Assembly (NCBI GenBank): GCA_002368175.1 | Contig: AP018172.1 | Span: 285,599-349,598 of the forward strand | Source: Calothrix sp. NIES-2098 | GTDB taxonomy: Bacteria > Cyanobacteriota > Cyanobacteriia > Cyanobacteriales > Nostocaceae | Reading direction: 5' to 3' | DNA: 64,000 nt | Part shown: in pieces, positions 1 to 64,000 of the stretch | How the letters are laid out: the number at the start of each line of letters is the position of its first letter | Position numbering within the stretch: position 1 is the stretch's first letter | Made by a program: the position numbers and the translations under genes | Notes under the pieces: model-generated | The model's input: the letters and a program-made list of their open reading frames with translations, nothing else | The model's database searches: none | What the model was told of the DNA's origin: nothing

Positions 1-588
1 ATTTTTCCGAACTCCCTAGTTTGCTAGTGGTAAAAATCATATTTAACAATCTCGCTGAAAGTATAAATTACAGCTACAAAATGGGAATAATAAAGTTTTT
101 GGGTATTTCCACGGCTTTATATCTAACTGGAAATGTATAGCTTTTTCGTTGTAGTAGTGTCGCAATTATCCCCAAGTAAAGCCAATAAGATTGTGTTAAT
201 AATAGAATTAAAATCTTTAATCTTGAATCTTTTCAGTTGCTTGAGGGCTAATCTAACGTAGCAATAATTGAGCGCGATCGCGCCTCACACTCTACACTAG
301 GAATTGGAGAAAAATAAATCCACATTACTTAGGGGTTATTTATGAGTATGGTGGTTTCCTGACATCCTAGAAAATTTACTGAGGAGATTAATAACGTCTT
401 GTGGCAATGCTGGCAATTTTTGGTAAGCAATTTAATTTACCAAATTTACTGAATTCGATAAAATTGATCGTTGAAAGAATAACTGTTAATAAGTATCTAA
501 AGCGAAATTGTCTACTGAGAGTGCGGTGAAAGATTAAAGATAATTTTCAAAAAAATTCTGTGCAAGTGTCGCTACCAGGTGCGGATCG

Positions 589-1815
589 ATGGATTTATTG
601 GAGTACCAAGTTAAAGAATGGTTTGGAGAAATCGGCATTCCTGTATTGCCCTCCCAAAGAATTGACCATCCTACGGATTTAAAACGATTAAAAATTCGCT
701 ACCCAGTTGTACTAAAATCTCAAGTCCATGCAGCAGAACGGGCGAAAGCTGGTGGAGTCAGGATTGTGGAAACAACAATCGATGCGATCGCTGCTGCTCA
801 AACTATCTTCAATTTACCGATTTGGGGCGAGTTACCGGAAGTATTGCTGGCAGAATCAAAATACGATGCCAGACAAGAATTATATTTAGCTGTGGTTTTA
901 GATACCGCAGTCTGCCGACCAGTACTTTTAGGTTGCAAAGAAGCAGATATTGATTGGGAATCGGCAGGGGAGAAAATGGAGTATGTTGTTGTCGAACAAG
1001 AATTTTCGCCATTTTATGCCCGCAGACTGGCCTTAAAACTCGGTTTAGAAGGCACGCTGATGCAATCGATTAGTCATGTAATCGAGAAGATGTACCAGCT
1101 GTTTATCCAAAAAGACTTAGATTTAGTAGAAATTAATCCCTTGGCAGTTAATGCTTCCGGGCAAGTAATGGCCCTCAATGGTAAGGTGAGAGTTAACGAA
1201 CGGGCAATTGGACGTCATCCCGACATTGCCCCAATGGCAGCAAAAGTAGTCAAAACTCATCACCATAACGAGACTAACGGCCATTTGAGTAAGTGGGATG
1301 GGATAGAAATGCACGGTAAAATCGGCATTCTCGGTAATGGTACGGGTTCTGTATTGGCAACCTTAGATTTGGTGGTGAATGCTGGTGGTAAACCTGGAGT
1401 GTGCTTAAATCTGCGTCATGCTTTTGTCACAGATACAACAGAAACTACATTCTGCGATCGCTTAGATACAAGTTTGAAAATTCTCGCAGCTGATAAAAGT
1501 ATTCAAGTCATCCTAGTCAATCTCTTAGGTAGCATTCCGCAATCTGAAGTATTTGCTGAAGTGATTAGTAAATTTTTGCAACAAGACAAAAGTGAAGTTA
1601 AATCCCCAACGGGACGTACTAATGGCAGCAAACATCGCCGTGAAAGCAATTTGCCCCGCTTAGTTGTCCGCCTTGGCGGTTCTGATTTCAATGCAGCGAG
1701 AAAATATTTAGCCACACTGAAAACTCAAGGCGATATCCTGATCTTAGTGGAAAATTTAGATGAGGCAGTAGCAGAATCAGTTCGTCTAGCCAAGTCAACT
1801 AGTTATAAAAGGTAG
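589..1815 (+). CDS. sucC: succinyl-CoA synthetase beta subunit-like (ATP-grasp, ADP-forming)
   Basis: N-terminus MDLLEYQVKEWF... resembles the SucC N-terminus MNLHEYQAKQLF. ATP-grasp region KSQVHAAERAKAGGV. C-terminal CoA-ligase Gly-rich motif GILGNGTGSVLATLDL. It is followed by a sucD-like gene. Confidence 0.7.
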   Translation: MDLLEYQVKEWFGEIGIPVLPSQRIDHPTDLKRLKIRYPVVLKSQVHAAERAKAGGVRIVETTIDAIAAAQTIFNLPIWGELPEVLLAESKYDARQELYLAVVLDTAVCRPVLLGCKEADIDWESAGEKMEYVVVEQEFSPFYARRLALKLGLEGTLMQSISHVIEKMYQLFIQKDLDLVEINPLAVNASGQVMALNGKVRVNERAIGRHPDIAPMAAKVVKTHHHNETNGHLSKWDGIEMHGKIGILGNGTGSVLATLDLVVNAGGKPGVCLNLRHAFVTDTTETTFCDRLDTSLKILAADKSIQVILVNLLGSIPQSEVFAEVISKFLQQDKSEVKSPTGRTNGSKHRRESNLPRLVVRLGGSDFNAARKYLATLKTQGDILILVENLDEAVAESVRLAKSTSYKR

Positions 1816-2130
1816 TCAAATTTTACCCCCTGTGTAAAAAGGGCTGCAATCAGGATGTTGAAGAAGTATTTTGCTCAACAGATTAACTCTTGTATCAAAC
1901 AAAGATATACAGTCTCGCCACTCATAGGGTAATTACGGGCAATAGACTATTAGTTAATGTGTTATTCAATACTTTTTTAACATCCTTTGAGAATGAGTCG
2001 AATTTAATCAGTATTTAAAGACAATAGTTGTGAATTTTTAGTCAAAATGACATTATGTGACACCATTGTGGATGTCAATCTCCTCCCTGTAACTTCTGGT
2101 GCTGGGATATCAAATTTACCGTAATTTTTT

Positions 2131-3012
2131 ATGAATTTAACGCCAGACAGTAAAGTATTAATCCAAGGGTTCAGTGAATTTATCTCAGCAACTCATATTA
2201 CTCAAATGAAAGCTTATGGTACTAATTTGGTTGCTGGCGTAAATCCTGGATTTGGCGGACAAAAACTCTACGATCTGCCAGTTTTCGATCTGGTTGAGGA
2301 AGTCGTCGGACAATTTGGGCCAATTGACACGACTATTATTTGTGTCAATCCTTATCAAGTATTAGATGCAGCCTTGGAAGCGATCGCCTCTAATATTCAC
2401 CAGATCATCATTATCTCTGCTGGCGTACCTCCTTTAGATATGGTGCAATTACTGCGTAAAGCCGAATCAGTAGAAACTCTGGTAGTAGGCCCCAATAGTC
2501 CGGGAATCATTGTACCGGGAAAAATTCTTTTAGGTACTCACCCCAGCGAATTTTATACCCCTGGCCCCGTAGGAATTGTCAGCCGCAGCAGTACCCTCAC
2601 CTACGAAGTTGCTTGGGAATTAACTAAAGCAGGTTTAGGGCAGTCAATTAGTGTCAGTATTGGTAGCGATGCGATCGTTGGTTCCTCATTTCTGCAATGG
2701 TTACAAATCCTCGATGAAGACGATACTACACAAGCGATCGTCTTAGTAGGTCAACCTGGTGGCGGTAGTGAAGAAGCAGCAGCGCGCTACATTGCTGAAG
2801 CAATTGATAAACCAGTTATTGCCTACATTGCAGGTAGACAAGCGCCACCAGCAAAACATTGGCGTCAAACCGGCACTTTAGCAACAATTATCGGACGCGA
2901 TCCTCACTTTGGTACAGCACAACATAAATTAGCTGCTTTCCAAGAAGCACAAGTTCCAGTCGCTGAACGTCCTTCGCAAATTCCAGATTTGGTACGAAAG
3001 GGTATTCAATAA
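2131..3012 (+). CDS. sucD: succinyl-CoA synthetase alpha subunit-like (CoA-binding)
   Basis: QGFSEFISATHITQMKAYGTNLVAGVNPGFGGQ resembles the SucD N-terminus; STLTYEVAWELTKAGLGQSISVSIGSD matches the SucD core. It lies immediately downstream of the sucC-like gene. Confidence 0.65.
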   Translation: MNLTPDSKVLIQGFSEFISATHITQMKAYGTNLVAGVNPGFGGQKLYDLPVFDLVEEVVGQFGPIDTTIICVNPYQVLDAALEAIASNIHQIIIISAGVPPLDMVQLLRKAESVETLVVGPNSPGIIVPGKILLGTHPSEFYTPGPVGIVSRSSTLTYEVAWELTKAGLGQSISVSIGSDAIVGSSFLQWLQILDEDDTTQAIVLVGQPGGGSEEAAARYIAEAIDKPVIAYIAGRQAPPAKHWRQTGTLATIIGRDPHFGTAQHKLAAFQEAQVPVAERPSQIPDLVRKGIQ

Positions 3013-4566
3013 CTAAATAACTCCATAATTAATCAACTTGTTATTCAAACTCAATTGAGAACTGTTAGCCTACAAGTCGGGTTTTATCCCCTGTTACAAA
3101 ATCATTTCAGGTTCGCCTAAATACTTACAAAAATAATGATGCGGAGATGGAAAGATGCAGGGGACGCGAAAAATTTTTCATCGTCAGTCATTTGGCGGAC
3201 TTAATAACAGGAGTTCTACTCCAAAAGTGTTGTCAATTTTCTACGCTTGCTTATTTATCTGCCTGTGGTAAGATGCCACAACACATATCACAAGAGATAT
3301 AGCAAGTTGAGCAATATTTTCTGCTTTCGTATTTGTCTTTTCTTTAATGGCAAAATGTACAAATTGTCAACCACTAGTAGATAGATATTTTTATAAGGTT
3401 AATATCAATCATTAGCAATATTTTCCTCTGAATATTAAAAAAAAGTATGATCCTCAAGACAGTTTATTAGATAGCTAATATCAAGCTAAGTGCTAGTTAG
3501 ATAGAGTTAATAACTCAGGGTTATCCCCCTAAATATAGAACTTTATCAAATCTATATATATATACCGATCCCAAGCAGGTGATTTCATAAAAACTATATA
3601 AATTAACTCAGCAAAAGATGGTAAAAAATCAGATACAAACGTCAAATCTCAGACATTGCATTTTATAAACTGATAAATATATTCAGCCAAATAAAGTGAT
3701 AATAGTTGCAGAGAAATAAAAATAATTTTCAGCGTTCTCAAGTTATTAGCAGTAGGAGGATAGTTACTAATCTCAAAATCTAACAATCAAAGTTTCCGCC
3801 AATATTTGACAGCACAAATTAAGTTAAGAACAAATTAGCCATTCATTATTTATCGCTGCTAAAACTCAAGAAAGTTAAAAAGTTGATATACCTATCACAA
3901 TTGTGTAAGCAACTTAAAGTTTGGATTTATTTTGCGATAAATAAGGTGTGTCTCATTTGGGAAAATCGCTTTGGCAAGGGAATTCACTTTTGCAAAAATG
4001 ACGCAGAAAGGTTTTCCGGATAATAGCCTGAATCAGCTAGGCTAAATTTTAAGTTTACAGTGGACGTACTCAATTTTTTATTTGATTTTAGCGACGAAAT
4101 AGTTTCGTCATAATATTTTTCCAAATTAGGATGCACCGGAAACTAAGTTCAAAATCCACATCCATACTCTGCTAAAATCATGTATGCATCAAGCTCAACT
4201 ATTTCTAAGCTAGTTCAAAAAACTTAGCTTTTATTTGTTGTATAAGCATACAAGAAAGTAGGAAAAATAATATAAATATTAGTTCCTACTAAAATAATTG
4301 GGAATCCAATTATTGTGGAGAGGATGGCTATGATGCATTTGCTGTCATTAGATTCCTCAATATTTTGAATTCCGTCATTAGGCGAAAGTCATAATTTAAT
4401 AATTAATTAATCAATAAAATTGTAATGTGTTTGCGATCAAAAGCTTACAGGGCAAGGCTTGCAGCAAAAGATAATTACAATTTTTTCCAAGTGTTTATAC
4501 AAATAAAGCTTTAAAGCTTTAGCAACAAAGATAGGCAAGCAACCAGGGTTTAAGAGCTTTAAGAGC

Positions 4567-6612
4567 ATGAACTACTTACTCGTTAAATTTTACGCGGCAG
4601 TTCAAAAAGTCGCTAATACTTTCCTGTGCGGATTGCTGCAACTAAGAAACAAACACTTGTTAGTGTTTGATATAGTTTTGTTTGCAGTTACCCCATTATT
4701 AGCGCTAATTATTCGTTTAGACGGTGATTTTTCCTTAAACGCATACATCAAAGAGTTAGGCACTGCCACCATACTTTTTATAGCAGTCAAACTAACTTTA
4801 TTTTGGAATTTAGGTTTTTATAGACGTTACTGGCGCTATGCTAGTGTTGAAGAATTGACATACATAGCCATGTTGGTGTTGGCTGCGGTAGTCATTCAAA
4901 GTCTTTTATTTGATGTGCTTCAATATATACCTTATTTAAGCAGAGAAAAACTGCCACAATCGCTACCATTTATTGACGGATTACTTTCCTTTACCTTTAT
5001 TGGGGGCTTACGTTTCAGTGTACGAGCCGTAGAAAGAACTAGCCAAAAACAAGTATTTTTGAACCAACACGAAAGGGTGTTAGTAGTTGGTGCTGGAAGT
5101 GCAGGGGTATCCCTCGTCCAAGAAATGCAAAGAAGTCCCCAATTGGGTTTTTATCCTGTAGCTTACATTGATGACGATCCACAAAAATTAAACGTACACA
5201 TCCGTGGGATTCCAGTTATAGGCGATCGCTTCCAAATTCCTGAGGTTGTACAATCTCTCCAGATCCAAAAAGCGATCATTGCAATGCCAACAGTTGCAGG
5301 CAAAGTGATCCGGGAAATTGTCGATATTTGCAAAGCAAGTGGAGTTCAAACTTGCACATTACCTGGCATACATGAAATCCTCAACGGTCGTGTCCGAGTA
5401 GACAGCATTCGCGATGTCAGAATTGAAGACTTGCTCAGACGCGAATCTGTGCAGACAGATATTGAAAGAGTTGCCCAATTTATTGCTGGCAAGAAAGTCT
5501 TCATTACTGGTGCAGGTGGTTCTATTGGTAGCGAACTTTGCCGTCAAATATTTAACTGTCGTCCTGCGGAAATGATCCTGATTGGACATGGAGAAAACTC
5601 TGTCTTCAATATCCAACAGGAATTAGAACAACTGGTTCAAGTCATCAAACAAGATAGCCAAGTAAAACCGAATACCCCACGCATTTCTGCATTCATTGCT
5701 GATATTCGCTTTCGCTATCGCTTAGAACAAGCCTTTGAGCAATTCCAGCCGGATGTGATTTTTCATGCCGCAGCCCATAAGCACGTTCCGCTGATGGAAT
5801 TAAATCCAGCAGAAGCAATCACCAATAACGTCCTCGGCACCAAAAATCTGCTGGAACTGGCAAAGCAGTATGATGTCCAACATTTCGTGATGATCTCTAC
5901 AGACAAGGCAGTTAACCCTACCAATGTCATGGGTGCGAGTAAGCGAGTCGCCGAAATGTTAGTTCTGCAAACTGCCAGAGAGACTGGAAAGCCTTATGTA
6001 GCCGTGCGTTTTGGCAATGTGTTAGGCAGTCGTGGCAGTGTTGTTCCTACCTTCAAAAAACAAATTGCCGCAGGCGGGCCAGTAACCGTTACCCATCCCG
6101 ATATCTGCCGTTATTTCATGACAATACCAGAGGCAGTTCAACTAGTTTTGCAGGCTGTAGTACTGGGTCGCAGTGGGGAAGTATTAATGTTGAATATGGG
6201 CGAACCAGTGAAAATAGTCGATCTAGCCAAAGAACTAATTCACCTTTCGGGATATGAAGTCAACAAAGACATTGACATTGTATTTACAGGTTTACGACCG
6301 GGTGAAAAGTTATTTGAGGAACTATTTATTGAAGGAGAAGAATACGAACCAACTCCCCACGAAAAACTGTTTGTAGTGAAAAATGCTAGTCGAATTATTC
6401 CCGCAAATCTGAATGCGATCGTAGAAAATTTGTGTAAAGCAGCAGATAAAAACGATGGGGCTTTAATTAAATATTTAATTGGGCAATTAGTCACGGGATA
6501 TAGTCCAAAATCTTGGCAATCAGAAGCTCCAATCCATCTCACAACAACCGAGCCAAGAAATTCCGCTAATCAGATAGCTAAAGTAGGAAAAATGAAACCA
6601 CAAGGGGCTTAA
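4567..6612 (+). CDS. polysaccharide biosynthesis protein, CapD/WbpM/PglF-type membrane-anchored NDP-sugar 4,6-dehydratase/epimerase
   Basis: N-terminal multi-TM region. Two Rossmann motifs, VVGAGSAGV and FITGAGGSIGSEL. SDR-like catalytic region. First gene of the same-strand polysaccharide block. Confidence 0.8.
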   Translation: MNYLLVKFYAAVQKVANTFLCGLLQLRNKHLLVFDIVLFAVTPLLALIIRLDGDFSLNAYIKELGTATILFIAVKLTLFWNLGFYRRYWRYASVEELTYIAMLVLAAVVIQSLLFDVLQYIPYLSREKLPQSLPFIDGLLSFTFIGGLRFSVRAVERTSQKQVFLNQHERVLVVGAGSAGVSLVQEMQRSPQLGFYPVAYIDDDPQKLNVHIRGIPVIGDRFQIPEVVQSLQIQKAIIAMPTVAGKVIREIVDICKASGVQTCTLPGIHEILNGRVRVDSIRDVRIEDLLRRESVQTDIERVAQFIAGKKVFITGAGGSIGSELCRQIFNCRPAEMILIGHGENSVFNIQQELEQLVQVIKQDSQVKPNTPRISAFIADIRFRYRLEQAFEQFQPDVIFHAAAHKHVPLMELNPAEAITNNVLGTKNLLELAKQYDVQHFVMISTDKAVNPTNVMGASKRVAEMLVLQTARETGKPYVAVRFGNVLGSRGSVVPTFKKQIAAGGPVTVTHPDICRYFMTIPEAVQLVLQAVVLGRSGEVLMLNMGEPVKIVDLAKELIHLSGYEVNKDIDIVFTGLRPGEKLFEELFIEGEEYEPTPHEKLFVVKNASRIIPANLNAIVENLCKAADKNDGALIKYLIGQLVTGYSPKSWQSEAPIHLTTTEPRNSANQIAKVGKMKPQGA

Positions 6613-6726
6613 AAACAGGAAATAAAGTTTTTAATTCCTGAGGATTATTCCCAAAAATATCTATTAGCGGCAATCAACATCAAGAACCATCAGCATATCA
6701 ATATAATCTTCCAGATATTAAATAGC

Positions 6727-7728
6727 ATGTCGTCTATCACATCGCGATCCTTTTCTTTGCTCGCAAATCTTGCCAAAACATTTGTCAGACGAAAAACTGA
6801 TTGGGTCATTGGAATTTATACAGGGGAATCTCCTGTAAAGTTAGGTTCGCCAAAAAATTTCAGAAATCCAGTCTTGACGGCTAAGGATGTAACCGATGTA
6901 CCAGCCAAGTTTGTCGCTGACCCCTTCATGGTGCGTGAGGATGGCAGTTGGTACCTGTTCTTTGAGGTGCTAAACAATCGCCGAAAAAAAGGAGAAATCG
7001 CCCTAGCAACTAGCAACGATGGATATAGCTGGAAGTATCAACAAATAGTACTGACTGAAGCTTTTCACTTGTCTTATCCTTATGTATTCAAATTTCAAAA
7101 TGAATACTACATGATTCCTGAAAGCTATGAAGCTAATTCGATTAGATTGTACAAAGCTGTTAATTTTCCAACTCAATGGACATTAGTCAAAACTTTATTA
7201 GATGGTAGCGATTATGTAGACTCTTCGATTTTTAATTTCAACGATCGGTGGTGGCTGTTTACCACATCATTTAAAAGCAATATTCTGCGTCTGTTCTATG
7301 CTGATGACTTGATGGGAAATTGGATTGAACATCCTCAAAGCCCTGTGATTGAAGAAAATGTCAATATAGCCAGACCAGGGGGTAGAGTTCTCGTATCAAA
7401 TGGCCAAATTTTCAGATATACCCAGGATGGTGAGGGATTTTATGGTAATCAGGTGCGTGCCTTTGAAATCACTAATTTAACAACAACAAATTATGCAGAA
7501 AAACCAGTCAAAGAAAACCCAATTCTCAAAGGTAGCGGCTTTGGTTGGAATAAAACGGGAATGCATACTATCGATCCCCATCAAATGGAGGATGGTAAAT
7601 GGATAGCCTGTGTAGATGGATATCGCATCGTTGTAGTTTTTGGGCTGGACTTAGATTATTTCAAAAAAGCTCTTAACTTTAGCGAGCCTAGACAAGCTGA
7701 AATTCAATTTAGCAAATCAGGTTCATAG
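6727..7728 (+). CDS. hypothetical protein, possible beta-propeller glycoside-hydrolase-like fold (GH43/GH130-like)
   Basis: ORF of 333 aa with good coding statistics. Motifs DPFMVREDGSWYLFFE and NDGYSW recall 5-bladed propeller hydrolases and phosphorylases. The function is not established. Confidence 0.35.
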   Translation: MSSITSRSFSLLANLAKTFVRRKTDWVIGIYTGESPVKLGSPKNFRNPVLTAKDVTDVPAKFVADPFMVREDGSWYLFFEVLNNRRKKGEIALATSNDGYSWKYQQIVLTEAFHLSYPYVFKFQNEYYMIPESYEANSIRLYKAVNFPTQWTLVKTLLDGSDYVDSSIFNFNDRWWLFTTSFKSNILRLFYADDLMGNWIEHPQSPVIEENVNIARPGGRVLVSNGQIFRYTQDGEGFYGNQVRAFEITNLTTTNYAEKPVKENPILKGSGFGWNKTGMHTIDPHQMEDGKWIACVDGYRIVVVFGLDLDYFKKALNFSEPRQAEIQFSKSGS

Positions 7729-7801
7729 ACGCCAACTGTTAAATAAACCTGCGATCGCTCCTCATGATGAATCCACAGAATTTGAGATAGAAACCGAAAG
7801 G

Positions 7802-9115
7802 ATGCAACAGTACAAATCACTCACACTACGCCGTAACTTCTCCTGGACTTTTGTTGGTAATGCTGTCTATGCAGCTTGCCAATGGGGAATGTTGATGGTG
7901 CTTGCGAAACTCGGTAGTCCGGAGATGGTAGGGCAGTTCACATTAGGGCTGGCAATTACTGCACCCGTATTTATGTTTACAAATCTCGATTTGCGCCATG
8001 TCCAGGCGACAGACGCTAAATCCCAGTATCTCTTCAGCGACTACCTTGGTTTGCGGATCGTCTCAACATTGCTGGCACTTGTGGTGATTGTAGGAATTAC
8101 TTTCAAAGCTGGATACAACTGGGAGACATCGCTAGCCATTTTCCTGGTTGGTTTGGCAAAGGCATTCGAGTCTATTAGCGACGTTTTCTACGGGCTGTTT
8201 CAGCAGAACGAACGAATGGATCGCATTGCCTTTTCGTTGATGATTAGAGGCCCGCTGTCGCTGTTACTGCTAGGTATAGGCGTTTACATGTCGGGTCGCG
8301 TTGTGTGGGGAGTAGTTGGCTTGGCTATGGCTTGGGCTGTGGTTTTGCTTGGCTACGACCTGCGTAATGGCAGATTGCTTCTCAATCATCTGCGAGCAAT
8401 GCCACAGGATGAAAGAGGGAGAAAAGGCGAACAGGCGTTTGCACTGCGGCCTCAGTGGCAAAAGAGAACATTGACAAAACTAGTATGGCTAGCTCTGCCC
8501 ATCGGTTTTACAATGGCGCTCATTTCTCTGAATAGCAACATACCGCGCTATTTTATTGAGCAAAATTTAGGGCAGCGGGAACTGGGAGTTTTTGCAGCGA
8601 TCGCTTACTTAATGGTAGCAGGCAGCATGGTAGTGACTGCTCTAGGACAATCCGCTACTCCTAGGCTGGCTAAATACTATGCAGACGGAAATGGCATCGC
8701 TTTCCGAACACTGCTGATCAAAATGGTAGGGATCGCTACTCTACTTGGCGGAATAGCCGTCTTGCTGGCGCTTGTCGCAGGTAAAGAGATTTTAACCGTT
8801 CTTTACCAACCTGAGTATGCCCAGCATCAAAATTTGTTTGTATGGTTAATGGTTGCAGCTGGCATTGGTTATGTATCTTCTTTTCTCGGTTATGGAATTG
8901 CTGCGGCCAGATACTTCCGTATCCAAGTACCTTTGTTTGCTTTAGTAACAACTTCATCAGCTATAGCTTGTCTCTGGTTGCTGCCAATTTATGGACTACC
9001 AGGAGCAGCATTCGCACTGATGATTTCGGGAATTGTCCAAGCTGTACTCAGTGTAGGAGTTCTCTTTCAAATACTACGCAGGCTTAACAGACAGCAGGAA
9101 GAAGTAACTCTTTAA
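7802..9115 (+). CDS. wzx: Wzx-type oligosaccharide flippase (MOP superfamily polysaccharide biosynthesis protein)
   Basis: 437 aa with about 12 predicted TM helices. Typical N-terminus of polysaccharide-biosynthesis/flippase proteins. Lies in a Wzx/Wzy cluster. Confidence 0.65.
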   Translation: MQQYKSLTLRRNFSWTFVGNAVYAACQWGMLMVLAKLGSPEMVGQFTLGLAITAPVFMFTNLDLRHVQATDAKSQYLFSDYLGLRIVSTLLALVVIVGITFKAGYNWETSLAIFLVGLAKAFESISDVFYGLFQQNERMDRIAFSLMIRGPLSLLLLGIGVYMSGRVVWGVVGLAMAWAVVLLGYDLRNGRLLLNHLRAMPQDERGRKGEQAFALRPQWQKRTLTKLVWLALPIGFTMALISLNSNIPRYFIEQNLGQRELGVFAAIAYLMVAGSMVVTALGQSATPRLAKYYADGNGIAFRTLLIKMVGIATLLGGIAVLLALVAGKEILTVLYQPEYAQHQNLFVWLMVAAGIGYVSSFLGYGIAAARYFRIQVPLFALVTTSSAIACLWLLPIYGLPGAAFALMISGIVQAVLSVGVLFQILRRLNRQQEEVTL

Positions 9116-9163
9116 CAAGTGCAAATCTTCAACCAATTAGTAATACAAAAATCAGGGTGGGTC

Positions 9164-10054
9164 ATGACTAATTTTAAAAAAACTATAAAATCGCTCCTCA
9201 GCAATCTCGCTCAAAATCCTTTAACTAAACCACTTTTATTATCTGTTGCTCGTACTGGTTTATTACCTCAATCAATCTGGCAACGCTTACCAGTTCAGGA
9301 AACTTTTTCTGTTTCACTGTTTGAGGGAAAATCTTTTAAATATTCAAGCATTGCTAATGATGGTATTGGTAGGCATCTGTTTTGGCGCGGCATTAAATCT
9401 TATGAGCCGGAAACGATTAAATTATTCTACAGATTAGTGCAAAAAGCTCATCTATTTTTAGATGTTGGTGCAAACACAGGACTCTTTACCTTAGTGGCTT
9501 TGGCTGCAAATGAAAACTCCCAAGTTATTTCATTTGAACCAGTTCCCAATGTGTATAAACTTTTAGTTTCTAATGTGAAGATTAATGGCTGGACTGAGCG
9601 AGTTCAAGAGCGAAACGAAGCAGTTTCTAATACTCTTGGCTCAACAAAATTACATATTCCTAGTGAAGATGTACCTAAGTCAGCTAGCCTAAATATTCAA
9701 GGATTTAGAGGTATGGAAGGCGCTCTGGTAGATGTGCCAGTAACAACTATCGATGCTGTTTGCACCAGCAATAAAAAAGTAGACTTGATCAAAATTGATG
9801 TTGAGGGATTAGAAGATAAAGTCTTGCAGGGAATGGAAAGGGTATTAAGCGAATCAAAGCCTACCTTAATTATTGAATGTAATCCTGACGATCCATTCCT
9901 AAATGTTGAGAGTATTCTGAGCAAATTTGGTTATCACTTTTTTCACGTACGCGCAGAAGGACCTGTACCGATGGATCGGATTGTCCCAGATGAAACAGGC
10001 CAGTATCGCAACTATTTATGTACTGTTCATCACAACTGGGAGGAAATTAATTAG
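9164..10054 (+). CDS. FkbM-family SAM-dependent methyltransferase
   Basis: DVGANTGLFTLVA SAM-binding motif and FkbM-like layout. The track ORF starts at GTG 9119, but ATG 9164 (MTNFKK) preceded by GGGTGG is the more likely start. Confidence 0.7.
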   Translation: MTNFKKTIKSLLSNLAQNPLTKPLLLSVARTGLLPQSIWQRLPVQETFSVSLFEGKSFKYSSIANDGIGRHLFWRGIKSYEPETIKLFYRLVQKAHLFLDVGANTGLFTLVALAANENSQVISFEPVPNVYKLLVSNVKINGWTERVQERNEAVSNTLGSTKLHIPSEDVPKSASLNIQGFRGMEGALVDVPVTTIDAVCTSNKKVDLIKIDVEGLEDKVLQGMERVLSESKPTLIIECNPDDPFLNVESILSKFGYHFFHVRAEGPVPMDRIVPDETGQYRNYLCTVHHNWEEIN

Positions 10055-10057
10055 GTC

Positions 10058-11206
10058 ATGAAAAAACGCATACTACACGTTGTGGGTGGCATGAATCGGG
10101 GTGGAATTGAAACTTGGCTAATGCAAGTTTTACACCACATAGATCGCGATCGCTTCCAGATGGATTTTTTAGTTCATACAGCACAGCCTTGTGCTTACGA
10201 TGACGAAATTCGCGCCCTTAACAGCCAAATTATTCCCTGTCCGCATACATCTCGACCGTGGACTTATGCCTTGAATTTTCAGCGCATTCTCCGCGACTAC
10301 GGTCCTTACGATATTGTCCATAGCCATGTGCATCTGTTCAGTGGCTATGTCATGCGTTTAGCTTGGCAAGCAGGTGTACCCATTCGCATTGCTCACTGTC
10401 ACACAGATACCTCTGCAATTGAAACCAAGGGAGGGCTTAATCGCCGCTTATATTACTCTTGGATGAAATCTTGGATTAACCGTTATGCCACGCTAGGTCT
10501 GGGAATTAACCCCAAAGCAGTAGCAGCTTTGTTTGGTTCAACCAACGAAACCGATCCGCGTTGGGGAGTTATTGGTTATTGCATTGACCCGACTCCATTT
10601 CGGGATGAAGTGGATAAACTAACTGTGCGCGCTGAACTTGGTATTCCTGCCGATGTTTTTGTTGTTGGTCACATTGGCAGATTTGTAGAAGTTAAAAATC
10701 ATACATTTATCCTTGACGTTGCCGCAGAATTAGCTCAGAGAGAACCAAAAATGCGCCTGTTATTAGTGGGAGATGGTTCGCTGCGCCCAGAAATGGAACA
10801 AAAAGCCCAGCAGTTGGGTTTAAGCGATCGCGTCATTTTTGCTGGTGTCCGGTCTGATATTCCCCGACTTATGTTAGGTGCTATGGATATTTTTCTGTTT
10901 CCATCACTGTTTGAGGGTCTGGGAAATGTGCGCTTAGAAGCACAAGCGGCTGGGTTACGCAGTGTGATTTCCAATGTGGTTCCAGAAGAAGGCGATGTCA
11001 TCCAACCTCTAGTGCAGCGACTATCTCTAAATGAACCAGCTGCTAAATGGGCGGAAGTAATTTTAGCTTGGCGAAATACAGCACCTGCCATTAGTCAATC
11101 TGATGCTTTAGCAATAATGGCAAATAGTAAGTTCAGCATCGAAACCTGTGTTAAGGACTTAGAGAAGATTTATCAAGCTCAAATATCTCAGGAGGTTGTG
11201 GTATGA
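10058..11206 (+). CDS. glycosyltransferase family 4 (GT-B)
   Basis: N-terminus MKKRILHVVGGMNRGGIETW. C-terminal EGLGNVRLEAQAAGL, which is the EX7E-type GT4 motif. Confidence 0.8.
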   Translation: MKKRILHVVGGMNRGGIETWLMQVLHHIDRDRFQMDFLVHTAQPCAYDDEIRALNSQIIPCPHTSRPWTYALNFQRILRDYGPYDIVHSHVHLFSGYVMRLAWQAGVPIRIAHCHTDTSAIETKGGLNRRLYYSWMKSWINRYATLGLGINPKAVAALFGSTNETDPRWGVIGYCIDPTPFRDEVDKLTVRAELGIPADVFVVGHIGRFVEVKNHTFILDVAAELAQREPKMRLLLVGDGSLRPEMEQKAQQLGLSDRVIFAGVRSDIPRLMLGAMDIFLFPSLFEGLGNVRLEAQAAGLRSVISNVVPEEGDVIQPLVQRLSLNEPAAKWAEVILAWRNTAPAISQSDALAIMANSKFSIETCVKDLEKIYQAQISQEVVV

Positions 11207-12738
11207 ATCGCGCACACCTCCACCCAAAAACAGCCTATCCAGACAGTGTAATTATTTCGATTTTTCTCTGTCTGCTGACATTAGTGGGCTTCTTGCAAAC
11301 TACCAACCAATTTCTCCATTGGTTTCTCATTCCCGTGACATTATGTGGAATTTTAATTTGTATTGACGCTGTTGAATGGTTCCGGGGGCGGTTAGATATC
11401 TTCTCCCCCGTGGGCGTTATGGGTTTATTAGGTCTGCATTTCTTCTTCTTAGCGCCTCTACTTCACGTCAGTTATGACTATTGGCTAGGTGGCGATCTAA
11501 CGCCACCTCCAGACTGGCGGCCTTGGGTTGGTGGCATGGCTACTCTGAATTTATTAGGTATTTTACTCTATCGCATTTCTCGGAATGGGAATTCAAACCC
11601 TGCCAAGCATCAATCAAGTAAGACAATTTGGACGATCGATCGACAACGTTTTCCTTTTGTTGTTGGTGCTGCCCTAATTATTTGTTGTGTTTTACAGGTA
11701 GTGGTTTACATCCAGTATGGAGGGTTAATTGGCTATATCAATGCTTTTGCAGATAAAGAAACTGAAGCTGGTGTAGGTCAAGGCTGGCTATTGATGATTT
11801 GCGAAAGCTTTCCCAATTTAGCCATGATGGCATTTACGGTCTATGCCCGCGATAAAAAAAGATTGCAATCGTGGCCTGTATTGATAACTGTTTTAATCGT
11901 CTTCTTTTTCGTCAAATTACTATTTGGCGGACTTCGTGGCAGCCGCAGTAATACAGTATGGGCATTATTTTGGGCGGCAGGAATGATTCATTTCTGGCTC
12001 AAGAAAATTAGTAAAAAACAAATCTTAATTAGTTTAGTATTTTTAATATTATTTATGTACTTTTATGGTTTCTTAAAATCAGGAGGAATTGAAGGAGTTC
12101 AAACAGCTTTACAAGGACAAGAAGCTCGTCAAGAATATGTCGCAGAAAAAGGCAGAGATTGGGAAACTTTAGTATTTGGAGATTTAGGAAGAACTGATAT
12201 TCATGCTTATATGCTTTACCGGATAATGCGCCATGATAGCGATTACGAATATGCATGGGGTAGAACTTATTTTGCTGCCTTTACTATTCTCATTCCAGGG
12301 CAACTTTGGCCTTTTCCAGAAAAGCCACCTAATAAATCTAAGGAAGGAACAGAACTGCTTTATGGAAAGGGTTCCTTTATTCCTAAAGTATGGGTATCTT
12401 CTAGGGTTTACGGAATTGCAGGCGAAACAATGCTCAACTTTGGCCCCTATGCTGTTCCCTTTGGATATATAGCGCTTGGCTTAATTGTGGGAGCTATTCA
12501 ACGTTCGATGATGAGTTTTTCGCGATTCGATACTCGCTTACTTTTGATGCCAATGCTCATCAATTTTAGTTTTACAATTTTGATCGGCGATCTAGATAAT
12601 CTTATATATTTTTTAGTAACAGTAGGAGGTGTTCCTTCCTTAGTACTTTTTGTCAGTTCTAAAAAGCAATTAATGGGAAATTTAGACAGTAATTATCTGA
12701 GCTTCGATCGAGTAATAAAATTGAAAGGTAGTAGATAA
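11203..12738 (+). CDS. wzy: Wzy-like O-antigen/EPS polymerase (polytopic membrane protein)
   Basis: 511 aa, 10 or more TM segments with a large loop. ATGA overlap with the upstream GT4 gene, preceded by a GGAGG ribosome-binding site. Position inside the Wzx/Wzy cluster. Confidence 0.5.
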   Translation: MNRAHLHPKTAYPDSVIISIFLCLLTLVGFLQTTNQFLHWFLIPVTLCGILICIDAVEWFRGRLDIFSPVGVMGLLGLHFFFLAPLLHVSYDYWLGGDLTPPPDWRPWVGGMATLNLLGILLYRISRNGNSNPAKHQSSKTIWTIDRQRFPFVVGAALIICCVLQVVVYIQYGGLIGYINAFADKETEAGVGQGWLLMICESFPNLAMMAFTVYARDKKRLQSWPVLITVLIVFFFVKLLFGGLRGSRSNTVWALFWAAGMIHFWLKKISKKQILISLVFLILFMYFYGFLKSGGIEGVQTALQGQEARQEYVAEKGRDWETLVFGDLGRTDIHAYMLYRIMRHDSDYEYAWGRTYFAAFTILIPGQLWPFPEKPPNKSKEGTELLYGKGSFIPKVWVSSRVYGIAGETMLNFGPYAVPFGYIALGLIVGAIQRSMMSFSRFDTRLLLMPMLINFSFTILIGDLDNLIYFLVTVGGVPSLVLFVSSKKQLMGNLDSNYLSFDRVIKLKGSR

Positions 12739-12890
12739 ATTTCTATGTCTACTGTTAGTAAGTTTAATAATAAATAGCAAAAATTTATAGGCTGTCTTCT
12801 TTATAGTTACTTTGTTCTAGTGTTTTGAAACTTCTCTATAAGTATGAGGTAGCGGTAGAAACTAAATAAATAAAAAGGTGGGTTAGCAAT

Positions 12891-14033
12891 ATGCCAAAAG
12901 TTCTTCATCTAATTCATAGTTTAAACAGGGGCGGAATTGAGATTTGGCTACTTTCTATGTTGCGTCAAATTCCCCGCAAGGAGTGGGAAATGGATTTTTG
13001 CTGCAAGGGGCAAGATGTAGGCCCACTAGCAGGAATTGCCGAACAATTAGGTGCACAGGTGTTGCACTGTCAATTAAGTTTTGCTCATGTTGGTTTCATT
13101 CAGAAACTCAAACGTATTTTAACTGAGGGAAATTACCAGATCCTGCACAACCATTTAGAAGCTTACAGCGGTCTTGCTGTTTGGCTAGGTCGTCAATTAG
13201 GAATTCCCGTCATTACTTCTTTTCACAACACGAATTTTTTTACTCCCCAAACGCCGTTAACTCGCACTTTCTTGATTCGGGAATTGCGGTCAGTTTACGC
13301 GATGGTTAGCGTTCGCTATGCACTTCACCATTCTCATCTGGTGACAGGTTGTTCTCAGGGAGTAATTAACAGTCTGGCTACGTTTGAGAAAAATATTCAA
13401 ATTCCTTATCGCATTTTGTATTATGGTGTGAATATTCCGGAGCTATCAACTCCTGAAGAATGTGCTGAGTTACGCCGTTCCTTTGGTTGGCCTGGAGATA
13501 CGCCGCTTCTGCTGCATGTAGGGCGTTTGATAGAGCAGAAAAATCACCTAGGACTTTTGTCTATATTTGAGCGAGTTTTAGAACAGATTCCTAACGCAAA
13601 ATTGCTGTTAGTAGGAGAAGGGCCTCTTCAAAGTTTAATTGAGGAAACTATAGCTAAACGTGGGCTGGAAAATGCAGTTCGATTACTAGGGCTGCGTGAC
13701 GATGTACCCTCATTGATGAGCAAGTCTAATGTTTTTTTACTACCCTCTTTTCATGAAGGGTTGCCAGTAGTCTCTCTGGAAGCTAGTGCTGCTGGACTGC
13801 CAATTGTCGGCTCAAAAATACCCGGTTTGATAGAAGCAGTTCGCGATCGCGAAACGGCGATATTGCACGATGTAGAAGATATTGATGGCATGGCTAAATC
13901 TACCATTGAAATTCTCCGCGATCGCCAGTATGCCGAGCAACTTGCTCATGCGGGGCGAACTCGGATAATCAATAACTTTTCAATTGAGAATAGTGCCAAA
14001 GGACTAACAGAGATTTACAAATCTTTTGTCTAG
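12891..14033 (+). CDS. glycosyltransferase family 4
   Basis: MPKVLHLIHSLNRGGIEIWL at the N-terminus and EGLPVVSLEASAAGLPIVGS near the C-terminus. Confidence 0.8.
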   Translation: MPKVLHLIHSLNRGGIEIWLLSMLRQIPRKEWEMDFCCKGQDVGPLAGIAEQLGAQVLHCQLSFAHVGFIQKLKRILTEGNYQILHNHLEAYSGLAVWLGRQLGIPVITSFHNTNFFTPQTPLTRTFLIRELRSVYAMVSVRYALHHSHLVTGCSQGVINSLATFEKNIQIPYRILYYGVNIPELSTPEECAELRRSFGWPGDTPLLLHVGRLIEQKNHLGLLSIFERVLEQIPNAKLLLVGEGPLQSLIEETIAKRGLENAVRLLGLRDDVPSLMSKSNVFLLPSFHEGLPVVSLEASAAGLPIVGSKIPGLIEAVRDRETAILHDVEDIDGMAKSTIEILRDRQYAEQLAHAGRTRIINNFSIENSAKGLTEIYKSFV

Positions 14034-14089
14034 TTCCAAAAACCAAATGCTTTAACAAAACAGTATCAACTTTTATTAACAATATATGA

Positions 14090-15295
14090 ATGTATATGAA
14101 TGTATTAGTAACAGCTACCGCCCGATTTGCGATTACAAGTGATGGTATCCTCTGGACGCCCAATCAGTCTTTAAACTATCAATTCTGGTCTCGATATTTA
14201 GATGTCTACGATGAAGTTCATCTGTTAGTGCGTGCCAAACCACACGAATCACCGCCGCCTGGATGGAACAAAGCTTCAGGGCCAGGAATTAAGCCATTGC
14301 CAATACCCGATTATCAAGGTGCGTTGGGATTTGCCCAGAACTATACCCGCGTCAAAAAAGCTGTTCGGGCAGCACTGGTCAACGCTCAAGCTATACATAT
14401 GCGTTTACCCTGTGACATTGGTGGATTGGTTTGGCGCTGTTTAGAACCTCAAAGACCATACGGGGTTGAGGTTGTGGGCGATCCCTATGATGTCTTTGCA
14501 CCTGGTGCTTATCGGCATCCCCTCAGACCAATTTTCCGCAGATGGTTTATGCGGACATTGCAACGTCATTGTGCCCAGGCTACGGCTGCGGCATATGTCA
14601 CAGAGCATTCTTTGCAACGTCGATATCCTCCCGCAAAAGAGGCATTTTCTACTCACTTTTCGAGTATTGATTTGCCGAAGTCGGCTTTTGTGACTGCGCC
14701 GCGATCGCCGCAGCCAAATGCCAAACAATTTACTTTAGTTAGCGTGGGTACGCTGGCTCAACTGTATAAAGCACCAGATGTATTAATTAATGCCATTGAT
14801 ATCTGCGTAGAAGCGGGACTAGACCTCCGGTTGATTTGGGTGGGAGACGGCAATTATCGCAAAGAAATGCAGGCACTAGCTGAAGCTAAAGGTTTGGGTC
14901 AGCGAGTTCATTTTTGCGGTCAGTTACCTAGTAGAGATGCCGTCATTCAGCAGTTGGATCGAGCAGATCTGTTCGTATTACCCTCTCATCAAGAAGGCTT
15001 ACCAAAAGCGTTTATTGAAGCAATGGCTCGTGGGCTACCTTGCATTGGCTCGACAGTAGGTGGCATACCCGAACTCCTAGAGCCGGAGAATATGGTGCCA
15101 CCTGGCGACGTGGCTGCTTTAGCCGAGAAAATTCGCGCCGTAGTGACTGACCCAGAGCGCATGGCGCGGATGTCAGCTCGCAACCTGGAAAAAGCTCAAG
15201 AATACATAGATGAAGTTCTCCGAGCGCGGCGAATTAAGTTTTATAGCTACGTGCGCGAGAAAACAGAAGCTTGGTTATTGACCCAGAAACGTTAG
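14090..15295 (+). CDS. glycosyltransferase family 4
   Basis: PSHQEGLPKAFIEAMARGLPCIGSTVGGIPE is a classic GT4 C-terminal domain. Confidence 0.75.
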   Translation: MYMNVLVTATARFAITSDGILWTPNQSLNYQFWSRYLDVYDEVHLLVRAKPHESPPPGWNKASGPGIKPLPIPDYQGALGFAQNYTRVKKAVRAALVNAQAIHMRLPCDIGGLVWRCLEPQRPYGVEVVGDPYDVFAPGAYRHPLRPIFRRWFMRTLQRHCAQATAAAYVTEHSLQRRYPPAKEAFSTHFSSIDLPKSAFVTAPRSPQPNAKQFTLVSVGTLAQLYKAPDVLINAIDICVEAGLDLRLIWVGDGNYRKEMQALAEAKGLGQRVHFCGQLPSRDAVIQQLDRADLFVLPSHQEGLPKAFIEAMARGLPCIGSTVGGIPELLEPENMVPPGDVAALAEKIRAVVTDPERMARMSARNLEKAQEYIDEVLRARRIKFYSYVREKTEAWLLTQKR

Positions 15296-15366
15296 GAATC
15301 AAGGACAACTTAGATGATGACAATGAATCAAAAAACGGCAACCCCCAAGGAGGTGGAAGCAAATCA

Positions 15367-16542
15367 ATGAACAAACTGTTAATGGTGACAACAATTCCAG
15401 ATACCTTATGCGCTTTCCTCCTGCCTTTTTCTCAGCACTTCCGTGCCCAAGGCTGGTTGGTAGATGCAATGGCTTGTGGAATTTCTGCCAGTGCTGAGTG
15501 TGTAGAGGCTTTCGATCGCGTCTGGGATGTGCAGTGGTCGCGCAACCCGCTAGATCCGCGGAATCTACTCGTTGCGCCCCAAATCATCCAAGAGGTGATG
15601 CAGCAGCAGCAATATGACATAGTTCACGTCCACACGCCTGTAGCAGCTTTTGTGACTCGCTATGCTCTGAGGAATTTAAGAAAGCAGCTTTCAGCTCAAG
15701 TAGTCTATACTGCTCACGGCTTTCACTTCTATCGTGATGGCAAACCCTTAAGAAATGCCGCGTTCTTGGCATTGGAGAAGCTGGCAGCAAATTGGACAGA
15801 CCGTTTAGTAGTGATGAATCGTGAAGACGAGGAAGCCGCCAAGCGCTACCAACTGATCTCCAGCGATCGCATCCACTATATGCCAGGTGTGGGGGTAGAT
15901 TTGCAGTATTACAATCCTGAGGCTATTTCACAGGCGGAAGTAGAAAGAGTGCGCCGGGAATTAGGTTTAGCACCAGAGACTCAACTGTTGCTGTCAGTGG
16001 CTGAGTTCATACCCCGCAAACATCCTCAAGATGTTTTAAGAGCATTTGCTCGCCTCGGTCGGTCTGATGTCTGCTTGGCTTTTGCCGGAGATGGGCCGCT
16101 AATGGCAGAAGTGCAAGAGTTAGCAACTCAACTAGGGGTACAAAATCAAGTTCGCTTTTTAGGATTCCGCAAAGATATTCCCACGTTAATGCGGGCGGCG
16201 ACAGCTACTGTGCTGGCTTCCGAACAAGAGGGACTGCCAAGAAGTGTCATGGAGTCTATGTGTCTGGAAGTTCCAGTCATTGGGGCATCTATTCGGGGAA
16301 TTGAAGACTTGTTGGCAGAAGACTGTGGGCTGCTGGTAAAAGTCGGAGATATCGCCGGATTTACAAAAGCGATCGCTTGGGTATTAGAGCATTCACAAGA
16401 GGCTCGCCTGATGGGCCAGCGCGGACGAAAACGTATGGCTAACTACGATCTCCGCCAGGTTATTAAGCTGCACGAAGCTTTGTATGCAAAGGCGACATTC
16501 ACAGAGCCTGTAGTAACAAAAGCATCTTTGGCTGTTAAGTGA
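15367..16542 (+). CDS. glycosyltransferase family 4
   Basis: EQEGLPRSVMESMCLEVPVIGASIRG GT4 motif. The start is moved to ATG 15367 (MNKLLMV), which sits directly after AAGGAGGTGG; the 15271 start would overlap the upstream gene. Confidence 0.75.
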   Translation: MNKLLMVTTIPDTLCAFLLPFSQHFRAQGWLVDAMACGISASAECVEAFDRVWDVQWSRNPLDPRNLLVAPQIIQEVMQQQQYDIVHVHTPVAAFVTRYALRNLRKQLSAQVVYTAHGFHFYRDGKPLRNAAFLALEKLAANWTDRLVVMNREDEEAAKRYQLISSDRIHYMPGVGVDLQYYNPEAISQAEVERVRRELGLAPETQLLLSVAEFIPRKHPQDVLRAFARLGRSDVCLAFAGDGPLMAEVQELATQLGVQNQVRFLGFRKDIPTLMRAATATVLASEQEGLPRSVMESMCLEVPVIGASIRGIEDLLAEDCGLLVKVGDIAGFTKAIAWVLEHSQEARLMGQRGRKRMANYDLRQVIKLHEALYAKATFTEPVVTKASLAVK

Positions 16543-16618
16543 TTGCTACTGCTCGCTTGATTGGAATAGGACTTAACGATTAACTACTTTTATTTTTGCT
16601 GACAAAAAGGATGTATCT

Positions 16619-17263
16619 ATGATTACTGAGAATTTTCAAGGTGTTGATTCTACTGACTATAGTAGATTAATCAAATTTGTATTAGATAAAGTTGTAGCGG
16701 CGATCGCGCTCATTCTGTGCCTACCTGTAATTGTAATTGTGGCGATCGCTATTTACTACCGCATGGGTAGTCCTGTGATTTTTGCCCAACCTCGTCCCGG
16801 TCAAAACGGACGTATTTTTAAATTCTACAAGTTTCGCACTATGACCAATGAGCGCGATGCTAACGGTAATCTTTTACCCGATGCAAAACGCCTCACATCT
16901 TTCGGTAAATTTCTGCGAAAAACCAGTTTAGATGAACTTCCCCAACTGTTGAATGTTCTCAAGGGTGACATGAGTTTCGTTGGCCCGCGTCCTTTAATGG
17001 TCAAGTATCTTGACCGCTACACACCCGAACAAGCCCGCCGTCATGAAGTCAAGCCTGGGATTACCGGTTGGGCACAAGTTAACGGTCGCAATTCTATTTC
17101 TTGGCAAGAGCGATTCAAACTAGATATTTGGTATATCGATAATTGGAGTTGGTGGCTTGATTTAAAAATACTGTTTTTGACGGTATGGAAAGTACTTAAA
17201 AAAGAAGGAATTAGCCACGCTAATCATGACACCACGATGGAAGAATTTATGGGGAATAATTAA
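16619..17263 (+). CDS. initiating sugar transferase (bacterial sugar transferase / monotopic phosphoglycosyl transferase, WbaP/PglC-like)
   Basis: 214 aa with a single N-terminal TM helix. FVGPRPLM and [12 protein letters not shown] motifs. Confidence 0.8.
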
Positions 17264-17405
17264 TTAGTCTCCACGGAAACCTGAAGTATGAGGTATTAAT
17301 TTATCTTTTCCACTTCATACTTCTTTATTCAAGAAAATTCTGGAATGAAGGCAAAAGAAAATAGAGGCATTTCTCAACAAACTTTTGCTCAAGCGTTTGC
17401 AGGCA

Positions 17406-18677
17406 ATGTTACATATAGTTTCAAAAAATAATTTTAAAATGACACTTACTTGGCAAACATTACAAAATTTAGAGCAAGAATACGGAGACTCTTTTTTTAT
17501 TCTGGATCTCAGACAATTTGAAAATAACTATAAAGACTTTCTTGAGAGTTTCCGCGCAATTTATCCAAATACCAACATAGGATATTCTTATAAAACTAAC
17601 TACATTCCCAAATTATGCCAAACGGTGCATTCTATGGGAGGGTATGCCGAAGTTGTTTCCCAAATGGAGTATGATTTAGCGATCGCTATCGGCGTACCAG
17701 CAAGCAGAATTATTTTTAACGGGCCGTTGAAGCAGCAACAAGATATTGAAAACGCTATCTTAGCTGGTTCTACAGTCAACTTGGACTGTTTAGAAGAAGT
17801 TGAAATAGTTACAGCTTTAGCACAAAGATTACCAGAAAAGCAGATAGCTGTAGGCTTGAGATGTAATTTTGATATCGGTGAGCATCGGATATCTCGATTT
17901 GGGTTTGATGTTGCAGCAGGCGAACTCGATCGTGCTTTTAAACGACTCACAGAATTCCAGAATTGTACTGTTGATGGGCTACATTGCCACATTTCTACAT
18001 CATCAAGAAGCACAGAATCCTATGCGCGTCGTACTCAGAAAATTTTGGAATTAACTGACTATTATTTTCAGGATAAACAACCAAGATTTATTGATATCGG
18101 TGGTGGTTTCTTTGGCAAAATGACTGAAGATTTAAGAAGTCAATTTGATTTTTATATTCCCAATTATCAGGAATACGCCGCAGCTGTTGCACCTCAATTA
18201 AAAAGCAGATATCCCGGTAACTCTGGCCCCGAACTAATTATTGAGCCAGGAGTAGCGATTGTTTCCGATGTGTTGAAATTTGCAGCTAAAGTCGTAGGCT
18301 TAAAAACAGTGCGATCGCGCCAAATCGCCCTAGTAGTTGGTAGCATCCACAACGTCAAGCCAACCGGAACCGATAAAACTCTGTCTTTCAAAATTTATCA
18401 AAACGATGAAAATAACAATAAAAAACTTGTAGGGACAGTGGACATAGTTGGATATACTTGTATGGAACATGATTGTTTATACAAGGAATATTCTGGAGAA
18501 ATAGCTATAGGAGATTACGTGGTTTTTGAGAACATTGGTGCCTATACTGTAGTTTTTAAACCACCATTTATTAGACCCAATCCTCCTATTATTAGCTATG
18601 ACTCTATTCTCGACGATTATTCACTAATTAGACGGCGCGAAACTTCTCAGGATGTGTTTTCTACCTATATCCTATAA
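17406..18677 (+). CDS. PLP-dependent decarboxylase, fold type III (Orn/DAP/Arg decarboxylase family)
   Basis: YSYKTNY lysine motif, TIM-barrel region, and a C-terminal beta-domain with GDYVVFENIGAYT. The track ORF begins at TTG 17385; ATG 17406 or 17439 is more plausible. Confidence 0.65.
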   Translation: MLHIVSKNNFKMTLTWQTLQNLEQEYGDSFFILDLRQFENNYKDFLESFRAIYPNTNIGYSYKTNYIPKLCQTVHSMGGYAEVVSQMEYDLAIAIGVPASRIIFNGPLKQQQDIENAILAGSTVNLDCLEEVEIVTALAQRLPEKQIAVGLRCNFDIGEHRISRFGFDVAAGELDRAFKRLTEFQNCTVDGLHCHISTSSRSTESYARRTQKILELTDYYFQDKQPRFIDIGGGFFGKMTEDLRSQFDFYIPNYQEYAAAVAPQLKSRYPGNSGPELIIEPGVAIVSDVLKFAAKVVGLKTVRSRQIALVVGSIHNVKPTGTDKTLSFKIYQNDENNNKKLVGTVDIVGYTCMEHDCLYKEYSGEIAIGDYVVFENIGAYTVVFKPPFIRPNPPIISYDSILDDYSLIRRRETSQDVFSTYIL

Positions 18678-18693
18678 GAGGTAAAAACTTGCT

Positions 18694-19707
18694 ATGAATG
18701 TCATATTAACTTGTGCAGGACGACGCAACTATCTGTTGAAATCCTTTCAAGAAGCACTAGGAAATCGCGGACAAGTATTTGCTGTTGATTCTAGTCTAGA
18801 AGCGCCAGCTTTACAAGAAGCAGATGAAGGTATTTTGTTACCGCCTATTTATCACAGCGATTACTTTGAGAGGTTATTAGATATCTGTCAGCAAAAACAG
18901 ATACGTTTGTTAGTGCCGCTGAACGATTTAGAATTACCCTACTTAGCAAAACAACGCGAGCTATTTCTGAAAATAGGCACTATTCCAGTTGTTTCTTCTC
19001 CAGAGGTTATAGAAATTTGTTTTGATAAGTTTGCTACTTTTCGATTTTTAGAGAATAACGATATTTCTTCGCCAAAAACTTATGTTTCTCTCAGCGCAGC
19101 CCAAGCAGCCATTCAAAGAGGAGAAATAACCTTTCCTTTAGTAGTCAAACCTCGCTGGGGGAGTGCATCAATTGGCATTGAATATCCAGAGGATCGTGAA
19201 GAATTAGAATTAGCTTATCGCTATGTAGCAAAAAAATTACATCGCACAGTTCTTGCAGATATTAGTGCAACTGATATTGAAAATTGTATTCTAATTCAAG
19301 AGCGAGTATTAGGTGAAGAATACGGTCTAGATATCATTAATGATTTAGATGGTAACTATATCACAACTTTTGTGAAACGTAAGTTGGGTATGCGCGCAGG
19401 AGAGACCGATCGCGCAGTCACAGTTGCAAATGAAAAACTACAAACTATCGGTCAGCAACTAGCGCAGAATCTCAGTCATATTGGCAATCTTGACTGTGAT
19501 GTAATTGTGAATTCTCAAGGTTGCTACGTCTTAGAATTAAACCCCCGCTTTGGTGGAGGCTACCCATTTTCACATTGTGCTGGCGCAAATCTACCAGCAA
19601 CATTAATAGCTTGGGCCAATGGTGTAGAACCAGACCCAAGTTGGCTGATGCTTGCAGCTAATGTTATCAGTTCAAAGTGCGATCGCTTAATCGTTCATCA
19701 ACAGTAG
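18694..19707 (+). CDS. ATP-grasp domain protein (carboxylate-amine ligase)
   Basis: MNVILTCAGRRNYLLKSF pre-ATP-grasp N-domain. ATP-grasp core FPLVVKPRWGSASIGI ... LELNPRFGGG. Confidence 0.7.
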   Translation: MNVILTCAGRRNYLLKSFQEALGNRGQVFAVDSSLEAPALQEADEGILLPPIYHSDYFERLLDICQQKQIRLLVPLNDLELPYLAKQRELFLKIGTIPVVSSPEVIEICFDKFATFRFLENNDISSPKTYVSLSAAQAAIQRGEITFPLVVKPRWGSASIGIEYPEDREELELAYRYVAKKLHRTVLADISATDIENCILIQERVLGEEYGLDIINDLDGNYITTFVKRKLGMRAGETDRAVTVANEKLQTIGQQLAQNLSHIGNLDCDVIVNSQGCYVLELNPRFGGGYPFSHCAGANLPATLIAWANGVEPDPSWLMLAANVISSKCDRLIVHQQ

Positions 19708-19721
19708 AAGGGAGTTGTGTT

Positions 19722-20378
19722 ATGGCGCAAGTTGTGATTTTTGGTACTAGTGAGATTGCAGAAATAGTTCACTTCTATCTCACCCATGATTCTGAACATG
19801 AAGTAGTAGCATTTACTGTTGATGAAGCTTATCTTCAGGCAGATAGTTTTCATGGTCTACCACTGGTTCCCTATGAAAAACTGGAAAAGTATTATCCACC
19901 TTCTGAATATAAATTGTTCGTTGCCATTAGTTATAAAAATGTCAACAAATTGCGGGCAGAAAAATATTTAGATGCCAAAAAGCGCGGCTATAGTTTTATT
20001 ACTTATATCAGTTCTCAAGCATCTTATCACGGTACACCAGTGGGGGAAAACTCCTTCATCTTTGAACATAGCGTCATCCAACCTTTTTCTGCCATTGGTA
20101 ACAACTGTCTGCTGTTTGGTGCAAATCATGTCAGTCACCACTGCGTCATTAAAGATCATTGCTTCTTAACTTCTAATGTTGTACTTGGTGGTGGCGCAAT
20201 TATCGAAGAATACACTTTTCTCGGTTTGAATGCTACCGTCCGCAATTATATTCATATCGGCAAAGAAAATATTATTGGTGCGGGAGCAATCATTCTCAGC
20301 AATACAGAAGACCAAGCTGTTTATTCTCCTGGTGAAACTCCCAAGTTTGATGTGCCAAGTAATTTCATTCGCATTTAA
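19722..20378 (+). CDS. hexapeptide-repeat acyltransferase, NeuD/PglD family
   Basis: N-terminal Rossmann-like MAQVVIFGTS followed by left-handed beta-helix hexapeptide repeats (LGGGAIIEEYTFLGLNATV). ATG 19722 is preceded by GAAGGGAG. Confidence 0.7.
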   Translation: MAQVVIFGTSEIAEIVHFYLTHDSEHEVVAFTVDEAYLQADSFHGLPLVPYEKLEKYYPPSEYKLFVAISYKNVNKLRAEKYLDAKKRGYSFITYISSQASYHGTPVGENSFIFEHSVIQPFSAIGNNCLLFGANHVSHHCVIKDHCFLTSNVVLGGGAIIEEYTFLGLNATVRNYIHIGKENIIGAGAIILSNTEDQAVYSPGETPKFDVPSNFIRI

Positions 20379-20598
20379 CAATTTTGGCTGCAAGTTGAGA
20401 TTTTAAATCTTGATTTTCGATAGTTATTTAATATTTAAAATCTCAACCTCCTTAATTAAATCCGGCTATAGGCATAGTATTTGATTGCAAAGCTAAATAT
20501 AAATCATAAAAATTGCCTAAAACCTGTATGCGCAAGTCTGTTCTAAATCAAATTCCTCATATAGCTAGACAGAAAGCATTTCTTTGACAAGCAGTGTT

Positions 20599-21726
20599 AT
20601 GCGTATTCATTCCCTCCATCTCAAACACAAAAGGCGTAATTTCCTTCGCTTGGCTGGACTAGCAGCGGGAGCAGCAATTTCTCCCTATATTTTTTCTACT
20701 CTGAAAACATCTGGTTTTTCCCCTAACTCCGTTCTGCACACCCTGAAAACATCTGGATCGATTTTGAATGCTACTCATGCCAAGAATGCTAATGCCAAGA
20801 AAGTGGTGCCATTACCACCGCCGAATGGTGTGAGCAAAGTTGTCATAGTCTACGACGAAGATCGGGTATCGGGAACGCGCCGCGCTCTCGATTTGTTGCA
20901 ACCCAACGGTGTTCAGGGAAAAAGCATTTTCCTCAAGCCTAACTACAATACTGCCGATCCGGCTCCAGCAGCTACAGATACCAAATTATTAGAAGCTTTG
21001 GTGCAAGAGCTACAAAATGCTGGCGCAGGAAAAATTACTATCGGCGATCGCTCTGGTATGGCAGACACCCGTCAGGCGATGGAAATGAAAGGAGTTTTTA
21101 AACTGGCAGATCGCTATGGGCTAGAGGCGATCGTGTTGGATGAGTTGCCTACTGCGCAGTGGCAATACTTTTCTTCACAAGGAACTCACTGGCAAGCAGG
21201 TTTCGCCTTTGCCCGTCCCGTTCTAGAAGCAGAAGCAGTTGTCACTACCTGTTGTCTAAAAACTCATCAGCAAGCGCATTATACCCTGTGCCTAAAAAAT
21301 ACCGTAGGCATGGTAGCGAAGTATGTTCCCGGAGATCCATTTAACTATATGCGCGATCTGCATACTTCACCCCATATGCAACCGATGATCGCCGAAATTA
21401 ATGCTGTCTATCAGCCTACTTTTGTGTTGATGGATGGTGTCGAAGCTTTTGTCAACGGGGGGCCGGATTTCGGTAAGAAGGTGCCAGCAAACGTAATTTT
21501 GGCAAGTACAGATCGGATCGCTATGGATGTTGTTGCTTTAGGAATGTTGCGCTCTTTAGGCACAACAAATCACGTAGCACGAGGATCTATTTGGCAGTTA
21601 GAACAGATCCGCAGAGCGATTGAATTGGGGGTAGGGGTGTCTACAGCAGAACAAATTGAACTAGTGACTGCTGACAGTGACAGTCAAAAAATTGCCGATA
21701 AAATTCGCCAATATATATTGGCATAA
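20599..21726 (+). CDS. DUF362-domain protein with twin-arginine (Tat) signal peptide
   Basis: MRIHSLHLKHKRRNFLRLAGLAAGAA is a Tat motif; the remainder resembles DUF362. The start is taken at ATG 20599; the track ORF begins at TTG 20584. Confidence 0.5.
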   Translation: MRIHSLHLKHKRRNFLRLAGLAAGAAISPYIFSTLKTSGFSPNSVLHTLKTSGSILNATHAKNANAKKVVPLPPPNGVSKVVIVYDEDRVSGTRRALDLLQPNGVQGKSIFLKPNYNTADPAPAATDTKLLEALVQELQNAGAGKITIGDRSGMADTRQAMEMKGVFKLADRYGLEAIVLDELPTAQWQYFSSQGTHWQAGFAFARPVLEAEAVVTTCCLKTHQQAHYTLCLKNTVGMVAKYVPGDPFNYMRDLHTSPHMQPMIAEINAVYQPTFVLMDGVEAFVNGGPDFGKKVPANVILASTDRIAMDVVALGMLRSLGTTNHVARGSIWQLEQIRRAIELGVGVSTAEQIELVTADSDSQKIADKIRQYILA

Positions 21727-21840
21727 TCCCAATTTTGCCCAAATCAACTAACAGATACAAACTTTAAAACCCGATTTTTAACTTAATCCTAAATATTCAA
21801 TGTTTACCTAAAAGAATTTTAGATTTACGAGGATAAATTA

Positions 21841-24800
21841 ATGATGAATCTGCAAAAAGAACTACCTATATCGAGTTTGTCTTGTTTCGTAGTCGGTGAT
21901 GGTGTTCTGCCATTAAGTTGCTTGGAAATTCTGTTACAGAAAGGTTGGCAAGTGCTGGGAATTTATTCAATGGATAATTCCTTGCAAAAGTGGGCGCAAG
22001 AACATGGCATCAACCACGCTGCTTCTCGAACCGATTTTAACGCACAACTTTTGAGCAACCAGTACGATTATCTTTTCAGCATTAATAATGTCAAGTGGAT
22101 TATTCCCGCTGATGTAATTGCCCAGGCACGCAAAGCAACCATTAACTACCACGACTCACCATTGCCAAAGTATGCTGGCTTGTATGCGACTTCTTGGGCT
22201 TTGCTGAATGGTGAAACCAATCATGCTGTCACCTGGCACGAAGTTACCTGTGAAATTGATGCCGGACGGATATTAAAACAGCAAGAAGTGCCAATTTTGG
22301 CAGATGATACCGTATTTATGCTGAATACTCGCTGCTTCGATGCCGCAGTCAAATCTTTTGACGAACTGGTAACGGAATTAGCAACAGATAAAGTGCAGCC
22401 TTATCCCCAGGATCTATCTCAACGGAGTTATTTTGGCCTCAGCGATCGCCCACCCTCAGCGGGGATAATATCATTTGATGACAGTAGTAAAGATATTTGT
22501 AACCTGGTCAGAGCGCTAGAGTTTGGGCCAGTTGCCAACCAACTAGGTGTGGCTAAACTTTGGTTGCCAGGAGGAGTAGTTGCTGTAGGATCTGCCCGTT
22601 TAACCAAAACTTCCCAAGGCATTCCCGGACAGGTGCTGAATCTAGATGCCGATGGGTTGCACGTTGCTACCGTGGATGGCGCGGTGCAATTGAGTAAGTT
22701 CGCTACTTTAAATGGCAAAGAACTCTCTGTAGACAACTTGAGTGAAGATTATGGTGTGGTAGTCGGTAATGTTTTACCTGTAATTGATGCCGCTACCAAA
22801 GATGCAATTAGCCAGCGTAATGCTGCTATCTGTCGTTATGAAACGACATGGGCAGAACGGTTAAAGACATTAGCGCCGTTTCAGCATCCTTATTTACCAG
22901 TGGAACTATCTAGCCAAACAGGAGATAGTCCCCTGCACCGTTATTCCATCTCGCTACCAACTCCACAGCTAGAGCCGAAATCCCTGTTAACAATGTTTGC
23001 CGCCTACTGTGCGCGGCTGACAACCGAGGCAGAATTTGACTTAGGGCTGCAAACCAACGCACAGCGCAGCATTGCACCAGAGATATTTGCCCAACGGGTG
23101 CCGATCCGCATTCAAGTGCAGCCTGAAGAGTCGTTCGATCGATTCCAAGAACGGCTGACAGTGGATCTAGATCGGACATCGCGGCTGGGTAGTTTTAGAA
23201 ATAGCTTGTTAAGACGTTATCCAGAACTGCAAGCAAATTCTCAAAATCATTTTCTCCCGGTAGCGATCGCTCTAGTTCCCAGCCCCGATCGACTCGATTG
23301 GCAGCATCTCAATGCAACTATTGCCTTGGTGGCTTACGAAGATGGTAGCTTACCAGAAGTGGTACATACAGGCGCAATTAATGACTTTTACAGTCAGGCG
23401 ATCGCCCAACAACTTCAGAGTTTAATCGCTGCGTGCATTGAGCATCCCCAACAACCTCTGGCGCAACTACCACTACTTTCCGCAGCCGAACAGCAGCAAA
23501 TTTTGGTGGAGTGGAACCAGACAGCACAACCCTTTCCCAGCTATCTGTGCATCCACGAGCTATTTGAGCAGCAAGCAGCCAAAACTCCGGATGCGATCGC
23601 TGTTGTTTTTGGCGCGCAACAGCTCACCTACCGAGAATTAAATGAAAAAGCCAATCAACTAGCCCACTATCTGCGGCTTTGTGGAGTTGGCCCCGATGTT
23701 TTGGTAGGTTTGCACGTGGAGCGATCGCTGGAAATGATAATTGCGTTACAGGGAATCCACAAAGCCGGTGGCGCATATCTGCCCCTTGACCCCGACTTTC
23801 CCCACGATCGGCTGGCTTTCATGTTGCAAGATTCTCAAACGCCAGTTATCGTGACGCAGCAGAAGTTGATTTCCAATTTGCAGGTGGAACGCGATGTTCG
23901 CATTGTTCCCATAGATACGATGTGGAGCGAAATTGCCCAACAACCTACCAGCAATCCCCATAGTGGAGTTAAACCGGAGAATTTAAGCTACATCATCTAC
24001 ACTTCCGGTTCCACAGGTAAGCCCAAGGGCGTGATGGTAGAGCATCGCAATGTAGTCAACTTCTTTACTGGTATGGATGATGTAATTGATCGCGATCCAC
24101 TAGGAGTCTGGTTGGCAGTCACCAGTTTATCCTTCGATATTTCCGTATTGGAACTATTCTGGACTCTGGCGCGGGGCTTTAAGGTCGTCATCTATAATCC
24201 CAAGGCAGAACGCGCCCGTTCTACTTCCCAGAAGTTAAAGCTACAACATGAATCGAAAACCATCGATTTTAGTCTGTTTTACTTCTCCAGCCACGAACAA
24301 GGCGAAGATGCCGCTGCCAAGTATCGGCTATTATTTGAAGGTAGCAAATTTGCCGATCGCAACGGGTTTACTGCTATCTGGACTCCCGAACGCCACTTCC
24401 ACGCCTTTGGTGGCTTATTCCCCAACCCCGCCCTCACCAGTGCCGCGATCGCCACAGTTACCAACCAGATTCAAATACGCGCTGGTAGTTGTGTGTCTCC
24501 ATTACATAGCCCAGTGCGTATTGCCGAAGATTGGTCTGTAGTCGATAACTTCTCCCGCGGTCGAGTAGGCATCTCCTTCGCCGCTGGCTGGCAACCCAAT
24601 GACTTTGTGCTGCGTCCCGAAACCTTTGAGAACCGTAAAGACATCATGTTCCAGCAAATTGAGGAGGTACGGGCACTCTGGCGCGGGGAAACTGTCAACT
24701 ATCCCAACGGTAAGGGAGAAATGGTGGCAGTGCAGACACTTCCGCGTCCGATTCAGCCCGAACTCCCAATCTGGATTACAGCAGCAAGCAATCCGGAAAC

Positions 24801-26454
24801 ATTCCAGATGGCAGGAGCCAAAGGCTATCATATCTTGACCCATCTGCTAGGGCAAAGCCTGGAAGAGTTAGCAGCGAAAATTGCCATTTATCGTCAAGCC
24901 TGGGCAGAAAATGGTCATCCCGGTAAAGGCACTGTCACCCTGATGCTGCACACTTTCGTCGGGGAAAATGATGATGCAGTCAAAGAAATTGTCCGTCAGC
25001 CGATGCGGCATTACCTGGCTAGTTCTCTCGATTTGATTAAAAAAGCCGCTTGGTCATTCCCGACGTTTAAGCAGAAAACTACTAACGACAACGGTCAATT
25101 CTCGGTATCTCATCTATCTGACCGAGATAAGGATGAAGTGTTGGACTTCTCCTTTGAGCGTTACTTTGAAACTAGCGGTTTGTTTGGCACAATAGAAACC
25201 TGTTTGCAGATGGTCGATCGCATCAAAGGTATTGATGTCGATGAAATTTCCTGCCTTATTGATTATGGTGTCGAGACAGAAAAAGTATTAGCCCAATTGC
25301 CACTGCTGAATCAGGTGAAAGCACAAGCCAATGGCCAGGCAGGAAATCCAGAGCAGACACAAGATTACTCTATAGCTGACCTCATCAAGCAGCATCAAGC
25401 CACCCATCTGCAATGCACGCCATCAATGGCTAGTATGCTGATTGCCGATAGCACGGCTCGCGAAGCTATAAGACAGATAAAGACGATGATGGTTGGCGGT
25501 GAAGCCTTTACCGAAGCCTTAGCCGAGCAACTCAAACAAATTATTCCGGGGCAGATTCACAATATGTACGGCCCCACAGAAACCACCATCTGGTCTACAA
25601 CTCATACGCTGACAGAGGTGAATGGAGTGGTGCCCATTGGCAGAGCGATCGCCAACACTGAGTTGTACATTCTAGATAAGCATCGGCAACCCGTGCCAGT
25701 AGGCATGGCGGGCGAACTACTCATCGGTGGTAAAGGAGTGACTCGCGGCTATCTCAACAGGCCAGAGTTAACCCAAGAAAGGTTTATTCCCAATCCCTTC
25801 AACAACAATCCAGAGGATCGCCTTTACCGTACCGGAGACTTGGTGCGTTACCGCATGGATGGCAATCTAGAGTTTTTAGGACGCATAGACTTTCAGGTAA
25901 AAGTCCGGGGCTACCGGATTGAACTGGGAGAAATTGAGACGATTTTAAGCCGACATGAGGCAGTGCGAGAAGCCGTAATTGTGGTTCGTGAAGATGTGCC
26001 TGGGGACAAGCGCCTTGTCGCCTATATATTGCCACAACCGGGAAATCAACCCGCCCATGCCACTCTGCGAGAATATCTACTCTCCCAATTGCCAGAGTAC
26101 ATGGTGCCCTCTAATTTCGTCGTGCTGGAAGCATTTCCTCTGACACCAAACAATAAAGTTGACCGCAAGGCATTACCTGCTCCGATCGCGGTGCTACAGG
26201 ATAGCGAGCCTGTCAGAACCACAATGCCTCAAACCGAAATTGAGCAAACCCTGACTGAAATCTGGCAGAAAGTGCTGCAAGTCTCGCAAGTGGGAATCAA
26301 AGACAACTTCTTCGATCTGGGGGGAAATTCCTTAGTTGCAGTCACATTAATGTCGGAAATTCGCTCCGCGTTTAATGTCAACTTACCCTTGATTAGCTTG
26401 TTCCGATCTCCCACCATACCCGGAATTGCCAAAGAGATTGAGGTATGTACATGA
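21841..26454 (+). CDS. NRPS-like protein: formyltransferase domain, partial (C-terminal) condensation domain, adenylation domain with an inserted luciferase-like monooxygenase (LLM) domain, and PCP
   Basis: Residues 1-300 carry Fmt/ArnA-like motifs (HDSPLPKYAGL, Fmt C-terminal domain). LPLLSAAEQQQILVEWNQT is a C-A linker. A-domain motifs: A3 LSYIIYTSGSTGKPKGV, A4 FDISVLELF, then about 450 aa of LLM (FSLFYFSS...GISFAAGWQPNDF...LMLHTFVGEND), then A5 NMYGPTETT, A7 YRTGDL, A8 GRIDFQVKVRGYRIELGEIE. The PCP motif is FFDLGGNSL. Confidence 0.8.
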   Translation: MMNLQKELPISSLSCFVVGDGVLPLSCLEILLQKGWQVLGIYSMDNSLQKWAQEHGINHAASRTDFNAQLLSNQYDYLFSINNVKWIIPADVIAQARKATINYHDSPLPKYAGLYATSWALLNGETNHAVTWHEVTCEIDAGRILKQQEVPILADDTVFMLNTRCFDAAVKSFDELVTELATDKVQPYPQDLSQRSYFGLSDRPPSAGIISFDDSSKDICNLVRALEFGPVANQLGVAKLWLPGGVVAVGSARLTKTSQGIPGQVLNLDADGLHVATVDGAVQLSKFATLNGKELSVDNLSEDYGVVVGNVLPVIDAATKDAISQRNAAICRYETTWAERLKTLAPFQHPYLPVELSSQTGDSPLHRYSISLPTPQLEPKSLLTMFAAYCARLTTEAEFDLGLQTNAQRSIAPEIFAQRVPIRIQVQPEESFDRFQERLTVDLDRTSRLGSFRNSLLRRYPELQANSQNHFLPVAIALVPSPDRLDWQHLNATIALVAYEDGSLPEVVHTGAINDFYSQAIAQQLQSLIAACIEHPQQPLAQLPLLSAAEQQQILVEWNQTAQPFPSYLCIHELFEQQAAKTPDAIAVVFGAQQLTYRELNEKANQLAHYLRLCGVGPDVLVGLHVERSLEMIIALQGIHKAGGAYLPLDPDFPHDRLAFMLQDSQTPVIVTQQKLISNLQVERDVRIVPIDTMWSEIAQQPTSNPHSGVKPENLSYIIYTSGSTGKPKGVMVEHRNVVNFFTGMDDVIDRDPLGVWLAVTSLSFDISVLELFWTLARGFKVVIYNPKAERARSTSQKLKLQHESKTIDFSLFYFSSHEQGEDAAAKYRLLFEGSKFADRNGFTAIWTPERHFHAFGGLFPNPALTSAAIATVTNQIQIRAGSCVSPLHSPVRIAEDWSVVDNFSRGRVGISFAAGWQPNDFVLRPETFENRKDIMFQQIEEVRALWRGETVNYPNGKGEMVAVQTLPRPIQPELPIWITAASNPETFQMAGAKGYHILTHLLGQSLEELAAKIAIYRQAWAENGHPGKGTVTLMLHTFVGENDDAVKEIVRQPMRHYLASSLDLIKKAAWSFPTFKQKTTNDNGQFSVSHLSDRDKDEVLDFSFERYFETSGLFGTIETCLQMVDRIKGIDVDEISCLIDYGVETEKVLAQLPLLNQVKAQANGQAGNPEQTQDYSIADLIKQHQATHLQCTPSMASMLIADSTAREAIRQIKTMMVGGEAFTEALAEQLKQIIPGQIHNMYGPTETTIWSTTHTLTEVNGVVPIGRAIANTELYILDKHRQPVPVGMAGELLIGGKGVTRGYLNRPELTQERFIPNPFNNNPEDRLYRTGDLVRYRMDGNLEFLGRIDFQVKVRGYRIELGEIETILSRHEAVREAVIVVREDVPGDKRLVAYILPQPGNQPAHATLREYLLSQLPEYMVPSNFVVLEAFPLTPNNKVDRKALPAPIAVLQDSEPVRTTMPQTEIEQTLTEIWQKVLQVSQVGIKDNFFDLGGNSLVAVTLMSEIRSAFNVNLPLISLFRSPTIPGIAKEIEVCT

Positions 26455-28298
26455 AACTATCCAAAATATTTTTAGCAATTCTCGCACTCATGACTGTAGT
26501 TGTATGTCAAAGCGGTGTATCACAAAAAAATGTGTCAGCTTTAGCAAAAAGAACAGTCATAGATAATGAAAGAGGATTTTACTATGTATCTCCCTATGAT
26601 GGCGACTGGTCAAAAGTAGGGGCTTATATAGGCCTCGCTCATTATAATACTTTCGCAGCCATGAATCGCGAAGCTATAGCCGGAATTCACGGACGGTTTC
26701 AACACTTTCATGCTGATGATGTCAACAGATATGCCTATTTTCCCTACAACGAGTTAAAGAAATACGAAACTGATGAGTTAGCTCGTGGTCGCCCTCCCCT
26801 CTGGATTACTGCTACCTATAACGGTCAAAAGCGACCTGTAATTTTTGAGTGGTTATCAAAAGAAAAAGCGCAGGCAGTAAACTTTACTGACGAACGTTAC
26901 ATTAATTTTTTTATTAATAAATATGTACGTCAGAAACTGCAAAAACAAACCTATCAAAATCTGTGGTTAGGATTGGACAATTGTGCTTTTAAGTACGAAC
27001 TTTATGGCGTGTTCGACGCTCAAGGCAGGTTTGTAAATAACATCAAATGGGATGAGCCATTTCCTCAAAACGATCGGGAATTTTTGCAGGCAGGAAAGTA
27101 TTTCTTTAAACGTTTAAAGGAACTAGCACCGGATATTAAGACAATTTGTAATGAAGGTAGTGTATCCGATGAAAGCCAGTACAATGAAGTTTTTGCCAAT
27201 ACTGACGGAGTAATATTAGAAAATTTCCTCGGCGAGATATATGGCTCAGATGGCGATTATGTCAGGTTGAAATATTATCGTTCTTATCAGCGAATGAAGA
27301 ATTTTGCAGCCAATAAAGTGCAGATTTATCAACCGCGTCTAGACAAGCCAGAAAAAACTATTAGCAGTATGTACCTCGCCTACTTAATTTTTGCAGGAGA
27401 GAATCGCTTTTTCAGCCCTTATAAGAACGATAGCGAGGAAATTGACCCAAAACAGTATGCCGAAATTAAAAACACGCTGGGTGCGCCTACTGCTGAAGCA
27501 AAAGATGAAAAAGAACCGGGTAAAGGTGATGGTTATCGCCTCTATTCGAGAGCTTGTGAAGGTGGAATTGCCTATTTCAATCTGACAGGAAAAACTCAGA
27601 CTATCAATCTACCATCTGGTAAACAATACTTCGATCGCGATGGGAATCTCGTAACGCGCATCAGTATCAAAGATAAAGAAGCAAAATATGTACTCTTTAC
27701 ACCTGGGGCGCGAGTAGCAAAACCTGCCATTAATCCAGTTAGACCCAGCACTGTTAATGGTTCAGTTGCTGTGACGCTCAGTACAACAACTCCTGGTGCA
27801 ACTATTAGGTACACTCTAGATAATAGCGAACCCAATAAAAATTCTCCGATCTACACTAGCCCTATTAAGTTAACTAGTAATGTCACCGTCAAAGCAAAGG
27901 CATTTAGCTTAAATGCCCGTGAAAGCTTTGTTTCTGCTGCTGCTTATAAAATTACCAACCAAATCCCCAGCGCAGAATTCCACTTGAGTTCGGCAAGCGG
28001 TAGTGAATTTATTAATGTAGATTATCCATTGGTAAAACTGAGTAATCCATCAGCAGAACCTGTAACAATTAACTACTCAGTGACAGGTGGCACGGCTAGC
28101 GTTGATGTAGACTACAAGATGGTAACTGGCACGCTGACATTCATGCCAGGAGAAATATACAAGTACTTTCCGATTGCAATAATCAATGACAATAAAGCAG
28201 AAAATAATGAGACTATAAAAGTGACGCTCTCTAGCGCCAAAAATTCAACCTTGGGAAGTAACAAATCATATACATATACCATCAACGATAACGATTAA
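26451..28298 (+). CDS. secreted protein with C-terminal Fn3/chitobiase-like and Calx-beta domains; N-terminal domain unknown (possible glycoside-hydrolase-like)
   Basis: Signal peptide MKLSKIFLAILALMTVVVC. C-terminus VDVDYKMVTGTLTF...NDNKAENNETIKVTL is Calx-beta-like. The ATG overlaps the NRPS-like gene's TGA (ATGA). Confidence 0.45.
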   Translation: MKLSKIFLAILALMTVVVCQSGVSQKNVSALAKRTVIDNERGFYYVSPYDGDWSKVGAYIGLAHYNTFAAMNREAIAGIHGRFQHFHADDVNRYAYFPYNELKKYETDELARGRPPLWITATYNGQKRPVIFEWLSKEKAQAVNFTDERYINFFINKYVRQKLQKQTYQNLWLGLDNCAFKYELYGVFDAQGRFVNNIKWDEPFPQNDREFLQAGKYFFKRLKELAPDIKTICNEGSVSDESQYNEVFANTDGVILENFLGEIYGSDGDYVRLKYYRSYQRMKNFAANKVQIYQPRLDKPEKTISSMYLAYLIFAGENRFFSPYKNDSEEIDPKQYAEIKNTLGAPTAEAKDEKEPGKGDGYRLYSRACEGGIAYFNLTGKTQTINLPSGKQYFDRDGNLVTRISIKDKEAKYVLFTPGARVAKPAINPVRPSTVNGSVAVTLSTTTPGATIRYTLDNSEPNKNSPIYTSPIKLTSNVTVKAKAFSLNARESFVSAAAYKITNQIPSAEFHLSSASGSEFINVDYPLVKLSNPSAEPVTINYSVTGGTASVDVDYKMVTGTLTFMPGEIYKYFPIAIINDNKAENNETIKVTLSSAKNSTLGSNKSYTYTINDND

Positions 28299-28385
28299 AG
28301 GAGGGTAATTAATAAGTTTTCAATCGGGAAAATATGATAAAAACAATTAGGTTGATGGTGTTTTTCTACGAAAAGACAGGGGCAC

Positions 28386-29006
28386 ATGAGTAACCAAAGA
28401 ATCGGGATAATCGGAGCTGGAGGCCATGCCAAAGTTGTAGCAAGTACGGCGATTGCTGCGGGATACAAAGTGGTAGGTTTTTATGACGATGACCCACAAA
28501 CATGGGGCAGTCATATTTTTGACATCCCCGTTGTTGGGCCAATTAGCGAGCTGACGTCTCAAAGTTGTTCTCATGCAATCCTGGGTATAGGCTCTAACGA
28601 AGTCCGGAAGCGTCTGGCAGAAAAGCTCAATCTTGAGTGGATTACTGTGGTTCATCCCTTCGCTTGGGTTCATCCCGAAGTTTCATTAGGTGTAGGTACA
28701 GTTGTTTGTGCAGGTGCAATAGTTCAGCCCTATGCACAAATTGGTTCCCATGTGATTCTGAATACTAAGGCCAGCGTCGATCATGACTGCTATGTAGGAG
28801 ATTACGTACATATAGCTGTGTCCCATTTGGCAGGTGGTGCATCCGCAGAAGAGGGTGCATTTCTGGCGCTGGGTAGCGTTGTGTTTCCTGGTGTTCGGGT
28901 TGGAGCTTGGGCTACGGTGGGTGCAGGGGCAATAGCGAGAAAAGACGTGCCGCCAAAAACCATCGTAGCAGGGGTGCCTGCCAGAGTAATTAGAGAAGTT
29001 TCGTAG
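28386..29006 (+). CDS. hexapeptide-repeat sugar acyltransferase, NeuD/PglD/PglB family
   Basis: MSNQRIGIIGAGGHAKVV Rossmann-like N-terminus, then beta-helix repeats (IVQPYAQIGSHVILNTKASVDHDCYVGDYVHI). Confidence 0.75.
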   Translation: MSNQRIGIIGAGGHAKVVASTAIAAGYKVVGFYDDDPQTWGSHIFDIPVVGPISELTSQSCSHAILGIGSNEVRKRLAEKLNLEWITVVHPFAWVHPEVSLGVGTVVCAGAIVQPYAQIGSHVILNTKASVDHDCYVGDYVHIAVSHLAGGASAEEGAFLALGSVVFPGVRVGAWATVGAGAIARKDVPPKTIVAGVPARVIREVS

Positions 29007-29077
29007 TAGGTCAATAGGCTCAAATTGAGGAGCCTGACGATGTGTTCCCATAAGTGATTTCTGAATTTAATTAAAAT

Positions 29078-29160
29078 CGTGACTCAACAAATTCTGCTTT
29101 CAACTCTTTACATGGGCGATCGCAAACTAGAATGCGTCAAAGTAGCCTTTGACACTAAGG
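29078..29160 (+). pseudogene. decayed duplicate of the 5' end of the downstream DegT-family aminotransferase gene
   Basis: 29086-29157 is about 85% identical at the DNA level to 30905-30978. It encodes QQILLSTLYMGDRKLECVKVAFDT versus KQILLSTPHMGDRELEFVQEAFAT, then diverges and stops after about 55 codons. Confidence 0.6.
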
Positions 29161-29353
29161 GGAACGCTCGTCTTAGCCCTGTTGTAATAGTTGGAAGCAA
29201 GAATTTGTGTACCTGCTGTGAGTTTTCATACCACAGCGCTGCATGAGGCTGGCAATTAGTTGGCCTGAGCGATTGAGAATGAGGATTAAAAAATACTTGA
29301 TTAGATTTGCCAGTTAAGCTCTCAAAGCAACCAAATACCAAGAAGTTAACAAT

Positions 29354-30892
29354 ATGAAGATTACTTCTTTAGGTCACGCAGGTCTCCAGCTAGAACTCAA
29401 AAGTGCTAAATTACTGGTCGATCCGTGGCTTTCTCCAGAGGGAGCGTTTTTAAGTTCGTGGTTTCAATATCCTGATAACCAACATTTGATGGCATCTCTA
29501 GCGCTGCAACCAACTGCGATCGCTCTTTCTCACGAGCATTTAGACCACGTCGATCCTTGGTTTCTCGCCCAACTACCACCAGAGACACCGACGATTATTC
29601 CCCGTTATCCCTCGCCAGTATTAAAACAGAAAATTGCCGCAGCTGGACTAAAGAACATTATAGAAGTACCGCAGTGGCAATCAATACAAATAACTGAAGA
29701 AATTAGCGTGTTCTTTGTCTCAGAAGAGTCACCGATGAACCACGATTCAGCTGTGGTAATTGTGGGTGAGGGACAGACACTCATCAATCTCAATGATGCG
29801 CGCTTGTCAGTAGCTCAACTACGCAACATCCGTACTAAAGTGGGTGGAGTAATTGATGTGTTAGCACTGCAAGGTGCAGGAGCTTCTTGGTATCCTATCT
29901 GCTATGAGTACCCAGAAAGCCGCAAAAAAGAACTTTCCCAGCGCAAGCGCATAGCTAAGTTCAACTATCTCAAACGAGCGATCGCAGCTGTTGAACCAGT
30001 CAATATTATTCCTTTTGCCGGGCCTCCTTGTTTTCTAGATGCAGAACTGACTTGGGTAAATGCTGAGATGGAAGAGGGCATTTTTCCCGATCTAGAGCAG
30101 GTAATAAATTGGCTCAAAGAGAGAGAAATTCACAATACTGTGAGTTTGCTACCAGGTGATGCTTTTGATATCGCTAGCAAGCAAAAACAAGCCGATCCGA
30201 TCTGGAGTGATTTTTGCTTTAGTCAGCGTGCTTCTTACCTCAAAGACTATGCTGCGCGTAGAACTGCCAACATTGCCGCCTTGAAAGCTCGTTATCCCCA
30301 ACCTACCGAGTCTCTTTACCCGCCATTCCGAGACTATTTTCAGAACTTATTAGCAATGAGTCCCTACTTCAACAGTAAAATTGGGATGCGAATTGGCTTT
30401 GAGATTACAGGCCCGGGTGGAGGAAAATGGGCAGTCGATTTTCGCTCTGGGAAAGAAGGAGTGGATGACGAGATGGGTGAATGTAGCTATGGATATCGTT
30501 TCGCATCAAGATGGCTACCTTCATTATTGGATGGTTCCTTACCTTGGGAAGACTTTTTTCTATCTTTACGATTTGAGGTATGGCGAAATCCAGATATCTA
30601 TAATGACCATCTTTTAGGACTCCTGAAATTTGCTTGTCCCCAATCCTTGCAAGCTGTGGAAGAATACGAAAATGCAATGGATTCCCAAGAGCAGATTACA
30701 ATTCACTGCGAAGGAGATAATTACTTAGTACAGCGCCATTGTCCCCATGCAGGTTTTGACTTGCAGGAGGTAGGAGAAGTATTACCTGGAGGAATTTTGC
30801 GCTGTTTAGGTCATCATTACGAGTTTGATTTAAATACAGGAAAATGCCTCAACGGCAAATGCAACTTACTTAGCAGCAAGCGGATTAATTAG
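29354..30892 (+). CDS. metallo-beta-lactamase-fold protein fused to a C-terminal Rieske [2Fe-2S] domain
   Basis: N-terminus MKITSLGHAGLQLE...LLVDPW and HEHLDHVD are the MBL motif. The C-terminus has CPHAG...CLGHHYEF, a Rieske CxH...CxxH arrangement. Confidence 0.65.
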   Translation: MKITSLGHAGLQLELKSAKLLVDPWLSPEGAFLSSWFQYPDNQHLMASLALQPTAIALSHEHLDHVDPWFLAQLPPETPTIIPRYPSPVLKQKIAAAGLKNIIEVPQWQSIQITEEISVFFVSEESPMNHDSAVVIVGEGQTLINLNDARLSVAQLRNIRTKVGGVIDVLALQGAGASWYPICYEYPESRKKELSQRKRIAKFNYLKRAIAAVEPVNIIPFAGPPCFLDAELTWVNAEMEEGIFPDLEQVINWLKEREIHNTVSLLPGDAFDIASKQKQADPIWSDFCFSQRASYLKDYAARRTANIAALKARYPQPTESLYPPFRDYFQNLLAMSPYFNSKIGMRIGFEITGPGGGKWAVDFRSGKEGVDDEMGECSYGYRFASRWLPSLLDGSLPWEDFFLSLRFEVWRNPDIYNDHLLGLLKFACPQSLQAVEEYENAMDSQEQITIHCEGDNYLVQRHCPHAGFDLQEVGEVLPGGILRCLGHHYEFDLNTGKCLNGKCNLLSSKRIN

Positions 30893-30901
30893 GTGATGCA
30901 A

Positions 30902-32047
30902 ATGAATAAACAAATTCTGCTTTCAACCCCTCACATGGGCGATCGCGAACTCGAATTCGTCCAAGAAGCCTTTGCAACTAACTGGATAGCCCCTGTTGGC
31001 CCCCATGTCGATGCTTTTGAACAGGAATTTTGTCAAGTTACTGGTGCGGGTTATGCGGCGGCTGTCAGTTCGGGGACAGCAGCTATTCATTTAGCTTTGC
31101 GATTAATTGGGGTGGAATCGGGAGATGAAGTTTTTTGTTCGACGCTGACCTTTGCGGCTACTGCTAATCCGATAGTTTATCAGGGAGCCAAACCAGTATT
31201 TATTGATAGCGATCGCACTTCTTGGAACATGAATCCCGATTTGTTGCAAGCAGCCCTAGAACACCGCGCCCGCATTGGCAAATTACCCAAAGCAGTTGTG
31301 CTAGTACATTTATACGGGCAAAGTGCAGACATCGATCCGATCCTCAAAGCTTGCGATCGCTATGAAATTCCTTTAATTGAAGATGCAGCAGAAGCCTTAG
31401 GTGCTACCTACAAAGGCCGACATCCTGGAACCTTTGGCAAAATTGGTATTTATTCCTTCAACGGCAATAAAATTATCACTACATCTGGCGGTGGGATGTT
31501 AGTTTCAGATGACCCAGATTTAGTTAAAAAAGCCCGATTTCTCGCCACTCAAGCCCGCGATCCGGCACCTCATTACCAACATTCAGAAATAGGCTTTAAC
31601 TATCGCCTCAGCAATGTTTTGGCAGGGATTGGTCGGGGTCAATTGCAAGTTTTAAGCGATCGCGTCGCCGCTAGACGCCGCAACTTTGAGATTTACCAAC
31701 AAGCTTTAGGAAAGTTGCCAGGAATCGAATTCATGCCAGAAGCCAGTTTTGGACGTGCTACCCGTTGGCTGACTTGCCTGACCATCAATCCCCAGGTTTT
31801 TGGTGCAGATCGAGAACAAGTACGCCTAGCACTTGCCGCACAACAAATTGAAGCCCGTCCTGTCTGGAAACCTTTGCACCTCCAGCCCGTATTTGCTAAC
31901 TGTGAAGCTATTGGTGGTAGTGTAGCAGAAGAATTATTTACACAGGGTCTTTGCTTGCCTTCAGGCTCGAATCTCACAGACGAAGATTTAGAGCGAGTAA
32001 TTAATGCGATCGCCAAAATGCACCATCCTATAGAACAACTCATTTGA
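30902..32047 (+). CDS. DegT/DnrJ/EryC1/StrS-family PLP-dependent sugar aminotransferase
   Basis: LSTPHMGDRELEFVQEAF, SGTAAIHLAL, and the catalytic lysine region FSFNGNKIITTSGGG. Alternative starts are at 30893 and 30896. Confidence 0.85.
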   Translation: MNKQILLSTPHMGDRELEFVQEAFATNWIAPVGPHVDAFEQEFCQVTGAGYAAAVSSGTAAIHLALRLIGVESGDEVFCSTLTFAATANPIVYQGAKPVFIDSDRTSWNMNPDLLQAALEHRARIGKLPKAVVLVHLYGQSADIDPILKACDRYEIPLIEDAAEALGATYKGRHPGTFGKIGIYSFNGNKIITTSGGGMLVSDDPDLVKKARFLATQARDPAPHYQHSEIGFNYRLSNVLAGIGRGQLQVLSDRVAARRRNFEIYQQALGKLPGIEFMPEASFGRATRWLTCLTINPQVFGADREQVRLALAAQQIEARPVWKPLHLQPVFANCEAIGGSVAEELFTQGLCLPSGSNLTDEDLERVINAIAKMHHPIEQLI

Positions 32048-32158
32048 GAGGCTAGATTTGACGATTGCGATACTGTTGTTTAATCGTCCTTAACAACAGT
32101 TCATAATTCAAAATGAATTGAAGAGTTCTATACAATAAAAAAAACATAAAAATTGATT

Positions 32159-34354
32159 ATGGAAACTCAAGCACCTTTATTTAGTTTTAATAACTATTGG
32201 CACATACTGAAGCGCCGTTGGTTCCCTAGTTTAGGAGTTTTTATCCCAGTTTTTCTGCTGACTGTCATGGCTCTCTCTTTAAAAAAACCTGATTACGAGG
32301 CACAGGGAAAACTCTTATTTCAAAGGACAAATACTATCTCCTCGCTAACAGGAGTAGGAACAGAAATAGGCAAGTTAGAAGCAGTCGCTCAAGATAATAA
32401 AACTAATCCCTTAAATACAGAGGCAGAAATCATCCGTTCCGTTCCCCTAATCCAAAGAACTATAGATGAACTGGGATTGAGAAACGAGAAAGGAGAGATT
32501 TTAAAAATTAATGAATTTTTGTCAAAACTGTTTGTCAAAGATGTCAATGGAGCCGACATTATCACAGTTTCTTACAGAGACCGCGAGCCTGAAACAACTG
32601 CAAAAGTTGTGAATACAGTGATGAATATATATTTAGAACACAACGTATCTTCGCGGCGCAAAGAAGCAGCATCTGCTCGCCAGTTTCTGCAAAAAGAATT
32701 ACCTCATGCTGAATCAGTTGTGAGAAAAGCTGAAGCTGAACTTGCAAAGTTTAAAGATCGAAACAAAGTAGTTTCCTTGCAAGAAGAAGCAACTAAAGCA
32801 CTAGAAATTATTACAGACTTACAAAAACAAATTGGTGACTCGGAATCTCAAATTGCTAGTATCAACGCCCAGTCTGAAGATCTGCGACGGCAATTGAGTA
32901 TGAATTCTCAAGGAGCAGTAGCTATGACCTCGATTAGCCAATCTCCTGGGGTACAAGATATTCTCAAAGAGATTCAACAGCTCGAATCTCAACTGGCAGC
33001 TAGGCGAACTGTTTTGCAAGATAGCCATCCACAAATCGTTAGTTTACAAGATAAGTTAGATGCCTTAAAGAAGATACTACAACAGCGAATTAAACAGGTT
33101 GTAGGTACAAGTCAACCACAAGTAGCAGATGGTAATTTGCAGGCAGGAGCGTTGCAACAACAACTTACCGCAGACCTTGTGAGATTACAATCAACCCGTC
33201 TGGGTTTAGCCAGTCAAGTTGCAGCCTTGTCCCAATTACAAGCAGATTATAAACAACGCCTCCAAGCCCTTCCGAGATTGGAACAGCAACAGCGCCAGCT
33301 AGAGCGCAAAGTGCAAGCATCCCAATCTACCTATTTACTGATGCTACAAAAACTTCAAGAAAGTCAAATAGCAGAAAATCAGAATGTCGGTAACGCTAGC
33401 TTGGTATCTGAAGCTCAAGTTCCTGACAAGCCGATTTCTTCGCCGTTGCTATCGTATATAACTGCTGGCTTACTAGCTACCTTAGCTGCTTTGGCAACTA
33501 TGTATATTTTAGAAGCCAGAGATAAATCAATCAAGACTGTTGATGAAGCCAAACAATTATTGGGACTAACTTTGTTAGGGGTAATTCCTTTCTCTAACGA
33601 ACCAACAACAGCTCTTACTAGCAATAATGAACTAGAGCCATATACTTCTAGACTGTTTTTGAGAAATGCTACGCGATCGCCCATTAGCGAAGCTTATCGA
33701 ATGCTGCGGGCAAATTTGAAGTTCATGAGCGCTGATAAAGAATTAAAGGTGATTGTTGTCACCAGTTCTGTACCAGGAGAAGGTAAGTCAACAGTAGCAG
33801 CTAATTTAGCTTTAGCAATGGCGCAGCTGGAGCGTAAAGTTTTACTCGTAGATGGAGATTTGCACCGTCCAGTTCAGCATCTTATTTGGGATGTAACTAA
33901 TAGCCAAGGTCTCAGCAATGTGATTGTTGGAGAGTCGGAAATCAAGACAGCCACCAACAAAGTTATGGATAACATGGATAATTTAGATGTCTTGACTGCT
34001 GGAGTTGTACCTCCCTCGCCCGCATCTCTGCTGGATTCAAAACGCATGGCTTCTTTAATGCAGAATTTTGCTGTTAACTACGATTTTGTGATTATTGATG
34101 CTCCCGCATTAAACGTTGCAGCTGATGCAGCGACATTAGGACAAATGGCTGATGGCGTTTTATTTGTCGTTCGTCCTGGGGTAGTTGATTCTGTGAACGC
34201 CGCTATGGCTTGTGATATTTTAGAAAAATCTGGTCAGAACGTCCTAGGACAAGTTGTGAACGCAGTTATTCCCAAAAATGAAAGCCATAGTTACTACTAT
34301 TTCAACGAAGAATCTGACCTGCCAAAATATTCTCTGGCCATCAGTCGCAGGTAA
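32159..34354 (+). CDS. wzc: Wzc/GumC-type polysaccharide co-polymerase with C-terminal BY-kinase (tyrosine autokinase) domain
   Basis: N-terminal TM segment plus Wzz-like coiled-coil periplasmic region, a second TM segment, Walker A VVTSSVPGEGKST, and a Tyr-rich tail SHSYYYFNE. Confidence 0.8.
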   Translation: METQAPLFSFNNYWHILKRRWFPSLGVFIPVFLLTVMALSLKKPDYEAQGKLLFQRTNTISSLTGVGTEIGKLEAVAQDNKTNPLNTEAEIIRSVPLIQRTIDELGLRNEKGEILKINEFLSKLFVKDVNGADIITVSYRDREPETTAKVVNTVMNIYLEHNVSSRRKEAASARQFLQKELPHAESVVRKAEAELAKFKDRNKVVSLQEEATKALEIITDLQKQIGDSESQIASINAQSEDLRRQLSMNSQGAVAMTSISQSPGVQDILKEIQQLESQLAARRTVLQDSHPQIVSLQDKLDALKKILQQRIKQVVGTSQPQVADGNLQAGALQQQLTADLVRLQSTRLGLASQVAALSQLQADYKQRLQALPRLEQQQRQLERKVQASQSTYLLMLQKLQESQIAENQNVGNASLVSEAQVPDKPISSPLLSYITAGLLATLAALATMYILEARDKSIKTVDEAKQLLGLTLLGVIPFSNEPTTALTSNNELEPYTSRLFLRNATRSPISEAYRMLRANLKFMSADKELKVIVVTSSVPGEGKSTVAANLALAMAQLERKVLLVDGDLHRPVQHLIWDVTNSQGLSNVIVGESEIKTATNKVMDNMDNLDVLTAGVVPPSPASLLDSKRMASLMQNFAVNYDFVIIDAPALNVAADAATLGQMADGVLFVVRPGVVDSVNAAMACDILEKSGQNVLGQVVNAVIPKNESHSYYYFNEESDLPKYSLAISRR

Positions 34355-34442
34355 AAGATTGAGCTAATAGCAAAATGTCCCTAAAAACTGCATATTTTTG
34401 AGAAAGACCGGGATTGGTGGTGAATCGCTGGTCGCTTGTGCT

Positions 34443-34488
34443 GTTTGACATACTCTCTGGAATTGAATTCAGGAGAGCGTGTCAAACA
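34443..34488. terminator. putative bidirectional intrinsic terminator between the convergent wzc and epimerase genes
   Basis: Inverted repeat TGTTTGACATACTCTCTGG ... CAGGAGAGCGTGTCAAACA with an imperfect stem of roughly 17 bp, located in the 147-bp convergent gap. Confidence 0.4.
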
Positions 34489-34501
34489 TCACAATTATTA
34501 A

Positions 34502-35452
34502 TTAGCTATACAATGCCTTAATCCATTGCCATTCTTGAGTCAAACCTTCCCTCAGAGACACTTGAGGGTGATATTTGAGAATTTCTCGTGCTTTAGATAC
34601 GTCAGCAGCGGTGTGACGCGCATCTCCCATTGCCTTTTCTATATGGTTTCTTTTGATGGGTTTGCCAACTATCTCTGCCATCGTATCGAGAACTTCTGCT
34701 AACACGACTCTGCTACCACCACCGATATTAAATATTTCCCCAATAGCTTCCGGGATAGTGGCGGCGGCTAAATTGGCGGCTACAGCATCACTGACAAAGG
34801 TAAAATCTCGCGTTTGTTGACCATCCCCATAAACGGGAATCGCTTCATCTTGTAAAACTGCTTTGAAAAACTTATGAAATGCCATGTCAGGGCGTTGTCT
34901 CGGCCCATAAACGGTAAAATACCGCAGAGATACAAAAGGTACGCCAAAGTTTTTGTGATACAGCCCACATAAACGCTCGGCTGCTAGCTTAGTAATACCA
35001 TAAGGAGAGACAGGACGAGGCGCAATACCCTCGTTGGTAGGTAAGGTTTCTGCATCACCATAAATACTAGAGGTAGAAGCAAACACTAGTCTTTTGAGGT
35101 TTTTCGCATCTTTGGCTGCTTCTAACAAAACTTGCGTGGCATTAATATTGCGTTCCGTGTAGGCGCGGAAACCTTTTCCCCAACTTGCTCTTACCCCTGC
35201 TTGTGCTGCTTGATGGTAAATTACTTCCACATCTTGGAGTAGCGTCTGCCAATCTAAAAACTGAATATCTCCTTCAACTAGTGAAAAGTTAGGAAACACT
35301 TGTAGGTGTCCAATATTCTTGCGTTTGAATGTCGGATCGTAGTAATCGTTAAATTCATCAATGCCAATTACTTGTTCGCCTTGTTGCAGCAAGGCTTCTG
35401 CAAGATGAGAACCAATAAATCCTGCTGCTCCTGTGACAATGATTTTAGCCAT
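34502..35452 (-). CDS. NAD-dependent epimerase/dehydratase, UDP-glucuronate 4-epimerase-like
   Basis: MAKIIVTGAAGFIGSHL Rossmann fold, NDYYDP motif typical of UDP-GlcA 4-epimerases, and YxxxK. Confidence 0.7.
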   Translation of the reverse strand: MAKIIVTGAAGFIGSHLAEALLQQGEQVIGIDEFNDYYDPTFKRKNIGHLQVFPNFSLVEGDIQFLDWQTLLQDVEVIYHQAAQAGVRASWGKGFRAYTERNINATQVLLEAAKDAKNLKRLVFASTSSIYGDAETLPTNEGIAPRPVSPYGITKLAAERLCGLYHKNFGVPFVSLRYFTVYGPRQRPDMAFHKFFKAVLQDEAIPVYGDGQQTRDFTFVSDAVAANLAAATIPEAIGEIFNIGGGSRVVLAEVLDTMAEIVGKPIKRNHIEKAMGDARHTAADVSKAREILKYHPQVSLREGLTQEWQWIKALYS

Positions 35453-35667
35453 ATTGCTGATTTTTTGAGCTGTGTATATTCACAGGGTAATACTTATAAC
35501 CAGTAAAAGTTCTTTCGGGTAGAGAGCGATCGCTATTCCCAACCAAATTCAAGGTTATTTGTAACTAAATTTACTTAATAGTTAAATACAGCACTGATTT
35601 TTGGGCACTATGAGTTTACTAAATGTGTTAAATTTGTCGCCAGCTGCCCTGATGCAGCTTCAGCCTC

Positions 35668-38085
35668 ATGAAGTGGAAAGTTCAATTGCGTCCGGAACCG
35701 ACAATCGTTATAGCATCTTTGGTTATTCCCGCGATTCACTTCTACCTTTGCAAGATATCTGTATCGATGTCCTTTGAAAATGGATCGGCAGCTATCTGGC
35801 CTTCAGCAGGTCTTTTTTTAGCTAGTTTTCTACTACTGGGATATCGGATTTGGCCTGTACTATTGTTGGGTGACATCATTGCTGAATACATACACTTATA
35901 CCCTAATGACTTGATAGCAAGTAGCCTCATCTCAGTTTGGGATACTATTGACCCTTTGGTAGCCAGTTGGTTAATCAATCGTTTCATCAAACACCGCAAT
36001 ATCCTAGAGAGGTCTGGGGATACTTTTAGATTTTTAATCCTGTTAGTGCCTACTCCAGTCATCGGAACTACTTTTGCCGTAGCCACACTTTGCCTACGTC
36101 ACATCACTCCTTGGACTGCTTATGGAGAAACCTGGCGAAGTTGGTTTACGGCACTTTTGGGCGGCGCACTCGTTGTTACACCTGCATTATTAACTTGGTT
36201 CCAGAGATCGGGGAAGCAAGAACGGCTGAACCGAGAAAAAATTATTGAGTTCGCACTGCTGCTGTTATTTTTAATTGCCATCAGTCGGATCGTTTTTTGG
36301 CTAGGGTATCCTGTAGAGTACACGATCGTTCCCCTGTTAATTTGGTCGGCGTTTCGGTTTGGACAACGGGAATCGACTTTACTTGTAGTTTTGGTGTCCG
36401 CGATCGCAGTTTTTGCCACAGCTCGTGGTTTTGGTGCATTTGCCAAACTAGAGTCGGTCAATCAGTCCCTAATATTATTGCAATCTTTTATCGGCGTTAT
36501 CGCCGTTACTACCTTTATTCTTTGTGCTGTCATTAATGAAAACCGTCAAGCCCAAGCAACACTGAAAAAGACAAACGACGAGTTAGAACAACGGGTACAA
36601 GACCGCACCCAACAGCTAAGACAAGCATTAGAAACTGCCGATGCGGCTAAAGTTGCAGCTGACAGCGCCAATAAAGCTAAAAGCGAATTCCTCGCTAACA
36701 TGAGCCATGAGTTGAGAACTCCACTCAACGGTATCCTGGGCTACACCCAAATTTTGCGTCGTTCGGAACCCTTAAGCAATCGCGGACTTCACGGCATCGA
36801 TATTATCTCCCAGTGTGGTTCCCACCTGTTAACTCTGATCGAAGATGTCTTGGATCTGTCGAAAATCGAAGCCCGGAAAATGGAACTTCACCTGATTGAT
36901 TTTCATTTTCCATCGTTTGTTGAAGGCGTTAGTGAAATTTGCCGCATCCGTGCCGAACAGAAAGGCATTTCATTTGTTTATCAAGGCGATGCTTTATTAC
37001 CTGTGGGCATTCGGGCTGATGAAAAGCGCCTGCGGCAAGTTTTAATCAATCTACTTGGCAATGCTATTAAGTTTACCGATAAAGGTAGCGTCATCTTTCG
37101 CATCACATCTCAAGCATTGGTCAACCAAGCCTCAGAGCAACCCGCAATTTACAAAATTCGCTTTGAGGTGGAAGATACCGGGGTGGGAATGACAAACCAA
37201 CAACTAGAGAAAATTTTCTTGCCTTTTGAGCAAGTAGGAGATATTCAAAAACAAGCTGAAGGTACGGGTTTAGGATTGGCAATTAGCTCAAAAATCGTTT
37301 CCCTGATGGGCAGCCAAATTGAGGTACAAAGTGAGTTGGGTAAAGGTACTAGCTTTTGGTTTGAGGTGGAGTTAGCTGAAGTTCCTGACTGGGCTGAAGC
37401 TTCCAGGATAGTACAACAAGGCACAATCGTTGGATATCAAGGCAGAAAGCAAAAAATCCTCGTTGTGGATGACAAATGGGAGAATCGCTCTGTCATTGTC
37501 AATTTGCTAGCACCGATTGGCTTTGAACTCGCTGAGTCCAGTAACGCTCAAGCAGGATTAGAGCAAGCGATGCAATGGCAGCCAGACCTAATTATTACCG
37601 ACCTGGTGATGCCTGTAATGTCTGGTTTGGAATTTATCAAGCATCTGCGACAGTTGCCCCAACTCCAAAACGCGATCGTTATTGCTTCTTCTGCTAGTGT
37701 GTTTGAAATAGACCAATACAAAAGTTTTGATGTCGGAGCGAATGCATTTTTGCCAAAACCCGTGCAAATGGAAACTTTGTTAGAGTTGCTTTGCAAACAT
37801 CTACAACTGGAGTGGGTATATGAGGCAAAATCAGACCTAGCAATCCCAAACTCAAGCGATTTGATGTTAGCAGCAGCGATCGCTCCACCATCACTAGAAG
37901 TATTAAACGAGCTGTACCAGCTGGCCAAAAAAGGCGATGTCTACGGAATTTTGGATCTAGCTCATCAAATTAAACAGCAGGACAGTATTTTGATTCCCTT
38001 TGCTCAAAAATTAATTCACTTAGCAGAGAATTTTCAACTTAACCCGCTACGAGATTTTATTGAAGGATATCTGGATAATCCTTAA
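35668..38085 (+). CDS. MASE1-domain hybrid sensor histidine kinase (MASE1-HisKA-HATPase-REC-C-terminal extension)
   Basis: Membrane MASE1-like N-terminus, H-box [14 protein letters not shown]-boxes, and a receiver with ILVVDDK...[12 protein letters not shown]. Confidence 0.8.
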
Positions 38086-38121
38086 ATTGTCTTAATTTTT
38101 AAACTATTTGATTGTAGATCT

Positions 38122-39393
38122 ATGCTGACTTCCAATTTAGAACCAGGCTTTATTTTAATTGTCGATGATAATCCAACTAACTTATCAGTATTAGCTCAAA
38201 CTCTCAAAGCAGCAGGCTTATCTATTCGCATTGCTACAGATGGCAAAAGCGCGCTGAGGCAACTTGCAGAAAATAGCGATCGCCCCGAACTGATTCTCCT
38301 TGATGTGCAGATGCCAGGAATTGATGGATTTGAAACCTGCTGTCAACTCAAGGCAAACCCCACAACACAAGATATTCCAGTCATTTTTATGACTGCTTTG
38401 GCAGATACACACAGTAAAGTCAAAGGACTTTCTTTAGGGGCTGTAGACTACATTACTAAACCGTTTGAAGGGGAAGAAGTTTTAGCCAGAGTCCGAGTTC
38501 ATTTACAAATGCGCCTTCTGGGTAAAACCCTCCAGCAATGGAACGAACAATTAGAACAACGGGTAACAGAACGTACCGCTGCACTGCAAAAAGCACAAGT
38601 GCAATTAGTACAGCAGGAAAAGCTAGCTACACTAGGTCAACTCGTGGCGGGAGTAGCGCACGAAATTAATAATCCAATGGGCTGTATTTATAGTAATATT
38701 CCCATCGCCCAAGACTATCTGAAAGATATCAATACAATCCTACGACTCTATCAAAAATGTTGCACTTCATTGACACCGGAAATTGAAAAAGCATTAAAAG
38801 AAATTGACATAGATTTTATCTTTGAAGACTTTTCTAAACTGCTCTATACTCTCAAATTGAGTACGGAGCGTATTCAAGATATTTCAGTGTCATTACGCAA
38901 CTTCTCACGCTTGGATGTTGATACAAAAGTACTAACAAATTTACATGATGGAATTGATAGCACCCTATTAATTTTAGGACATCGCCTCAAAGCTGTAGGT
39001 AGTTATCCGGCGATTGAAATCATTAAAGAATATGGCAGCATACCTGAAGTTGAGTGTTATCCAAGTCTGCTCAATCAAGTATTTATGAATTTGCTAGCCA
39101 ATGCCATTGATGCTTTGGAAGAAGAACCCAATCCCACAATCCGCATTTGTACAGAAATGCTTCATGGCTGGGTGATAATTCGGATTTTAGATAATGGTGA
39201 GGGAATTAGTGAGGAAGTTAAGCAACGATTGTTTGAGCCGTTATTTACTACTAAGCCTTCTGGTAAAGGTACAGGATTAGGATTATCAATTGCTCGGCAG
39301 ATTGTGGAAGAAAAGCATGGAGGTCAATTGAGTATGGTATCAGAATTAGGCAAAGGATGTGAGTTTGTCATCAAAATTCCGCTTCACCAATAA
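38122..39393 (+). CDS. response-regulator receiver / histidine kinase fusion (REC-HisKA-HATPase)
   Basis: N-terminal REC (ILIVDDNPTNL...DVQMPGIDGFE), then HEINNPMG H-box and GTGLGLSIARQ G2 box. Confidence 0.8.
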   Translation: MLTSNLEPGFILIVDDNPTNLSVLAQTLKAAGLSIRIATDGKSALRQLAENSDRPELILLDVQMPGIDGFETCCQLKANPTTQDIPVIFMTALADTHSKVKGLSLGAVDYITKPFEGEEVLARVRVHLQMRLLGKTLQQWNEQLEQRVTERTAALQKAQVQLVQQEKLATLGQLVAGVAHEINNPMGCIYSNIPIAQDYLKDINTILRLYQKCCTSLTPEIEKALKEIDIDFIFEDFSKLLYTLKLSTERIQDISVSLRNFSRLDVDTKVLTNLHDGIDSTLLILGHRLKAVGSYPAIEIIKEYGSIPEVECYPSLLNQVFMNLLANAIDALEEEPNPTIRICTEMLHGWVIIRILDNGEGISEEVKQRLFEPLFTTKPSGKGTGLGLSIARQIVEEKHGGQLSMVSELGKGCEFVIKIPLHQ

Positions 39394-39519
39394 TACCTGG
39401 TAATTAGCAAATTCTTACATAATTTAGATTTTAATCGGGAGCCGAATTCTAGATAGAGAGAGGGGAAAATTTTAACCTAACCATGAAATTAAAATTTACT
39501 TCGATTTAATTTGGTCTAA

Positions 39520-41364
39520 TTACCGATCGCTCTGATATTGGTTTAACAACTGCGGAATATGATCGTATCCATCTACACCGATAATTGCAATTATTTTCGC
39601 GCGGTGTTGTTGCAACAAATTTTGGAAAGATTCTGTGCCAATTTGACCTTGTAAAATTGTTAGTAATCCTGCTGGTTGTCGCCATTCACGAGAGGCAATT
39701 TGCTCCAGAAGATACATACCTAAGCTACCAGTGTAAATTGCTTTTTCAGAATTTTGTAGTTGATAATAAGCTTCAGCTAGGTAAGCTAAATTGCGTCCTT
39801 GGAGGTACAAATCACCGGAAATCTGCGCTGTTTTAAAACCTTCTTCCAAATATTTAATAGCATCCTGTTGTTGCCCAATTACTAAATAGGCAATTCCTAG
39901 GCTACTAAAACACAAAGCTTTACTTTGAATATCGCCTAATTGTTCTGATAACTTTAAGCCTTGTTGCAGATAATTAATCGCCATTTCATAGGTTTCTGGC
40001 TCTAGTTGTTCTAGTTCTTGGGCGTGCATCACTTCGCTGTAGCCTAAATTAATCAGCGCATTGGCTTCGCCTGTGCGATCGCCTACTTGTCGGCTGAGGA
40101 TTAAGGCGCGTTGGCTATAGTTAATCGCCTCAACATAATCTTGTTCTTGGACGTAGGTACGGCTGAGGTGGTTGAGATTGGCAATTTCACAAGGGCGATC
40201 GCCTGCATTTCTGGCTATCTCTAATGCTTGTTGGTGGAAGTTAATTGAGCGTTGATATTGACCTAAAGCACGCTGGGAATAGCCTAAAATTGTCAAAATT
40301 CTGGCTTTTTCTTGAGTTCCCTCTACTTGCCGCAAGGGTTCATCTAAATAATCCAAAGTATCCCGCAAATAGTTACCCGAAAACGAAGCGAAAATTCCCC
40401 CATAAAGCGGAAAATAGGGACGCAAGGCAAAGTTGCGTAATATCTGGAGCATGATTTGAGCAGCGCCATCGCTGTAAACTGTGGCAATACTATGAAACCC
40501 ACTTGCTAATTGACTCCACAGCACTGCAAAGGTTAAGTAAGTTGAAATCGATAACTTGGAACCTGCTTGCACATTATAAGGTTGTTGGTCAAACCAATTG
40601 ACTAAACCTCTTTGCAAGTATTGCAGAATAAATGCCATTTCCACCCAATCACTCAGGGTCATATTGCGCTGCTGGGCTGCAAATTCAATGGCAGATTGCT
40701 CCATTGCCAAGGTACGCAGTAGTGCGTGAGGTAATTGACTATTAATTTGCTTTGCCCAAGTCGCCCAAGGGCCGCTTTCACCAGGTACGCCGCCGAACCC
40801 CAGTGCTTGATTTTGCTCATACATCCAACTAACTAAGTGTTCTTGCAATCGCTGCCAAGTAGCCAAACCTCGGTTAATTCCTGCTGAGATTTGCTGTAAA
40901 TCAGAATCTGGTTGAGCAAATTGCTGTAAAGATTTTGACAATTGCTGTAGCTGTTGGGAATTTAGAGGATACTTTTGATTGGGGTCGGTAAACCGGAGAA
41001 ATGTTGCCAGGCGTTCGTCAGATGAGGCTGTGGTAATTTCTTTCACACCAGCAACGATCGCTTCTGTAGCTTTGTTGTGTTCTTGCCACCTTTGCCATTG
41101 ACTCTGAATTGTCTTAATTGCCCTTAAACTGCGGGTAGCCTTGGCTTTCTTGAGTTCATCCTTTTCACTATCTACTTGACTTTGGATAGCACCGAAGCGA
41201 TCGCTCAAAACCAGCTCAAATACTTCTCCTGTACCGGGATTCACACCTTTGAGCAACATTTGATACACCTGCTCTACAGAGCTAATCTTGCCCTTGAGGG
41301 TGGTGTCCACAATTTCATCGATTAAAGCAAGGTAGCGATCGCGCAATGGCAGAGAGTCTGACAC
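39520..41364 (-). CDS. tetratricopeptide-repeat (TPR) protein
   Basis: Multiple TPR units in the C-terminal two thirds (AYYQLQNSEKAI, ALCFSSLGIAY and others). Confidence 0.6.
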   Translation of the reverse strand: MSDSLPLRDRYLALIDEIVDTTLKGKISSVEQVYQMLLKGVNPGTGEVFELVLSDRFGAIQSQVDSEKDELKKAKATRSLRAIKTIQSQWQRWQEHNKATEAIVAGVKEITTASSDERLATFLRFTDPNQKYPLNSQQLQQLSKSLQQFAQPDSDLQQISAGINRGLATWQRLQEHLVSWMYEQNQALGFGGVPGESGPWATWAKQINSQLPHALLRTLAMEQSAIEFAAQQRNMTLSDWVEMAFILQYLQRGLVNWFDQQPYNVQAGSKLSISTYLTFAVLWSQLASGFHSIATVYSDGAAQIMLQILRNFALRPYFPLYGGIFASFSGNYLRDTLDYLDEPLRQVEGTQEKARILTILGYSQRALGQYQRSINFHQQALEIARNAGDRPCEIANLNHLSRTYVQEQDYVEAINYSQRALILSRQVGDRTGEANALINLGYSEVMHAQELEQLEPETYEMAINYLQQGLKLSEQLGDIQSKALCFSSLGIAYLVIGQQQDAIKYLEEGFKTAQISGDLYLQGRNLAYLAEAYYQLQNSEKAIYTGSLGMYLLEQIASREWRQPAGLLTILQGQIGTESFQNLLQQHRAKIIAIIGVDGYDHIPQLLNQYQSDR

Positions 41365-41469
41365 TTTAGCTACTGGTGAATGTACGTCATTTTCATTCTA
41401 ATTCTAGTCTGGGTAGAAGAGAGAGGATGAGGGAGTGTGGGAAAAAATGAAAAATGACAATTACTCAAT

Positions 41470-44400
41470 TCAATTCCTGCCAGCGAGATTGGCAACTACG
41501 GTAACTAATTCTGCGGGATTGACTGGTTTGGGGACGTGAAGTTGAAAGCCTGATAACAAAGCTCTTGTGCGGTCTTCAGCTCTAGCGTAAGCTGTGAGTG
41601 CTACGGCGGGAATTTGTCCTCCTTGCGCTGAAGGCAGGGATCTGAGTTGACGAATGAGTGTATAGCCATCGGCTTCTGGCATACCGATATCGCTCACTAG
41701 TACATCGGGGTGGAATTGGGGGACAGCAGCTAAAGCGTCAGCAGCAGATGCAGCTGTCATAACTTGGGCACCATACTGTGACAAAACTGTGGTGAGTAAT
41801 TGGCGGGCGTCTTGCTCATCATCAACAACTAATATGCGCACGCCTGCAAGTGATGATGGGTTAATTGGAGAAATTTCGCTATCAGTGGGGGGTTCGCTTA
41901 GTGCTGATGTTGTATTCTCTAGATAAACAGCTCGCATCGGCAAGTTAACTATAAAGGTTGCCCCTTGCCCAATTCCAGGACTTTCAGCTGAGACTGTGCC
42001 ACCGTGTAATTCTACCAGATGACGGACGATCGCTAACCCTAAACCCAGTCCGCCATGCGATCGCGTGCTAGAACTATCGGCTTGGCGAAAGCGCTCAAAT
42101 ACATGGGGTAGGAAGTCAGGGCTAATTCCCGCACCTGTATCGCTGACTTGAATTTGAATTTGAGAATTTACGCGTTGCAGTTGCACGGTGACTCTGCCGC
42201 TTTTAGGTGTGAACTTGACAGCATTGGAGAGTAAATTCCAAACGATTTGTTGCAAGCGATTGACATCACCCATCACTATTCCTACTGTTGGGTCAAATCT
42301 GCACTCAATCTGAATTTCTTTCGCATCGGCGGCTGGCTGTACAGTCTCAATTGCTGCTTCGACAACTGGTATGAGTTCTGCTTGCTGGAGATTCAAGGAA
42401 AGTTTACCTTGAACGATCCGCGATACATCTAATACATCTTCAATCAGTTGTGCTAAAGCTTTGGTGTTACGGTTAATGGTTTCTAAGCCGCGCGCTGTAG
42501 TAGCTTCATCAAACTTGCGGTTTCTCAGGAGTTGTGTCCAACCCAGCATGGCGTTGAGAGGGGTTCGCAGTTCGTGGGAAAGAGTGCCCAAAAACTCATC
42601 TTTCATGCGGTTGGCGGCTTCGGCTTCGGCTAATAGTCTTTCGCGTTCTTGCTCTGAGAGTTTGCGATCTGTAATATCAAGCATGAACCCATGCAGTAGT
42701 TGTGGCTTACCCTCACTCCGCACAACATTTACAATGTCATATATCCAGATTACTCTGCCATCTGCTGCTAACATTCTGTATTCAAATTCATAATTATCTA
42801 GTGACAGCGAAGATTCGATACAATACTTAACTGCCCATTCGCGATCCTCTGGGTGGATATGTTCTTCCCAAAAATTATTGCTGTACCAGTCTGTTGATGG
42901 ATAGCCCAGAATCTCTTCTGCTTGCGGCCCTACATAAGTAAAATTTCCCGTACTAACATTCACTTCCCAAGGAATTACACGGACTTTTTCTGTGAGTTTG
43001 CGAAAGCGTTCTTCGCTCTGTTTCAACGCTTCTTGGGCTTGTTTGTTTTCTGTAATATCGTTGATTAAAGCAACAAAACCTTCTACCTTTCCCTGGCGAT
43101 CGAATTGGGGTACATAGGAAACATGCATATAATGTTGTGCACCATCTGGGGCAGACATTGGGGTTTCATAAGTTACTATTTCTCCTGATAATACTGTTTC
43201 TATATAAGGACGAATTGCCTGATAAACTGACTCGCCCACAATATCTTTAACTTGCTTGCCATAAACTTCTGAGGCTTTGATGCCATACCATTCTTCATAT
43301 TTGCGATTATTAAAGCGGTAACGTTGCTGGGCATCGACATAGGAAATAAATACGGGTACAGCATTTGTAATTAATCGTAATTGCTCTTCTTTTTGCCGTA
43401 ATGTTTCTTCTACTTGTTTGCGAGCAGTTAAATCTAAATAAAACGCGATAATTTCTTCTTGCTCTCCTTCATCATTCTGTAATAATGCTCCACCAATTAA
43501 AATTGGAACGCGACTACCATCTTTACGGATGTATTCTTTTTCAAAGGGAGTTGCTACGCCATTTTGTCTGAGTTCTTCAGCGGCATTCTCATCTAAATAG
43601 AGGTATTCTGCTGGTGTCATAACATCCCAGCGCATTTCGCCAGCAACCATATCTGTTAAAGTGTAGCCAACCATATTTAAAAAATATTCATTGGCATAGT
43701 GGATACCACCGTTGAAGTTACTAAAAGCAACACCAAAAATATTAGATTCTACCAGCCTGCGAAATCGTTTTTCACTTCTTCTAATCGCTGCTTCTGCTTG
43801 CTTGCGTTCTGTAATGTTCCGCCAGGCAGAAACTCTCACATTACGACCTTGATAAATAGAGTCTTTGCCGAATATCTCTAAACTAATAGTAGTTTTATCT
43901 TTCTTGAATCCAGTTAATTCATAAGCTGTTTCATATCCAGAATGTATCTTTTCTAAAAGAATATTTTGTAATTCTGGTATTAAAAATTTTGTGAGCGGCA
44001 TACCCATCACTTCATCAATTTCATAGCCAAACATTTTGGCAAAAGCTGGGTTGGCTTCTAAAATTTTGCCATTGTCGTGAATTACAACACCTTCAACTGT
44101 GGCATCAGCTAAAGCAGAAAATCTACTTTGGCTTTCACGCAACTCATTTTCTGTTTGTTTGATAGTAGTTAAATCTAGTACAAAACTGATGACTTCTTCT
44201 AATTCGTTGGTTAATAAGGCAGAACCAATCAAGATGGGAACGCGGCTACCATCTTTGCGGATATATTCTTTCTCAAAAGGCTGATTTACTCCATGATTTC
44301 TTAATTCTGCAACGGCGCGATCGCTAATTTCTTGATATTCTAGCGGTGTCATATCGCGCCATCGCACTCGCCCAGATACAAGTTCCTCCCGCGTGTAGCC

Positions 44401-44850
44401 TACCATTGTTAAGAATGCATCGTTAGCCTCAATAATCGCCCCATTCATATCGGCTACTACTACCCCAATAATGTTAGACTCTGCCAACCTTCTAAATCTA
44501 GACTCGCTGGCTTGTAGCTTCTGCATACTTTTCTCTAGACAGTACTTGGCATTACGTAACTGCGAGTTTAGCCAGCTGATGAGCGTTGTTACTAGCACAA
44601 ACAAGCATAAGCGCAAGATGCTATCTACAGGGTAAATTAAAGGCGAAGATGTAGAAGGAATAAAAAAATATGCGACAGCAATAGTAGCTAAAACAGTAGC
44701 CAATAAACCTGGTTTCATCCCGCCATACCAAGCACTCACCGCTACAGCAGCAAAAAATAGCAAGAAAATTGTTTGACTGAGCAATGGCTGTAACAGTATT
44801 GTCAGTAGTAATGCGCTACCAACTGCCAATACCGCTACAGCATAAGGCAT
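41470..44850 (-). CDS. multi-PAS/PAC hybrid sensor histidine kinase with C-terminal receiver
   Basis: N-terminal TM helices, four or more PAS/PAC modules, [14 protein letters not shown]-box, HATPase, and a C-terminal REC (ILVVDDEQD...DIGMPEADG). The likely ATG is at 44850; the track ORF starts at TTG 44922. Confidence 0.8.
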   Translation of the reverse strand: MPYAVAVLAVGSALLLTILLQPLLSQTIFLLFFAAVAVSAWYGGMKPGLLATVLATIAVAYFFIPSTSSPLIYPVDSILRLCLFVLVTTLISWLNSQLRNAKYCLEKSMQKLQASESRFRRLAESNIIGVVVADMNGAIIEANDAFLTMVGYTREELVSGRVRWRDMTPLEYQEISDRAVAELRNHGVNQPFEKEYIRKDGSRVPILIGSALLTNELEEVISFVLDLTTIKQTENELRESQSRFSALADATVEGVVIHDNGKILEANPAFAKMFGYEIDEVMGMPLTKFLIPELQNILLEKIHSGYETAYELTGFKKDKTTISLEIFGKDSIYQGRNVRVSAWRNITERKQAEAAIRRSEKRFRRLVESNIFGVAFSNFNGGIHYANEYFLNMVGYTLTDMVAGEMRWDVMTPAEYLYLDENAAEELRQNGVATPFEKEYIRKDGSRVPILIGGALLQNDEGEQEEIIAFYLDLTARKQVEETLRQKEEQLRLITNAVPVFISYVDAQQRYRFNNRKYEEWYGIKASEVYGKQVKDIVGESVYQAIRPYIETVLSGEIVTYETPMSAPDGAQHYMHVSYVPQFDRQGKVEGFVALINDITENKQAQEALKQSEERFRKLTEKVRVIPWEVNVSTGNFTYVGPQAEEILGYPSTDWYSNNFWEEHIHPEDREWAVKYCIESSLSLDNYEFEYRMLAADGRVIWIYDIVNVVRSEGKPQLLHGFMLDITDRKLSEQERERLLAEAEAANRMKDEFLGTLSHELRTPLNAMLGWTQLLRNRKFDEATTARGLETINRNTKALAQLIEDVLDVSRIVQGKLSLNLQQAELIPVVEAAIETVQPAADAKEIQIECRFDPTVGIVMGDVNRLQQIVWNLLSNAVKFTPKSGRVTVQLQRVNSQIQIQVSDTGAGISPDFLPHVFERFRQADSSSTRSHGGLGLGLAIVRHLVELHGGTVSAESPGIGQGATFIVNLPMRAVYLENTTSALSEPPTDSEISPINPSSLAGVRILVVDDEQDARQLLTTVLSQYGAQVMTAASAADALAAVPQFHPDVLVSDIGMPEADGYTLIRQLRSLPSAQGGQIPAVALTAYARAEDRTRALLSGFQLHVPKPVNPAELVTVVANLAGRN

Positions 44851-45558
44851 AAGTCGGCGGATGGTTCCTTTCAAAGTGGCGTCTCCTGATGATGCAGCTA
44901 ACTGAAGGGAATGTTGCCACAATTAGCTAAAAAAGTGATTGCTTAACACCTATTTTGCCTTGAATAAATAGCTAAGTAAATAATCAGTTTTTGCAAATCT
45001 ATCTAAAGTAGTAAAAACTAATATCACAGATTTAATTAATATTGTTATATATCTCGATGATTTATGAAATTTTCTTGATATTTTCTACCTTGGTGTTATC
45101 CATTGTGGTAATCCTTCCAGCGATGTAGTTACTGCGATTGGGCAAAGTTACCAAAACCTCTGTTTGACTGCTCTGTGTCTAGATTGAAAAAGTAATTTTG
45201 ACAACATAGATAAGTTAGCTATCTCAGCCACTAAATTTAGGCTAATTTATAATTTTGAAACAATAATATACATACCTTAAGTTTTAATTGTTTTAGTAAT
45301 TGTTGGGCAGCAGGATAGACTAATTCACAACTTTCAAACCCTATGTTTTCGCCGGCTAATTTAATAATCAGCTAAGAAGAATTGTGCTGGTATTGAATTG
45401 GTATAAATTGCTGAAGATATATTTTGACTACGGTTCATACCTAAAATTCCTGATAGGAATATCAATTTGCCCAGCTATTCACCCACAATCAAAAGAGTAT
45501 ATGCGTACATTTTGCGCTATTAGTAATTAAATGTGAAAACGTTGGGAGAAAGCTCTAC

Positions 45559-47094
45559 ATGGCTCGCACCCCTACATTAACTTTCGATCGCGGTACACTG
45601 ATACTGCATCCACCACCACGCGGTAAAGCCTGGATGGACTATGCCACTTGGGACGATAGAGTGGAAAAATTTCGGATGCCTGCAATTCAATATCGTTCTT
45701 TAGTGGAAGCACTGCAAGCGGAAGAAGTTAACTTTATTGATGAGGCGAAGGAATTTTATCCTTTAGATTTGGTTGCAACTTTGGAAATGGAACCCTATCC
45801 CCACCAAAGTGAGGCTTTAGCAGCGTGGAAACTCGCAGGAAGACAAGGAGTAGTAGTGCTTCCGACAGCGGCGGGAAAAACTTATTTGGCACAAATGGCG
45901 ATGCAAGCCACACCGCGCACAACGCTAATTGTTGTTCCAACTTTAGATTTGATGCATCAGTGGTATGCACATCTGGTAGCGGCGTTTCCCGATGCGGAGG
46001 TGGGTTTGTTGGGAGGGGGTTCCAAAGATAAGACACCAATTTTAATTGCCACTTATGATAGTGCAGCTATTCATGCGGAAGCCTTGGGAAATCAATATGG
46101 TTTGTTGATTTTCGATGAATGTCACCATTTACCAACTGATTTTAATCGGGTAATTGCAGAATATGCGATCGCACCTTATCGTTTAGGACTCTCAGCTACC
46201 CCAGAACGCACCGATGGCAAACACGCTGATTTAAATATTCTCATTGGCAGAGAAGTATATCGCAAACGCGCTGAAGATTTAGCGGGGAAGGCGTTAGCAG
46301 AACATGAAATTGTCCAGATTAAGGTGAAATTATCCCAACACGAACGGGAAAAATACAACGAGTTAATTCAACTCCGCAACGATTTTTTACGAGAATCGCG
46401 GATTTCGTTGGGAAGTATTCAAGGTTGGCAAATGTTTGTGCAGATGAGTGCGCGATCGCAATCTGGTCGTAGGGCAATGTTAGCACACCGCGAAGCTAAA
46501 GAAATTGCCTTGGGTACGGATGGGAAGTTGCGCATTTTAGCTAATTTATTGGCGAAGCATTATCCTGAAAGAATTATTATTTTTACGGCTGATAATGCGA
46601 CTGTTTACCGCATTTCTCAGGAGTTGTTAATTCCGGCTATTACTCATCAAACACCTGTAAAAGAACGGCATGAGATATTAACTAAGTTTCGGGAGGGTGA
46701 ATATAATACCTTAATTGCTTCTCATGTGTTAAATGAAGGTGTTGATGTGCCAGCAGCTTCAATTGCAATTATTTTATCTGGGACTGGTTCAACTAGAGAA
46801 TATATTCAACGTTTGGGAAGGGTGTTGCGGAAGGGGAATGTGGAAGGGAAGCAGGCGATATTATACGAAGTGGTGGCTGAAGATACGAGTGAGGAAAGAA
46901 CTTCGGCGCGGCGTAGGGGGATGGAAAAGAGTAACGAACCGCCAAGACGCGAAGGACGCCAAGGGAAGAAGGAAAAGAAAGGACATTTGCAAGTTGTGTA
47001 TGGAACTGGGAAGGAAAAAAGTGCTAAGGCTGCGGAACAGTTAGAAATCAATTATTCAACTAAGCGCAGTGAAGATTCATCTGATTTAACATAG
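45559..47094 (+). CDS. XPB/ERCC3-like superfamily-2 DNA helicase with a low-complexity K/R/E-rich C-terminal tail
   Basis: Walker A VVLPTAAGKTY, DECHH box (FDECHHLPT), and motif VI QRLGRVLR. The XPB-like N-terminal damage-recognition region is present. The tail from about aa 440 is low complexity. Confidence 0.7.
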   Translation: MARTPTLTFDRGTLILHPPPRGKAWMDYATWDDRVEKFRMPAIQYRSLVEALQAEEVNFIDEAKEFYPLDLVATLEMEPYPHQSEALAAWKLAGRQGVVVLPTAAGKTYLAQMAMQATPRTTLIVVPTLDLMHQWYAHLVAAFPDAEVGLLGGGSKDKTPILIATYDSAAIHAEALGNQYGLLIFDECHHLPTDFNRVIAEYAIAPYRLGLSATPERTDGKHADLNILIGREVYRKRAEDLAGKALAEHEIVQIKVKLSQHEREKYNELIQLRNDFLRESRISLGSIQGWQMFVQMSARSQSGRRAMLAHREAKEIALGTDGKLRILANLLAKHYPERIIIFTADNATVYRISQELLIPAITHQTPVKERHEILTKFREGEYNTLIASHVLNEGVDVPAASIAIILSGTGSTREYIQRLGRVLRKGNVEGKQAILYEVVAEDTSEERTSARRRGMEKSNEPPRREGRQGKKEKKGHLQVVYGTGKEKSAKAAEQLEINYSTKRSEDSSDLT

Positions 47095-47145
47095 TTAGCA
47101 ATTCAAACTTTCTGCGCCTCTGCGCCTTTGCGCGATCCAAATCCC

Positions 47146-48360
47146 ATGTTACCTACAGAACTACTAATGCACCGCCACAATGGCGAAGAAATCATCCCTA
47201 AAAGATTAAAGATTGACGATAAACATTTAAATTTAGCTAATGAGTTAATCAATTATTTTCAAGCAGCTGTTGGTAAAACTCAGGGGATGCTTGAACGCCA
47301 ACTGGCAGATTTTGAAGGAGATACCACAGATTATCGTGTCAAACGGGGTTTAGCTTATATTCTTAAAAGCAGTTTTTGTACTTTTGAGGTGGTGAGTCCT
47401 CTAGAACCGCCAATGTTAAGAGAAAGGGTATTTGCGCTATCTGCTAAATCTGCTCCTAGTAAAGAAGCAACACAACTTACTTTGAGTAAAATAGCTGATG
47501 AATTAACTCATGAACTTGAGCGAGAAATTTTACCGCAACAGGTTATTGATGGACTGTATGCTGATTTAGCTGAAAACAAAATTTTAACGGTTTTTGATGC
47601 ACCCACAGCGCAAGATTTATTGCATCGATATAATTTATCGCAAGTGCAGGGAGTATTTTATAAAGCTAGCCAATTAATATTAAATGCGCATCGCAATGTT
47701 CCGGGAGAATATAAGCTGTTATTTCGCTATTTGAAGTTATTTCAATTGATGGCTTATATTGAGGGTGATGCCGACCACGGTTTTACAATTACCATTGACG
47801 GGCCGACGAGTTTATTTAATCCTAGTACGCGTTATGGGTTGGCGATCGCTAAACTTATCCCCGCTTTACTCCACGTGACTCGCTGGAGTCTTTCTTCGAC
47901 TCTGCAAACTCGCGACGCCTACACCAATACCTGGAGAACGGGACGTTTTACCCTCAATTCCGAATGTGGTTTAGTCTCGCACTATTCTCCAGGTAAACCC
48001 TACGATAGTATGTTAGAAGCATCCTTCGCTGATAAATGGGATGCGCTCAAAAGTGAATGGGCATTAGAGCGAGAAGTTGATTTAATTCCGATTCATGGGA
48101 GTGTGATGATTCCCGATTTTCGCTTAGTGCATCCTGATGGTAGAAGTTTTCTCTTAGAAATTGTTGGTTATTGGCGTCCAGAATATTTACAAAAGAAATT
48201 TTCTCAGGTGCGACGTGCTGGACGCGACGATTTAATTTTGGCGATTTCTGAACGATTGAATTTAGAAAAAGCTGGGGTGAAATTAAATGATGTCCCGGCG
48301 CGAATTATTTGGTTTAAGGATAAATTATTGCCGAAATCTGTGTTAGCAGTAATGGAGTAA
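47146..48360 (+). CDS. DUF790 / Bax1-like nuclease (XPB partner)
   Basis: Gene directly downstream of the XPB-like helicase. Its size of about 400 aa and the N-terminal MLPTELL... are typical of Bax1-family proteins as I recall them. The start is taken at ATG 47146; the track ORF begins at TTG 47128. Confidence 0.5.
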   Translation: MLPTELLMHRHNGEEIIPKRLKIDDKHLNLANELINYFQAAVGKTQGMLERQLADFEGDTTDYRVKRGLAYILKSSFCTFEVVSPLEPPMLRERVFALSAKSAPSKEATQLTLSKIADELTHELEREILPQQVIDGLYADLAENKILTVFDAPTAQDLLHRYNLSQVQGVFYKASQLILNAHRNVPGEYKLLFRYLKLFQLMAYIEGDADHGFTITIDGPTSLFNPSTRYGLAIAKLIPALLHVTRWSLSSTLQTRDAYTNTWRTGRFTLNSECGLVSHYSPGKPYDSMLEASFADKWDALKSEWALEREVDLIPIHGSVMIPDFRLVHPDGRSFLLEIVGYWRPEYLQKKFSQVRRAGRDDLILAISERLNLEKAGVKLNDVPARIIWFKDKLLPKSVLAVME

Positions 48361-48377
48361 TGTTAGCAATAATCAGC

Positions 48378-49073
48378 TTACAAATCCCAATATTTTTTAC
48401 GCCGCCAATACTCAGCAACTCTTGTTTCCCATTGCTCCCAATAATATTTAATCGTATCCGTTTCTAACCAAAAAACCTCTGCCGACATCTCAGGAATCGC
48501 CACAACCAACAACGCATGATTTATCTGAATACCAAAATCTCCATAATATTTATTTGCTGCGCCTATGTATGCTGCAAGTTGCAGGGGATGTTCGTACAAA
48601 CGCTCAATTGCACCTTTAGGTTTGTCAGATGTTTTCCACTCACAAACACAGGGTATACCTTGATAGCTAGCAATACAATCAACCTTGCCAGAATACTTTA
48701 AATCATAGTGAAAAACAGAGCCTTCAACGAGTCTAATGGTATTAATTTCTTGTAAGACTGGCTTGATACTTTCCCAATAAGGACGACTGGCTTCGGAACA
48801 AACAGGATTTTCACCTAGAAGATAGCGTTCAATTTGCTTGTGTGTCTTCGTTCCCCGACGACTAGCAGCAGTAGTAATGCGAGATGCTTCTTCTGTACCA
48901 ACACGCGCCTTCCAGTTTATTAGGCGATCGCGATCGGCTTGGGGTTTAGTGGCGTTTAGTATAGTGGTGACGCTAGGGAGGCGATTTCCAAGCTCATCCA
49001 TATAATATTGTTTGCCATTTTCTCTCAGAGATTTGGCATTAATACGTGGTAAAAGTTGGATATCAAATGGCAT
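48378..49073 (-). CDS. PD-(D/E)XK nuclease superfamily protein (RecB/Cas4/lambda-exonuclease-like)
   Basis: Motifs VDCIASY ... CEWKTSDK (D ... E-x-K) followed by QLAAY (QxxxY). Confidence 0.55.
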   Translation of the reverse strand: MPFDIQLLPRINAKSLRENGKQYYMDELGNRLPSVTTILNATKPQADRDRLINWKARVGTEEASRITTAASRRGTKTHKQIERYLLGENPVCSEASRPYWESIKPVLQEINTIRLVEGSVFHYDLKYSGKVDCIASYQGIPCVCEWKTSDKPKGAIERLYEHPLQLAAYIGAANKYYGDFGIQINHALLVVAIPEMSAEVFWLETDTIKYYWEQWETRVAEYWRRKKYWDL

Positions 49074-50074
49074 TAGTAATTGGTAATTAAGAAAGCCTTG
49101 AAAAACTGAAGTTAATATTGAGCGATCGCTAATTTTAATGAATTAGTAATGAGTTAACGCAATAAGTCTAGCACTACTTCTCCACCAGGGAATGGCAAAA
49201 CCAAAAAGTTTGGGAAACTATTGCGTTGGATGAGTTTCCCTGCTTGCTGTACTACAAAGCAGAACAGTAGCCCTGCGCTTAAGCGGTGTTAGCGTTTCCC
49301 TAGCAGAATAGGCTTCCTAGCTATTTAATATCGCTATGAATTTACGTCTCTTGATATAGATAAAATCCTCCAGAAGAGGGTTTTAATTATTATTGTTAAT
49401 AATTTGATCGCTTTTTAATTACTATGAATTTAATAATAAAAAGTTTATTAACAAAATAATGAATTCTCCTTGGAAAAATCCTTTACCACTAGAAAAATAC
49501 TCGTCAGAACGAGTTGTTATCTACTTCCACAATAATCAACAATGGGTGCCAATTAAATACTGTTATCTATTAAAAGCAGTTGAACTTTACCAAAAAACAA
49601 TAAATTTATCAGGCAAAGAAGTTTTCATATTTCCTCCCGATTTAGATCCTAATAAATTTAATTAATGGTCTTAAATTTTACTATTATTAGTTGGTCTTTA
49701 GCGCTTTTTTTAATTTATTATCCTCTGAATAAACTAAGAAAAATTTGAGATTAAGCTCAATATTTACAATTTATATTTGCTTAGATACACTCAACAAGTT
49801 GTCGCTATTAGCAAATTTTCTTAACAAGATTTCGCAAATACACAAGCGACAAGGCGATCGCGAGTGCCTAACTATGATAATGAGCAAATACTAACTTTTG
49901 CAAAGAGACAGAAATTTACGTAATTATATGGTTGCTATATGTAAAATTTACAGATGAGCATGGTGATAGGTTAATACCATGTTGGATTCTCGATTTTAAA
50001 TCCTAGATTTTGCTCAGTTTCTTAATGATTATTTAAAGATTTCCAATTATCGTTAAATTGACATAGATCGTGTT

Positions 50075-50545
50075 ATGCCTAATTCATCGTTTATAGCTTC
50101 CAGCCAGAAAAATGCTCCAACCAAGCGGGATGTGAAGCAGGTTCCGTTTGTTGAGTTATTTAATCATCGCGTCCAGGGAGTAGTTTCTAGCGGTTCTGAT
50201 ATTGAACGGGTTTACGTTTCTTTTTTTGAAGCAGGAACGTTAGATTTTTATTGCAGTACAAATAACAATCGTCCTTGCGGTGGTTTGGGAGGCTATCCCT
50301 GCAAACATTTACAAGCTTTGATGAAAGAAGCGATCTCAGCTTACGGTATTGACCAAGTAATTAATTATCTTAAGGTTCCTGGCGACCTCAATCAAATTAC
50401 CTCCCCCCAGGATATTCTCAACCGTCGCGGTACAGTCAAAAAAGAACCAGCCAGCGAAGTCTTCAGCCGCTTTTTAAACTATCTCCGCTACCTAGAATTA
50501 CAAACCTCCAACTCTCCTCTCCCTGAAATGAGTTGGTTTGTTTAA
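50075..50545 (+). CDS. SWIM zinc-finger domain protein
   Basis: YCSTNNNRPCGGLGGYPCKHLQAL fits the CxC-x(n)-CxH SWIM signature. Confidence 0.55.
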   Translation: MPNSSFIASSQKNAPTKRDVKQVPFVELFNHRVQGVVSSGSDIERVYVSFFEAGTLDFYCSTNNNRPCGGLGGYPCKHLQALMKEAISAYGIDQVINYLKVPGDLNQITSPQDILNRRGTVKKEPASEVFSRFLNYLRYLELQTSNSPLPEMSWFV

Positions 50546-50583
50546 TCATCGTTAGCTTTAATTTTGAATTTTGAATTGTAAAC

Positions 50584-51972
50584 ATGGCTTTCCCCGGCGC
50601 ATTGCATCAATTAAGTGAAAGCAATCAAGAAATATTCGAGTTGATTGCAAGTTTAGATGAGTGTTTTATTACTGGCTTTGCGAATTTAGATGAGCAACAT
50701 TTACAAACTTTACAGGCTTTGGGGCGTGTATTTACTGGCACGCCTCTACAACAATCTTTAGCTGATGCGACTGCGGCAATTACTACAAATGAGTTTGTAG
50801 ATAAGCATTTTGCTGTGTTGGCAAGTACACGAGCAGCTATACAAGGTGCAATATTTGATACTTTACTATCTCAGGCGAGGAGTTTGTTAGGACGGAAAGA
50901 AATAGCTGATATAGAGTTAGACTATGAAGCCAGCGAAGCGCCAAATAACGTCAAAGTGCTGTTAGCAAGTGTGCGTCACTGGTTAATGGAAATTGCTTTA
51001 ATCGGTTATGCACGTTTAGATATCGCCACTTTGGTTCCGTTTTTAGGGACTCTGGAACAAATTCAAGCGGAACCTTTATTAGTTAGACAAGCTGCTTTAC
51101 TGACTGGCTATTTTAATGAATTGATGCGCAATCTTCCCGTCGCTGATAGTGCAGCAATACCTAAATATCGTTGGGTTGATTTGTGGACTCAGGCGATGTT
51201 AGGCACTGTATGCCCAGCTATTTTACCGCAATCGTCTTCAATATCGGGAAATTTAGAAATTTTAGGTTTAGATTTACGCCAACACGCCAATTTAGTTAGT
51301 TTCATCGCCTATGGGTTGCTAAATGCAAACAATCAAACTCAACTAGTGCGAGTTAGCCAGTCAGCTTACAAGGTAGATGCAATTAATAATGAGCAAATTT
51401 GGCTGTTATTTCCCAATGCGGCGGTGTTATTAGATGCGTTTGCACAAAACCGGGTATTGCAGATTCAAGATGTACCTTTGCTACCTACCGGAGATTTATT
51501 GTGGCAAGGTCAAGGCGAACTTGGTCAAAATTATAACTTGATGAAGCGGGCGGCGGAATTTTTTGCTGAGAATACAGGTAATAACTTGATTTATTCTACA
51601 GTCGCAGCGTGCGATCGCCATCCCATCCAAATCGCGGAACCGATATATCTCAGTAATTATCAAGTCGTCAAAAATGACGAGAATCTTCTTTTAAGTTGGG
51701 GTGATGCGGGTGAACTCAGCATTGCTAGCGAACGTATCAGTAATTTATCAGAACTAAATTTAGACATAATCGCCAAATCTCAGCAAATCTTCGGTTTATT
51801 GCGCTTCGATGCGGGTAAATGGTCAGTCCAACCTTTAGCAGTAGCAGTAAAAAACAAAATCACATCTACCGGACAAACCGCAGCGTCAGTCATTGCGAAG
51901 AAAGATTCCATTAAAAATAGCGTTGTCGGAATCTTGCAAGAACGTTCTAGCAGACTACTGCGTAAGGGTTGA
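50584..51972 (+). CDS. hypothetical protein (no recognisable domain), member of the SWIM-VWA-MoxR cluster
   Basis: 462-aa ORF on the same strand, tightly spaced with its neighbours. I recognised no motifs. Confidence 0.5.
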   Translation: MAFPGALHQLSESNQEIFELIASLDECFITGFANLDEQHLQTLQALGRVFTGTPLQQSLADATAAITTNEFVDKHFAVLASTRAAIQGAIFDTLLSQARSLLGRKEIADIELDYEASEAPNNVKVLLASVRHWLMEIALIGYARLDIATLVPFLGTLEQIQAEPLLVRQAALLTGYFNELMRNLPVADSAAIPKYRWVDLWTQAMLGTVCPAILPQSSSISGNLEILGLDLRQHANLVSFIAYGLLNANNQTQLVRVSQSAYKVDAINNEQIWLLFPNAAVLLDAFAQNRVLQIQDVPLLPTGDLLWQGQGELGQNYNLMKRAAEFFAENTGNNLIYSTVAACDRHPIQIAEPIYLSNYQVVKNDENLLLSWGDAGELSIASERISNLSELNLDIIAKSQQIFGLLRFDAGKWSVQPLAVAVKNKITSTGQTAASVIAKKDSIKNSVVGILQERSSRLLRKG

Positions 51973-51981
51973 GGAAAAATC

Positions 51982-53409
51982 ATGGATACAGAACAAATTG
52001 CTCAACGCCGTCAAGTTGTATACTGGCGCTTACTAACGAGTATGTTTGGCTTCAGCGAACAGGGTGCAAATTTTGAACAAATGGCGACGGAAGTTGTCAG
52101 CGAGTTAAATTTACCCCCATTAATCCTCGACCCTAATATTAGTATTGAAAATTTACTGCACCGCTACCCAGAATTAGAGGCAGATTTTAATCATCCCATA
52201 ATTCCCGAAGACGACACAACACCGGAAGCAGAAACCGCCACCCTACGCCGAGGCTTAGTTTTCTCTAAATTACTCCTGAATGCTTTCGGCCCCAACACCC
52301 AAACCGGAGTTGTCACCGCGCAACAATACGCGCAATGGCTAAAAGATGTGGGATTTTTAGAAAAAGCTTTGGGATGTCAACCAGGAAGTTTACGCGGACA
52401 TGGGCCGGGAATTGGGAAAAATCCTGGACAGCAAAATCAAGGACAAGGTAGCAGTCAAAGTGGCGGTATGGGTGCGGGTTTAGGTACTGGTGGCGGTTTC
52501 ACCATTACCGAAGAACAACTGCGCGCTACCCTGAAAGCTTTAGAAGGCGAATTAATTCACCGTATGGCTTTACACGAAGTCCTCAAAGACGACAGGTTAG
52601 CCAGTCAACTTACACCATCAATGGCTTTGGTGGAACAGCTATTACGAGAAAAGGCGAATTTATCAGGAAATGCGCTGAAAAATGCCAAACGGTTAATTCA
52701 AGAATATGTAGACGAACTCGCGCAAGTTTTGCGATTACAAGTCGCGCAAGCTGTCGCCGGCAAAATTGATTATTCAGTTCCACCAAAAAGGATATTTCGC
52801 AACTTAGATTTAAAGCGGACAATTTGGAAGAATTTAACTAATTGGAATCCAGAAGAACAGAGGTTATTTGTTGATAGATTGTATTACCACCATACAGCCA
52901 AGAAAAAAACACCAACTCGCATGATTGTAGTAGTTGACCAATCAGGTTCAATGGTGGATGCGATGGTGCAATGTACAATTCTCGCGTCAATTTTCGCCGG
53001 ACTTCCCAATGTAGATGTGCATTTATTAGCGTTTGATACGCGAGTCATTGATTTAACAGCTTGGGTACATGACCCCTTTGAGGTTTTATTACGAACTCAA
53101 TTAGGTGGAGGGACGCATATTTATGCGGCGTTAGTGGAAGCGGCACAAAAGATTTTAGAGCCAAATAATACAGCGATGGTGTTAATTTCTGATTTTTATG
53201 AAGGTGGTAGCGACCAAGTTTTATTTGATTATATTAAATCGTTGAAAGAGTCGGGGTTGCATTTTATTCCCGTGGGTGCGGTGACAAGTTCTGGCTATTT
53301 CAGTGTGAATCAATGGTTTAGGGATAAGTTGAAGGAGTTGGGGATGCCGATTTTAACAGGGAGTCCGAAGAAGTTAATTCAGGAGTTAAAAAAGGTGATA
53401 GTAACTTGA
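51982..53409 (+). CDS. von Willebrand factor A (VWA) domain protein with a Gly-rich linker
   Basis: C-terminal MIDAS motif VVVDQSGSM plus downstream T and D residues. A GQGSSQSGGMGAGLGTGGG linker precedes it. Confidence 0.7.
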   Translation: MDTEQIAQRRQVVYWRLLTSMFGFSEQGANFEQMATEVVSELNLPPLILDPNISIENLLHRYPELEADFNHPIIPEDDTTPEAETATLRRGLVFSKLLLNAFGPNTQTGVVTAQQYAQWLKDVGFLEKALGCQPGSLRGHGPGIGKNPGQQNQGQGSSQSGGMGAGLGTGGGFTITEEQLRATLKALEGELIHRMALHEVLKDDRLASQLTPSMALVEQLLREKANLSGNALKNAKRLIQEYVDELAQVLRLQVAQAVAGKIDYSVPPKRIFRNLDLKRTIWKNLTNWNPEEQRLFVDRLYYHHTAKKKTPTRMIVVVDQSGSMVDAMVQCTILASIFAGLPNVDVHLLAFDTRVIDLTAWVHDPFEVLLRTQLGGGTHIYAALVEAAQKILEPNNTAMVLISDFYEGGSDQVLFDYIKSLKESGLHFIPVGAVTSSGYFSVNQWFRDKLKELGMPILTGSPKKLIQELKKVIVT

Positions 53410-53457
53410 AAAATATTTATTTTTTAACACACAATTCTTTCTCATTCTTCTTCTTTG

Positions 53458-53523
53458 TGACCTTCGCGCCTTCGCGGTTCGTAAAAAAATAAACCACGAA
53501 GACGCGAAGAACGCGAAGGGAAG
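53458..53523. repeat. GC-rich imperfect hairpin repeat (intergenic, after the VWA gene)
   Basis: CCTTCGCGCCTTCGCGGTTCG - AT-rich loop - CGAAGACGCGAAGAACGCGAAGG. A related copy lies at 54748-54830. Confidence 0.55.
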
Positions 53524-53565
53524 AGAGTTTAAGAGAGATTTTACATTAATTATTAGGAGATAAAA

Positions 53566-54720
53566 ATGGCAAAGGCTAAAAGTAATACTACAAGTAGCGA
53601 GACTAAAGATAATACTGTCATGCTGCGCCAACCAGCCGAATTAAAATATGCAGAAGAATTAGAATATTTAGCCTCAATTGATAAAGGTACAAAACCCTTT
53701 TCTTGGCGACTGTCGCCGCAAATGGTACGCACCTTTGTATTAGGAAGTACCCCATCGCAAAAATTAGACCACCAAATTGAACAGAAATGGTACGGAGATA
53801 GTGCGATCGCAGAACGTGCTATTGTCACTTTAGCTTCTGACCGGGGTTTACTCTTAATTGGCGACCCCGGTACAGGTAAAAGCTGGTTAGCAGAATTACT
53901 TGCAGCAGCAATTTCTGGGAATTCCACCTATGTAGTTCAGGGAACTGCGGGAACAACAGAAGACCAAATTAAATATTCTTGGAATGTGGCGATGGTAATC
54001 GCATCTGGTCAATCCCGCGATTCTTTGATACCCTCACCCATTATGACAGCCATGCATAGCGGTGCAATGGGCAGATTTGAGGAATTGACACGCTGTACTT
54101 CCGATGTGCAAGATGCACTGATATCCATACTGAGTGAAAAGTATATTTCCATTCCCGAACTAAAGATAGATAACGTAGCTTTCGCACAACCCGGGTTTAA
54201 TGTCATCGCCACAGCCAACAGCCGCGACAGGGGTGTCAATGAACTTTCTTCAGCGTTGAAACGGCGGTTTAATTTCGTACATATGCCTGTGGTGACGAAT
54301 AAGAAACAAGAAAAAGAAATTATCCTCTTCCGCACCAAGGAATTAATGAATCGTCACGGCTTTGAAGTGGATGTTCCGCCAACATTATTAGATGTATTAT
54401 TGCAGACCTTTGCCGACTTACGCGAAACCAGCGCCGCCGCTAGTTCCGACGACCAGCGTTTAGAATCGGCGCTTTCTACAGCCGAACAAATCGGTGTGTT
54501 AGAAGATGCAATTTTACACAGCCGATATTTTGGTGCGACTAATTTAGAAGCGGGTGCATTAGCTAAATCATTAGTCGGTACTTTAGTACGTCGTCAACCA
54601 GAAGATATTTCTGTGATGAATCAATTTTGGCACGCCGTTGTAGAGAAGCGCAGTCAAGAATACAAAGGTGAATGGGAAGACTTTCTCGAAGGTGGGAAAC
54701 AAGCGATGGGGTTATTTTAA
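53566..54720 (+). CDS. MoxR-like AAA+ ATPase
   Basis: Walker A LLLIGDPGTGKSW, Walker B and sensor region NVIATANSRD, and arginine finger SALKRRF. A GGAGA ribosome-binding site precedes the ATG. Confidence 0.7.
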   Translation: MAKAKSNTTSSETKDNTVMLRQPAELKYAEELEYLASIDKGTKPFSWRLSPQMVRTFVLGSTPSQKLDHQIEQKWYGDSAIAERAIVTLASDRGLLLIGDPGTGKSWLAELLAAAISGNSTYVVQGTAGTTEDQIKYSWNVAMVIASGQSRDSLIPSPIMTAMHSGAMGRFEELTRCTSDVQDALISILSEKYISIPELKIDNVAFAQPGFNVIATANSRDRGVNELSSALKRRFNFVHMPVVTNKKQEKEIILFRTKELMNRHGFEVDVPPTLLDVLLQTFADLRETSAAASSDDQRLESALSTAEQIGVLEDAILHSRYFGATNLEAGALAKSLVGTLVRRQPEDISVMNQFWHAVVEKRSQEYKGEWEDFLEGGKQAMGLF

Positions 54721-54747
54721 GCATTACGCAAAAACCTCTCAAACTCT

Positions 54748-54830
54748 TCCTCCTTCGTGTCCTTCGCGCCTTTGCGGTTCGTTTCTATCTTTTATTCTCA
54801 CGCAAAGGCGCAAAGACGCAAAGAAGAACT
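54748..54830. repeat. GC-rich hairpin repeat (intergenic, after the AAA+ gene), same family as 53458-53523
   Basis: CCTTCGCGCCTTTGCGGTTCG - loop - CGCAAAGGCGCAAAGACGCAAAG with a perfect 11-bp stem GCGCCTTTGCG / CGCAAAGGCGC. Confidence 0.55.
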
Positions 54831-54856
54831 CCAAATATTTGGAAACTTCCTAAACT

Positions 54857-57679
54857 ATGAGCCTACCCACTGCATTCAACGCACTCCAAGAACAACTCCT
54901 CAACGCGGCGGAAAAATTCGCTACTGATGCACAACCATTAAGCGAAATGCTAACCGCTTTAATCAAAGATGTAGAAAAAGCCAGCAGCGAACCCCTAGAA
55001 ATTTTCCCCGTATGTCACCATTCCCCATCCTCCGCTTTACAAATGGTGCGACGGTTACGGGAAAAACCGCCGAAAGTCATCTACTTAGAACTATGCGAAG
55101 ACTTACAAAACACCGTGGAAAATTTACGTGATTGTAAATTACCCGTCGCTTTACAAGCCTTCGCTGCCGAATCTGAGCATTTTTCGCCCAAAATCATGCC
55201 TTTGAGTGTGGTTGCACCTATAACTGAAGCTTCCGCAGAATATCAAGCGATCGCATTTGCACTCCAACACCCCGACACTCAATTAGTCTTTGTCGATCGC
55301 GCTGTTGATTTTGTCTTTCAATGGGAACCTCCTGATAAAAAACTGGCTGAAGAATCTGAAGAACCCGCCAGCGATGAAGCGAAAATGCATGGTTCGGCGG
55401 TAGGTGTAGAAGTAGGTAACCTCGTCCCCACTTTTGACCAATTTTTAAGCTTTTTACTCCGCAACTCCAATACTCGCCACTTTTCGGAATGGTGGGATGA
55501 GTATGTAGAAACAGCAATTATCGGCGCAGACTACGATACTTACCGCCAAGTCATGTTCCTCATCGGTAGCTTAATGCGCCGCTTAGGAACTCGCAACAAA
55601 GATATCGAAATCGACCGCCAGCGCGAACGCTATATGTGGACTTCCATGAAAAAACACATGGCGGCACATAATATTGCACCTGAGGAAGCTATCTATATAT
55701 GTGGTGCAGCGCACTCTGCTAGTGATGTAGAAGAATACAGCGTTACTAATAATAATCTCTGGGAAATCCCGGAACGCACCCAAACTAAATGGTTATATGG
55801 TTTAATTCCTTCCAGTTTTGCGGCTATTGAATACCAATTTCATCACCCGGCGGGTACGGTATCGCTAGCAGAAGCGACTTGGAAAAAAAATCTCAAGGTT
55901 ACAGGCTTAAAAGGATTTTCGCTCAATAAAGAAGAGAAAGCAACTAAAACTAAACCAAGTCCTGTTACAGCCACCAATTCCACTCTCGCAGCCTTCTTAA
56001 CTCGTCCCCCAGAATTAGCTAAAGCCGATACCGAACAATTATTGCAATGGTGCGCTGATATTGTCGGATTAGCACGTAAAAATGCCTATTTAGCGAGTAC
56101 CGCTGACTCTATCGCCATTTATCAAACCTCAATGTTGCTAGCGGGGATGCGGAACCGAATGCACCCCACACCTTACGATTTCCAAGATGCAGCCATAACT
56201 TGTCTCGAAAAAGACCGCACTCCCAAAAAACGCAATATTTACCAACTTTGCCAAATTTTACTCGGAGGCGATCGCATTGGTACGGTTGGTTACGCTTCTT
56301 TACCTCCCCTAGCGCAAGATGTGTATGACAGACTTCAACCTTTAGGAGTCAACCTACTTGCACAAACCAACCAACGCGCCTTAATGGATTTCAAGCAGCA
56401 ACCGGAACTTTTACCATGTTCGGATGTGCTGTGGCGATTGCATTATTTGTTGGGTGATACGATTGTCAAACCCATTATGGGCGATCGCAGTCTTGGTTCC
56501 AAACCGATTCAAGAATCTTGGGAAATTCGCATCGGTAAATACCAGCGCCATCTCATTATGCTTGGTTATGAAGGTGTCAGCATCGAGCAAGTTTTAGAAC
56601 AGCGTCTCAAACAAACAGCTTTCTCTCCCCAAGCCAAAACCAGCGATGTTCTCAAAGCCACAGAAGATAGTATTTTATACGCACGCAGCCTCCGCTTAAC
56701 GCAAGAACTCGGAGAACACGCGATTTCTCTCCTCAAACAAGAAACTGGTGTCAGCGATGCACCCCAAGTATTTGAACGAGTCCGCAGGTTAGTCCATTAC
56801 TACCGCGCCACACCCACAGGCTTACCACAATGGATAGAGCGTTTTGTTACTACAGGCTACGGACATTACGCTACCTTACTACCCCAAGCCTTTGCAGATA
56901 GGGGAACTACACCCGAACAAATCGCCGGGATGCTAAATTTTATCTTCACCCTAGAAAGTTTGGCGCTATCTCTCGGTTGTAACCGCAGTCAATTATTAAT
57001 CGGTGTCAAACAATCCAGCCAAGGGTTAGACGACCCCGCCAAAATAGGTTTATTGTGGACAACCGAATGGTTACTAACATTAAGAAAATTAGAAGAAATT
57101 CGGGAATTCTTCAATGATGTAATTAACAACGAAATGTTAATTAAATCTTTCCCCGAATACTTAAATGGGTTTATTTTATCTTTAACATTTGCACCCAGAA
57201 TTAGTAAATTTGTCGTCGAACTGTTGAGTAAATTATTCGCCACAGTTCCCGATAAAATTTTATTACCTTGGCTACCCAGTCTGATTCTCAAACTGCGACC
57301 CCATGCTCAAATCTTGCAAGCATTAATCAAAGAAGGCTCAAGTAATTTCCCGAAAAATTTAGCTGGCTTTAATAGCTGGGTTCCCGCCTGGTCAAAACCG
57401 CAAGCTGAAATTAAAGAACAGGTCAAACAAGTCGAGGCTGTACCAACACTCAGCGAAAATGAGTTAAAAATCCGAGAATTTGTGTTTAATTCTCCAGCCA
57501 CAACCAATGCGCTAGCTAAACTACTTGGTATTGAAAATTTAACTTGGCAAGAAAATTTAGAAGCAAAGATAAATTTAAGCGATCGCTTATCTGAAAAAGA
57601 GCTAAAAATGCAAGAATTAATTACTACTCATCCAGCTACATTAAACTACTTTGCTGGCATGATTAATTCAACATTTTGA
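54857..57679 (+). CDS. large hypothetical protein (940 aa), terminal gene of the SWIM-VWA-MoxR cluster
   Basis: Long ORF with good coding potential and no domain I can name. The C-terminus contains two degenerate copies of about 35 aa (SENELKIREFVFNSPATTNALAKLL / SEKELKMQELITTHPATLNYFAGMI). Confidence 0.55.
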   Translation: MSLPTAFNALQEQLLNAAEKFATDAQPLSEMLTALIKDVEKASSEPLEIFPVCHHSPSSALQMVRRLREKPPKVIYLELCEDLQNTVENLRDCKLPVALQAFAAESEHFSPKIMPLSVVAPITEASAEYQAIAFALQHPDTQLVFVDRAVDFVFQWEPPDKKLAEESEEPASDEAKMHGSAVGVEVGNLVPTFDQFLSFLLRNSNTRHFSEWWDEYVETAIIGADYDTYRQVMFLIGSLMRRLGTRNKDIEIDRQRERYMWTSMKKHMAAHNIAPEEAIYICGAAHSASDVEEYSVTNNNLWEIPERTQTKWLYGLIPSSFAAIEYQFHHPAGTVSLAEATWKKNLKVTGLKGFSLNKEEKATKTKPSPVTATNSTLAAFLTRPPELAKADTEQLLQWCADIVGLARKNAYLASTADSIAIYQTSMLLAGMRNRMHPTPYDFQDAAITCLEKDRTPKKRNIYQLCQILLGGDRIGTVGYASLPPLAQDVYDRLQPLGVNLLAQTNQRALMDFKQQPELLPCSDVLWRLHYLLGDTIVKPIMGDRSLGSKPIQESWEIRIGKYQRHLIMLGYEGVSIEQVLEQRLKQTAFSPQAKTSDVLKATEDSILYARSLRLTQELGEHAISLLKQETGVSDAPQVFERVRRLVHYYRATPTGLPQWIERFVTTGYGHYATLLPQAFADRGTTPEQIAGMLNFIFTLESLALSLGCNRSQLLIGVKQSSQGLDDPAKIGLLWTTEWLLTLRKLEEIREFFNDVINNEMLIKSFPEYLNGFILSLTFAPRISKFVVELLSKLFATVPDKILLPWLPSLILKLRPHAQILQALIKEGSSNFPKNLAGFNSWVPAWSKPQAEIKEQVKQVEAVPTLSENELKIREFVFNSPATTNALAKLLGIENLTWQENLEAKINLSDRLSEKELKMQELITTHPATLNYFAGMINSTF

Positions 57680-57728
57680 CTCATGAATTTTCATCAAGGG
57701 CGGGTAAATCCCGCCCTTACGACGGAAT

Positions 57729-58142
57729 TCAAAAATCCTCCAAACCTACTGTCATAAAGCGTTCGATTATCGGATCGATTTCTGCTCTTAATTCCTTGCT
57801 AAAATCCGATTCTGCTCTTAATTCCTTGCTAGAATCTGATTCAATAACCTCAGTCTGACGCTCAATCTTTTGTTCAACTGGCTGAGAAATTGATTTTACT
57901 GGCTGTGGTGGCTCTTCACTCACAGCAATTACAGGAACCGAAGGCGGTAGCGATTGCTCTGACGATGGTACGTGAGATTTGGACTTGAGTTGCGTAAGTT
58001 GTGTAGTTGCACCCAGTCCCAGCATTGCACCAGCAACTGTAAACATTGCAGTCTGATTCAAGTATTGAACGCCCAAATATCCCAGTGCGATCGCAGATAC
58101 TGTGGCGGTGATGCTTCCCATGATAACTTGCTGTTGTTTCAA
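57729..58142 (-). CDS. hypothetical small membrane-anchored protein with a Pro-rich segment and a tandem decapeptide repeat
   Basis: N-terminal TM helix, PPSVPVIAVSEEPPQP, and the repeat SDSSKELRAE / SDFSKELRAE encoded by a 30-bp tandem DNA repeat. Confidence 0.35.
   Translation of the reverse strand: MKQQQVIMGSITATVSAIALGYLGVQYLNQTAMFTVAGAMLGLGATTQLTQLKSKSHVPSSEQSLPPSVPVIAVSEEPPQPVKSISQPVEQKIERQTEVIESDSSKELRAESDFSKELRAEIDPIIERFMTVGLEDF
57770..57840. repeat. 30-bp tandem direct repeat, about 2.2 copies
   Basis: The unit TTCTGCTCTTAATTCCTTGCTA(A/G)AATC(C/T)GA is seen twice, plus a partial copy. Confidence 0.7.
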
Positions 58143-58572
58143 TTGTTTATCCTTAACTTCGTTGGTAGTTTAGATTGAGTTAGCCCCTGAATTTGATGTA
58201 GCATCGATCGCGGTTTGTCCTATGACATAACTACCTTCTAACAAGAAATACTGGTAGCCAAGCAGACCTAATATGGTTACTCAAGGTAGGGTGATTTTGC
58301 GTTGTGCTTGCAGAGCAGAGAAAGCTTTTGAGATTTAGCCTCATCCTTTCAAATCTGTATCTACTGACAACAGTCAACCTTTTGCTACATACTGATAGAG
58401 ATTATACAGATAACGCATTTGATGCAATTTGGCAAGTAACTTTAGACACAAGATGTAATATTGCTCAATTTACCGTGGATTGGGACAAACAACAAGTTCC
58501 ATGCTCAGTAACCCTTTTCCCACCCATCAACGCAGAGTCTGACTGTCAACGATTGTTAGGCATTAGACTTGC

Positions 58573-58932
58573 TTAAGGTAGTAGTTGTAACTTCAGTCTA
58601 CCAGTGGTCAGCATAGCGTAACCAATCCTTACCGCTATCAATGCCACAGCAAATGAGATAAGCGAAATTGGAGCAATAAAAATTACACTACTCATGATCG
58701 CATAAGCTAAACTACCAGCAATTAACAACCAAGCATATTGACGATTCTGTCCGCCATACTTCAAGCACAATATTCCTGATATTGTCAAAACCATCACAGG
58801 CAAGGTAGGGATAAAGTATCCAGATAAAATTACACTACTTGCCAAAACCTTGATGCCAAATAGCATGGAAGCCAATCCAATAAGTCTGATAAGAAATTTC
58901 ATCTTGATATCTATTGCTATGAAGGTGAGCAA
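58573..58932 (-). CDS. hypothetical small integral membrane protein
   Basis: 119 aa with three to four hydrophobic helices. No homology recognised. Confidence 0.3.
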   Translation of the reverse strand: MLTFIAIDIKMKFLIRLIGLASMLFGIKVLASSVILSGYFIPTLPVMVLTISGILCLKYGGQNRQYAWLLIAGSLAYAIMSSVIFIAPISLISFAVALIAVRIGYAMLTTGRLKLQLLP

Positions 58933-59026
58933 TAGAATTTAGGTTTTGCAAATGCAAATTATGCAAAAACTATCCCCAGATTTCGCCTATGCTACGTCTG
59001 GGAATGCCATTTACTATACTTTTGTT

Positions 59027-59662
59027 TTAGCTAAAGACTTTCGCCAGGTTACTTAACCTTTCATAAACAGGAACCAAGCGATCGCCTTCAATTTCAACAG
59101 TAGGATGGGGATAGTTACGAATCGCTCCCAGCAGTGTAACTTCACCATTTTGGCTAATAGATGTACTCAAAGCACTTCGCAGTGCTTGCTGATTGAGTTC
59201 TCCCTCAGGAGGATGAACTACCTCACCAATTTGATTAACTAAAATAGGCCCAGCCCAGCTAGACAGCAAGTTATTTAAAAAGGTGCGATCGGCTTTGATC
59301 CCGGCTGATAGCGCCTTACGAGCTAATGCAGGATTTTGTTTAGCCGCTTGTAAATAAGCCCTCAGCGTGGGAGTAGTCTTGCCACTTTCCACAAACTGGT
59401 TTAATTCTTGTACAGAGATTGGCCCTTGAAAATTACCATACTTCAAAACAACTTGCTCGGCAGCATTAGCATTTGGGCTGAAAAATAGAATACTAGCACC
59501 CACTCCTAAACCTACTGTCTGTCCAAGTAATTTAATAAATTGTTTCTTGCTAAATTGATGGAAATGGTTAAAAATCTGCATTTTCTCAAACTTCCTAGTG
59601 GTATAGAGAGCTTTTACTGCATTTAATTGAGCATTTAAGCCCATAACTTGAAAAGCACTCAT
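59027..59662 (-). CDS. hypothetical exported protein (possibly cyanobacterial DUF1400-like)
   Basis: Internal hydrophobic signal-like segment TVGLGVGASILFFSPNANA. The DUF assignment is from memory and weak. Confidence 0.35.
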   Translation of the reverse strand: MSAFQVMGLNAQLNAVKALYTTRKFEKMQIFNHFHQFSKKQFIKLLGQTVGLGVGASILFFSPNANAAEQVVLKYGNFQGPISVQELNQFVESGKTTPTLRAYLQAAKQNPALARKALSAGIKADRTFLNNLLSSWAGPILVNQIGEVVHPPEGELNQQALRSALSTSISQNGEVTLLGAIRNYPHPTVEIEGDRLVPVYERLSNLAKVFS

Positions 59663-59849
59663 ACTACAATTTGATTTCCTATATTAATATTAGGCTCTGA
59701 ATAGAAAATGACACTCTGGCTATGGGTTGAAAGTTGCCATTATAGTTATGAAATTTTGGGCGATCGCAGATTTTAGCGAACTCAAGTATAATTCACGATC
59801 GATGGTTATATCAGCCACCTCTATTTTTGGAAATCTGTGGTTATGAGAA

Positions 59850-60053
59850 ATGTCTAAGCATTTTCCCTTTGAAAATATTAACCAAATGCAACAATGGTAT
59901 CAAGGAATCAAAGATGCCAACCGCAATAATATTTTCTGTCATTGTCGTGCGTGTGGTTATGAGTGGATGGATTCAACATTTGATGCTATTTGTAGTAAAT
60001 GCAATAGCAGAAATGTAGAAAGTATTTCATCTTGGCAATTTCCAGATGATTAA
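59850..60053 (+). CDS. hypothetical small zinc-ribbon protein
   Basis: CHCRACGYEW ... CSKCNS gives two CxxC-like pairs. Short ORF, low confidence. Confidence 0.25.
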   Translation: MSKHFPFENINQMQQWYQGIKDANRNNIFCHCRACGYEWMDSTFDAICSKCNSRNVESISSWQFPDD

Positions 60054-60071
60054 ATTTAAAATTTACCGTAT

Positions 60072-60623
60072 ATGAAACAAAATTGGTCACAAGACAAGTA
60101 CATTAAAGCCTATGAATTTGCTGCAAAAGCACATCAAGGTCAGAAGATGCCCGGTTCAGAAATACCTTACATTATGCACTTAAGTTTTGTAAGTATGGAA
60201 GTAATTGCTGCCTTAAATGCAGAGAAAGAAGCCGACGGAAATCTGGCAATACAATGTGCTATTTTGCATGACACTATCGAAGATACAAGTAAAACTTACG
60301 AGCAAATAACAGAAGAATTCGGTGAAGCAGTAGCTAAAGGCGTACTGGCGTTAACTAAAGATAGTAATTTAGCCAAAAATCTACAGATGGCAGATAGTTT
60401 GCACAGAATCAAACAACAGCCAAAAGAAATCTGGATGGTTAAATTAGCAGATAGAATTACTAATCTCCAAGCACCACCACATTATTGGACTACAGATAAA
60501 ATTACTCGCTATCGAGAAGAAGGGATTCAGATTTATGAAGCTTTGAAAGATGCTAGTGATTTTCTAGCTTCACGTTTAGCTATTAAAATTGAAGATTATC
60601 AATCATTTATTTATCAAGTATAA
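60072..60623 (+). CDS. HD-domain phosphohydrolase, small (p)ppGpp-hydrolase-like (SpoT/RelA HD, Mesh1/SAH-type)
   Basis: HQGQKMPGSEIPYIMHLSFV and ILHDTIEDT match the RelA/SpoT hydrolase HD signature in a stand-alone 183-aa protein. Confidence 0.6.
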   Translation: MKQNWSQDKYIKAYEFAAKAHQGQKMPGSEIPYIMHLSFVSMEVIAALNAEKEADGNLAIQCAILHDTIEDTSKTYEQITEEFGEAVAKGVLALTKDSNLAKNLQMADSLHRIKQQPKEIWMVKLADRITNLQAPPHYWTTDKITRYREEGIQIYEALKDASDFLASRLAIKIEDYQSFIYQV

Positions 60624-60635
60624 ATGAATAGCTTA

Positions 60636-60827
60636 TTATCCTATTACTTCCCCAACATCATAAGTTTTCCCTTCGATCGTTACACGATCGCCTGAAACTA
60701 ATTTCCGTCCTCTTCGGGTTTCAACTATGCCATTAACTTTGACATAACCATCAAGAATCATCAGTTTAGCTTGTCCTCCAGTTGAGGCTATACCTATTAA
60801 CTTTAAAAACTGATCGAGTTTAATCAT
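60636..60827 (-). CDS. S4-domain RNA-binding protein (YbcJ-like)
   Basis: 63 aa; KLMILDGYVKVNGIVETRRGRKLVSGDRV is an S4 fold signature. Confidence 0.55.
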   Translation of the reverse strand: MIKLDQFLKLIGIASTGGQAKLMILDGYVKVNGIVETRRGRKLVSGDRVTIEGKTYDVGEVIG

Positions 60828-60931
60828 CTTATAAGGATTATCAATAAAATATTGAATTTTTCACCCTTGTGTCTCTGTGGTTCATAAAAAGCTTATAACT
60901 ACAATTTTATAATTCCCAAAGACACATCAAA

Positions 60932-62677
60932 TTAAGATTTCTCCCGCCGATAATTAGCAGCTTGCAATAAAAGAGATTCTGCAAAAGCGATCGCATCTGT
61001 CGCCGATTTCCCCCCAGCTAACTGCGCTAATTCATCCCGGCGAGTTGTTAAATTATCCAAAGCAGTAACGCGCACCACAGTACGCTGTTCGCTACTGCCA
61101 TTGTTAGCTTTATTACCTTTGCTTTGATTAATAATTTGCTTATCTACCCGGAAATGCCTATCTGCCATCGCCGCTACTAATGGTTGGTGTGTAACACATA
61201 ATACCTGGTGGCTTTGACTCAACTGGTGTAATTTTTCCGCGATCGCTTGGGCGACTCTTCCGGAGACACCCACATCAATTTCATCAAATACCATTGTCCC
61301 TGCGCCATCTGCTTGAGAAACACAAGCTTTCAGCGCTAGTAAAAAGCGGCTCATTTCCCCTCCAGAGGCAATTTCGCTTAAAGGTTGCAGCGGTTCGCCG
61401 GGGTTAGGACTAAACATAAATGTAATTTTGTCCGCACCAGTAGCAGTTGGGGCAATAGGTACAATATCTACTTTAAATTGCACCTTTTCCATTGCTAGGG
61501 GTTTGAGTTCAGCTATCAACCTTGCTTCTAAATCGTTAGCGGCTGTCCGACGCAATTGAGTTAACTTATGACAAGCTTGAGTCAGTTTTGCTAAACTTGC
61601 TTGTTCTTGCTGTTCTAAACTTTCGATAGATTGTTCGCTGTTGTTGAGTTCGGCTAATTCACCTTGGATTTTTTGATAGTAAGCGATCGCTTCTTGTAAT
61701 GTCGGGCCATATTTCCGACAAACTTGCTTTAATTCACGAATTCTTTCTTCTACTTCTTCTAATCGCTGCGGATCTGCTTCTAAATCTTCGCCATAAGCAT
61801 TAATTTGTCTAGCTACTTCCATTAATGTAGCTTGGGCATCCCTGACTAAATCTAACAGCGGTTGCAGTTGGGAATCGTACTCCACCATGTCATTTAAGGT
61901 GGCTTCGCTGTCTCCCAATAAATCTGCGGCGGCTGGGGCTTCGTTATCATTTTGATACAAAGCTTGATAGATTTTGTAACTCATCTGTTGCAGATCTACT
62001 ACATGATTCAGCCGTTCCCGTTCTTGTAATAGCTGCTCTAATTCATTAGGATCGTTGAGGTTGACTGCTCCCAATTCCTGAACTTGATAAGTGAGTAAAT
62101 CCAGTTGTTGCAACCGTTCCCGTTCTGAGGTACGGCGTTTTTCTAATGCTAGATGTGCTTGTTGATACGTAGAAAAAGCAGTAGCGATCGCTTGACGCTG
62201 CTGCATAAGAGAATCGCCACCATGTAAATCCAACCAATCGCGGACTTGGGCGGATTGTCCCACTTGTACAGTTTGACCTTGGGCAGTAATTTCCACCAAG
62301 CGATCGCGCAGTCCTCCCATCATCTGCCGATTCACCAACACGCCATTTATCCGCGATCTACTCCGGACATTACTAGCAGTGGCAGCAATTTCTCGACTGA
62401 TAACTACAGAGTTTTCGTCTATCGAATCAATTTCTTGTTCGTTCAACCAAGCCGCTAAGGTAGCGTTAGATTTAAAAGTAGCTTCTACCATCGCCCGACT
62501 CGTGCCGGTACGAATGACGCGACTAGATACCTTACCTCCAAGGGCAGCATCAATCGCATCCAATATAATCGATTTTCCCGCGCCAGTTTCACCTGTTAAT
62601 ACGTTCAATCCAGCGCCAAATTCCAGTTCCAGTTGGTCAATTAGAGCAAAGTTTTCAATTCGCAGGCAAAGCAACAT
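60932..62677 (-). CDS. recN: DNA repair protein RecN
   Basis: MLLCLRIENFALIDQLELEFGAGLNVLTGETGAGKSI N-terminal Walker A, long coiled coil, and C-terminal signature GGEMSRFLLAL and FDEIDVGVSG. The start is at the internal ATG 62677; the track ORF extends to 62719. Confidence 0.85.
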   Translation of the reverse strand: MLLCLRIENFALIDQLELEFGAGLNVLTGETGAGKSIILDAIDAALGGKVSSRVIRTGTSRAMVEATFKSNATLAAWLNEQEIDSIDENSVVISREIAATASNVRSRSRINGVLVNRQMMGGLRDRLVEITAQGQTVQVGQSAQVRDWLDLHGGDSLMQQRQAIATAFSTYQQAHLALEKRRTSERERLQQLDLLTYQVQELGAVNLNDPNELEQLLQERERLNHVVDLQQMSYKIYQALYQNDNEAPAAADLLGDSEATLNDMVEYDSQLQPLLDLVRDAQATLMEVARQINAYGEDLEADPQRLEEVEERIRELKQVCRKYGPTLQEAIAYYQKIQGELAELNNSEQSIESLEQQEQASLAKLTQACHKLTQLRRTAANDLEARLIAELKPLAMEKVQFKVDIVPIAPTATGADKITFMFSPNPGEPLQPLSEIASGGEMSRFLLALKACVSQADGAGTMVFDEIDVGVSGRVAQAIAEKLHQLSQSHQVLCVTHQPLVAAMADRHFRVDKQIINQSKGNKANNGSSEQRTVVRVTALDNLTTRRDELAQLAGGKSATDAIAFAESLLLQAANYRREKS

Positions 62678-63300
62678 CAAGCCAAATTCTCCATGTAGGC
62701 AGATGCCGAATACTTCCAACTTTTAGGGCTAGGCATGAGCGTTTAGCAACCAGCATGACCCACTACTATAGAAGTAACAGGCCCATTTAAGTGTAACAAA
62801 CCTAGTGCCGCTACGCGGAAGTTAACAGGGCTTGCACAAAATATCGCTCCATATCTCATTGCTTCGAGTCCCTTTAGCCTACCCTGCGGGAACGCCTCTG
62901 GCGAATGCGGTTTGTTAACTTAGTTTTTGATGTGTGAAGTGTAGTTGGCTTGGTAGTAACTACCGTACATGCTGAGAGTACAACCGTGGCACAAATAAAG
63001 ATACCATTGAAAATAGTACAAAAGTCTATTGTAAAAGTCTTTTGGCGTTTCACTCCTGTTGTTTCCCCAACGAAAACTGCTGTGATGGTTAAACAACAAT
63101 TTTTTCTCAAAATTAAGCGATCGCAGCAAATATAGTGCTTTGCTATTATTACAATCCAATTTCTGGAGTGAGAGGAAACTGGAACAGATAAATCCCGATC
63201 GCCTTTAAGCAAATCACTTCCTCTCAAATCATCAGGGTGCTTGATGCTAAACATATTGTTACAATGCTTAACATAATCAATTCGACCGGTGGCATTCTTC

Positions 63301-64000
63301 ATGATTGTGAAAACACTTCCCCCAACTTCCCGACCGATCGAGGAGGACAATGGCGGTAGCAACAACCGCCCTAAAGATCTATCCGTTGCTGAAGTCGTGT
63401 CAGAAAATGGCACACAAGCCTTGGTTGTAAAATCGCCAAGATTGATAGCAGCCCAACAACAAATAGCTTTGACAATCCCAGTTGAAACTGAGATGACGCG
63501 TTACGATGCAGGAGAGATTGCGGCGCATTATGAACAAAGACCCCTACAAGTTTTTGGGCGGATTCTTGCTATTTTAGGGCCAACTCTCTCCTTTGCTTTT
63601 GGGTTGTGGTGGGACAGCAAACGGGGAATTGTGGTGAAAAATGACCGCCGCCGCGCTGCACAACTTCGAGAATTATTAACGCGGCTGGGGCCGGCGTATA
63701 TCAAAATTGGGCAAGCTTTATCGACTAGACCGGATTTAGTTCCGCCCGCATTCTTAGAAGAACTCACCAAGCTACAAGACCAATTACCGCCTTTTCCTAA
63801 CGAAATTGCTTACCAGTTTATTGAAGAAGAACTCGGCGCACCGCCCGATGAAATTTATACAGAACTTTCACCAGAACCGATTGCGGCTGCTTCTTTGGGG
63901 CAAGTTTACAAAGGTAAGCTAAAAACTGGTGAAGAAGTAGCAGTCAAAGTTCAGCGTCCTGACTTAAAAGAAACAATTACTATTGATTTATATATTTTAC
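63301..64000 (+). CDS. ABC1/UbiB-family atypical kinase (5' portion, runs off the window)
   Basis: LGPAYIKIGQALSTRPDLVP and AAASLGQVYKGKL...VAVKVQRP are ABC1 motifs. There is no stop before the window end. Confidence 0.65.
   Translation, partial: MIVKTLPPTSRPIEEDNGGSNNRPKDLSVAEVVSENGTQALVVKSPRLIAAQQQIALTIPVETEMTRYDAGEIAAHYEQRPLQVFGRILAILGPTLSFAFGLWWDSKRGIVVKNDRRRAAQLRELLTRLGPAYIKIGQALSTRPDLVPPAFLEELTKLQDQLPPFPNEIAYQFIEEELGAPPDEIYTELSPEPIAAASLGQVYKGKLKTGEEVAVKVQRPDLKETITIDLYIL

Follow-up and report, generated by a model that had tools for sequence, protein, structure and literature searches.

The polysaccharide locus of Calothrix sp. NIES-2098 encodes a fold-III PLP decarboxylase and an ATP-grasp ligase that, in our judgment, stand about an even chance of forming a cassette of two enzymes for modifying the repeat unit's first sugar at its 4-amino group. 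The evidence for this model comes from domain identities, catalytic motifs, synteny and gene fusions. N-acyl groups on 2,4-diamino-2,4,6-trideoxyhexoses largely set the charge, antigenicity and immune recognition of bacterial surface glycans; to our knowledge, the enzymes that install the non-acetyl ones are mostly unknown. The locus points to a route of two enzymes, in which an ATP-grasp ligase and then a PLP decarboxylase would give an omega-aminoacylated, and therefore cationic, first sugar.

The window, by which we mean the whole 64,000-nt stretch that was analyzed, includes a Wzx/Wzy polysaccharide locus in which three genes lie on the + strand, separated by gaps of 14-16 nt. These encode the fold-III PLP decarboxylase (17406..18677, start 17385 or 17406; 412 aa with the NCBI start at about 17439), a PRK12767/PylC-N-type ATP-grasp carboxylate-amine ligase (18694..19707), and a NeuD/PglD/PerB-like left-handed beta-helix N-acyltransferase (19722..20378, with the longest ORF beginning at 19677). 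The trio directly follows the gene for a small monotopic PglC-type phosphoglycosyltransferase (PGT) of 214 aa (16619..17263, + strand), which matches Bac_transf over the full profile (4.9e-70). An earlier note on this DNA, which read the genes as amidating a uronic acid, had located the three ORFs correctly beside the initiating sugar transferase of a polysaccharide locus; the domain models match its assignments for the decarboxylase and the ATP-grasp ligase, and the YSYKTNY lysine motif (YSYK63TNY) and GAYT that it reported in the decarboxylase are both found. As part of the polysaccharide locus, the genes plausibly install an amide-linked, decarboxylated group derived from an amino acid. To that extent the earlier idea of an amide-linked decoration is supported, but its acceptor, a uronic acid, is not.

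Both domains of the Orn/DAP/Arg decarboxylase superfamily are present in the decarboxylase, namely the N-terminal PLP barrel (Orn_Arg_deC_N, PF02784, 1.4e-31) and the C-terminal beta-sheet domain (Orn_DAP_Arg_deC, PF00278, 1.7e-07). Its invariant residues are K63, H195, GGG232-234, E280, C352, E354, D356 and Y380; K63, H195, G232-234, E280 and C352 are kept in 13 of 13 members of the family, and these positions align with those of FslC and DAPDC; the catalytic Lys, His and Cys are retained across the family. The CE[S/T]xD motif of DAPDC, which takes the form CETGD and CESSD at the distal site of the Aquifex and M. jannaschii enzymes, is replaced by TC[M/I]ExD (TCMEHD in Calothrix), such that Met or Ile takes the place of the acidic residue next to the catalytic Cys, as in the SCMQHD of FslC. 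The EPGR arginine is likewise missing (EPGVA in Calothrix, EPG[V/S/I]A across the family). The absence of both features argues against a LysA identity, and curated cutoffs ruled out LysA, ODC and carboxynorspermidine decarboxylase; the LysA model TIGR01048, whose cutoff is 297.9 bits, gave 156.9 (lysA match, 5.4e-46). The FslC model NF041039 gave 141.1 bits against a curated cutoff of 500. The best PDB match is nevertheless FslC (7kh2, 1.9e-32), and BtrK is also a significant one (7ru7, named 'L-glutamyl-[BtrI ACP] decarboxylase', 5e-17). In the substrates of these nearest characterized relatives, the amino acid is tethered at its distal end, by an amide in the N-citrylornithine used by FslC and by a thioester in the gamma-glutamyl-ACP used by BtrK. 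As judged from its motifs and matches, the decarboxylase is a member of a widespread, uncharacterized, polysaccharide-locus-specific fold-III family.

The ATP-grasp gene passed the cutoff of NF009404 (PRK12767.1-3; 464 bits, cutoff 316), with further matches to PylC-like_N (1.7e-26), ATP-grasp_3 (1.7e-14) and ATP-grasp_4, and conserves the ATP- and Mg-binding residues K152, E203, E281, N283 and R285. Identities as Ddl or RimK missed their curated cutoffs by wide margins (D-Ala-D-Ala ligase TIGR01205, 40.9 bits against 245.65; RimK TIGR00768, 45.2 bits against 143.4). Thus, all three housekeeping identities that the earlier note had named as grounds for refutation, LysA, D-Ala-D-Ala ligase and RimK, score below their curated cutoffs. 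From sequence and context, we infer that the enzyme is Pyl-like and acylates a UDP-4-amino sugar at N4. Its homologs are fused to DegT in two loci (L028, 786 aa; L093, 753 aa) and to a PGT in another (PGT::ATP-grasp, P0184), which points to a nucleotide-sugar substrate; other fusion partners are GNAT (GNAT::ATP-grasp, P0138), a PglD-like protein (ATP-grasp::PglD-like, L141) and a FemAB-like protein (ATP-grasp::FemAB-like, L113). Two loci with an ATP-grasp 50-60% identical to that of Calothrix carry, beside it, genes for a D-2-hydroxyacid dehydrogenase and a class I/II aminotransferase, neighbors consistent with an attached acid that undergoes 2-oxo, hydroxy and amino-acid chemistry. The Calothrix ATP-grasp matches PDB entry 2pn1 (2.7e-47), the only solved structure of the family, whose function is unknown and which gains a plausible role from this locus. 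In Exiguobacterium, the 2pn1 homolog sits at the margin of a polysaccharide locus and has neither a decarboxylase nor a DegT or PGT gene next to it, so this context was uninformative.

We examined the neighborhood of the decarboxylase in 77 genome loci from cyanobacteria, Chloroflexi, Actinobacteria, Verrucomicrobia, Planctomycetes, Firmicutes and others. A small PGT homolog is its immediate neighbor in 39 of the 77, and an ATP-grasp of the same family in 32 independent loci from at least five phyla, a recurrence which argues that this adjacency is not due to chance. DegT lies within 7 kb in 33 of the 77 loci, typically directly after the ATP-grasp gene. About one-third of the loci contain no ATP-grasp at all, so the decarboxylase does not strictly depend on one. 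More broadly, among genome stretches sampled from many phyla, at least 558 have a member of the decarboxylase family beside the initiating transferase. Around the ATP-grasp gene, the usual order across 80 metagenome loci is GT4, PGT, a variable cassette, ATP-grasp, DegT and PglF; the combination of DegT aminotransferase, 4,6-dehydratase and small PGT with the ATP-grasp occurs in the Calothrix window, in 80 genome loci and in these 80 metagenome loci. The conserved partners of the decarboxylase are those of a 4-amino-sugar pathway: the small PGT, a DegT/LegC-family aminotransferase and PglF.

The corresponding Calothrix genes are present on the + strand. The membrane-anchored PglF/CapD/WbpM-type UDP-HexNAc 4,6-dehydratase (4567..6612) matches Polysacc_synt_2 (2e-118) and CoA_binding_3, and scores under the cutoffs of the PseB and FnlA models. 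The DegT/LegC-family sugar 4-aminotransferase (30893..32047; DegT_DnrJ_EryC1, 2.5e-102) gave 394.8 bits with the LegC family TIGR04181, which has a cutoff of 420, and its homolog directly follows the ATP-grasp gene in many loci.

The third gene of the trio co-varies with a different gene. The 19722 acyltransferase falls just short of the NeuD/PglB/VioB model TIGR03570 (160.6 bits, cutoff 160.8) and of PglD_N (21.0 against 23.4); it matches Hexapep (8.7e-12) and, in the PDB, PerB (4ea7, 4e-10) and PglD (1e-8). A NeuD-like gene is missing from most PGT-decarboxylase-ATP-grasp-DegT loci and occurs in cyanobacteria only where there is also a 1,537-aa formyltransferase-A(MOx)-T protein (6 of 6 loci). 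The three adjacent genes that the earlier note grouped are real, but since the NeuD-like gene goes with this NRPS-like gene, we rejected, for cyanobacteria, the idea that they form one evolutionary unit. In Calothrix, the 1,537-aa protein (21841..26454, + strand) consists, by Pfam, of a sugar-N-formyltransferase-like region, an adenylation domain split by a luciferase-like monooxygenase, and a carrier (T) domain; it gave 460 bits with TIGR01733 and 512 bits with TIGR04020, and its N-terminus is nearest to ArnA (3e-17) and GDP-perosamine formyltransferase (9e-15). A DUF362 protein with a twin-arginine-like N-terminus (20584..21726, + strand; DUF362, 1.6e-41), whose sequence includes RRNFLRLAGLAAGAA, travels with the NeuD-like and NRPS-like genes, and co-located homologs are found in three loci (L002, L007 and L010). 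The locus also encodes a second, canonical PglD-type N-acetyltransferase (28386..29006, + strand; TIGR03570, 199 bits, cutoff 160.8; PglD_N, 2.1e-18). Elsewhere, LbH acyltransferases are fused or adjacent to related ATP-grasp genes.

In the pathway that we propose, PglF would generate a 4-keto-6-deoxy intermediate and, together with the LegC/PglE-like DegT, would convert UDP-GlcNAc to a UDP-2-acetamido-4-amino-2,4,6-trideoxyhexose, as their family membership suggests. The ATP-grasp enzyme would then use ATP to link a dicarboxylic amino or oxo acid, through its distal carboxylate, to the sugar 4-amino group as an amide; if the amine comes from the sugar, a dicarboxylic amino acid is the only kind that can undergo both ligation and decarboxylation. 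L-Glutamate or 2-oxoglutarate is our best guess for this acid, with aspartate and diaminopimelate as alternatives. The fold-III decarboxylase would strip the alpha-carboxylate, either from the tethered residue or from the free acid before ligation, and both orders would yield the same omega-aminoacyl group, for example 4-aminobutanoyl, with a new primary amine. The small PGT would move the finished sugar-1-phosphate to polyprenyl phosphate. As an addition in Calothrix, the NeuD-like enzyme may cap an amine, perhaps with an acetyl group or with an aminoacyl group that the formyltransferase-A(MOx)-T protein supplies. Several points count against the model: the Calothrix DegT gene is not adjacent but 11 kb downstream, the two PglD/NeuD-type acyltransferases of the locus could acetylate the same 4-amino group, and FslC-type logic would be just as compatible with a sugar carboxylate that carries ornithine or lysine in amide linkage. 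So do the loci noted above in which the decarboxylase occurs with no ATP-grasp.

We find the uronic-acid reading of the Calothrix locus poorly supported by the gene content and consider it unlikely. Under this explanation, the decarboxylase would make an amine, or would decarboxylate an ornithine or lysine already in amide linkage through its side-chain amine in the manner of FslC, its best solved relative, and the ATP-grasp would join the amine compound to a uronic acid at C6, through the carboxylate, either in the polymer or in its nucleotide sugar. There is precedent in C. jejuni, where the C-terminal domain of Cj1438 amidates glucuronate and the amines come from the PLP enzymes Cj1436 and Cj1437 (PMC11800397). 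Of the 77 loci, 7 have a TviB-like UDP-HexNAc 6-dehydrogenase within 7 kb, which favors a uronate, but it is never within two genes of the decarboxylase. In the window, no UDP-sugar 6-dehydrogenase (UDPG_MGDP_dh) domain was found among annotated ORFs of at least 120 aa, and the minimal PGT-decarboxylase-ATP-grasp-DegT loci contain no gene able to make a uronate; the conserved partners are PGT, DegT and PglF, not dehydrogenases, and the ATP-grasp is fused to DegT or PGT in other genomes. The gene at 34502-35452, which the earlier note described as UDP-glucuronate 4-epimerase-like, lies on the opposite strand beyond Wzc and encodes a generic SDR whose scores with LegB (166 bits), TviC (155 bits) and GalE (153 bits) are all far under the equivalog cutoffs, leaving the epimerase assignment unsupported.

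A carrier-bound route like that of butirosin is, in our view, quite improbable. It would have a BtrJ-like ATP-grasp load glutamate on the T domain of the 1,537-aa protein, a BtrK-like decarboxylase form 4-aminobutyryl-S-T, a BtrO-like monooxygenase hydroxylate the product, and the NeuD-like enzyme transfer it to an amino sugar. All of these parts (ATP-grasp, fold-III decarboxylase, T domain, luciferase-like monooxygenase and acyltransferase) are contiguous in the window, BtrK is among the significant matches of the decarboxylase, and Li et al. are said to have described BtrJ as an ATP-grasp enzyme in 2005 in Chem Biol. However, in 28 of 34 ATP-grasp-type loci the decarboxylase/ATP-grasp pair is accompanied by neither a carrier protein nor an NRPS-like gene, the T domain comes with an amino-acid adenylation domain of its own, and the fusions to DegT and PGT point to a nucleotide-sugar substrate. 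Finally, that a LysA or polyamine enzyme and a Ddl/RimK-type ligase sit in the locus by chance is very improbable: generic family matches would suit such housekeeping roles (lysA under cutoff, weak Ddl and RimK), but every equivalog cutoff is missed by a wide margin, the DAPDC motif and the EPGR arginine are both absent, and the decarboxylase family is housed in polysaccharide loci in essentially every sampled genome.

The N4-acylation model would add a predicted new substrate class for monotopic PGTs. It also leads to a broader claim, which we advance tentatively and regard as possible but doubtful, that the decarboxylase family marked by the motifs YSYKTNY, EPG-small-A and TC[M/I]ExD uses an alpha-amino acid tethered to an NDP-sugar and marks three routes to aminoalkyl first sugars. 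If true, this would be the first fold-III PLP decarboxylase known with an NDP-sugar substrate. The Type A route would form its amide link via a PRK12767-type ATP-grasp, and Type C via a different ATP-grasp followed by an ArnC-like GT2. Type B would make a C4-branched sugar, in which an HpcH-like aldolase adds pyruvate to the 4-keto sugar before IlvE-like transamination and decarboxylation. Cationic or zwitterionic polysaccharides would then be expected in hundreds of species.

Our literature search found no account linking an ATP-grasp and a decarboxylase with polysaccharide or O-antigen, but four known systems resemble parts of the proposal. The C. jejuni HS:2 glucuronamide system (Cj1436/Cj1437/Cj1438) is similar in function, in that an ATP-dependent amide ligase and PLP-dependent decarboxylase decorate a capsule sugar (PMC11800397); its acceptor is the glucuronate carboxylate, whereas a uronate pathway is neither found in the Calothrix window nor conserved, and Cj1438 works as a domain of a large glycosyltransferase. 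In butirosin biosynthesis, BtrJ tethers glutamate by its gamma-carboxylate and BtrK removes the alpha-carboxylate to give 4-aminobutyryl; the tether there is an acyl carrier protein thioester rather than the nucleotide-sugar 4-amino group proposed for Calothrix, the BtrK match is just 5e-17, and most related loci lack a carrier protein. In the Francisella rhizoferrin pathway (FslA/FslC), FslC, the closest solved relative of the decarboxylase, acts on an amino acid already amide-bonded at its distal end, and the two enzymes have the active-site motif C-M-x-H-D in common. FslC keeps an ELGR arginine where the Calothrix family has EPG[V/S/I]A, and its ligase partner is an NIS synthetase in a siderophore context, in contrast to the ATP-grasp and polysaccharide context of Calothrix.

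The closest parallel in gene context is the UDP-yelosamine pathway of B. cereus ATCC 14579, in which Pat (Bc5273, DegT-type) and Pyl (Bc5272, ATP-grasp) produce UDP-FucNAc-4N-(2-oxoglutaryl), with Pyl acylating UDP-4-amino-FucNAc with 2-oxoglutarate (PMC11626204; Hwang et al. 2014, PMID 25368324, as cited in PMC8987622 and PMC4595770). There, a single polysaccharide operon contains the DegT-type aminotransferase, the ATP-grasp and a small PGT, the same neighborhood as in Calothrix, and Pyl is the only characterized ATP-grasp known from such a gene context. The 2-oxo acid reportedly ends as 2-hydroxyglutaryl. We infer the homology of Pyl to the Calothrix ATP-grasp from family and context alone; B. 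cereus was not among the matches listed in ATP-grasp family searches seeded with a Clostridiales homolog and 2pn1. The B. cereus system is not described as having a decarboxylase, whereas in Calothrix a fold-III decarboxylase is tightly linked to the ATP-grasp gene.

ORF and domain annotation of the window shows that all three genes described in the earlier note lie exactly where it had put them: a fold-III PLP decarboxylase (17406-18677), an ATP-grasp ligase (18694-19707), and a NeuD/PglD-like hexapeptide acyltransferase (19722-20378). The decarboxylase shows 100% identity with a protein annotated in Calothrix sp. NIES-2098. Their matches to Orn_Arg_deC_N (1.4e-31, domain search), NF009404 (464 bits, profile search), and TIGR03570 (3.5e-47, profile search), respectively, are far beyond chance. 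A housekeeping identity is ruled out by scores below every model cutoff: 157 bits for the decarboxylase on the LysA equivalog (cutoff 298), and 41 and 45 bits for the ATP-grasp protein on Ddl (cutoff 246) and RimK (cutoff 143). Thus, the housekeeping enzymes that the earlier note had named as the alternative to its reading are not what these genes encode. The decarboxylase scored 141 bits on the FslC model (cutoff 500) and 26 bits on that for carboxynorspermidine decarboxylase. Alignment of its family shows that the catalytic residues are all retained, with TC[M/I]ExD at the position of the distal-site motif CE[S/T]xD of DAPDC (SCMQHD in FslC), and motif comparison shows that the EPGR arginine is missing.

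The trio lies in a Wzx/Wzy-type polysaccharide locus that, by ORF domain annotation, spans 4.5-35.5 kb of the window. Ahead of it are genes for a PglF/CapD-type 4,6-dehydratase (4567), Wzx (7802), an FkbM methyltransferase (9119), four GT4 glycosyltransferases (10058, 12891, 14090, and 15271), and a 214-aa PglC-type phosphoglycosyltransferase (PGT; 16619-17263). Beyond it are those for a DUF362 protein with a twin-arginine-type (Tat-like) signal sequence (20584-21726, + strand), a 1537-aa formyltransferase-A(MOx)-T protein (21841-26454, + strand), a 617-aa chitobiase C-terminal, Fn3-associated, and Calx-beta protein (26445-28298, + strand), a second, canonical PglD-type acetyltransferase (28386), a 512-aa protein with metallo-beta-lactamase fold, SCP2-like, and C-terminal Rieske [2Fe-2S] domains (29354-30892, + strand), a DegT/LegC-family aminotransferase (30893), and Wzc (32153). 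The gene adjoining PglF (6727-7728, + strand) encodes a GINT1_N-domain protein (4e-66), GINT1_N being the N-terminal domain of the eukaryotic enzyme glucosamine-inositolphosphorylceramide transferase 1; a homologue also sits beside PglF in the related locus L017. The 617-aa protein gene shares 10 nt with the 3' end of the NRPS-like gene, and both its product and the DUF362 protein look extracytoplasmic and are encoded amid cytoplasmic sugar-tailoring genes. The Rieske protein gene, placed between the PglD-like and DegT genes with its stop codon abutting the DegT start, is missing from the locus in Aulosira. Outside the polysaccharide locus, three gene groups may be defence or repair modules: an XPB-like helicase with its DUF790 partner (45559-48360); a run comprising a 462-aa unknown, a VWA/CoxE-like protein, an AAA_5 ATPase, and a 940-aa DUF5682 protein (50075-57679); and an SMC_N/AAA_23 ATPase (60932-62719).

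The decarboxylase family is large, with at least 558 genome stretches from many phyla matched at 43-86% identity. When neighbours were clustered in 77 loci, a small PGT immediately adjoined the decarboxylase in 39 and an ATP-grasp of the Calothrix type in 32; DegT was present within 7 kb in 33, mostly directly 3' of the ATP-grasp gene. Domain assignment of the neighbours revealed three architectures, the common element of which is an enzyme that loads the lipid carrier with the first sugar. Type A has the order PGT - decarboxylase - ATP-grasp - DegT; Cylindrospermum NIES-4074 (L016), for example, has these four genes alone. Type B (PglF - HpcH/HpaI-like aldolase - decarboxylase - small PGT - IlvE-like class IV aminotransferase, without ATP-grasp) occurs in approximately 27 loci spread over Firmicutes, Bacteroidetes, Colwellia, and one archaeon (L045, L047, L051, L059, L061, and L063-L081; e.g. 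L063:9160-9993 and L069:11447-12376). On one reading, these enzymes would carry out aldol addition of pyruvate to a 4-keto sugar, transamination, and decarboxylation, yielding a C4-branched aminoethyl sugar. Type C (ArnC-like GT2 - NeuD-like - a different, 400-aa ATP-grasp - decarboxylase - small ORF - DegT), from Kiritimatiellia, Verrucomicrobia, and Methylococcales (L035, L037, L038, L042-L044, L048, L050, and L060), resembles an Arn-type lipid-linked amino-sugar modification pathway. One Bacillus genome has the order decarboxylase - ATP-grasp - PglF - FemAB-like - DegT.

Around the ATP-grasp gene, 80 metagenome loci (L084-L163, 42-64% identity; e.g. L121:2272-3195, L104:3202-5372, and L084:9135-10394) usually run GT4 - PGT - variable cassette - ATP-grasp - DegT - PglF. 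By domain assignment, the variable cassette holds amino-acid- or oxo-acid-modifying enzymes: a D-cysteine-desulfhydrase/CuyA-like PLP enzyme (22 loci), GNAT (18 loci), a flavin monooxygenase (6 loci), a D-2-hydroxyacid dehydrogenase with a class I/II aminotransferase, a second fold-III decarboxylase subfamily, or FemAB-like proteins. This variety suggests that N4-acyl groups are drawn from a combinatorial toolbox. The ATP-grasp domain is also fused to DegT (L028:2580-4940, 786 aa; L093:5792-8053, 753 aa), to a PglD-like acetyltransferase (L141:8001-9656), and to a FemAB-like domain (L113:1067-3199), and is preceded by PGT in protein P0184 and by GNAT in protein P0138. These natural fusions connect the ligase with the pathway for amino sugars.

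We give roughly even odds that the cassette is a new and widespread variant of Pyl-type N4-acylation with an added decarboxylation step, its reactions being predicted from gene content. PglF and DegT would produce a UDP-4-amino-4,6-dideoxy-HexNAc, to which the ATP-grasp enzyme would join the distal carboxylate of a dicarboxylic amino or oxo acid as an amide; the decarboxylase would remove the alpha-carboxylate to leave an omega-aminoacyl group, and the PGT would transfer the product. If the amine comes from the sugar, ligation and decarboxylation are both possible only for Asp, Glu, aminoadipate, and DAP-type acids, which constrains the product class whichever enzyme acts first.

The earlier note had instead read the trio as amidating a uronic acid, in the manner of the C. 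jejuni capsule. Although the Cj1436-1438 system is a genuine precedent (PMC11800397) and the idea is compatible with FslC-type logic, we consider it unlikely, since it lacks both a pathway to the acceptor and conserved partner genes. No UDP-sugar 6-dehydrogenase domain was found among annotated ORFs of at least 120 aa in the window, and a TviB-like dehydrogenase lies within 7 kb of the decarboxylase in 7 of 77 loci and within two genes in none. The gene that the earlier note called UDP-glucuronate 4-epimerase-like lies on the minus strand beyond Wzc (34502-35452) and encodes a generic extended SDR with near-equal, sub-threshold scores (153-166 bits) on LegB, TviC, dTDP-glucose dehydratase, and GalE. 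The trio is thus confirmed as observed, and the interpretation in the earlier note gains partial support, its uronate acceptor being poorly supported.

The 1537-aa protein has an unusual architecture. Its formyltransferase-like domain matches ArnA (3e-17) and GDP-perosamine-N-formyltransferase (9e-15), and LgrA at only 5e-5; its adenylation domain, of true amino-acid type (TIGR01733, 460 bits), is split by a MupA/Atu3671-type luciferase-like monooxygenase (512 bits), and a carrier (T) domain is also present. Among cyanobacteria, the NeuD-like gene occurs only where this protein is encoded (6/6 loci), with DUF362 as the usual companion, and most Type A loci do without it; in Aulosira, a NeuD - DUF362 - F-A(MOx)-T - PglD block is inserted between ATP-grasp and DegT. 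This co-occurrence and domain make-up raise the speculation that the NeuD-like enzyme may transfer a T-bound aminoacyl group, or acetyl, to an amine of the sugar or of the new side chain. A butirosin-like carrier-protein route, for which all five enzyme types are contiguous in Calothrix, is more improbable still than uronate amidation, as 28 of 34 Type A loci have no carrier protein.

N4-acylation with decarboxylation is best compared with B. cereus Pyl, the one ATP-grasp characterised in this gene setting. According to PMC11626204 (section 13), Pyl attaches 2-oxoglutarate at the 4-amino position of UDP-4-amino-FucNAc, itself made by the DegT-type Pat, and a small PGT adjoins. The likeness of the Calothrix enzyme to Pyl is one of family and gene context. 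By analogy with Pyl and BtrJ/BtrK, we weakly infer that the acyl group could be 4-aminobutanoyl, from glutamate or 2-oxoglutarate. The closest characterised relatives of the decarboxylase work on tethered amino acids: FslC, the nearest solved relative (7kh2, 1.9e-32), on N-citrylornithine, and BtrK (5e-17) on gamma-glutamyl-ACP.

Follow-up and report, generated by a model that had tools for sequence, protein, structure and literature searches.

We report that a 64,000-nucleotide stretch of the Calothrix sp. NIES-2098 genome (here called the window) carries, at positions 29354 to 30892 of the + strand, a gene of the NamH/CMAH hydroxylase family, lying in a clade of the family that is associated with glycan clusters. 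Homology and gene neighborhood suggest that its product is probably an O2-dependent, Rieske-fed hydroxylase that makes an N-glycolyl bacillosamine-type sugar and does not act on muramic acid. The open reading frame starts with ATG, encodes 512 amino acids followed by a stop codon, and specifies a protein 100% identical to the Calothrix sp. NIES-2098 NCBI entry "Rieske 2Fe-2S domain-containing protein." The 348-bp gap upstream of the gene was read through and contained nothing notable, and a promoter and terminator scan around the gene gave no excess over shuffled sequences.

The protein consists of an MBL-fold catalytic domain (approximately residues 1 to 320; 29354 to 30313, + strand), an SCP2-like middle domain of the Rv3818 type (residues 324 to 438; 30323 to 30667, + strand), and a C-terminal Rieske [2Fe-2S] domain (30686 to 30889, + strand). 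In Pfam searches the Rieske domain matched PF00355 above the cut-off (residues 450 to 503, 27.3 bits versus 20.3), the middle domain matched SCP2_Rv3818 (PF25451) at 27.6 bits, slightly below the cut-off of 28.2, and matches to Lactamase_B_2 and Lactamase_B_3 within residues 2 to 128 were each below their cut-offs. The MBL fold is supported by an AlphaFold2 model (pLDDT 90.7, pTM 0.89) and by Foldseek matches. The two signatures that an initial sequence-only reading had picked out were both confirmed. The N-terminal MBL-fold signature HEHLDHVD occupies residues 60 to 67 and contains the HxHxDH metal motif as H60, H62, D64, and H65 (nt 29531 to 29548), and the C-terminal pair CPHAG (residues 463 to 467) and CLGHHYEF (residues 484 to 491) supplies the full Rieske set of two Cys and two His, arranged as CxH (C463/H465; nt 30740 to 30748) and CxxH (C484/H487; nt 30803 to 30814). 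These eight residues, together with D131 and D148, are each at least 95% conserved across 85 homologs, and this conservation, taken with the confident structural model, indicates that the motifs did not arise by chance. H60, H62, D64, H65, D131, and D148 are candidate metal ligands of the MBL domain, to which D168, Q173, or D229 may possibly be added.

With an MBL HxHxDH motif, a four-ligand Rieske domain, and significant homology to characterized members, the three-domain hydroxylase belongs, as judged from its sequence, to the NamH/CMAH superfamily. NamH (Rv3818/MSMEG_6412), known from mycobacteria and allied actinomycetes, uses O2 and NADPH to convert UDP-MurNAc to UDP-MurNGlyc (PMC2722178; PMC6194230) and has been described as having an N-terminal UlaG/MBL domain and a C-terminal Rieske domain (PMC10050696). 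Over residues 1 to 510 the Calothrix protein aligned colinearly (30% identity, E 4e-66) with the mycobacterial NamH ortholog P0343. This ortholog is labeled "UDP-MurNAc hydroxylase" in UniRef and comes from a group whose members in Mycobacterium and Mycolicibacterium share at least 80% identity. Both proteins have an MBL/UlaG-like domain followed by an Rv3818-type SCP2-like domain and a C-terminal Rieske domain, are of similar length (514 to 520 amino acids in NamH versus 512), and share HxHxDH, D131, D148, and the four Rieske ligands. The Calothrix protein differs from NamH in that it comes from a cyanobacterial host and groups apart from the mycobacterial proteins, in the second of two deep clades. 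Moreover, some residues close to the metal motifs, such as E124, P127, and M128, reach at least 95% conservation within its own clade but not in NamH proper. Its gene lies inside a PglC-initiated polysaccharide cluster, whereas the NamH gene stands alone, and its predicted substrate is not UDP-MurNAc.

The comparison with CMAH that the sequence-only reading had suggested as a check revealed homology in permuted order. Residues 1 to 421 matched residues 139 to 556 of mammalian CMAH (24% identity, E 9e-15), and the Rieske segment, residues 420 to 500, matched CMAH residues 13 to 93 (E 6e-4); the CMAH sequence used was database protein P0415, from entries retrieved with a CMAH query 97% identical to P0412. 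Because the matches fall in two swapped blocks, the domain order is truly permuted relative to CMAH, in which the Rieske domain is N-terminal. The inverted order that had been proposed therefore stands with respect to CMAH but not as a novelty, since NamH has the same order and the architecture was thus already known; likewise, CMAH is not the one well-known enzyme to unite a Rieske center with an MBL-like domain, because NamH also does so. The accompanying prediction of an N-acyl or sugar hydroxylase gained support, as the closest characterized relatives, NamH and CMAH, both convert N-acetyl to N-glycolyl groups. CMAH and the Calothrix protein have homologous MBL-fold and C-terminal regions and homologous Rieske domains, and the chemistry predicted for the Calothrix enzyme, hydroxylation of an N-acetyl group on a nucleotide-activated sugar, is that of CMAH. 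CMAH, a deuterostome enzyme, acts, however, on a CMP-linked nonulosonic acid, and its electrons come from cytochrome b5.

The top Foldseek matches of the hydroxylase, through its MBL domain, were CmlA and FrsH, members of the MBL-fold di-iron oxygenases that had also been named for comparison; at the sequence level, residues 6 to 222 matched CmlA residues 258 to 484 with an E value of 0.02, over the MBL part only. Although the catalytic domain thus resembles that of CmlA, CmlA and FrsH lack Rieske and SCP2-like domains and act on carrier-protein-tethered amino acids in nonribosomal peptide pathways. They also have an N-terminal domain of their own, whereas the Calothrix protein begins directly with the MBL fold and shows no significant sequence homology to them over its whole length. 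The closest solved structures for residues ~434 to 512 were the Rieske ferredoxins T4moC and BphF, which have the same CxH...CxxH ligands but are free-standing, whereas the Calothrix domain is fused to a catalytic protein; this resemblance implies an electron-shuttle role. A classical Rieske oxygenase alpha subunit was rejected: in that family the Rieske domain precedes a mononuclear-iron catalytic domain, for which Pfam gave no match, whereas the Calothrix protein has its Rieske domain at the C terminus and an MBL catalytic fold. Grouping with RNase J or CPSF nucleases, which had been named beforehand as counting against an oxygenase, was likewise rejected: Foldseek superposed these nucleases poorly, with low TM-scores and high rmsd, and Pfam gave no beta-CASP match.

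The window encodes a full set of PglF-, PglE-, PglD-, and PglC-like proteins, and the hydroxylase gene lies between those for PglD and PglE. Encoded on the + strand are a PglF-type membrane UDP-GlcNAc 4,6-dehydratase (4567 to 6612; PF02719, 395 bits), whose best PDB match (E 8e-87) was WlaL 5bju, which we take to be Campylobacter jejuni PglF; a Wzx-type flippase (7802 to 9115; PF01943); a PglD/NeuD-type sugar N-acetyltransferase directly upstream of the hydroxylase (28386 to 29006; TIGR03570, 199.4 bits versus a cut-off of 160.8), with PDB matches to PerB 4ea7 (2e-34), the Neisseria PglB acetyltransferase 4m98 (6e-29), and C. jejuni PglD 3bss (8e-19); a PglE/LegC-type sugar 4-aminotransferase of the DegT type (30893 to 32047; PF01041, 343 bits), whose gene begins at the base directly after the hydroxylase stop codon; and a Wzc-type chain-length regulator and tyrosine autokinase (32153 to 34354). 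The best PDB matches of the PglE-like protein were 1o61 and 4ztc, entitled "aminotransferase" and "Aminotransferase homolog" (E 7.5e-96), presumably C. jejuni PglE. The cluster resembles the Campylobacter/Neisseria Pgl pathway to UDP-diNAcBac in these close homologs but differs from it in the NamH-like gene that separates those for the PglD and PglE homologs, the classical pathway having, to our knowledge, no hydroxylase, and in the predicted export of the glycan through a Wzx/Wzy/Wzc system. The initiating enzyme would be a small monotopic phosphoglycosyl transferase of the PglC type (16619 to 17263, + strand), which matched the solved diNAcBac-1-P transferase 8g1n end to end (244.7 bits, E 7e-72), as against 142 bits for WbaP, and carries the diNAcBac-type fingerprint defined previously (GxLLP, YxxxY, WxxxF, and a C-terminal Phe) (PMC10186338). 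The sequence-only reading had the hydroxylase flanked by two NeuD/PglD-like acyltransferases and a DegT aminotransferase. The upstream PglD/NeuD-type and downstream DegT genes agree with this, but the second NeuD-like gene (19677 to 20378) lies 9 kb upstream and so does not flank the hydroxylase. Its observation that the window contains no NeuB/PseI or CMP-transferase was borne out by a Pfam scan, which found neither domain in the window ORFs scanned (nearly all those of at least 120 amino acids), and its view that the substrate is probably not a sialic acid fits both this result and the complete PglF/E/D/C-like set found instead.

In a neighbor-joining tree of 85 sequences, the family separated into two deep clades, A, containing NamH and the Mycobacterium proteins, and B, containing the Calothrix protein with members from cyanobacteria, Actinomadura, Kribbella, and Gemmatimonadota; this split rests on a single tree without bootstrap support. 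Bit scores against the Calothrix query were 210 to 250 for NamH-clade members versus 360 to 966 for members of its own clade. A PglC-like gene was present within ~9 kb at 48 of 65 clade B loci, with a median gap to the hydroxylase of 1.1 kb, but at none of 21 NamH-clade loci (p = 5e-10). GT4 glycosyltransferases (46/65 versus 1/21) and DegT proteins (22/65 versus 0/21) were similarly distributed. The same neighborhoods were recovered with independent gene calls; high-GC actinomycete loci were annotated from pre-called genes, and the P0126 locus was too short for its context to be read. The hydroxylase-DegT-Wzc order is kept in cyanobacterial loci L009 to L012 and L058, and in the Dolichospermum loci L009 and L012 the hydroxylase likewise lies between PglD and PglE. 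FemAB-like genes adjoin the hydroxylase in the sister clusters L004, L006, L010, L011, and L058, three of which also have an ATP-grasp gene; none of these five loci gave a PglD-like match. Kribbella-type clusters contain PglC, Wzx, and Wzy but no nearby PglF or DegT, which indicates that the clade B substrate is not uniformly bacillosamine. The architecture is a familiar one, but clade B, in its polysaccharide clusters, is a separate, uncharacterized branch.

These neighborhoods bear on one alternative, that the Calothrix protein is a true NamH which hydroxylates UDP-MurNAc to give MurNGlyc in Calothrix peptidoglycan, its location in the cluster being incidental. The common three-domain architecture and full-length homology would fit this, as would the JGI label "UDP-MurNAc hydroxylase" carried by many homologs, close ones among them. 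In addition, 17 of the 65 clade B loci lack a PglC-like gene within ~9 kb, and these include Acidimicrobiia and Actinomycetota relatives, 54 to 61% identical, whose genes, like namH, are isolated and surrounded by housekeeping genes, so that some clade B enzymes may still serve peptidoglycan. For the Calothrix enzyme, however, we consider this reading quite unlikely, given its distance from mycobacterial NamH across a deep clade split, the repeated tight linkage to PglC in its clade, and the position of its gene after PglD and abutting PglE. Moreover, N-glycolylmuramic acid has been described for certain actinomycetes only (PMC2722178), and N-acetylated muramic acid has been described in the clade B host families Kribbellaceae, Nocardioidaceae, and Streptosporangiaceae and in Actinomadura (PMC6113628; PMC8631618).

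There is a modest chance that the enzyme is an oxygenase with a target other than an N-acetyl methyl group, such as the beta-carbon of a carrier-tethered amino or acyl group, as in CmlA and FrsH, another acyl group, or a sugar ring carbon. The structural match to CmlA and FrsH points in this direction, as do the second NeuD-like acyltransferase and a 1,537-amino-acid formyltransferase/adenylation/monooxygenase/PCP protein (21841 to 26454) in the same cluster; the latter adenylation-PCP protein is a candidate maker of a carrier-tethered substrate. AMP-binding, KAS III-like, ATP-grasp, and FemAB-like genes beside the hydroxylase in sister clusters suggest that unusual N-acyl groups are built there. 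Against such a target, the CmlA sequence match is marginal, whereas NamH and CMAH match across the catalytic and SCP2-like regions, the additional domains of the Calothrix protein have no counterpart in CmlA or FrsH, and the conserved partner in clade B is PglC and not a PCP or adenylation gene. Finally, the sole NCBIfam match was to a "metal-dependent hydrolase" model, at 30.7 bits far below its cut-off of 144, which might suggest a redox-regulated MBL-fold hydrolase of a sugar derivative, for example a lactonase or phosphodiesterase, rather than an oxygenase. This we regard as highly improbable: both characterized homologs are hydroxylases, the invariant fused Rieske domain would have no role in hydrolysis, and the usual third-motif His of MBL hydrolases is replaced throughout the family by the invariant D131.

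The mechanism that we infer for an N-glycolyl-forming hydroxylase is based on homology, and its substrate on clade membership and gene context. Electrons from a general donor in the cell, likely NADPH via a ferredoxin or FNR, would enter the C-terminal Rieske cluster; no reductase or ferredoxin gene was found in the window. They would then pass to a carboxylate/His-ligated iron site formed by the candidate ligands of the MBL domain, where activated O2 would hydroxylate the N-acetyl methyl group of a UDP-linked amino sugar to N-glycolyl. We predict that the substrate is formed within, or is the end product of, the bacillosamine-type UDP-2,4-diacetamido-2,4,6-trideoxyhexose pathway, which the surrounding PglF-, PglE-, and PglD-like genes encode. 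Hydroxylation is more likely at the C2 N-acetyl group, because this is the position hydroxylated by NamH and because it is the sole N-acetyl group expected in sister clusters without PglD near the hydroxylase. The PglC-like transferase would then load the N-glycolylated sugar onto undecaprenyl phosphate, making it the reducing-end residue of a Wzx/Wzy/Wzc-dependent surface polysaccharide.

It is also conceivable, at somewhat less than even odds in our estimation, that the sister clade of NamH more generally N-glycolylates the UDP-bacillosamine-type or other UDP-N-acetyl sugars that start Wzx/Wzy-dependent polysaccharides, giving a previously unreported class of glycans. This widespread clade is found in cyanobacteria, Gemmatimonadota, Acidobacteriota, Planctomycetota, and many actinomycetes whose peptidoglycan is of the N-acetyl type. 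N-Glycolyl groups are a minor chemical change, yet their biological impact is large. In humans, Neu5Gc acts as a xeno-antigen. Muramyl dipeptide with an N-glycolyl group is a far more potent NOD2 agonist than its N-acetyl counterpart (PMC2722178). We found no literature report of N-glycolyl bacillosamine, of N-glycolyl sugars in cyanobacterial (exo)polysaccharides, or of glycolyl groups in Kribbella or Actinomadura wall polymers; a possible N-glycolyl legionaminic acid has been described in Tannerella forsythia UB4 (PMC5378307). If the proposal is correct, N-glycolylation extends beyond the sialic acids of animals and the peptidoglycan of actinomycetes to bacterial surface polysaccharides in several phyla, glycan chemists gain a gene marker that predicts such groups from sequence, and the blanket annotation of clade B genes as UDP-MurNAc hydroxylases needs correction; were the protein an ordinary NamH, the finding would be routine. 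Neither NamH nor CMAH turned up among the solved structures in PDB searches, so the clade B proteins, soluble bacterial enzymes that align better with CMAH than NamH does, could be used to model the metal site and electron transfer.

The ORF at 29354-30892 (+) was confirmed, and its 512-residue product is 100% identical to a Calothrix sp. NIES-2098 entry carrying only the NCBI name "Rieske 2Fe-2S domain-containing protein." A sequence-only reading had described a fusion of metallo-beta-lactamase (MBL)-fold and Rieske domains, and the motifs it quoted are all in place: HEHLDHVD (residues 60-67), CPHAG (463-467), and CLGHHYEF (484-491). In Pfam searches, the N terminus gave weak MBL matches under the cut-off, residues 324-438 matched the "Rv3818-like SCP2-like" domain at 27.6 bits (cut-off, 28.2), and residues 450-503 matched the Rieske domain at 27.3 bits (cut-off, 20.3). 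Confidence was high throughout in the AlphaFold2 model made from 26 homologs (pLDDT 90.7, pTM 0.89). Among 85 family members, conservation is at least 95% at H8, D23, H60, H62, D64, H65, D67, D131, D148, D168, Q173, and D229 and likewise at C463, H465, C484, and H487, all four of the Rieske ligands. The fusion is thus confirmed: its architecture is conserved rather than a matter of chance.

The Pfam SCP2 model takes its name from Rv3818. Rv3818 is namH, encoding the hydroxylase that uses O2 and NADPH to turn UDP-N-acetylmuramic acid (UDP-MurNAc) into UDP-N-glycolylmuramic acid (PMC6194230; PMC2722178). NamH has an N-terminal UlaG/MBL domain and a C-terminal Rieske domain (PMC10050696), the same order as in the window protein, and "UDP-MurNAc hydroxylase" is the JGI name already borne by many of its homologs. 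A genome scan recovered mycobacterial orthologs (loci L072, L075, L076, and L087); proteins of 514-520 aa across Mycobacterium and Mycolicibacterium share at least 80% identity with the one from L072, and P0343, a member of that set named UDP-MurNAc hydroxylase by UniRef, aligns over residues 1-512 with residues 1-510 of the window protein (30% identity; E, 4e-66). The domain order had been taken as the reverse of that in CMAH, the hydroxylase of CMP-N-acetylneuraminic acid. The window protein was compared with a genuine CMAH entry from the database, P0415. Residues 1-421 match P0415 139-556 (24% identity; E, 9e-15) while the Rieske segment, 420-500, matches 13-93 (E, 6e-4), so the order is indeed reversed relative to CMAH; it is not new, however, being that of NamH. 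The window protein is a member of a known family and has its architecture. P0415, a mammalian CMAH, aligns with the window protein over about 420 residues at an E value of 9e-15, whereas with the mycobacterial NamH P0343 it aligns over 88 residues at 9e-8, and the window protein and CMAH have segments in common (WEDFFLSLRF...NPDIYNDHL versus LWDDLYIGFQ...DPDIYHHL). Among the bacterial relatives of CMAH, the polysaccharide-linked clade described below may stand closer to it than NamH does.

The top Foldseek matches were the di-iron beta-hydroxylases FrsH and CmlA (E, about 2e-11), and the fold by itself does not tell an oxygenase from a hydrolase. We favor an oxygenase because the protein is homologous to two characterized hydroxylases, NamH and CMAH, because the fused Rieske domain is invariant and its nearest solved relatives are the electron-shuttling Rieske ferredoxins T4moC and BphF, and because an invariant aspartate, D131, occupies the usual histidine position of MBL hydrolases. 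These points leave a hydrolase, which the fold by itself would allow, highly improbable. The homology to NamH and CMAH likewise supports the earlier proposal of a hydroxylase of N-acyl groups or sugars.

The family comprises 2247 representatives at E <= 1e-3 and 233 at E <= 1e-30, and, among the matches listed, nearly all of those that are full length keep the domain order of the window protein, aligning with it colinearly. A neighbor-joining tree of 85 proteins, built without support values, shows a deep split between clade A, the NamH clade (Mycobacterium, Ilumatobacteraceae, and a few others), and clade B, in which the window protein is joined by cyanobacteria (71-86% identity to it), Acidimicrobiia (54-61%), Actinomadura, Spirillospora, Kribbella, and Nocardioides (about 43%), and members of the Gemmatimonadota, Acidobacteriota, and Planctomycetota. 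Every locus was searched with the window cluster proteins as queries, and matches within about 9 kb were counted. PglC-type initiating transferases were found at 48 of 65 clade B loci and 0 of 21 clade A loci (Fisher p, 5e-10), GT4 glycosyltransferases at 46 of 65 and 1 of 21 (p, 5.7e-08), and DegT aminotransferases at 22 of 65 and 0 of 21 (p, 0.0011); hydroxylase and PglC-like gene lie a median of 1.1 kb apart. Gene calls made independently, with their precomputed Pfam matches, gave the same picture. No PglC-like gene was detected within about 9 kb at 17 of the 65 clade B loci, some actinobacterial relatives (54-61% identity) stand among housekeeping genes, and Kribbella-type clusters have no PglF or DegT gene nearby. 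The new element here is evidence that NamH has a distinct sister clade linked to polysaccharides, probably with a new substrate. At L060 (8944-10535), from an uncultured Actinomycetes genome bin, a NamH-like gene is split into three ORF pieces, a probable pseudogene or assembly frameshift.

The hydroxylase gene lies in a Wzx/Wzy/Wzc-type polysaccharide cluster (4567-35452) that includes a flippase, four GT4 glycosyltransferases, a methyltransferase, a Wzc kinase, and genes for sugar modification. The window encodes a homolog for each of the four steps by which UDP-di-N-acetylbacillosamine (diNAcBac) is made and loaded. The best solved match of the PglF-like protein (4567-6612) is WlaL 5bju (E, 8e-87), which is Campylobacter jejuni PglF, and that of the PglE-like DegT-family aminotransferase (30893-32047), which begins at the first base after the hydroxylase stop codon, is 1o61/4ztc (E, 7.5e-96), C. 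jejuni PglE. Directly upstream of the hydroxylase, a NeuD/PglD-type N-acetyltransferase (28386-29006) matches PerB, the Neisseria PglB acetyltransferase, and C. jejuni PglD (E, 2e-34 to 8e-19). The PglC-like protein (16619-17263) matches the diNAcBac-1-phosphate transferase 8g1n end to end (E, 7e-72; 245 bits, versus 142 bits for WbaP). It retains the GxLLP loop, the YxxxY and WxxxF aromatic-box residues, and the C-terminal Phe, which are published fingerprints of diNAcBac-specific enzymes (PMC10186338). The order PglD homolog-hydroxylase-PglE homolog is kept in Dolichospermum (L009 and L012). Two NeuD-like genes and a DegT gene had been said to flank the hydroxylase; the second NeuD-like gene (19677-20378) does not, as it is 9 kb away. 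The reported absence of a nonulosonic acid synthase and a CMP-transferase was borne out: Pfam scans covering nearly all window ORFs of at least 120 aa gave no NeuB/PseI-type synthase and no CMP-transferase.

In the mechanism that we consider most likely, we infer the metal, electron donor, substrate, and product as follows. A general electron donor would reduce the Rieske cluster, which would pass electrons to an iron site in the MBL-fold domain; this site would activate O2 and hydroxylate a UDP-bacillosamine-type sugar on the methyl of an N-acetyl group, probably the one at C2. The PglC homolog would then move the N-glycolyl sugar to undecaprenyl phosphate for incorporation into an exported polysaccharide. 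NamH hydroxylates MurNAc at the same C2 N-acetyl. In the cyanobacterial clusters L004, L006, L010, L011, and L058, FemAB-like genes adjoin the hydroxylase gene (with an ATP-grasp gene beside it in L004, L011, and L058), no PglD-like gene was detected, and the only N-acetyl expected is the C2 one inherited from UDP-GlcNAc. PhyH-type (phytanoyl-CoA dioxygenase-like) genes lie next to PglC in L010 (6887-7756), L058 (4984-5958), and L006 (3302-5762); the glycans made there may therefore be oxidatively modified in more than one way. No report of N-glycolyl bacillosamine was found in the searchable literature; the closest lead is Tannerella forsythia UB4, which possibly carries an N-glycolyl legionaminic acid for which the authors knew no bacterial precedent (PMC5378307).

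A true NamH acting on UDP-MurNAc, as the alignment with P0343 would suggest, seems to us quite unlikely. Muramic acid is N-acetylated, not N-glycolylated, in the clade B hosts Kribbellaceae, Nocardioidaceae, and Streptosporangiaceae (PMC6113628) and Actinomadura (PMC8631618), so clade B is unlikely to glycolylate peptidoglycan in these hosts. Hydroxylation of another acyl group or of a carrier protein-tethered substrate is favored by the FrsH/CmlA fold match and by a 1537-aa adenylation-PCP protein encoded nearby, but we consider it unlikely.

That protein (21841-26454, +), which is encoded within the polysaccharide cluster, fuses both formyltransferase domains (N- and C-terminal) to a carrier-protein domain and to an adenylation domain into which a luciferase-like monooxygenase is inserted (residues 810-1123); it may build an unusual sugar N-acyl group. 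Its gene has a GC content of 0.48, versus 0.42 for the window, and the block from this gene through PglD, hydroxylase, and PglE (21841-32047) has 0.44-0.49, above the PglF, PglC, and Wzc genes (about 0.41); the block could have been acquired separately. The end of the 1537-aa ORF overlaps the start of an ORF (26445-28298, +) for a 617-aa protein with chitobiase/hexosaminidase C-terminal, Fn3-associated, and Calx-beta domains. The cluster is otherwise tightly packed, but a 348-bp noncoding gap (29007-29353) lies upstream of the hydroxylase; matches resembling promoters or terminators do not exceed shuffled expectation. Right after the PglC-like gene, 17385-20378 (+) encodes a pyridoxal phosphate-dependent Orn/DAP/Arg-type decarboxylase, a PylC-like ATP-grasp ligase, and the second NeuD-like acyltransferase, with a 31-nt overlap between the ligase and acyltransferase ORFs; this suggests a second, non-acetyl N-acylation route within the cluster. 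The product of 6727-7728 (+) matches GINT1_N, the N-terminal domain of eukaryotic glucosamine inositolphosphorylceramide transferase 1 (223 bits), here in a bacterial polysaccharide cluster.

Elsewhere in the window, an XPB-like helicase (damage-recognition domain, ResIII, Helicase_C) directly followed by a DUF790 protein (521 bits) at 45559-48360 (+) resembles a conserved helicase-partner pair that has nothing to do with the glycan cluster. A run at 50584-57679 (+), encoding an unknown 462-aa protein, a VWA CoxE-like protein, an AAA_5 (dynein-related) ATPase, and a 940-aa DUF5682 protein, looks like a MoxR/VWA-type module.

Follow-up and report, generated by a model that had tools for sequence, protein, structure and literature searches.

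We identified in a filamentous cyanobacterium a conserved two-gene unit, which encodes an XPB helicase together with the nuclease Bax1, its partner in a combination known mainly from archaea (PMC7293015, PMC7672443). The unit lies in a window of 64,000 nucleotides, whose sequence matches Calothrix sp. NIES-2098, and probably represents a chromosomal, vertically inherited xpb-bax1 operon of the Nostocales that is orthologous to the archaeal machine and likely serves structure-specific incision for genome maintenance. According to our results, a large bacterial order in which UvrABC is expected, as in other cyanobacteria, keeps the archaeal XPB-Bax1 machine as a core component that is stable and under strong constraint. 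The occurrence of the pair in cyanobacteria is already known and ordinary, and the discovery is modest because bioinformatic surveys have listed the XPB-DUF790 pairing from 2005 onwards and database annotation contains it as well. The idea of a defence island, from which the finding drew its appeal, is not supported.

Results

An earlier note on this DNA had described a helicase and two nucleases between positions 45559 and 49073, and all three open reading frames proved real and correctly placed. The first gene (45559-47094, plus strand) encodes a 511-aa XPB helicase, as the note had recognised, and belongs to the short archaeal type according to its Pfam domains and its match to A. fulgidus XPB (AfXPB) in the PDB. 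Its domains follow the order DRD, HD1, thumb insertion and HD2, with a K/E/R-rich C-terminal tail (approximately residues 455-511). What had been described as an XPB-like N-terminal region is a genuine XPB damage-recognition domain (XPB_DRD, Pfam PF18458, E=1.6e-26, residues 7-63, profile positions 1-57 of 57), which aligns with the AfXPB N-terminus; the protein also matches Pfam ResIII, Helicase_C and ERCC3_RAD25_C. AfXPB (PDB 2fwr/6p66_A) was matched at E=2.6e-102 over residues 7-457 and StXPB2 (PDB) at E=7e-101, both of them XPB forms that were crystallised with Bax1.

The XPB-type motifs claimed before were all found (AGKT at 105-108, DECHH at 186-190 and QRLGRVLR at 417-424), and motif III reads SAT (212-214). 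GKT, DECHH, SAT and QRLGR are kept in all 72 full-length Nostocales XPB orthologues. At the position of the RED motif, the window protein reads E-R-T-D (216-219), so that R and D are kept around a central T; the same R-T-D occurs in 72 of 72 Nostocales orthologues, compared with RED in AfXPB and R-D-D in StXPB2. The thumb (ThM) segment, at approximately residues 225-330, aligns without gaps to that of AfXPB and StXPB2 in a sequence alignment. The score for the NCBIfam equivalog NF045503 (repair_heli_XPB), 198 bits, is below the cut-off of 610, and the window XPB is, as judged by sequence, a homologue outside this curated equivalog.

The second gene (47146-48360, plus strand) encodes a predicted endonuclease of 404 aa counted from the ATG; an alternative TTG start upstream at 47128 is possible, and the Pfam match begins at the ATG residue. 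The DUF790 assignment of the earlier note, which had proposed a PF05626 search, was decisively confirmed by that search (E=1.7e-156; 521 bits, cut-off 28.8), in which the match covers profile positions 1-386 of 387 and thus the full length. Bax1 chains in the PDB were recovered by sequence at E=5e-30 to 6e-25. An AF2 model (pLDDT 78, pTM 0.68) yielded eight PDB matches with E<=0.001, all of which are Bax1 chains (E=1e-23 to 2e-27, TM 0.58-0.67, about 400 aligned columns), and on the evidence of this model the Bax1 fold with its N-terminal, Cas2-like and nuclease domains is present in the window protein.

The predicted catalytic residues of the nuclease domain are E291, D324 (in IPDF) and E338 (in LEIVGYW), in the 404-aa numbering, and align to the LE(EE) motif at 273-276, D305 and E318 of AfBax1, whose triad is E275, D305 and E318. 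These residues do not vary across the family alignments, nor do they in any of the 80 Nostocales loci. The predicted N-terminal site consists of D140 and E143, of which D140 (in YADL) aligns to AfBax1 D133 and does not vary within the family alignments; the other acidic residue is offset by one, as E143 aligns to AfBax1 E136 and the AfBax1 site, which also lies at the interface with XPB, is formed by D133 and E135. The protein scored 165 and 140 bits, below the cut-off of 500, against the NCBIfam Bax1 equivalogs NF053694 and NF053695, which are models of a narrow archaeal lineage.

Both genes are adjoining on the same strand, with a spacer of 51 nt (47095-47145, plus strand) in which no terminator was found; the adjacency had been seen correctly, and the spacing is 51 rather than 52 nt. 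The supposed GC hairpin repeat in this spacer is a three-fold direct repeat, (C/T)TGCGC(C/G), whose folding does not surpass that of shuffled sequence (z=0.35). The XPB open reading frame overlaps the DUF790 start in 58 of 77 related loci, typically by 71 nt, so that these loci have no spacer. Upstream, an AT-rich intergenic region of 636 bp (44923-45558), presumably the promoter region, separates xpb from a divergent gene for a large, PAS-rich hybrid histidine kinase, which is conserved upstream in 35 of the 80 Nostocales loci; an upstream synteny of TPR and histidine-kinase genes is common to the window and its relatives. No cyanobacterial LexA-box was matched in this region, pattern matches across the window stayed at chance level, and we therefore see no regulatory link to DNA damage. 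Promoter-like matches were not enriched in the region, and neither flanking repeats nor tRNA genes were found at the XPB-Bax1 locus.

Among the 80 best-matching Nostocales species genomes, all carry DUF790 (83-97% identical) and 77 have XPB directly upstream of it. The pair is fixed across Nostocales at a syntenic chromosomal site and under strong purifying selection, with dN/dS of 0.03-0.07 (approximately 0.03 for xpb, 0.05-0.07 for bax1). Housekeeping genes are frequent neighbours of the pair, among them those for IF3 and a DEAD-box helicase in N. punctiforme, valS in Fischerella and cysK/cysE in Dendronalium. The earlier note had held that conservation of the whole trio beside housekeeping genes would speak against its reading; we found such conservation for the pair, which keeps a stable site and in some genomes lies beside valS or IF3, but not for the trio. 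DUF790 has no adjoining XPB in Fischerella/Westiellopsis or in a Desulfurellaceae MAG, and Bax1 may therefore also act alone. Other bacterial phyla have the same or a loosened XPB-DUF790 pair, surrounded by metabolic genes, and plasmid-borne pairs were found only in Deinococcus and haloarchaea. The pairing of DUF790 with a helicase in cyanobacteria was described in 2005, as an association of DUF790/COG3372 with COG1061 helicases shared by Archaea (PMC1189080), and again in 2012, with a Cyanobacteria-Deinococci grouping of DUF790 (PMC3424549).

The third gene (48378-49073, minus strand) is oriented convergently to bax1, with 17 nt between the two gene ends, and encodes a 231-aa protein that is predicted to be an MGME1-like PD-(D/E)XK ssDNA exonuclease and shows 100% identity to a protein of Calothrix sp. 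NIES-2098. It was matched by human MGME1 (mitochondrial genome maintenance exonuclease 1; PDB 5zyt/5zyu/8xa9) at E=2e-30, with query residues 30-228 against MGME1 108-314, and by phrog_298 'exonuclease' at 6e-44. The D...EWK...QxxxY motifs read earlier from the sequence are present as D132, E145-W-K147 and Q165xxxY169, and D...(D/E)xK and QxxxY are kept in 32 of 32 neighbouring MGME1-like orthologues. The description as a PD-(D/E)XK nuclease thus stands, but that as a divergent RecB/Cas4-like enzyme gives way to clear membership of the MGME1 family; a search with PDDEXK profiles, as the note had suggested, reached PDDEXK_1 only marginally (25.2 bits, cut-off 22). Cas4 was rejected as an identity, with 17 bits for TIGR00372 against a cut-off of 65 and no cysteines after QxxxY. 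No CRISPR or cas genes were found among the window ORFs examined.

This MGME1-like gene (dN/dS approximately 0.1) adjoins the locus in 32 of 80 Nostocales loci, always convergently, and is absent from the neighbourhood in the other 48, including that of N. punctiforme PCC 73102. In the more distant cyanobacteria Chlorogloeopsis, Coleofasciculus and Trichocoleus, the gene is not linked to the pair. The gap between DUF790 and the MGME1-like gene in relatives amounts to 203-2783 nt and is often filled by a PIN-like ORF, seen after DUF790 in 25 of 80 loci, or by other genes. With this limited and convergent adjacency, the trio is not supported as one module: the MGME1-like gene is most likely an independent neighbour, which lies beside the operon in one sub-clade only.

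Beyond the third gene, the MoxR-VWA genes noticed before were recovered by Pfam as VWA_CoxE and AAA_5/MoxR, and the stretch described as AT-rich has 31% GC at 49001-50000. The MoxR-VWA cluster sits in a variable slot that starts past the third gene, and it adjoins XPB-DUF790 in none of the 80 Nostocales loci. Some relatives carry DndB/DndC-like genes, a STAND NTPase or toxin-antitoxin genes in this slot. The intuition of defence was apt for the DNA just past the third gene, which has defence-like cargo in some relatives, but is not supported for XPB-DUF790 itself: DUF790 matched none of the PADLOC models, and neither the 50,697 phage records nor IMG/VR yielded a homologue of it.

Discussion

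The identities of both proteins, their intact catalytic motifs and operon structure, and the conservation, synteny and selection of the pair are observations, from which a working model can be drawn. XPB, equipped with its damage-recognition domain, two RecA-like domains and the thumb insertion, would engage DNA at a distortion, bubble or fork and open the duplex with ATP. The N-terminal domain of Bax1 would dock on the XPB thumb and HD2, and its C-terminal restriction-endonuclease-like domain (E291, D324, E338) would cut the displaced strand close to the point where single strand and duplex meet. The cyanobacterial host is expected to have UvrABC, as are cyanobacteria generally. XPB-Bax1 would most likely work in parallel to it, for example in bulky-lesion or crosslink repair or in fork processing, while the MGME1-type ssDNA exonuclease would act independently of the operon and MoxR-VWA would belong to a separate variable slot. 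Complex formation, substrates and physiological role of the window proteins are modelled here on archaeal structures and biochemistry (PMC7293015, PMC7672443), and the searched literature contained no experiment on an XPB-Bax1 pair of bacteria. Points that weigh against the model are the R-T-D in place of RED, although StXPB2 has R-D-D, the absence of a LexA-box match upstream, and the missed archaeal NCBIfam equivalog cut-offs, by which the pair forms a divergent bacterial branch that could have another substrate.

A function of XPB-Bax1, with or without the third nuclease, in cutting foreign phage or plasmid DNA appears very improbable. The XPB helicase core does match defence helicases (PADLOC PbeA models, 1e-53; NCBIfam dnd_restrict_1, 5e-32), but the PbeA match covers the generic SF2 core only (XPB residues 72-449 against profile positions 247-641 of 672), and Pbe or Dnd partner genes are absent from the window, as is any modification or sensor component. 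The border with the variable slot and its DndB/DndC-like, STAND NTPase or toxin-antitoxin cargo in relatives, the PIN-like ORF after DUF790 in 25 of 80 loci and the location of the pair on Deinococcus and haloarchaeal megaplasmids are consistent with such a function, and Feder and Bujnicki (PMC1189080) did not exclude a 'selfish character'. However, all 80 best-matching genomes carry the pair at one syntenic position, under low dN/dS, which is the reverse of the patchiness and rapid turnover that defence genes would be expected to show; DUF790 moreover lacks PADLOC matches and phage or viral homologues, and the contexts in other phyla are metabolic. Somewhat less improbable, though still unlikely, is a three-component pathway, in which XPB-Bax1 incises and the MGME1-like enzyme degrades the freed flap or single strand. 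The third gene encodes an intact homologue of ssDNA exonucleases and adjoins the pair in 32 of 80 loci in an invariably convergent orientation, and human MGME1 has been proposed to require a helicase for exposing single-stranded DNA (PMC4222359). In Coleofasciculus, the MGME1-like homologue lies near recA, exonuclease VII subunits and a NurA-domain gene, which makes a role in repair plausible. Yet the convergent orientation precludes co-transcription, relatives place up to 2783 nt and often a PIN-like ORF or other genes between the two, the gene is missing nearby in 48 of 80 loci and unlinked in three genera, and members of its family are widespread among phages without XPB-Bax1, so that shared ancestry in one sub-clade suffices for the adjacency.

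By analogy with eukaryotic XPB in TFIIH, XPB-Bax1 might also act on non-damaged DNA, for example in the processing of transcription bubbles or R-loops. The function of XPB in archaea and bacteria has been called elusive (PMC13024598), no DNA-damage regulatory site was found upstream of xpb, and the operon is divergent from the PAS-rich hybrid histidine kinase gene found upstream in 35 of 80 loci. Nevertheless, we consider this role most improbable, as nothing was found that points specifically to transcription, and Bax1 belongs to a DNA endonuclease family, with the predicted catalytic residues of the nuclease domain conserved and D140 kept in the N-terminal site. To our knowledge, a TFIIH-like apparatus is absent from bacteria. 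An unlikely extension of the preferred genome-maintenance reading is that Nostocales and Deinococcus keep an archaeal-type, UvrABC-independent XPB-Bax1 incision for lesions poorly served by UvrABC, with the MGME1-like enzyme as flap or gap processor in the Nostoc/Calothrix sub-clade. The lesions named for this extension are interstrand crosslinks, protein-DNA adducts and collapsed forks. If true, bacteria would possess a second route of excision, in 'eukaryote/archaea-style'. Nostocales tolerate desiccation and UV.

The in vivo role of archaeal XPB-Bax1 is still unsettled (PMC13024598), and genetically tractable Nostoc/Anabaena strains could help to address it. The window shares with archaeal XPB-Bax1 of A. 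fulgidus and S. tokodaii (PDB 6p66, 6p4f, 6p4o, 6p4w) the two-gene arrangement, the short XPB architecture (DRD, HD1, thumb and HD2, with E=2.6e-102 for the end-to-end alignment), and the Bax1 domain order and predicted fold (TM 0.58-0.67) with the acidic residues of the nuclease domain conserved and, in the N-terminal site, D140 aligned to D133. It differs in its bacterial host, for which UvrABC is expected, in a Bax1 that is only 23-27% identical to archaeal Bax1 and misses the NCBIfam equivalog cut-offs, in the R-T-D motif of XPB, and in an extra charged C-terminal XPB tail, which overlaps the bax1 start in most Nostoc. The closest named non-cyanobacterial relatives are the Deinococcus pairs of DUF790 and an adjoining DEAD/DEAH helicase (45-51% identity), which have the same adjoining helicase but are megaplasmid-borne, beside topA and NucS fragments, instead of occupying a conserved chromosomal site.

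M. tuberculosis Rv0861c is likewise a bacterial XPB-family SF2 helicase, for which ATPase, 3'-5' helicase and annealing activities were shown biochemically (PMC3353954). Its type has a conserved N-terminal domain of 120-130 residues that is said to be lacking in most archaea, including A. fulgidus (PMC3353954), whereas the alignment of the window XPB with the short A. fulgidus form runs from end to end, and its gene adjoins bax1. The same study placed XPB in "few, if any" cyanobacteria and stated that an XPB-Bax1 complex had yet to be identified in bacteria (PMC3353954). The third protein aligns across the whole catalytic domain of human MGME1 with D...(D/E)WK...QxxxY intact, but is a free-standing bacterial chromosomal protein of 231 aa without the mitochondrial targeting region; T4-like cyanophages encode homologues of it at approximately 33% identity.

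The XPB-Bax1 pair and the third nuclease

The earlier note had placed three genes at this locus, and we recovered all three open reading frames at the same positions, together with every motif quoted: an XPB helicase gene (45559-47094, + strand, 511 aa), a DUF790/Bax1 gene (47146-48360, + strand, 404 aa counted from the ATG) and an MGME1-like exonuclease gene (48378-49073, - strand, 231 aa). An alternative bax1 start, a TTG at 47128, is possible; the Pfam match starts at the ATG residue. The spacer between xpb and bax1 (47095-47145, + strand, 51 nt) contains a three-fold (C/T)TGCGC(C/G) direct repeat and no terminator-like site. The GC hairpin claimed for this spacer was not substantiated, as the repeats are direct and the predicted fold is no better than that of shuffled sequence (z=0.35), and a hairpin or attenuator between the two genes was rejected on the same ground. 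LexA/SOS regulation was likewise dismissed, since a LexA-type site was absent upstream of xpb and pattern matches across the window occurred at chance level.

In the xpb product, an XPB damage-recognition domain (PF18458, E=1.6e-26) precedes ResIII, Helicase_C and ERCC3_RAD25_C. The protein aligns from end to end with short archaeal XPBs known from co-crystals with Bax1, namely those of Archaeoglobus fulgidus (AfXPB; residues 7-457, E=2.6e-102) and Sulfolobus tokodaii (StXPB2; E=7e-101). Its thumb insertion aligns gap-free to these archaeal proteins. The RED motif (46204-46215; residues 216-219) reads R-T-D, in contrast to RED in AfXPB and RDD in StXPB2, and R-T-D occupies this position in 72/72 full-length Nostocales XPB orthologues examined.

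The bax1 product is a full-length DUF790 protein (PF05626, E=1.7e-156) that matches every solved Bax1 in sequence (E=5e-30 to 6e-25), and at E<=0.001 its AlphaFold2 model (pLDDT 78, pTM 0.68) retrieved Bax1 chains only from the PDB (TM 0.58-0.67, ~400 columns). The DUF790 assignment of the earlier note is therefore correct. In the alignment with A. fulgidus Bax1, D324 and E338 correspond to D305 and E318, E291 falls on the LE motif at 273-275, and D140 corresponds to D133, a residue of the N-terminal site. Judged from such alignments, the residues predicted to be needed for an archaeal-type mechanism are all present in the window proteins.

For the third gene, the proposal of a PD-(D/E)XK nuclease stood, with intact motifs (D132, E145-W-K147, Q165xxxY169), but its RecB/Cas4-like identity did not: the product barely reaches PDDEXK_1 (25 bits), stays below the Cas4 model cut-off (17 bits vs 65), and matches human MGME1 across the whole catalytic domain (E=2e-30) as well as the phage family phrog_298 'exonuclease' (6e-44). 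We predict it to be an MGME1-type single-strand DNA exonuclease. MGME1 is an animal mitochondrial exonuclease, and gene 3 encodes a cyanobacterial chromosomal homologue, 100% identical to a protein of the source organism, Calothrix sp. NIES-2098. Several cyanobacterial lineages conserve this nuclease at 64-92% identity. The phage records with a member of the family number 962; T4-like cyanophages (~33% identity) are among them, and there it is annotated as 'exonuclease'. None of the bacterial members of the family appears to have been characterised.

Conservation of the xpb-bax1 operon

A DUF790 scan with one genome per species yielded at least 579 genomes with a DUF790 relative, and synteny was counted in the best 80, all of which were labelled Nostocales or were MAGs with Nostoc-like sequence (83-97% identity). 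XPB lies directly upstream of DUF790 in 77 of these 80 loci. In 58 of the 77, the XPB ORF runs past the DUF790 start, with a typical overlap of 71 nt, whereas the window XPB stops earlier and is followed by the repeat-bearing spacer. An MGME1-like gene within 8 kb was present in 32/80 loci, convergent every time, with 203-2783 nt between its stop codon and that of DUF790, compared with 17 nt between the convergent genes of the window. The MGME1-like homologues of Chlorogloeopsis, Coleofasciculus and Trichocoleus have no XPB or DUF790 nearby, and a DEAD-box helicase and IF3 occupy the corresponding place in Nostoc punctiforme PCC 73102.

These synteny counts, together with the unlinked homologues, therefore identify the xpb-bax1 operon as the conserved unit. 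A single module of three genes, as supposed in the earlier note, is not supported; the 'trio' is an adjacency inherited in one sub-clade and tightened by deletion in the window genome, and a conserved three-gene module was rejected because the adjacency is limited to one lineage (80 Nostocales loci plus three less closely related cyanobacteria). The converse scenario, a trio conserved beside housekeeping genes, holds in part: the pair is conserved, at some loci beside such genes, but the trio is not.

Three Fischerella/Westiellopsis loci (L071, L079, L081; ~85% identity) encode DUF790 with intact motifs and no XPB within 8 kb, and a Desulfurellaceae MAG (L091) has DUF790 with intact motifs and no XPB within 6 kb. 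Either XPB has moved elsewhere in these genomes, or DUF790 can act alone.

A PIN/VapC-like ORF directly follows DUF790 in 25/80 loci (including L010, L012 and L016), on the DUF790 strand, ~240-600 nt past its stop and before the MGME1-like gene, for example at 9454-9906 in L012. The window lacks this ORF, and bax1 and the MGME1-like gene nearly abut there. MAGs labelled 'Acetobacteraceae' (L038), 'Chroococcales' (L036) and 'Leptolyngbyaceae' (L086) carry a DUF790 with 86-90% identity to Nostoc and a Nostoc-like XPB, which points to Nostocales contigs placed in the wrong bins and not to a genuine presence in the named taxa.

Defence island or maintenance gene pair

The locus had been read as a defence or DNA-processing island, and the XPB product does match PbeA (PADLOC) and dnd_restrict_1. 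Both matches are confined to the SF2 helicase core, DUF790 has no PADLOC match, and neither 50,697 phage records nor IMG/VR contain it, so that a defence system was rejected. The upstream synteny, a TPR protein and a hybrid histidine kinase, is common to relatives, and pairwise dN/dS values against relatives are ~0.03 for XPB and 0.05-0.07 for Bax1, which also speaks against the defence reading (~0.1 for the MGME1-like gene). All loci examined retain the catalytic motifs. Searches for mobile-element borders revealed neither tRNA genes nor Rfam matches, and no flanking repeat, direct or inverted, was convincing.

Some genomes have housekeeping genes as immediate neighbours of DUF790. In Fischerella (L071) it is flanked by a phosphorylase gene and valS, and cysK and cysE come after the MGME1-like gene in Dendronalium. 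The context is metabolic in Latescibacteria, with XPB and DUF790 adjacent, in Methylomirabilota, with XPB 5 kb from DUF790 and endonuclease V between them, and in the Desulfurellaceae MAG. The only plasmid-borne DUF790 genes came from Deinococcus megaplasmids (45-51% identity, accompanied by the helicase) and haloarchaeal replicons. The pattern fits a vertically inherited maintenance gene pair and does not fit a defence island.

Outside cyanobacteria, the nearest relatives with a name belong to Deinococcus, in which twelve plasmids carry the helicase-DUF790 pair. On plasmid pDEIPE01 of D. peraridilitoris (L090, 7577-15163), the pair adjoins topA and two NucS-domain fragments.

Proposed mechanism and relation to known systems

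From archaeal XPB-Bax1 structures and assays (PMC7293015, PMC7672443), we infer a mechanism for the window proteins and likewise their complex, its substrates and its physiological role. XPB would engage the DNA duplex where it is distorted or forked and open it, the N-terminal domain of Bax1 would dock on the thumb and HD2 of XPB, and the Bax1 nuclease domain would then cut the displaced strand close to the junction.

The pair belongs to a known type and had been recorded in this lineage before: Steczkiewicz et al. (2012) described the co-occurrence of DUF790 with ResIII/helicase domains as well as a grouping of Cyanobacteria with Deinococci (PMC3424549), and public annotation names the products 'DUF790 family protein' and 'DEAD/DEAH box helicase family protein'. 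Balasingham et al. (2012) reported XPB in 'few, if any' cyanobacteria and no identified bacterial XPB-Bax1 complex (PMC3353954). In PMC1189080, DUF790 (COG3372) was linked with COG1061 helicases in Archaea and Cyanobacteria; its authors proposed repair or recombination, leaving a selfish character possible. Our literature search found no functional study of a bacterial XPB-Bax1 pair. The original observation is confirmed and its identities are right, with gene 3 refined to an MGME1 homologue; the three-gene defence module is wrong. What remains of interest is a strongly conserved bacterial system, amenable to genetics, in which to study the role of XPB-Bax1 in vivo.

The variable slot beside the locus

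The intuition of an island fits the DNA beyond the MGME1-like gene, which is a variable slot across related loci (window, L001-L003, L011, L012), but not the XPB-Bax1 pair as a defence system. The slot holds DndC-like (PAPS reductase), DndB, HNH and dnd-associated genes in the Tolypothrix/Nostoc linckia group, a STAND NTPase (NB-ARC-TPR protein) and toxin-antitoxin genes in N. paludosum, and the cysK/cysE housekeeping genes in Dendronalium. In the window, it includes 49074-57679, where ~1 kb of AT-rich DNA (31% GC) precedes five co-oriented ORFs (orf156, orf462, VWA_CoxE, AAA_5/MoxR and DUF5682; 50075-57679, + strand). None of the downstream genes is shared with the closest (Tolypothrix-group) loci within 10 kb, so that this comparison gave no right border for the slot. 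The neighbouring AT-rich DNA and MoxR-VWA cluster are present as described, but the cluster does not accompany XPB-DUF790 in relatives (0/80 loci with any of the four genes tested, orf156, orf462, VWA and MoxR). The five-ORF cluster may resemble the Escherichia coli yehLMPQ gene set. The hypothetical proteins of orf156 and orf462 had no match in NCBIfam or Pfam scans; by eye, a CxC...CxH pattern in orf156 resembles SWIM.

Follow-up and report, generated by a model that had tools for sequence, protein, structure and literature searches.

A conserved five-gene MoxR-VWA operon in Calothrix sp. NIES-2098 related by protein homology to E. coli yehLMPQ

In Calothrix sp. NIES-2098, five adjacent genes form a strongly conserved operon that has been inherited together across phyla. 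On the evidence of protein homology, this operon is a distant variant, or sister branch, of the E. coli yehLMPQ operon. It lies in a stretch of 64,000 nucleotides (the window), and an earlier note, made from the letters of the window, had singled it out as the best candidate there for an undescribed system; its kind is in fact already known, since it is the counterpart of yehLMPQ, the operon from whose ATPase the YehL subfamily takes its name. The MoxR ATPases are divided into seven subfamilies, of which YehL, named in 2006, is one (PMC3893208), and the literature searched contained no functional study of it, with yeh genes appearing just in expression and genome-report mentions.

Gene content and conservation of the operon

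All five genes lie on the + strand, separated by gaps of 38, 9, 156 and 136 bp, and the open reading frame positions match exactly the tight, co-directional arrangement first described. The genes encode P1, a 156-aa Cys3His protein (50075..50545, + strand; ORF and alignment of 31 homologues); P2, a 462-aa protein of a family without a Pfam match (50584..51972, +); a 475-aa VWA_CoxE protein homologous to YehP (51982..53409, +; PF05762, 2.9e-35); a 384-aa MoxR AAA+ ATPase of the YehL subfamily (AAA_5; 53566..54720, +; PF07728, 2e-37); and a 940-aa DUF5682 protein, a divergent homologue of YehM (54857..57679, +). This last protein had been taken to be devoid of recognisable domains, yet it is a clear member of Pfam DUF5682 (PF18934, 97.2 bits vs a cut-off of 26). 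The surroundings had been described as AT-rich, which holds for the upstream spacer (GC 0.31 at 49-50 kb) but not for the cluster itself, whose GC of 0.40-0.46 is typical of the window.

Searching 185,579 species genomes, we found matches in 410, a patchy occurrence skewed to large-genome filamentous or social bacteria, and fetched 80 of these loci. The order P1, P2, VWA_CoxE, AAA_5 MoxR, DUF5682 was kept in nearly all full-length loci, indicating clustering far beyond chance, and the five-gene synteny extended over at least seven phyla (Cyanobacteriota, Chloroflexota, Myxococcota, Planctomycetota, Desulfobacterota, Actinomycetota and Bacteroidota). Together with the homologue alignments, this synteny bears out the proposal that a MoxR AAA+/VWA-MIDAS core anchors a conserved multi-gene system of uncharacterised function. 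Two copies reside on plasmids, one on a 62-kb Bacteroidota plasmid and one on a Streptomyces plasmid (locus L083), where the cluster adjoins an N-6 DNA methylase gene; the latter confirms the suggested recurrence in Actinobacteria under generic annotation only. The surroundings of the 80 loci contained no sixth conserved gene.

Identity between the AAA+ proteins of Nostocales and those of Streptomyces or Bacteroidota was unusually high (~72%), and among the components the AAA+ protein varied least (median cross-phylum identity 75%) and P2 most. DNA homology to close relatives ends exactly at the cluster borders, beyond which the flanks vary. No flanking direct or inverted repeats, tRNA or Rfam family were found at these borders, promoter- and terminator-like sites were no more frequent than expected by chance, and no phage-borne copies of the cluster were found.

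A predicted ATPase and MIDAS core of the YehL type

The ATPase carries a Walker A motif at G99-S106, a Walker B motif at R170-F-E-E173, sensor-1 N218 and arginines R233-R234, all of them conserved in 69/69 homologues. In the VWA protein, an N-terminal region is followed by a Gly/Gln-rich linker (aa ~140-172) and a C-terminal VWA domain of the CoxE-like Pfam family (PF05762), with an intact MIDAS (D319-x-S321-x-S323, T378 and D404) conserved in 71-73 of 73 homologues. The features first read from these proteins (Walker A GDPGTGKS, the RR arginine finger, the MIDAS motif VVVDQSGSM and the Gly-rich linker) were thus all found. From this residue conservation, we predict that the AAA+ protein hydrolyses ATP and that the MIDAS mediates metal-dependent client binding. 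The NCBIfam equivalogs GvpN (44.9 vs 266.8 bits), ViaA (16.3 vs 500) and MadB (43.3 vs 475) all scored far under their cut-offs.

The ATPase aligns with YehL over its full length (38% identity over 366 aa, BLASTP E=6e-83), and the VWA protein is 31% identical to YehP (E=1e-52), with the same MIDAS motifs. YehM itself matches DUF5682 at 2.4e-98, and BLASTP aligns it with the Calothrix DUF5682 protein in the N-domain only (E=2e-6). The homology of these three proteins to YehL, YehP and YehM places the cluster in the YehL subfamily of MoxR systems, and YehL homologues were present in 69 of the loci fetched. In E. coli, yehLMPQ comes after WGR (yehF) and DUF4132 (yehH/yehI, MolR-like) genes and is species-core, being found in 5353 of 5426 complete genomes (98.7%), while yehL and yehM are H-NS-silenced (PMC3686432). 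The 80 loci yielded no homologue of YehQ, WGR or DUF4132.

The partner proteins P1, P2 and DUF5682

The 156-aa P1 had been read as a SWIM zinc finger with a CxC...CxH signature. Its actual motif, from the sequence and the alignment of 31 homologues, is C60-x7-C68-x7-C76-x-H78; the SWIM signature CxCxnCxH is not present, and Pfam SWIM (PF04434, cut-off 19.6 bits) gave no match to P1 even at E<=10, matching only 2 of the 31 homologues at E~0.05. We therefore reject the SWIM assignment at the Pfam level and regard P1 as SWIM-like at best. The four putative ligands are kept in 71/75 sequences and are lost jointly in the other four, suggesting a single metal site. Further invariant motifs of P1 are GVVSSGSD, TNNNR and FSRFL.

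P2 comprises an N-terminal helical-bundle domain (~1-210) and a beta-rich domain (~218-430), and, in agreement with the first reading of this protein as lacking any recognisable domain, it had no match in Pfam, NCBIfam or PADLOC. The analysis thus defines P1 and P2 as partner families without a Pfam match that are sometimes fused: some genomes encode both in a single polypeptide (e.g. P0351, hhalign E=3e-50), which reduces the operon to four genes, and P0351 also carries an N-terminal WGR-like segment that scores 21 bits against a Pfam cut-off of 22. The combined length of P1 and P2 (618 aa vs 614-672 aa for YehQ) raised the idea of a split YehQ, which we rejected, as BLASTP and hhalign detected no significant similarity (P1 vs the YehQ profile, E=0.46) except for a weak match over 59 C-terminal columns of P2 (hhalign E=1.3e-3, probability 19%). 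P1 plus P2 occupy the slot equivalent to that of YehQ and possibly share a very distant kinship with it.

The DUF5682 protein consists of an alpha/beta N-domain (~45-320), an alpha-solenoid (~480-830) and a C-terminal tail with two LSxxE...PxTTxALAxxLG repeats, for which a helix-turn-helix assignment was rejected for want of Pfam support. Residues H54 H55 S56 P57, E78, C80 E81 D82, D147, H178, R256 E257 and C282-G-A-x-H286 of the N-domain are invariant and stay so in the alignment with YehM. This His/Glu/Asp/Cys/Arg constellation represents candidate catalytic residues, and a TraB/TIKI-like hydrolase fold of the N-domain is possible. In the literature searched, no paper contained the name DUF5682, and none paired any of VWA_CoxE, AAA_5, PF18934, PF05762 and YehP.

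Hairpins in the spacers

A 33-nt repeat is common to the two longer spacers. It lies within a long palindromic hairpin between the VWA and AAA genes (53441..53527, + strand; RNA fold -40.2 kcal/mol, z=-5.7) and within a second copy of the element between the AAA and DUF5682 genes (54750..54826, +; -30.1 kcal/mol, z=-5.2). The first of these hairpins was seen in just a few close Nostocales relatives, the AAA-DUF5682 spacer measures 0.1-1.8 kb in relatives, and spacers outside cyanobacteria are mostly a few to a few tens of bp. These palindromic elements are lineage-specific, and the copy in the VWA-AAA spacer probably does not belong to the core of the system.

A model for the operon and its rivals

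Combining these results, we propose that the cluster encodes a self-contained machine of the YehL/YehP/YehM type, remodelling proteins by means of ATP, in which a P1-P2 module replaces YehQ, a reading that we hold with about even confidence. By analogy with RavA-ViaA, CbbQ-CbbO, NorQ-NorD, CoxD-CoxE and BchI-BchD, the YehL-type ATPase ring would bind the VWA protein, and the MIDAS metal site of the latter would grip a client through an acidic residue. This client would be a product of the operon itself, the DUF5682 protein being the likeliest, and the conserved Glu of its C-terminal LSxxE repeats is one candidate for the gripped residue. ATP hydrolysis may then remodel, metal-load or unmask the DUF5682 N-domain, possibly a TraB/TIKI-like hydrolase, on its alpha-solenoid scaffold, with P1, through its Cys3His knuckle, and the fast-evolving P2 supplying target or signal recognition.

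Whether the operon instead serves in anti-phage defence or biological conflict deserves closer weighing, as the earlier note had taken its position to suggest a defence or conflict island. P1-P2 would then sense an invader, MoxR-VWA would act as the NTP-dependent switch and DUF5682 as the effector, such as a latent protease or hydrolase that arrests growth; we consider this rather unlikely. The patchy distribution among large-genome filamentous and social bacteria, the plasmid copies (one beside a DNA methylase), the confinement of homology blocks to the cluster amid variable flanks, and the H-NS silencing of yehL and yehM all favour it, as do a few flanking TIR, CHAT or NsnA-like genes, a cross-phylum identity compatible with horizontal transfer combined with a fastest-evolving P2, and the sensing of threats by MoxR-vWA pairs in other systems (PMC7159879; PMC13622651). 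However, P1, P2 and DUF5682 matched no PADLOC model (v2.0.0), only the AAA and VWA proteins giving weak generic matches (mad8 1.2e-5, TerY 8e-4), and neither Pfam nor NCBIfam recognised an effector domain in the proteins. Among 126 ORFs flanking ~38 diverse loci (the longest flanking ORFs being left out), PADLOC identified no recurrent defence family, none occurring in more than 3 ORFs, so that the flanks hold no consistent defence content. The absence of phage-borne copies also weighs against defence, as does the near-universal presence of yehLMPQ in E. coli, unlike that of strain-variable defence islands. The adjacent XPB-Bax1-nuclease module, previously taken as a context clue, proved specific to this genome and is missing even from relatives of ~90% DNA identity. 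Nor do the proteins fit the suggested NTP-dependent ternary conflict system: the ATPase scores 17.9 bits against bpMoxR (PF20030; cut-off 27), its closest relative being YehL, and Pfam and PADLOC detected no VMAP, beta-propeller, repeat-sensor, effector-associated, caspase/CHAT, TIR or nuclease domain in P1, P2 or DUF5682, so that the hallmarks of vWA-MoxR-VMAP systems are missing. No match to housekeeping families, for instance cobaltochelatase or the NorQ/D partners, which the earlier note had named as refuting its reading, was found either, so that an anti-phage role is without solid evidence but unproven rather than refuted, and the data fit a physiological or stress role with conditional expression at least as well.

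Two further readings relocate the client or the target. The operon might act as a dedicated chaperone that matures a metalloenzyme, or inserts its metal, where the gene of that enzyme lies elsewhere in the genome; precedents are CoxD/CoxE for CO dehydrogenase, NorQ/NorD for NO reductase, and CobS/CobT and BchI/BchD for chelatases. The CoxE-like VWA domain, the species-core status of the E. coli counterpart and the invariant Cys/His clusters of P1 and DUF5682, which could handle metal, are consistent with such a role, and every characterised MoxR-VWA pair is a maturation or activation factor (PMC3893208). We nevertheless judge it improbable, given that no lineage keeps a client enzyme gene within 10 kb of the cluster, that the GvpN, ViaA and MadB equivalogs score far below their cut-offs, and that the five genes travel jointly to plasmids and unrelated contexts, which argues for a client inside the operon. 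Still less probable, in our view, is a nucleic-acid or DNA-damage-linked system acting with repair-type proteins, in which binding to DNA or RNA would fall to the P1 zinc knuckle and, in some fusions, to WGR. Genes for an XPB helicase, Bax1 (DUF790) and a PD-(D/E)XK nuclease do lie directly upstream in the window, five Myxococcota-type loci have a DEAD-box helicase immediately downstream, and in Herpetosiphon ADP-ribosylglycohydrolases are found upstream, but none of these neighbours is conserved past one lineage. Similarly, yehLMPQ follows WGR and DUF4132 genes, DdrO depletion in Deinococcus raises one WGR domain protein and one DUF4132 protein, and E. coli MolR is described in the same study as a LexA-regulon member (PMC8533742), but WGR, DUF4132 and YehQ homologues are missing from the 80 loci, the WGR-like segment of P0351 falls under the Pfam cut-off, and no nucleic-acid-binding domain was found in the five proteins.

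The remodelling model makes a machine open to testing out of a block of genes annotated as 'hypothetical protein': the mutants to make are clear, and the E. coli relative is tractable. Should its role prove physiological, a function would be assigned to a near-universal E. coli operon; should it lie in conflict or programmed death, the operon would represent a new MoxR-VWA effector architecture. More speculatively, and with little confidence, we suggest that these operons may form an unrecognised class of self-contained ATP-gated effector systems, in which DUF5682 would be a metallo-hydrolase or protease of the TraB/TIKI type, kept latent on a solenoid and switched on by MoxR-VWA once the P1-P2 sensor, with its zinc knuckle and variable part, detects a signal such as damage, a developmental cue or an invader. 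Horizontal transfer would have carried such a class through bacteria that are multicellular or have large genomes, and E. coli YehLMPQ would be its long-overlooked H-NS-silenced relative.

Comparison with known systems

For the DUF5682 N-domain alone, the candidate relative is the TraB/GumN/PrgY/TIKI/erythromycin-esterase superfamily, for which we took as the hallmark an alpha/beta fold bearing paired GxxH motifs together with a conserved Glu and a conserved Arg. With RavA-ViaA, CoxD-CoxE(-CoxF), NorQ-NorD and CbbQ-CbbO, the operon shares an AAA+ ring ATPase and a MIDAS-bearing VWA cofactor, but those pairs adjoin or act on a known client, whereas the cluster described here has no conserved outside client gene.

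The vWA-MoxR-VMAP systems (Kaur, Burroughs, Iyer, Aravind 2020, PMC7159879) likewise combine a MoxR AAA+ and vWA core with extra large partner proteins and are also enriched in filamentous or social large-genome bacteria. The present operon differs in carrying no VMAP, beta-propeller, effector-associated, caspase/CHAT or TIR domain and in having components that are highly conserved rather than diversifying; clusters of the SWIM, YehL, WGR, DUF4132 and DUF5682 type are not covered in that paper.

The comparison with E. coli yehLMPQ reveals differences in gene order (L-M-P-Q vs P1-P2-VWA-AAA-DUF5682), in the length of the DUF5682 protein (940 aa vs 759 aa in YehM) and in the neighbouring WGR and DUF4132 genes, which are present in E. 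coli and missing from the 80 loci. Where YehQ has two canonical CxC...CxH SWIM fingers, P1 (156 aa) and P2 (462 aa) stand in its place. Both operons nevertheless encode an AAA_5 MoxR ATPase, a VWA_CoxE protein with the same MIDAS motifs and a DUF5682 protein with shared invariant N-domain residues, and in both a further component, of ~615-670 aa in total, adjoins the VWA gene.

Gene content and domain architecture

As the earlier note had read them, the five ORFs are co-directional, with spacers of 38, 9, 156 and 136 bp: P1 (50075-50545, 156 aa), P2 (50584-51972, 462 aa), a VWA protein (51982-53409, 475 aa; VWA_CoxE PF05762, 2.9e-35), a MoxR-type ATPase (53566-54720, 384 aa; AAA_5 PF07728, 2e-37) and a 940-aa protein (54857-57679), all on the + strand. 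The proteins do contain the Walker A motif, the arginine finger and the MIDAS cited there, as well as the linker, which is rich in Gly and Gln. Searches of Pfam, NCBIfam and PADLOC, with a threshold as lenient as E<=10, gave no match for P1 or P2, which bears out the description of P2 as lacking a recognised domain. The 940-aa protein, however, had been taken for domain-less and belongs to a catalogued though uncharacterised family, DUF5682 (PF18934, 1.1e-27; it scores 97 bits where the cut-off is 26), and P1, described as a CxC...CxH SWIM protein, lacks that signature and carries the motif C60-x7-C68-x7-C76-x-H78. At the Pfam level a SWIM identity for P1 was rejected, the Pfam SWIM model matching just 2 of 31 P1 homologues at E~0.05.

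The DUF5682 protein ends in two tandem LSxxE(x5-7)LLxxxPxTTxALAxxLG motifs (57452-57664; residues ~866-936), which look HTH-like, have no Pfam match and are separated by a low-complexity linker; most DUF5682 homologues carry one or two copies. The GC content of the cluster (0.40-0.46) is typical of the window, and its closest homologues, at no more than 96% identity, are in Nostoc, Calothrix and Tolypothrix, which assigns the window to a cyanobacterium of the Nostocales.

Distribution, borders and neighbours

Searching with a P2 profile, we detected relatives in 410 of 185,579 species genomes, and an exhaustive search gave 324 clusters at 50% identity. With the window proteins as queries, we then searched the ORFs called in the 80 fetched loci. 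Nearly all sufficiently long loci keep the order P1-P2-VWA-AAA-DUF5682, spanning filamentous cyanobacteria, Chloroflexota (Herpetosiphon, Anaerolineae), Myxococcota (Nannocystis, Chondromyces), Planctomycetota (Singulisphaera, Gemmataceae), Desulfococcaceae, Moduliflexus and some Pseudomonadota MAGs. The five genes, generically annotated, also reside on a 927-kb plasmid of Streptomyces fungicidicus and a 62-kb plasmid of Fulvitalea (Bacteroidota); no phage-borne copies were found. P2 is the fastest-evolving component: its median identity across phyla is 40%, versus 75% for the ATPase. Mastigocoleus testarum has two tandem P1 paralogues upstream of P2 (8904-9966 in L023 and L024); the entire locus is present on two contigs with the same coordinates and scores, reflecting either a duplicated region or assembly redundancy.

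Several relatives share ~90% DNA identity, and in them the homology runs from 50073 to 57671, the exact cluster borders. Nothing upstream of ~49323 is conserved in related loci, and among the neighbours in the 80 loci no sixth gene is conserved past genus level. The upstream XPB-Bax1-nuclease genes whose adjacency had been highlighted (45559-49073) encode an XPB-type helicase with XPB_DRD that matches the PADLOC PbeA model at 1.1e-53, Bax1/DUF790 at 1.7e-156 and, divergently oriented, a PD-(D/E)XK, Cas4-like nuclease. They are a module of their own, which lies beside the cluster in no relative. Further upstream is an 1150-aa hybrid histidine kinase (41470-44922, - strand; DUF4118, multiple PAS, HisKA, HATPase_c, receiver); in 14 loci histidine-kinase genes recur no more than 10 kb from the cluster, but the family is generic and its position is not fixed.

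Immediately downstream, a 137-aa ORF without a Pfam match (57729-58142, - strand) contains a 30-nt tandem direct repeat (57780-57839, 93% identical) and is kept beside the cluster in seven closely related Nostocales; beyond it come genes for DUF1400, HD-domain and SMC_N/AAA_23 proteins. Elsewhere, five Herpetosiphon-group loci (L046, L052, L055, L056, L057) each have about two ADP-ribosylglycohydrolase genes ~0.6 kb upstream of P1, and in five Myxococcota-type loci (L043, L047, L048, L050, L064) the cluster is directly followed by a DEAD-box helicase gene, with a HATPase_c protein directly upstream in four of them. These neighbours may be lineage-specific accessories.

Intercistronic spacers

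Outside cyanobacteria, the genes are mostly tightly packed, with anything from a few bp to a few tens between them. In the window, the VWA-AAA and AAA-DUF5682 spacers each contain a long imperfect palindrome (53441-53527, RNA fold -40.2 kcal/mol, z=-5.7; 54750-54826, -30.1 kcal/mol, z=-5.2), and the two share a 33-nt repeat that has only these two copies in the 64 kb, with 0 expected by chance. Since just a few closely related Nostocales have the element, we take it as a probable insertion, small and palindromic or MITE-like, which might influence mRNA processing. The AAA-DUF5682 spacer is an insertion hot spot: 136 bp here (54721-54856), it measures 0.76-1.77 kb in several ~90%-identity relatives (L002, L006 with 1,458 bp, L011, L013, L014 with 1,772 bp).

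Proposed mechanism and alternative roles

The five genes are inherited together, and fusions of P1 with P2 exist. At residue level the ATPase and MIDAS sites are intact, and DUF5682 carries a conserved constellation of polar/metal-type residues. MoxR-VWA biology is established from RavA-ViaA, CbbQ-CbbO, NorQ-NorD, CoxD-CoxE and BchI-BchD. By analogy, the YehL-type ring would bind the VWA protein, whose MIDAS would capture an acidic residue of a client that ATP hydrolysis would remodel or activate, with P1-P2 as the putative recognition module. The client is most probably DUF5682 itself, since beyond the operon we see no conserved client gene, and the five genes travel as a whole into new contexts and onto plasmids. 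More speculatively, the conserved Glu of the DUF5682 tail motif could be a MIDAS-docking residue.

The defence or conflict role proposed in the earlier note is a live rival, though on balance an unlikely one and not the best-supported reading. It would fit the patchy phyletic pattern, skewed to large-genome filamentous or social bacteria, the plasmid-borne copies, the halt of DNA homology at the cluster borders, occasional TIR, CHAT or NsnA-like neighbours, the H-NS silencing of yehL/yehM in E. coli (PMC3686432) and the existence of threat-sensing MoxR-vWA modules as a precedent (PMC7159879; PMC13622651). However, the operon-specific proteins lack PADLOC matches, no effector is recognisable, each PADLOC family appears in at most 3 of 126 flanking ORFs (~38 loci), vWA-MoxR-VMAP features are missing, and the components, far from diversifying, are strongly conserved; moreover, of 5426 complete E. 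coli genomes, 5353 carry the operon yehLMPQ (L001 9597-15945). Weaker than defence are a maturation chaperone for an unlinked enzyme, which we consider doubtful, and a link to DNA damage or nucleic acid, which seems more improbable still.

Relationship to E. coli yehLMPQ

The AAA_5, large unknown, VWA_CoxE and SWIM set is one that we took to resemble yehLMPQ. Compared with the fetched E. coli region, the cluster ATPase matches YehL over its full length (38% identity, E=6e-83) and the VWA protein matches YehP (31%, E=1e-52); YehM is also a DUF5682 member (2.4e-98), and the N-terminal domain of the cluster protein aligns to it (E=2e-6). One of seven MoxR subfamilies is named after YehL (PMC3893208).

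Canonical SWIM fingers are carried by YehQ, the fourth E. coli protein, of which no counterpart is detectable in the cluster: P1 against the YehQ profile gives E=0.46, and P2 only a weak 59-column stretch near its C-terminus (E=1.3e-3, probability 19%). P1 and P2 nevertheless fill the equivalent slot adjoining the VWA gene, with a summed length (618 aa) similar to that of YehQ (614-672 aa). They are also encoded as one polypeptide, followed by VWA, AAA_5 and DUF5682, on at least one metagenomic contig; this fusion, P0351 (719 aa; L082 6298-8457), comprises a WGR-like N-terminus just under the Pfam cut-off, a linker, P1 (hhalign E=3e-50) and P2. On the strength of these homologies, the shared slot, the length and the fusion, we file the cluster as a YehLMPQ-type variant in which YehQ has been replaced by, or has diverged beyond recognition into, a P1-P2 module.

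Among predicted proteins, YehQ ranges from 614 to 709 aa, often in truncated form or joined to YehP; together with the 934 genomes in the 90-95% identity band for yehLMPQ, this suggests that the component diverges or decays more than average. In E. coli, WGR (yehF) and DUF4132 (yehH pseudogene, yehI) genes lie upstream of yehLMPQ (L001 1475-8912), and WGR/DUF4132 proteins are reported as DNA-damage-inducible (PMC8533742). WGR, DUF4132 and YehQ homologues are absent from all 80 loci; the WGR/DUF4132 association is recurring, not general.

Within the literature covered by our search, 'DUF5682' occurs in no paper, and no two of the domain or gene terms tried occur together. The cluster is real, conserved and testable, and its domain content and context point to nothing startling for a specialist at present. 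As a kind, the YehL-subfamily MoxR/VWA/DUF5682 operon is already known, though functionally blank; what is new is that a distinct five-gene branch, very widely distributed and equipped with a P1-P2 module, has been delineated, together with its residue-level anatomy and a candidate catalytic domain.
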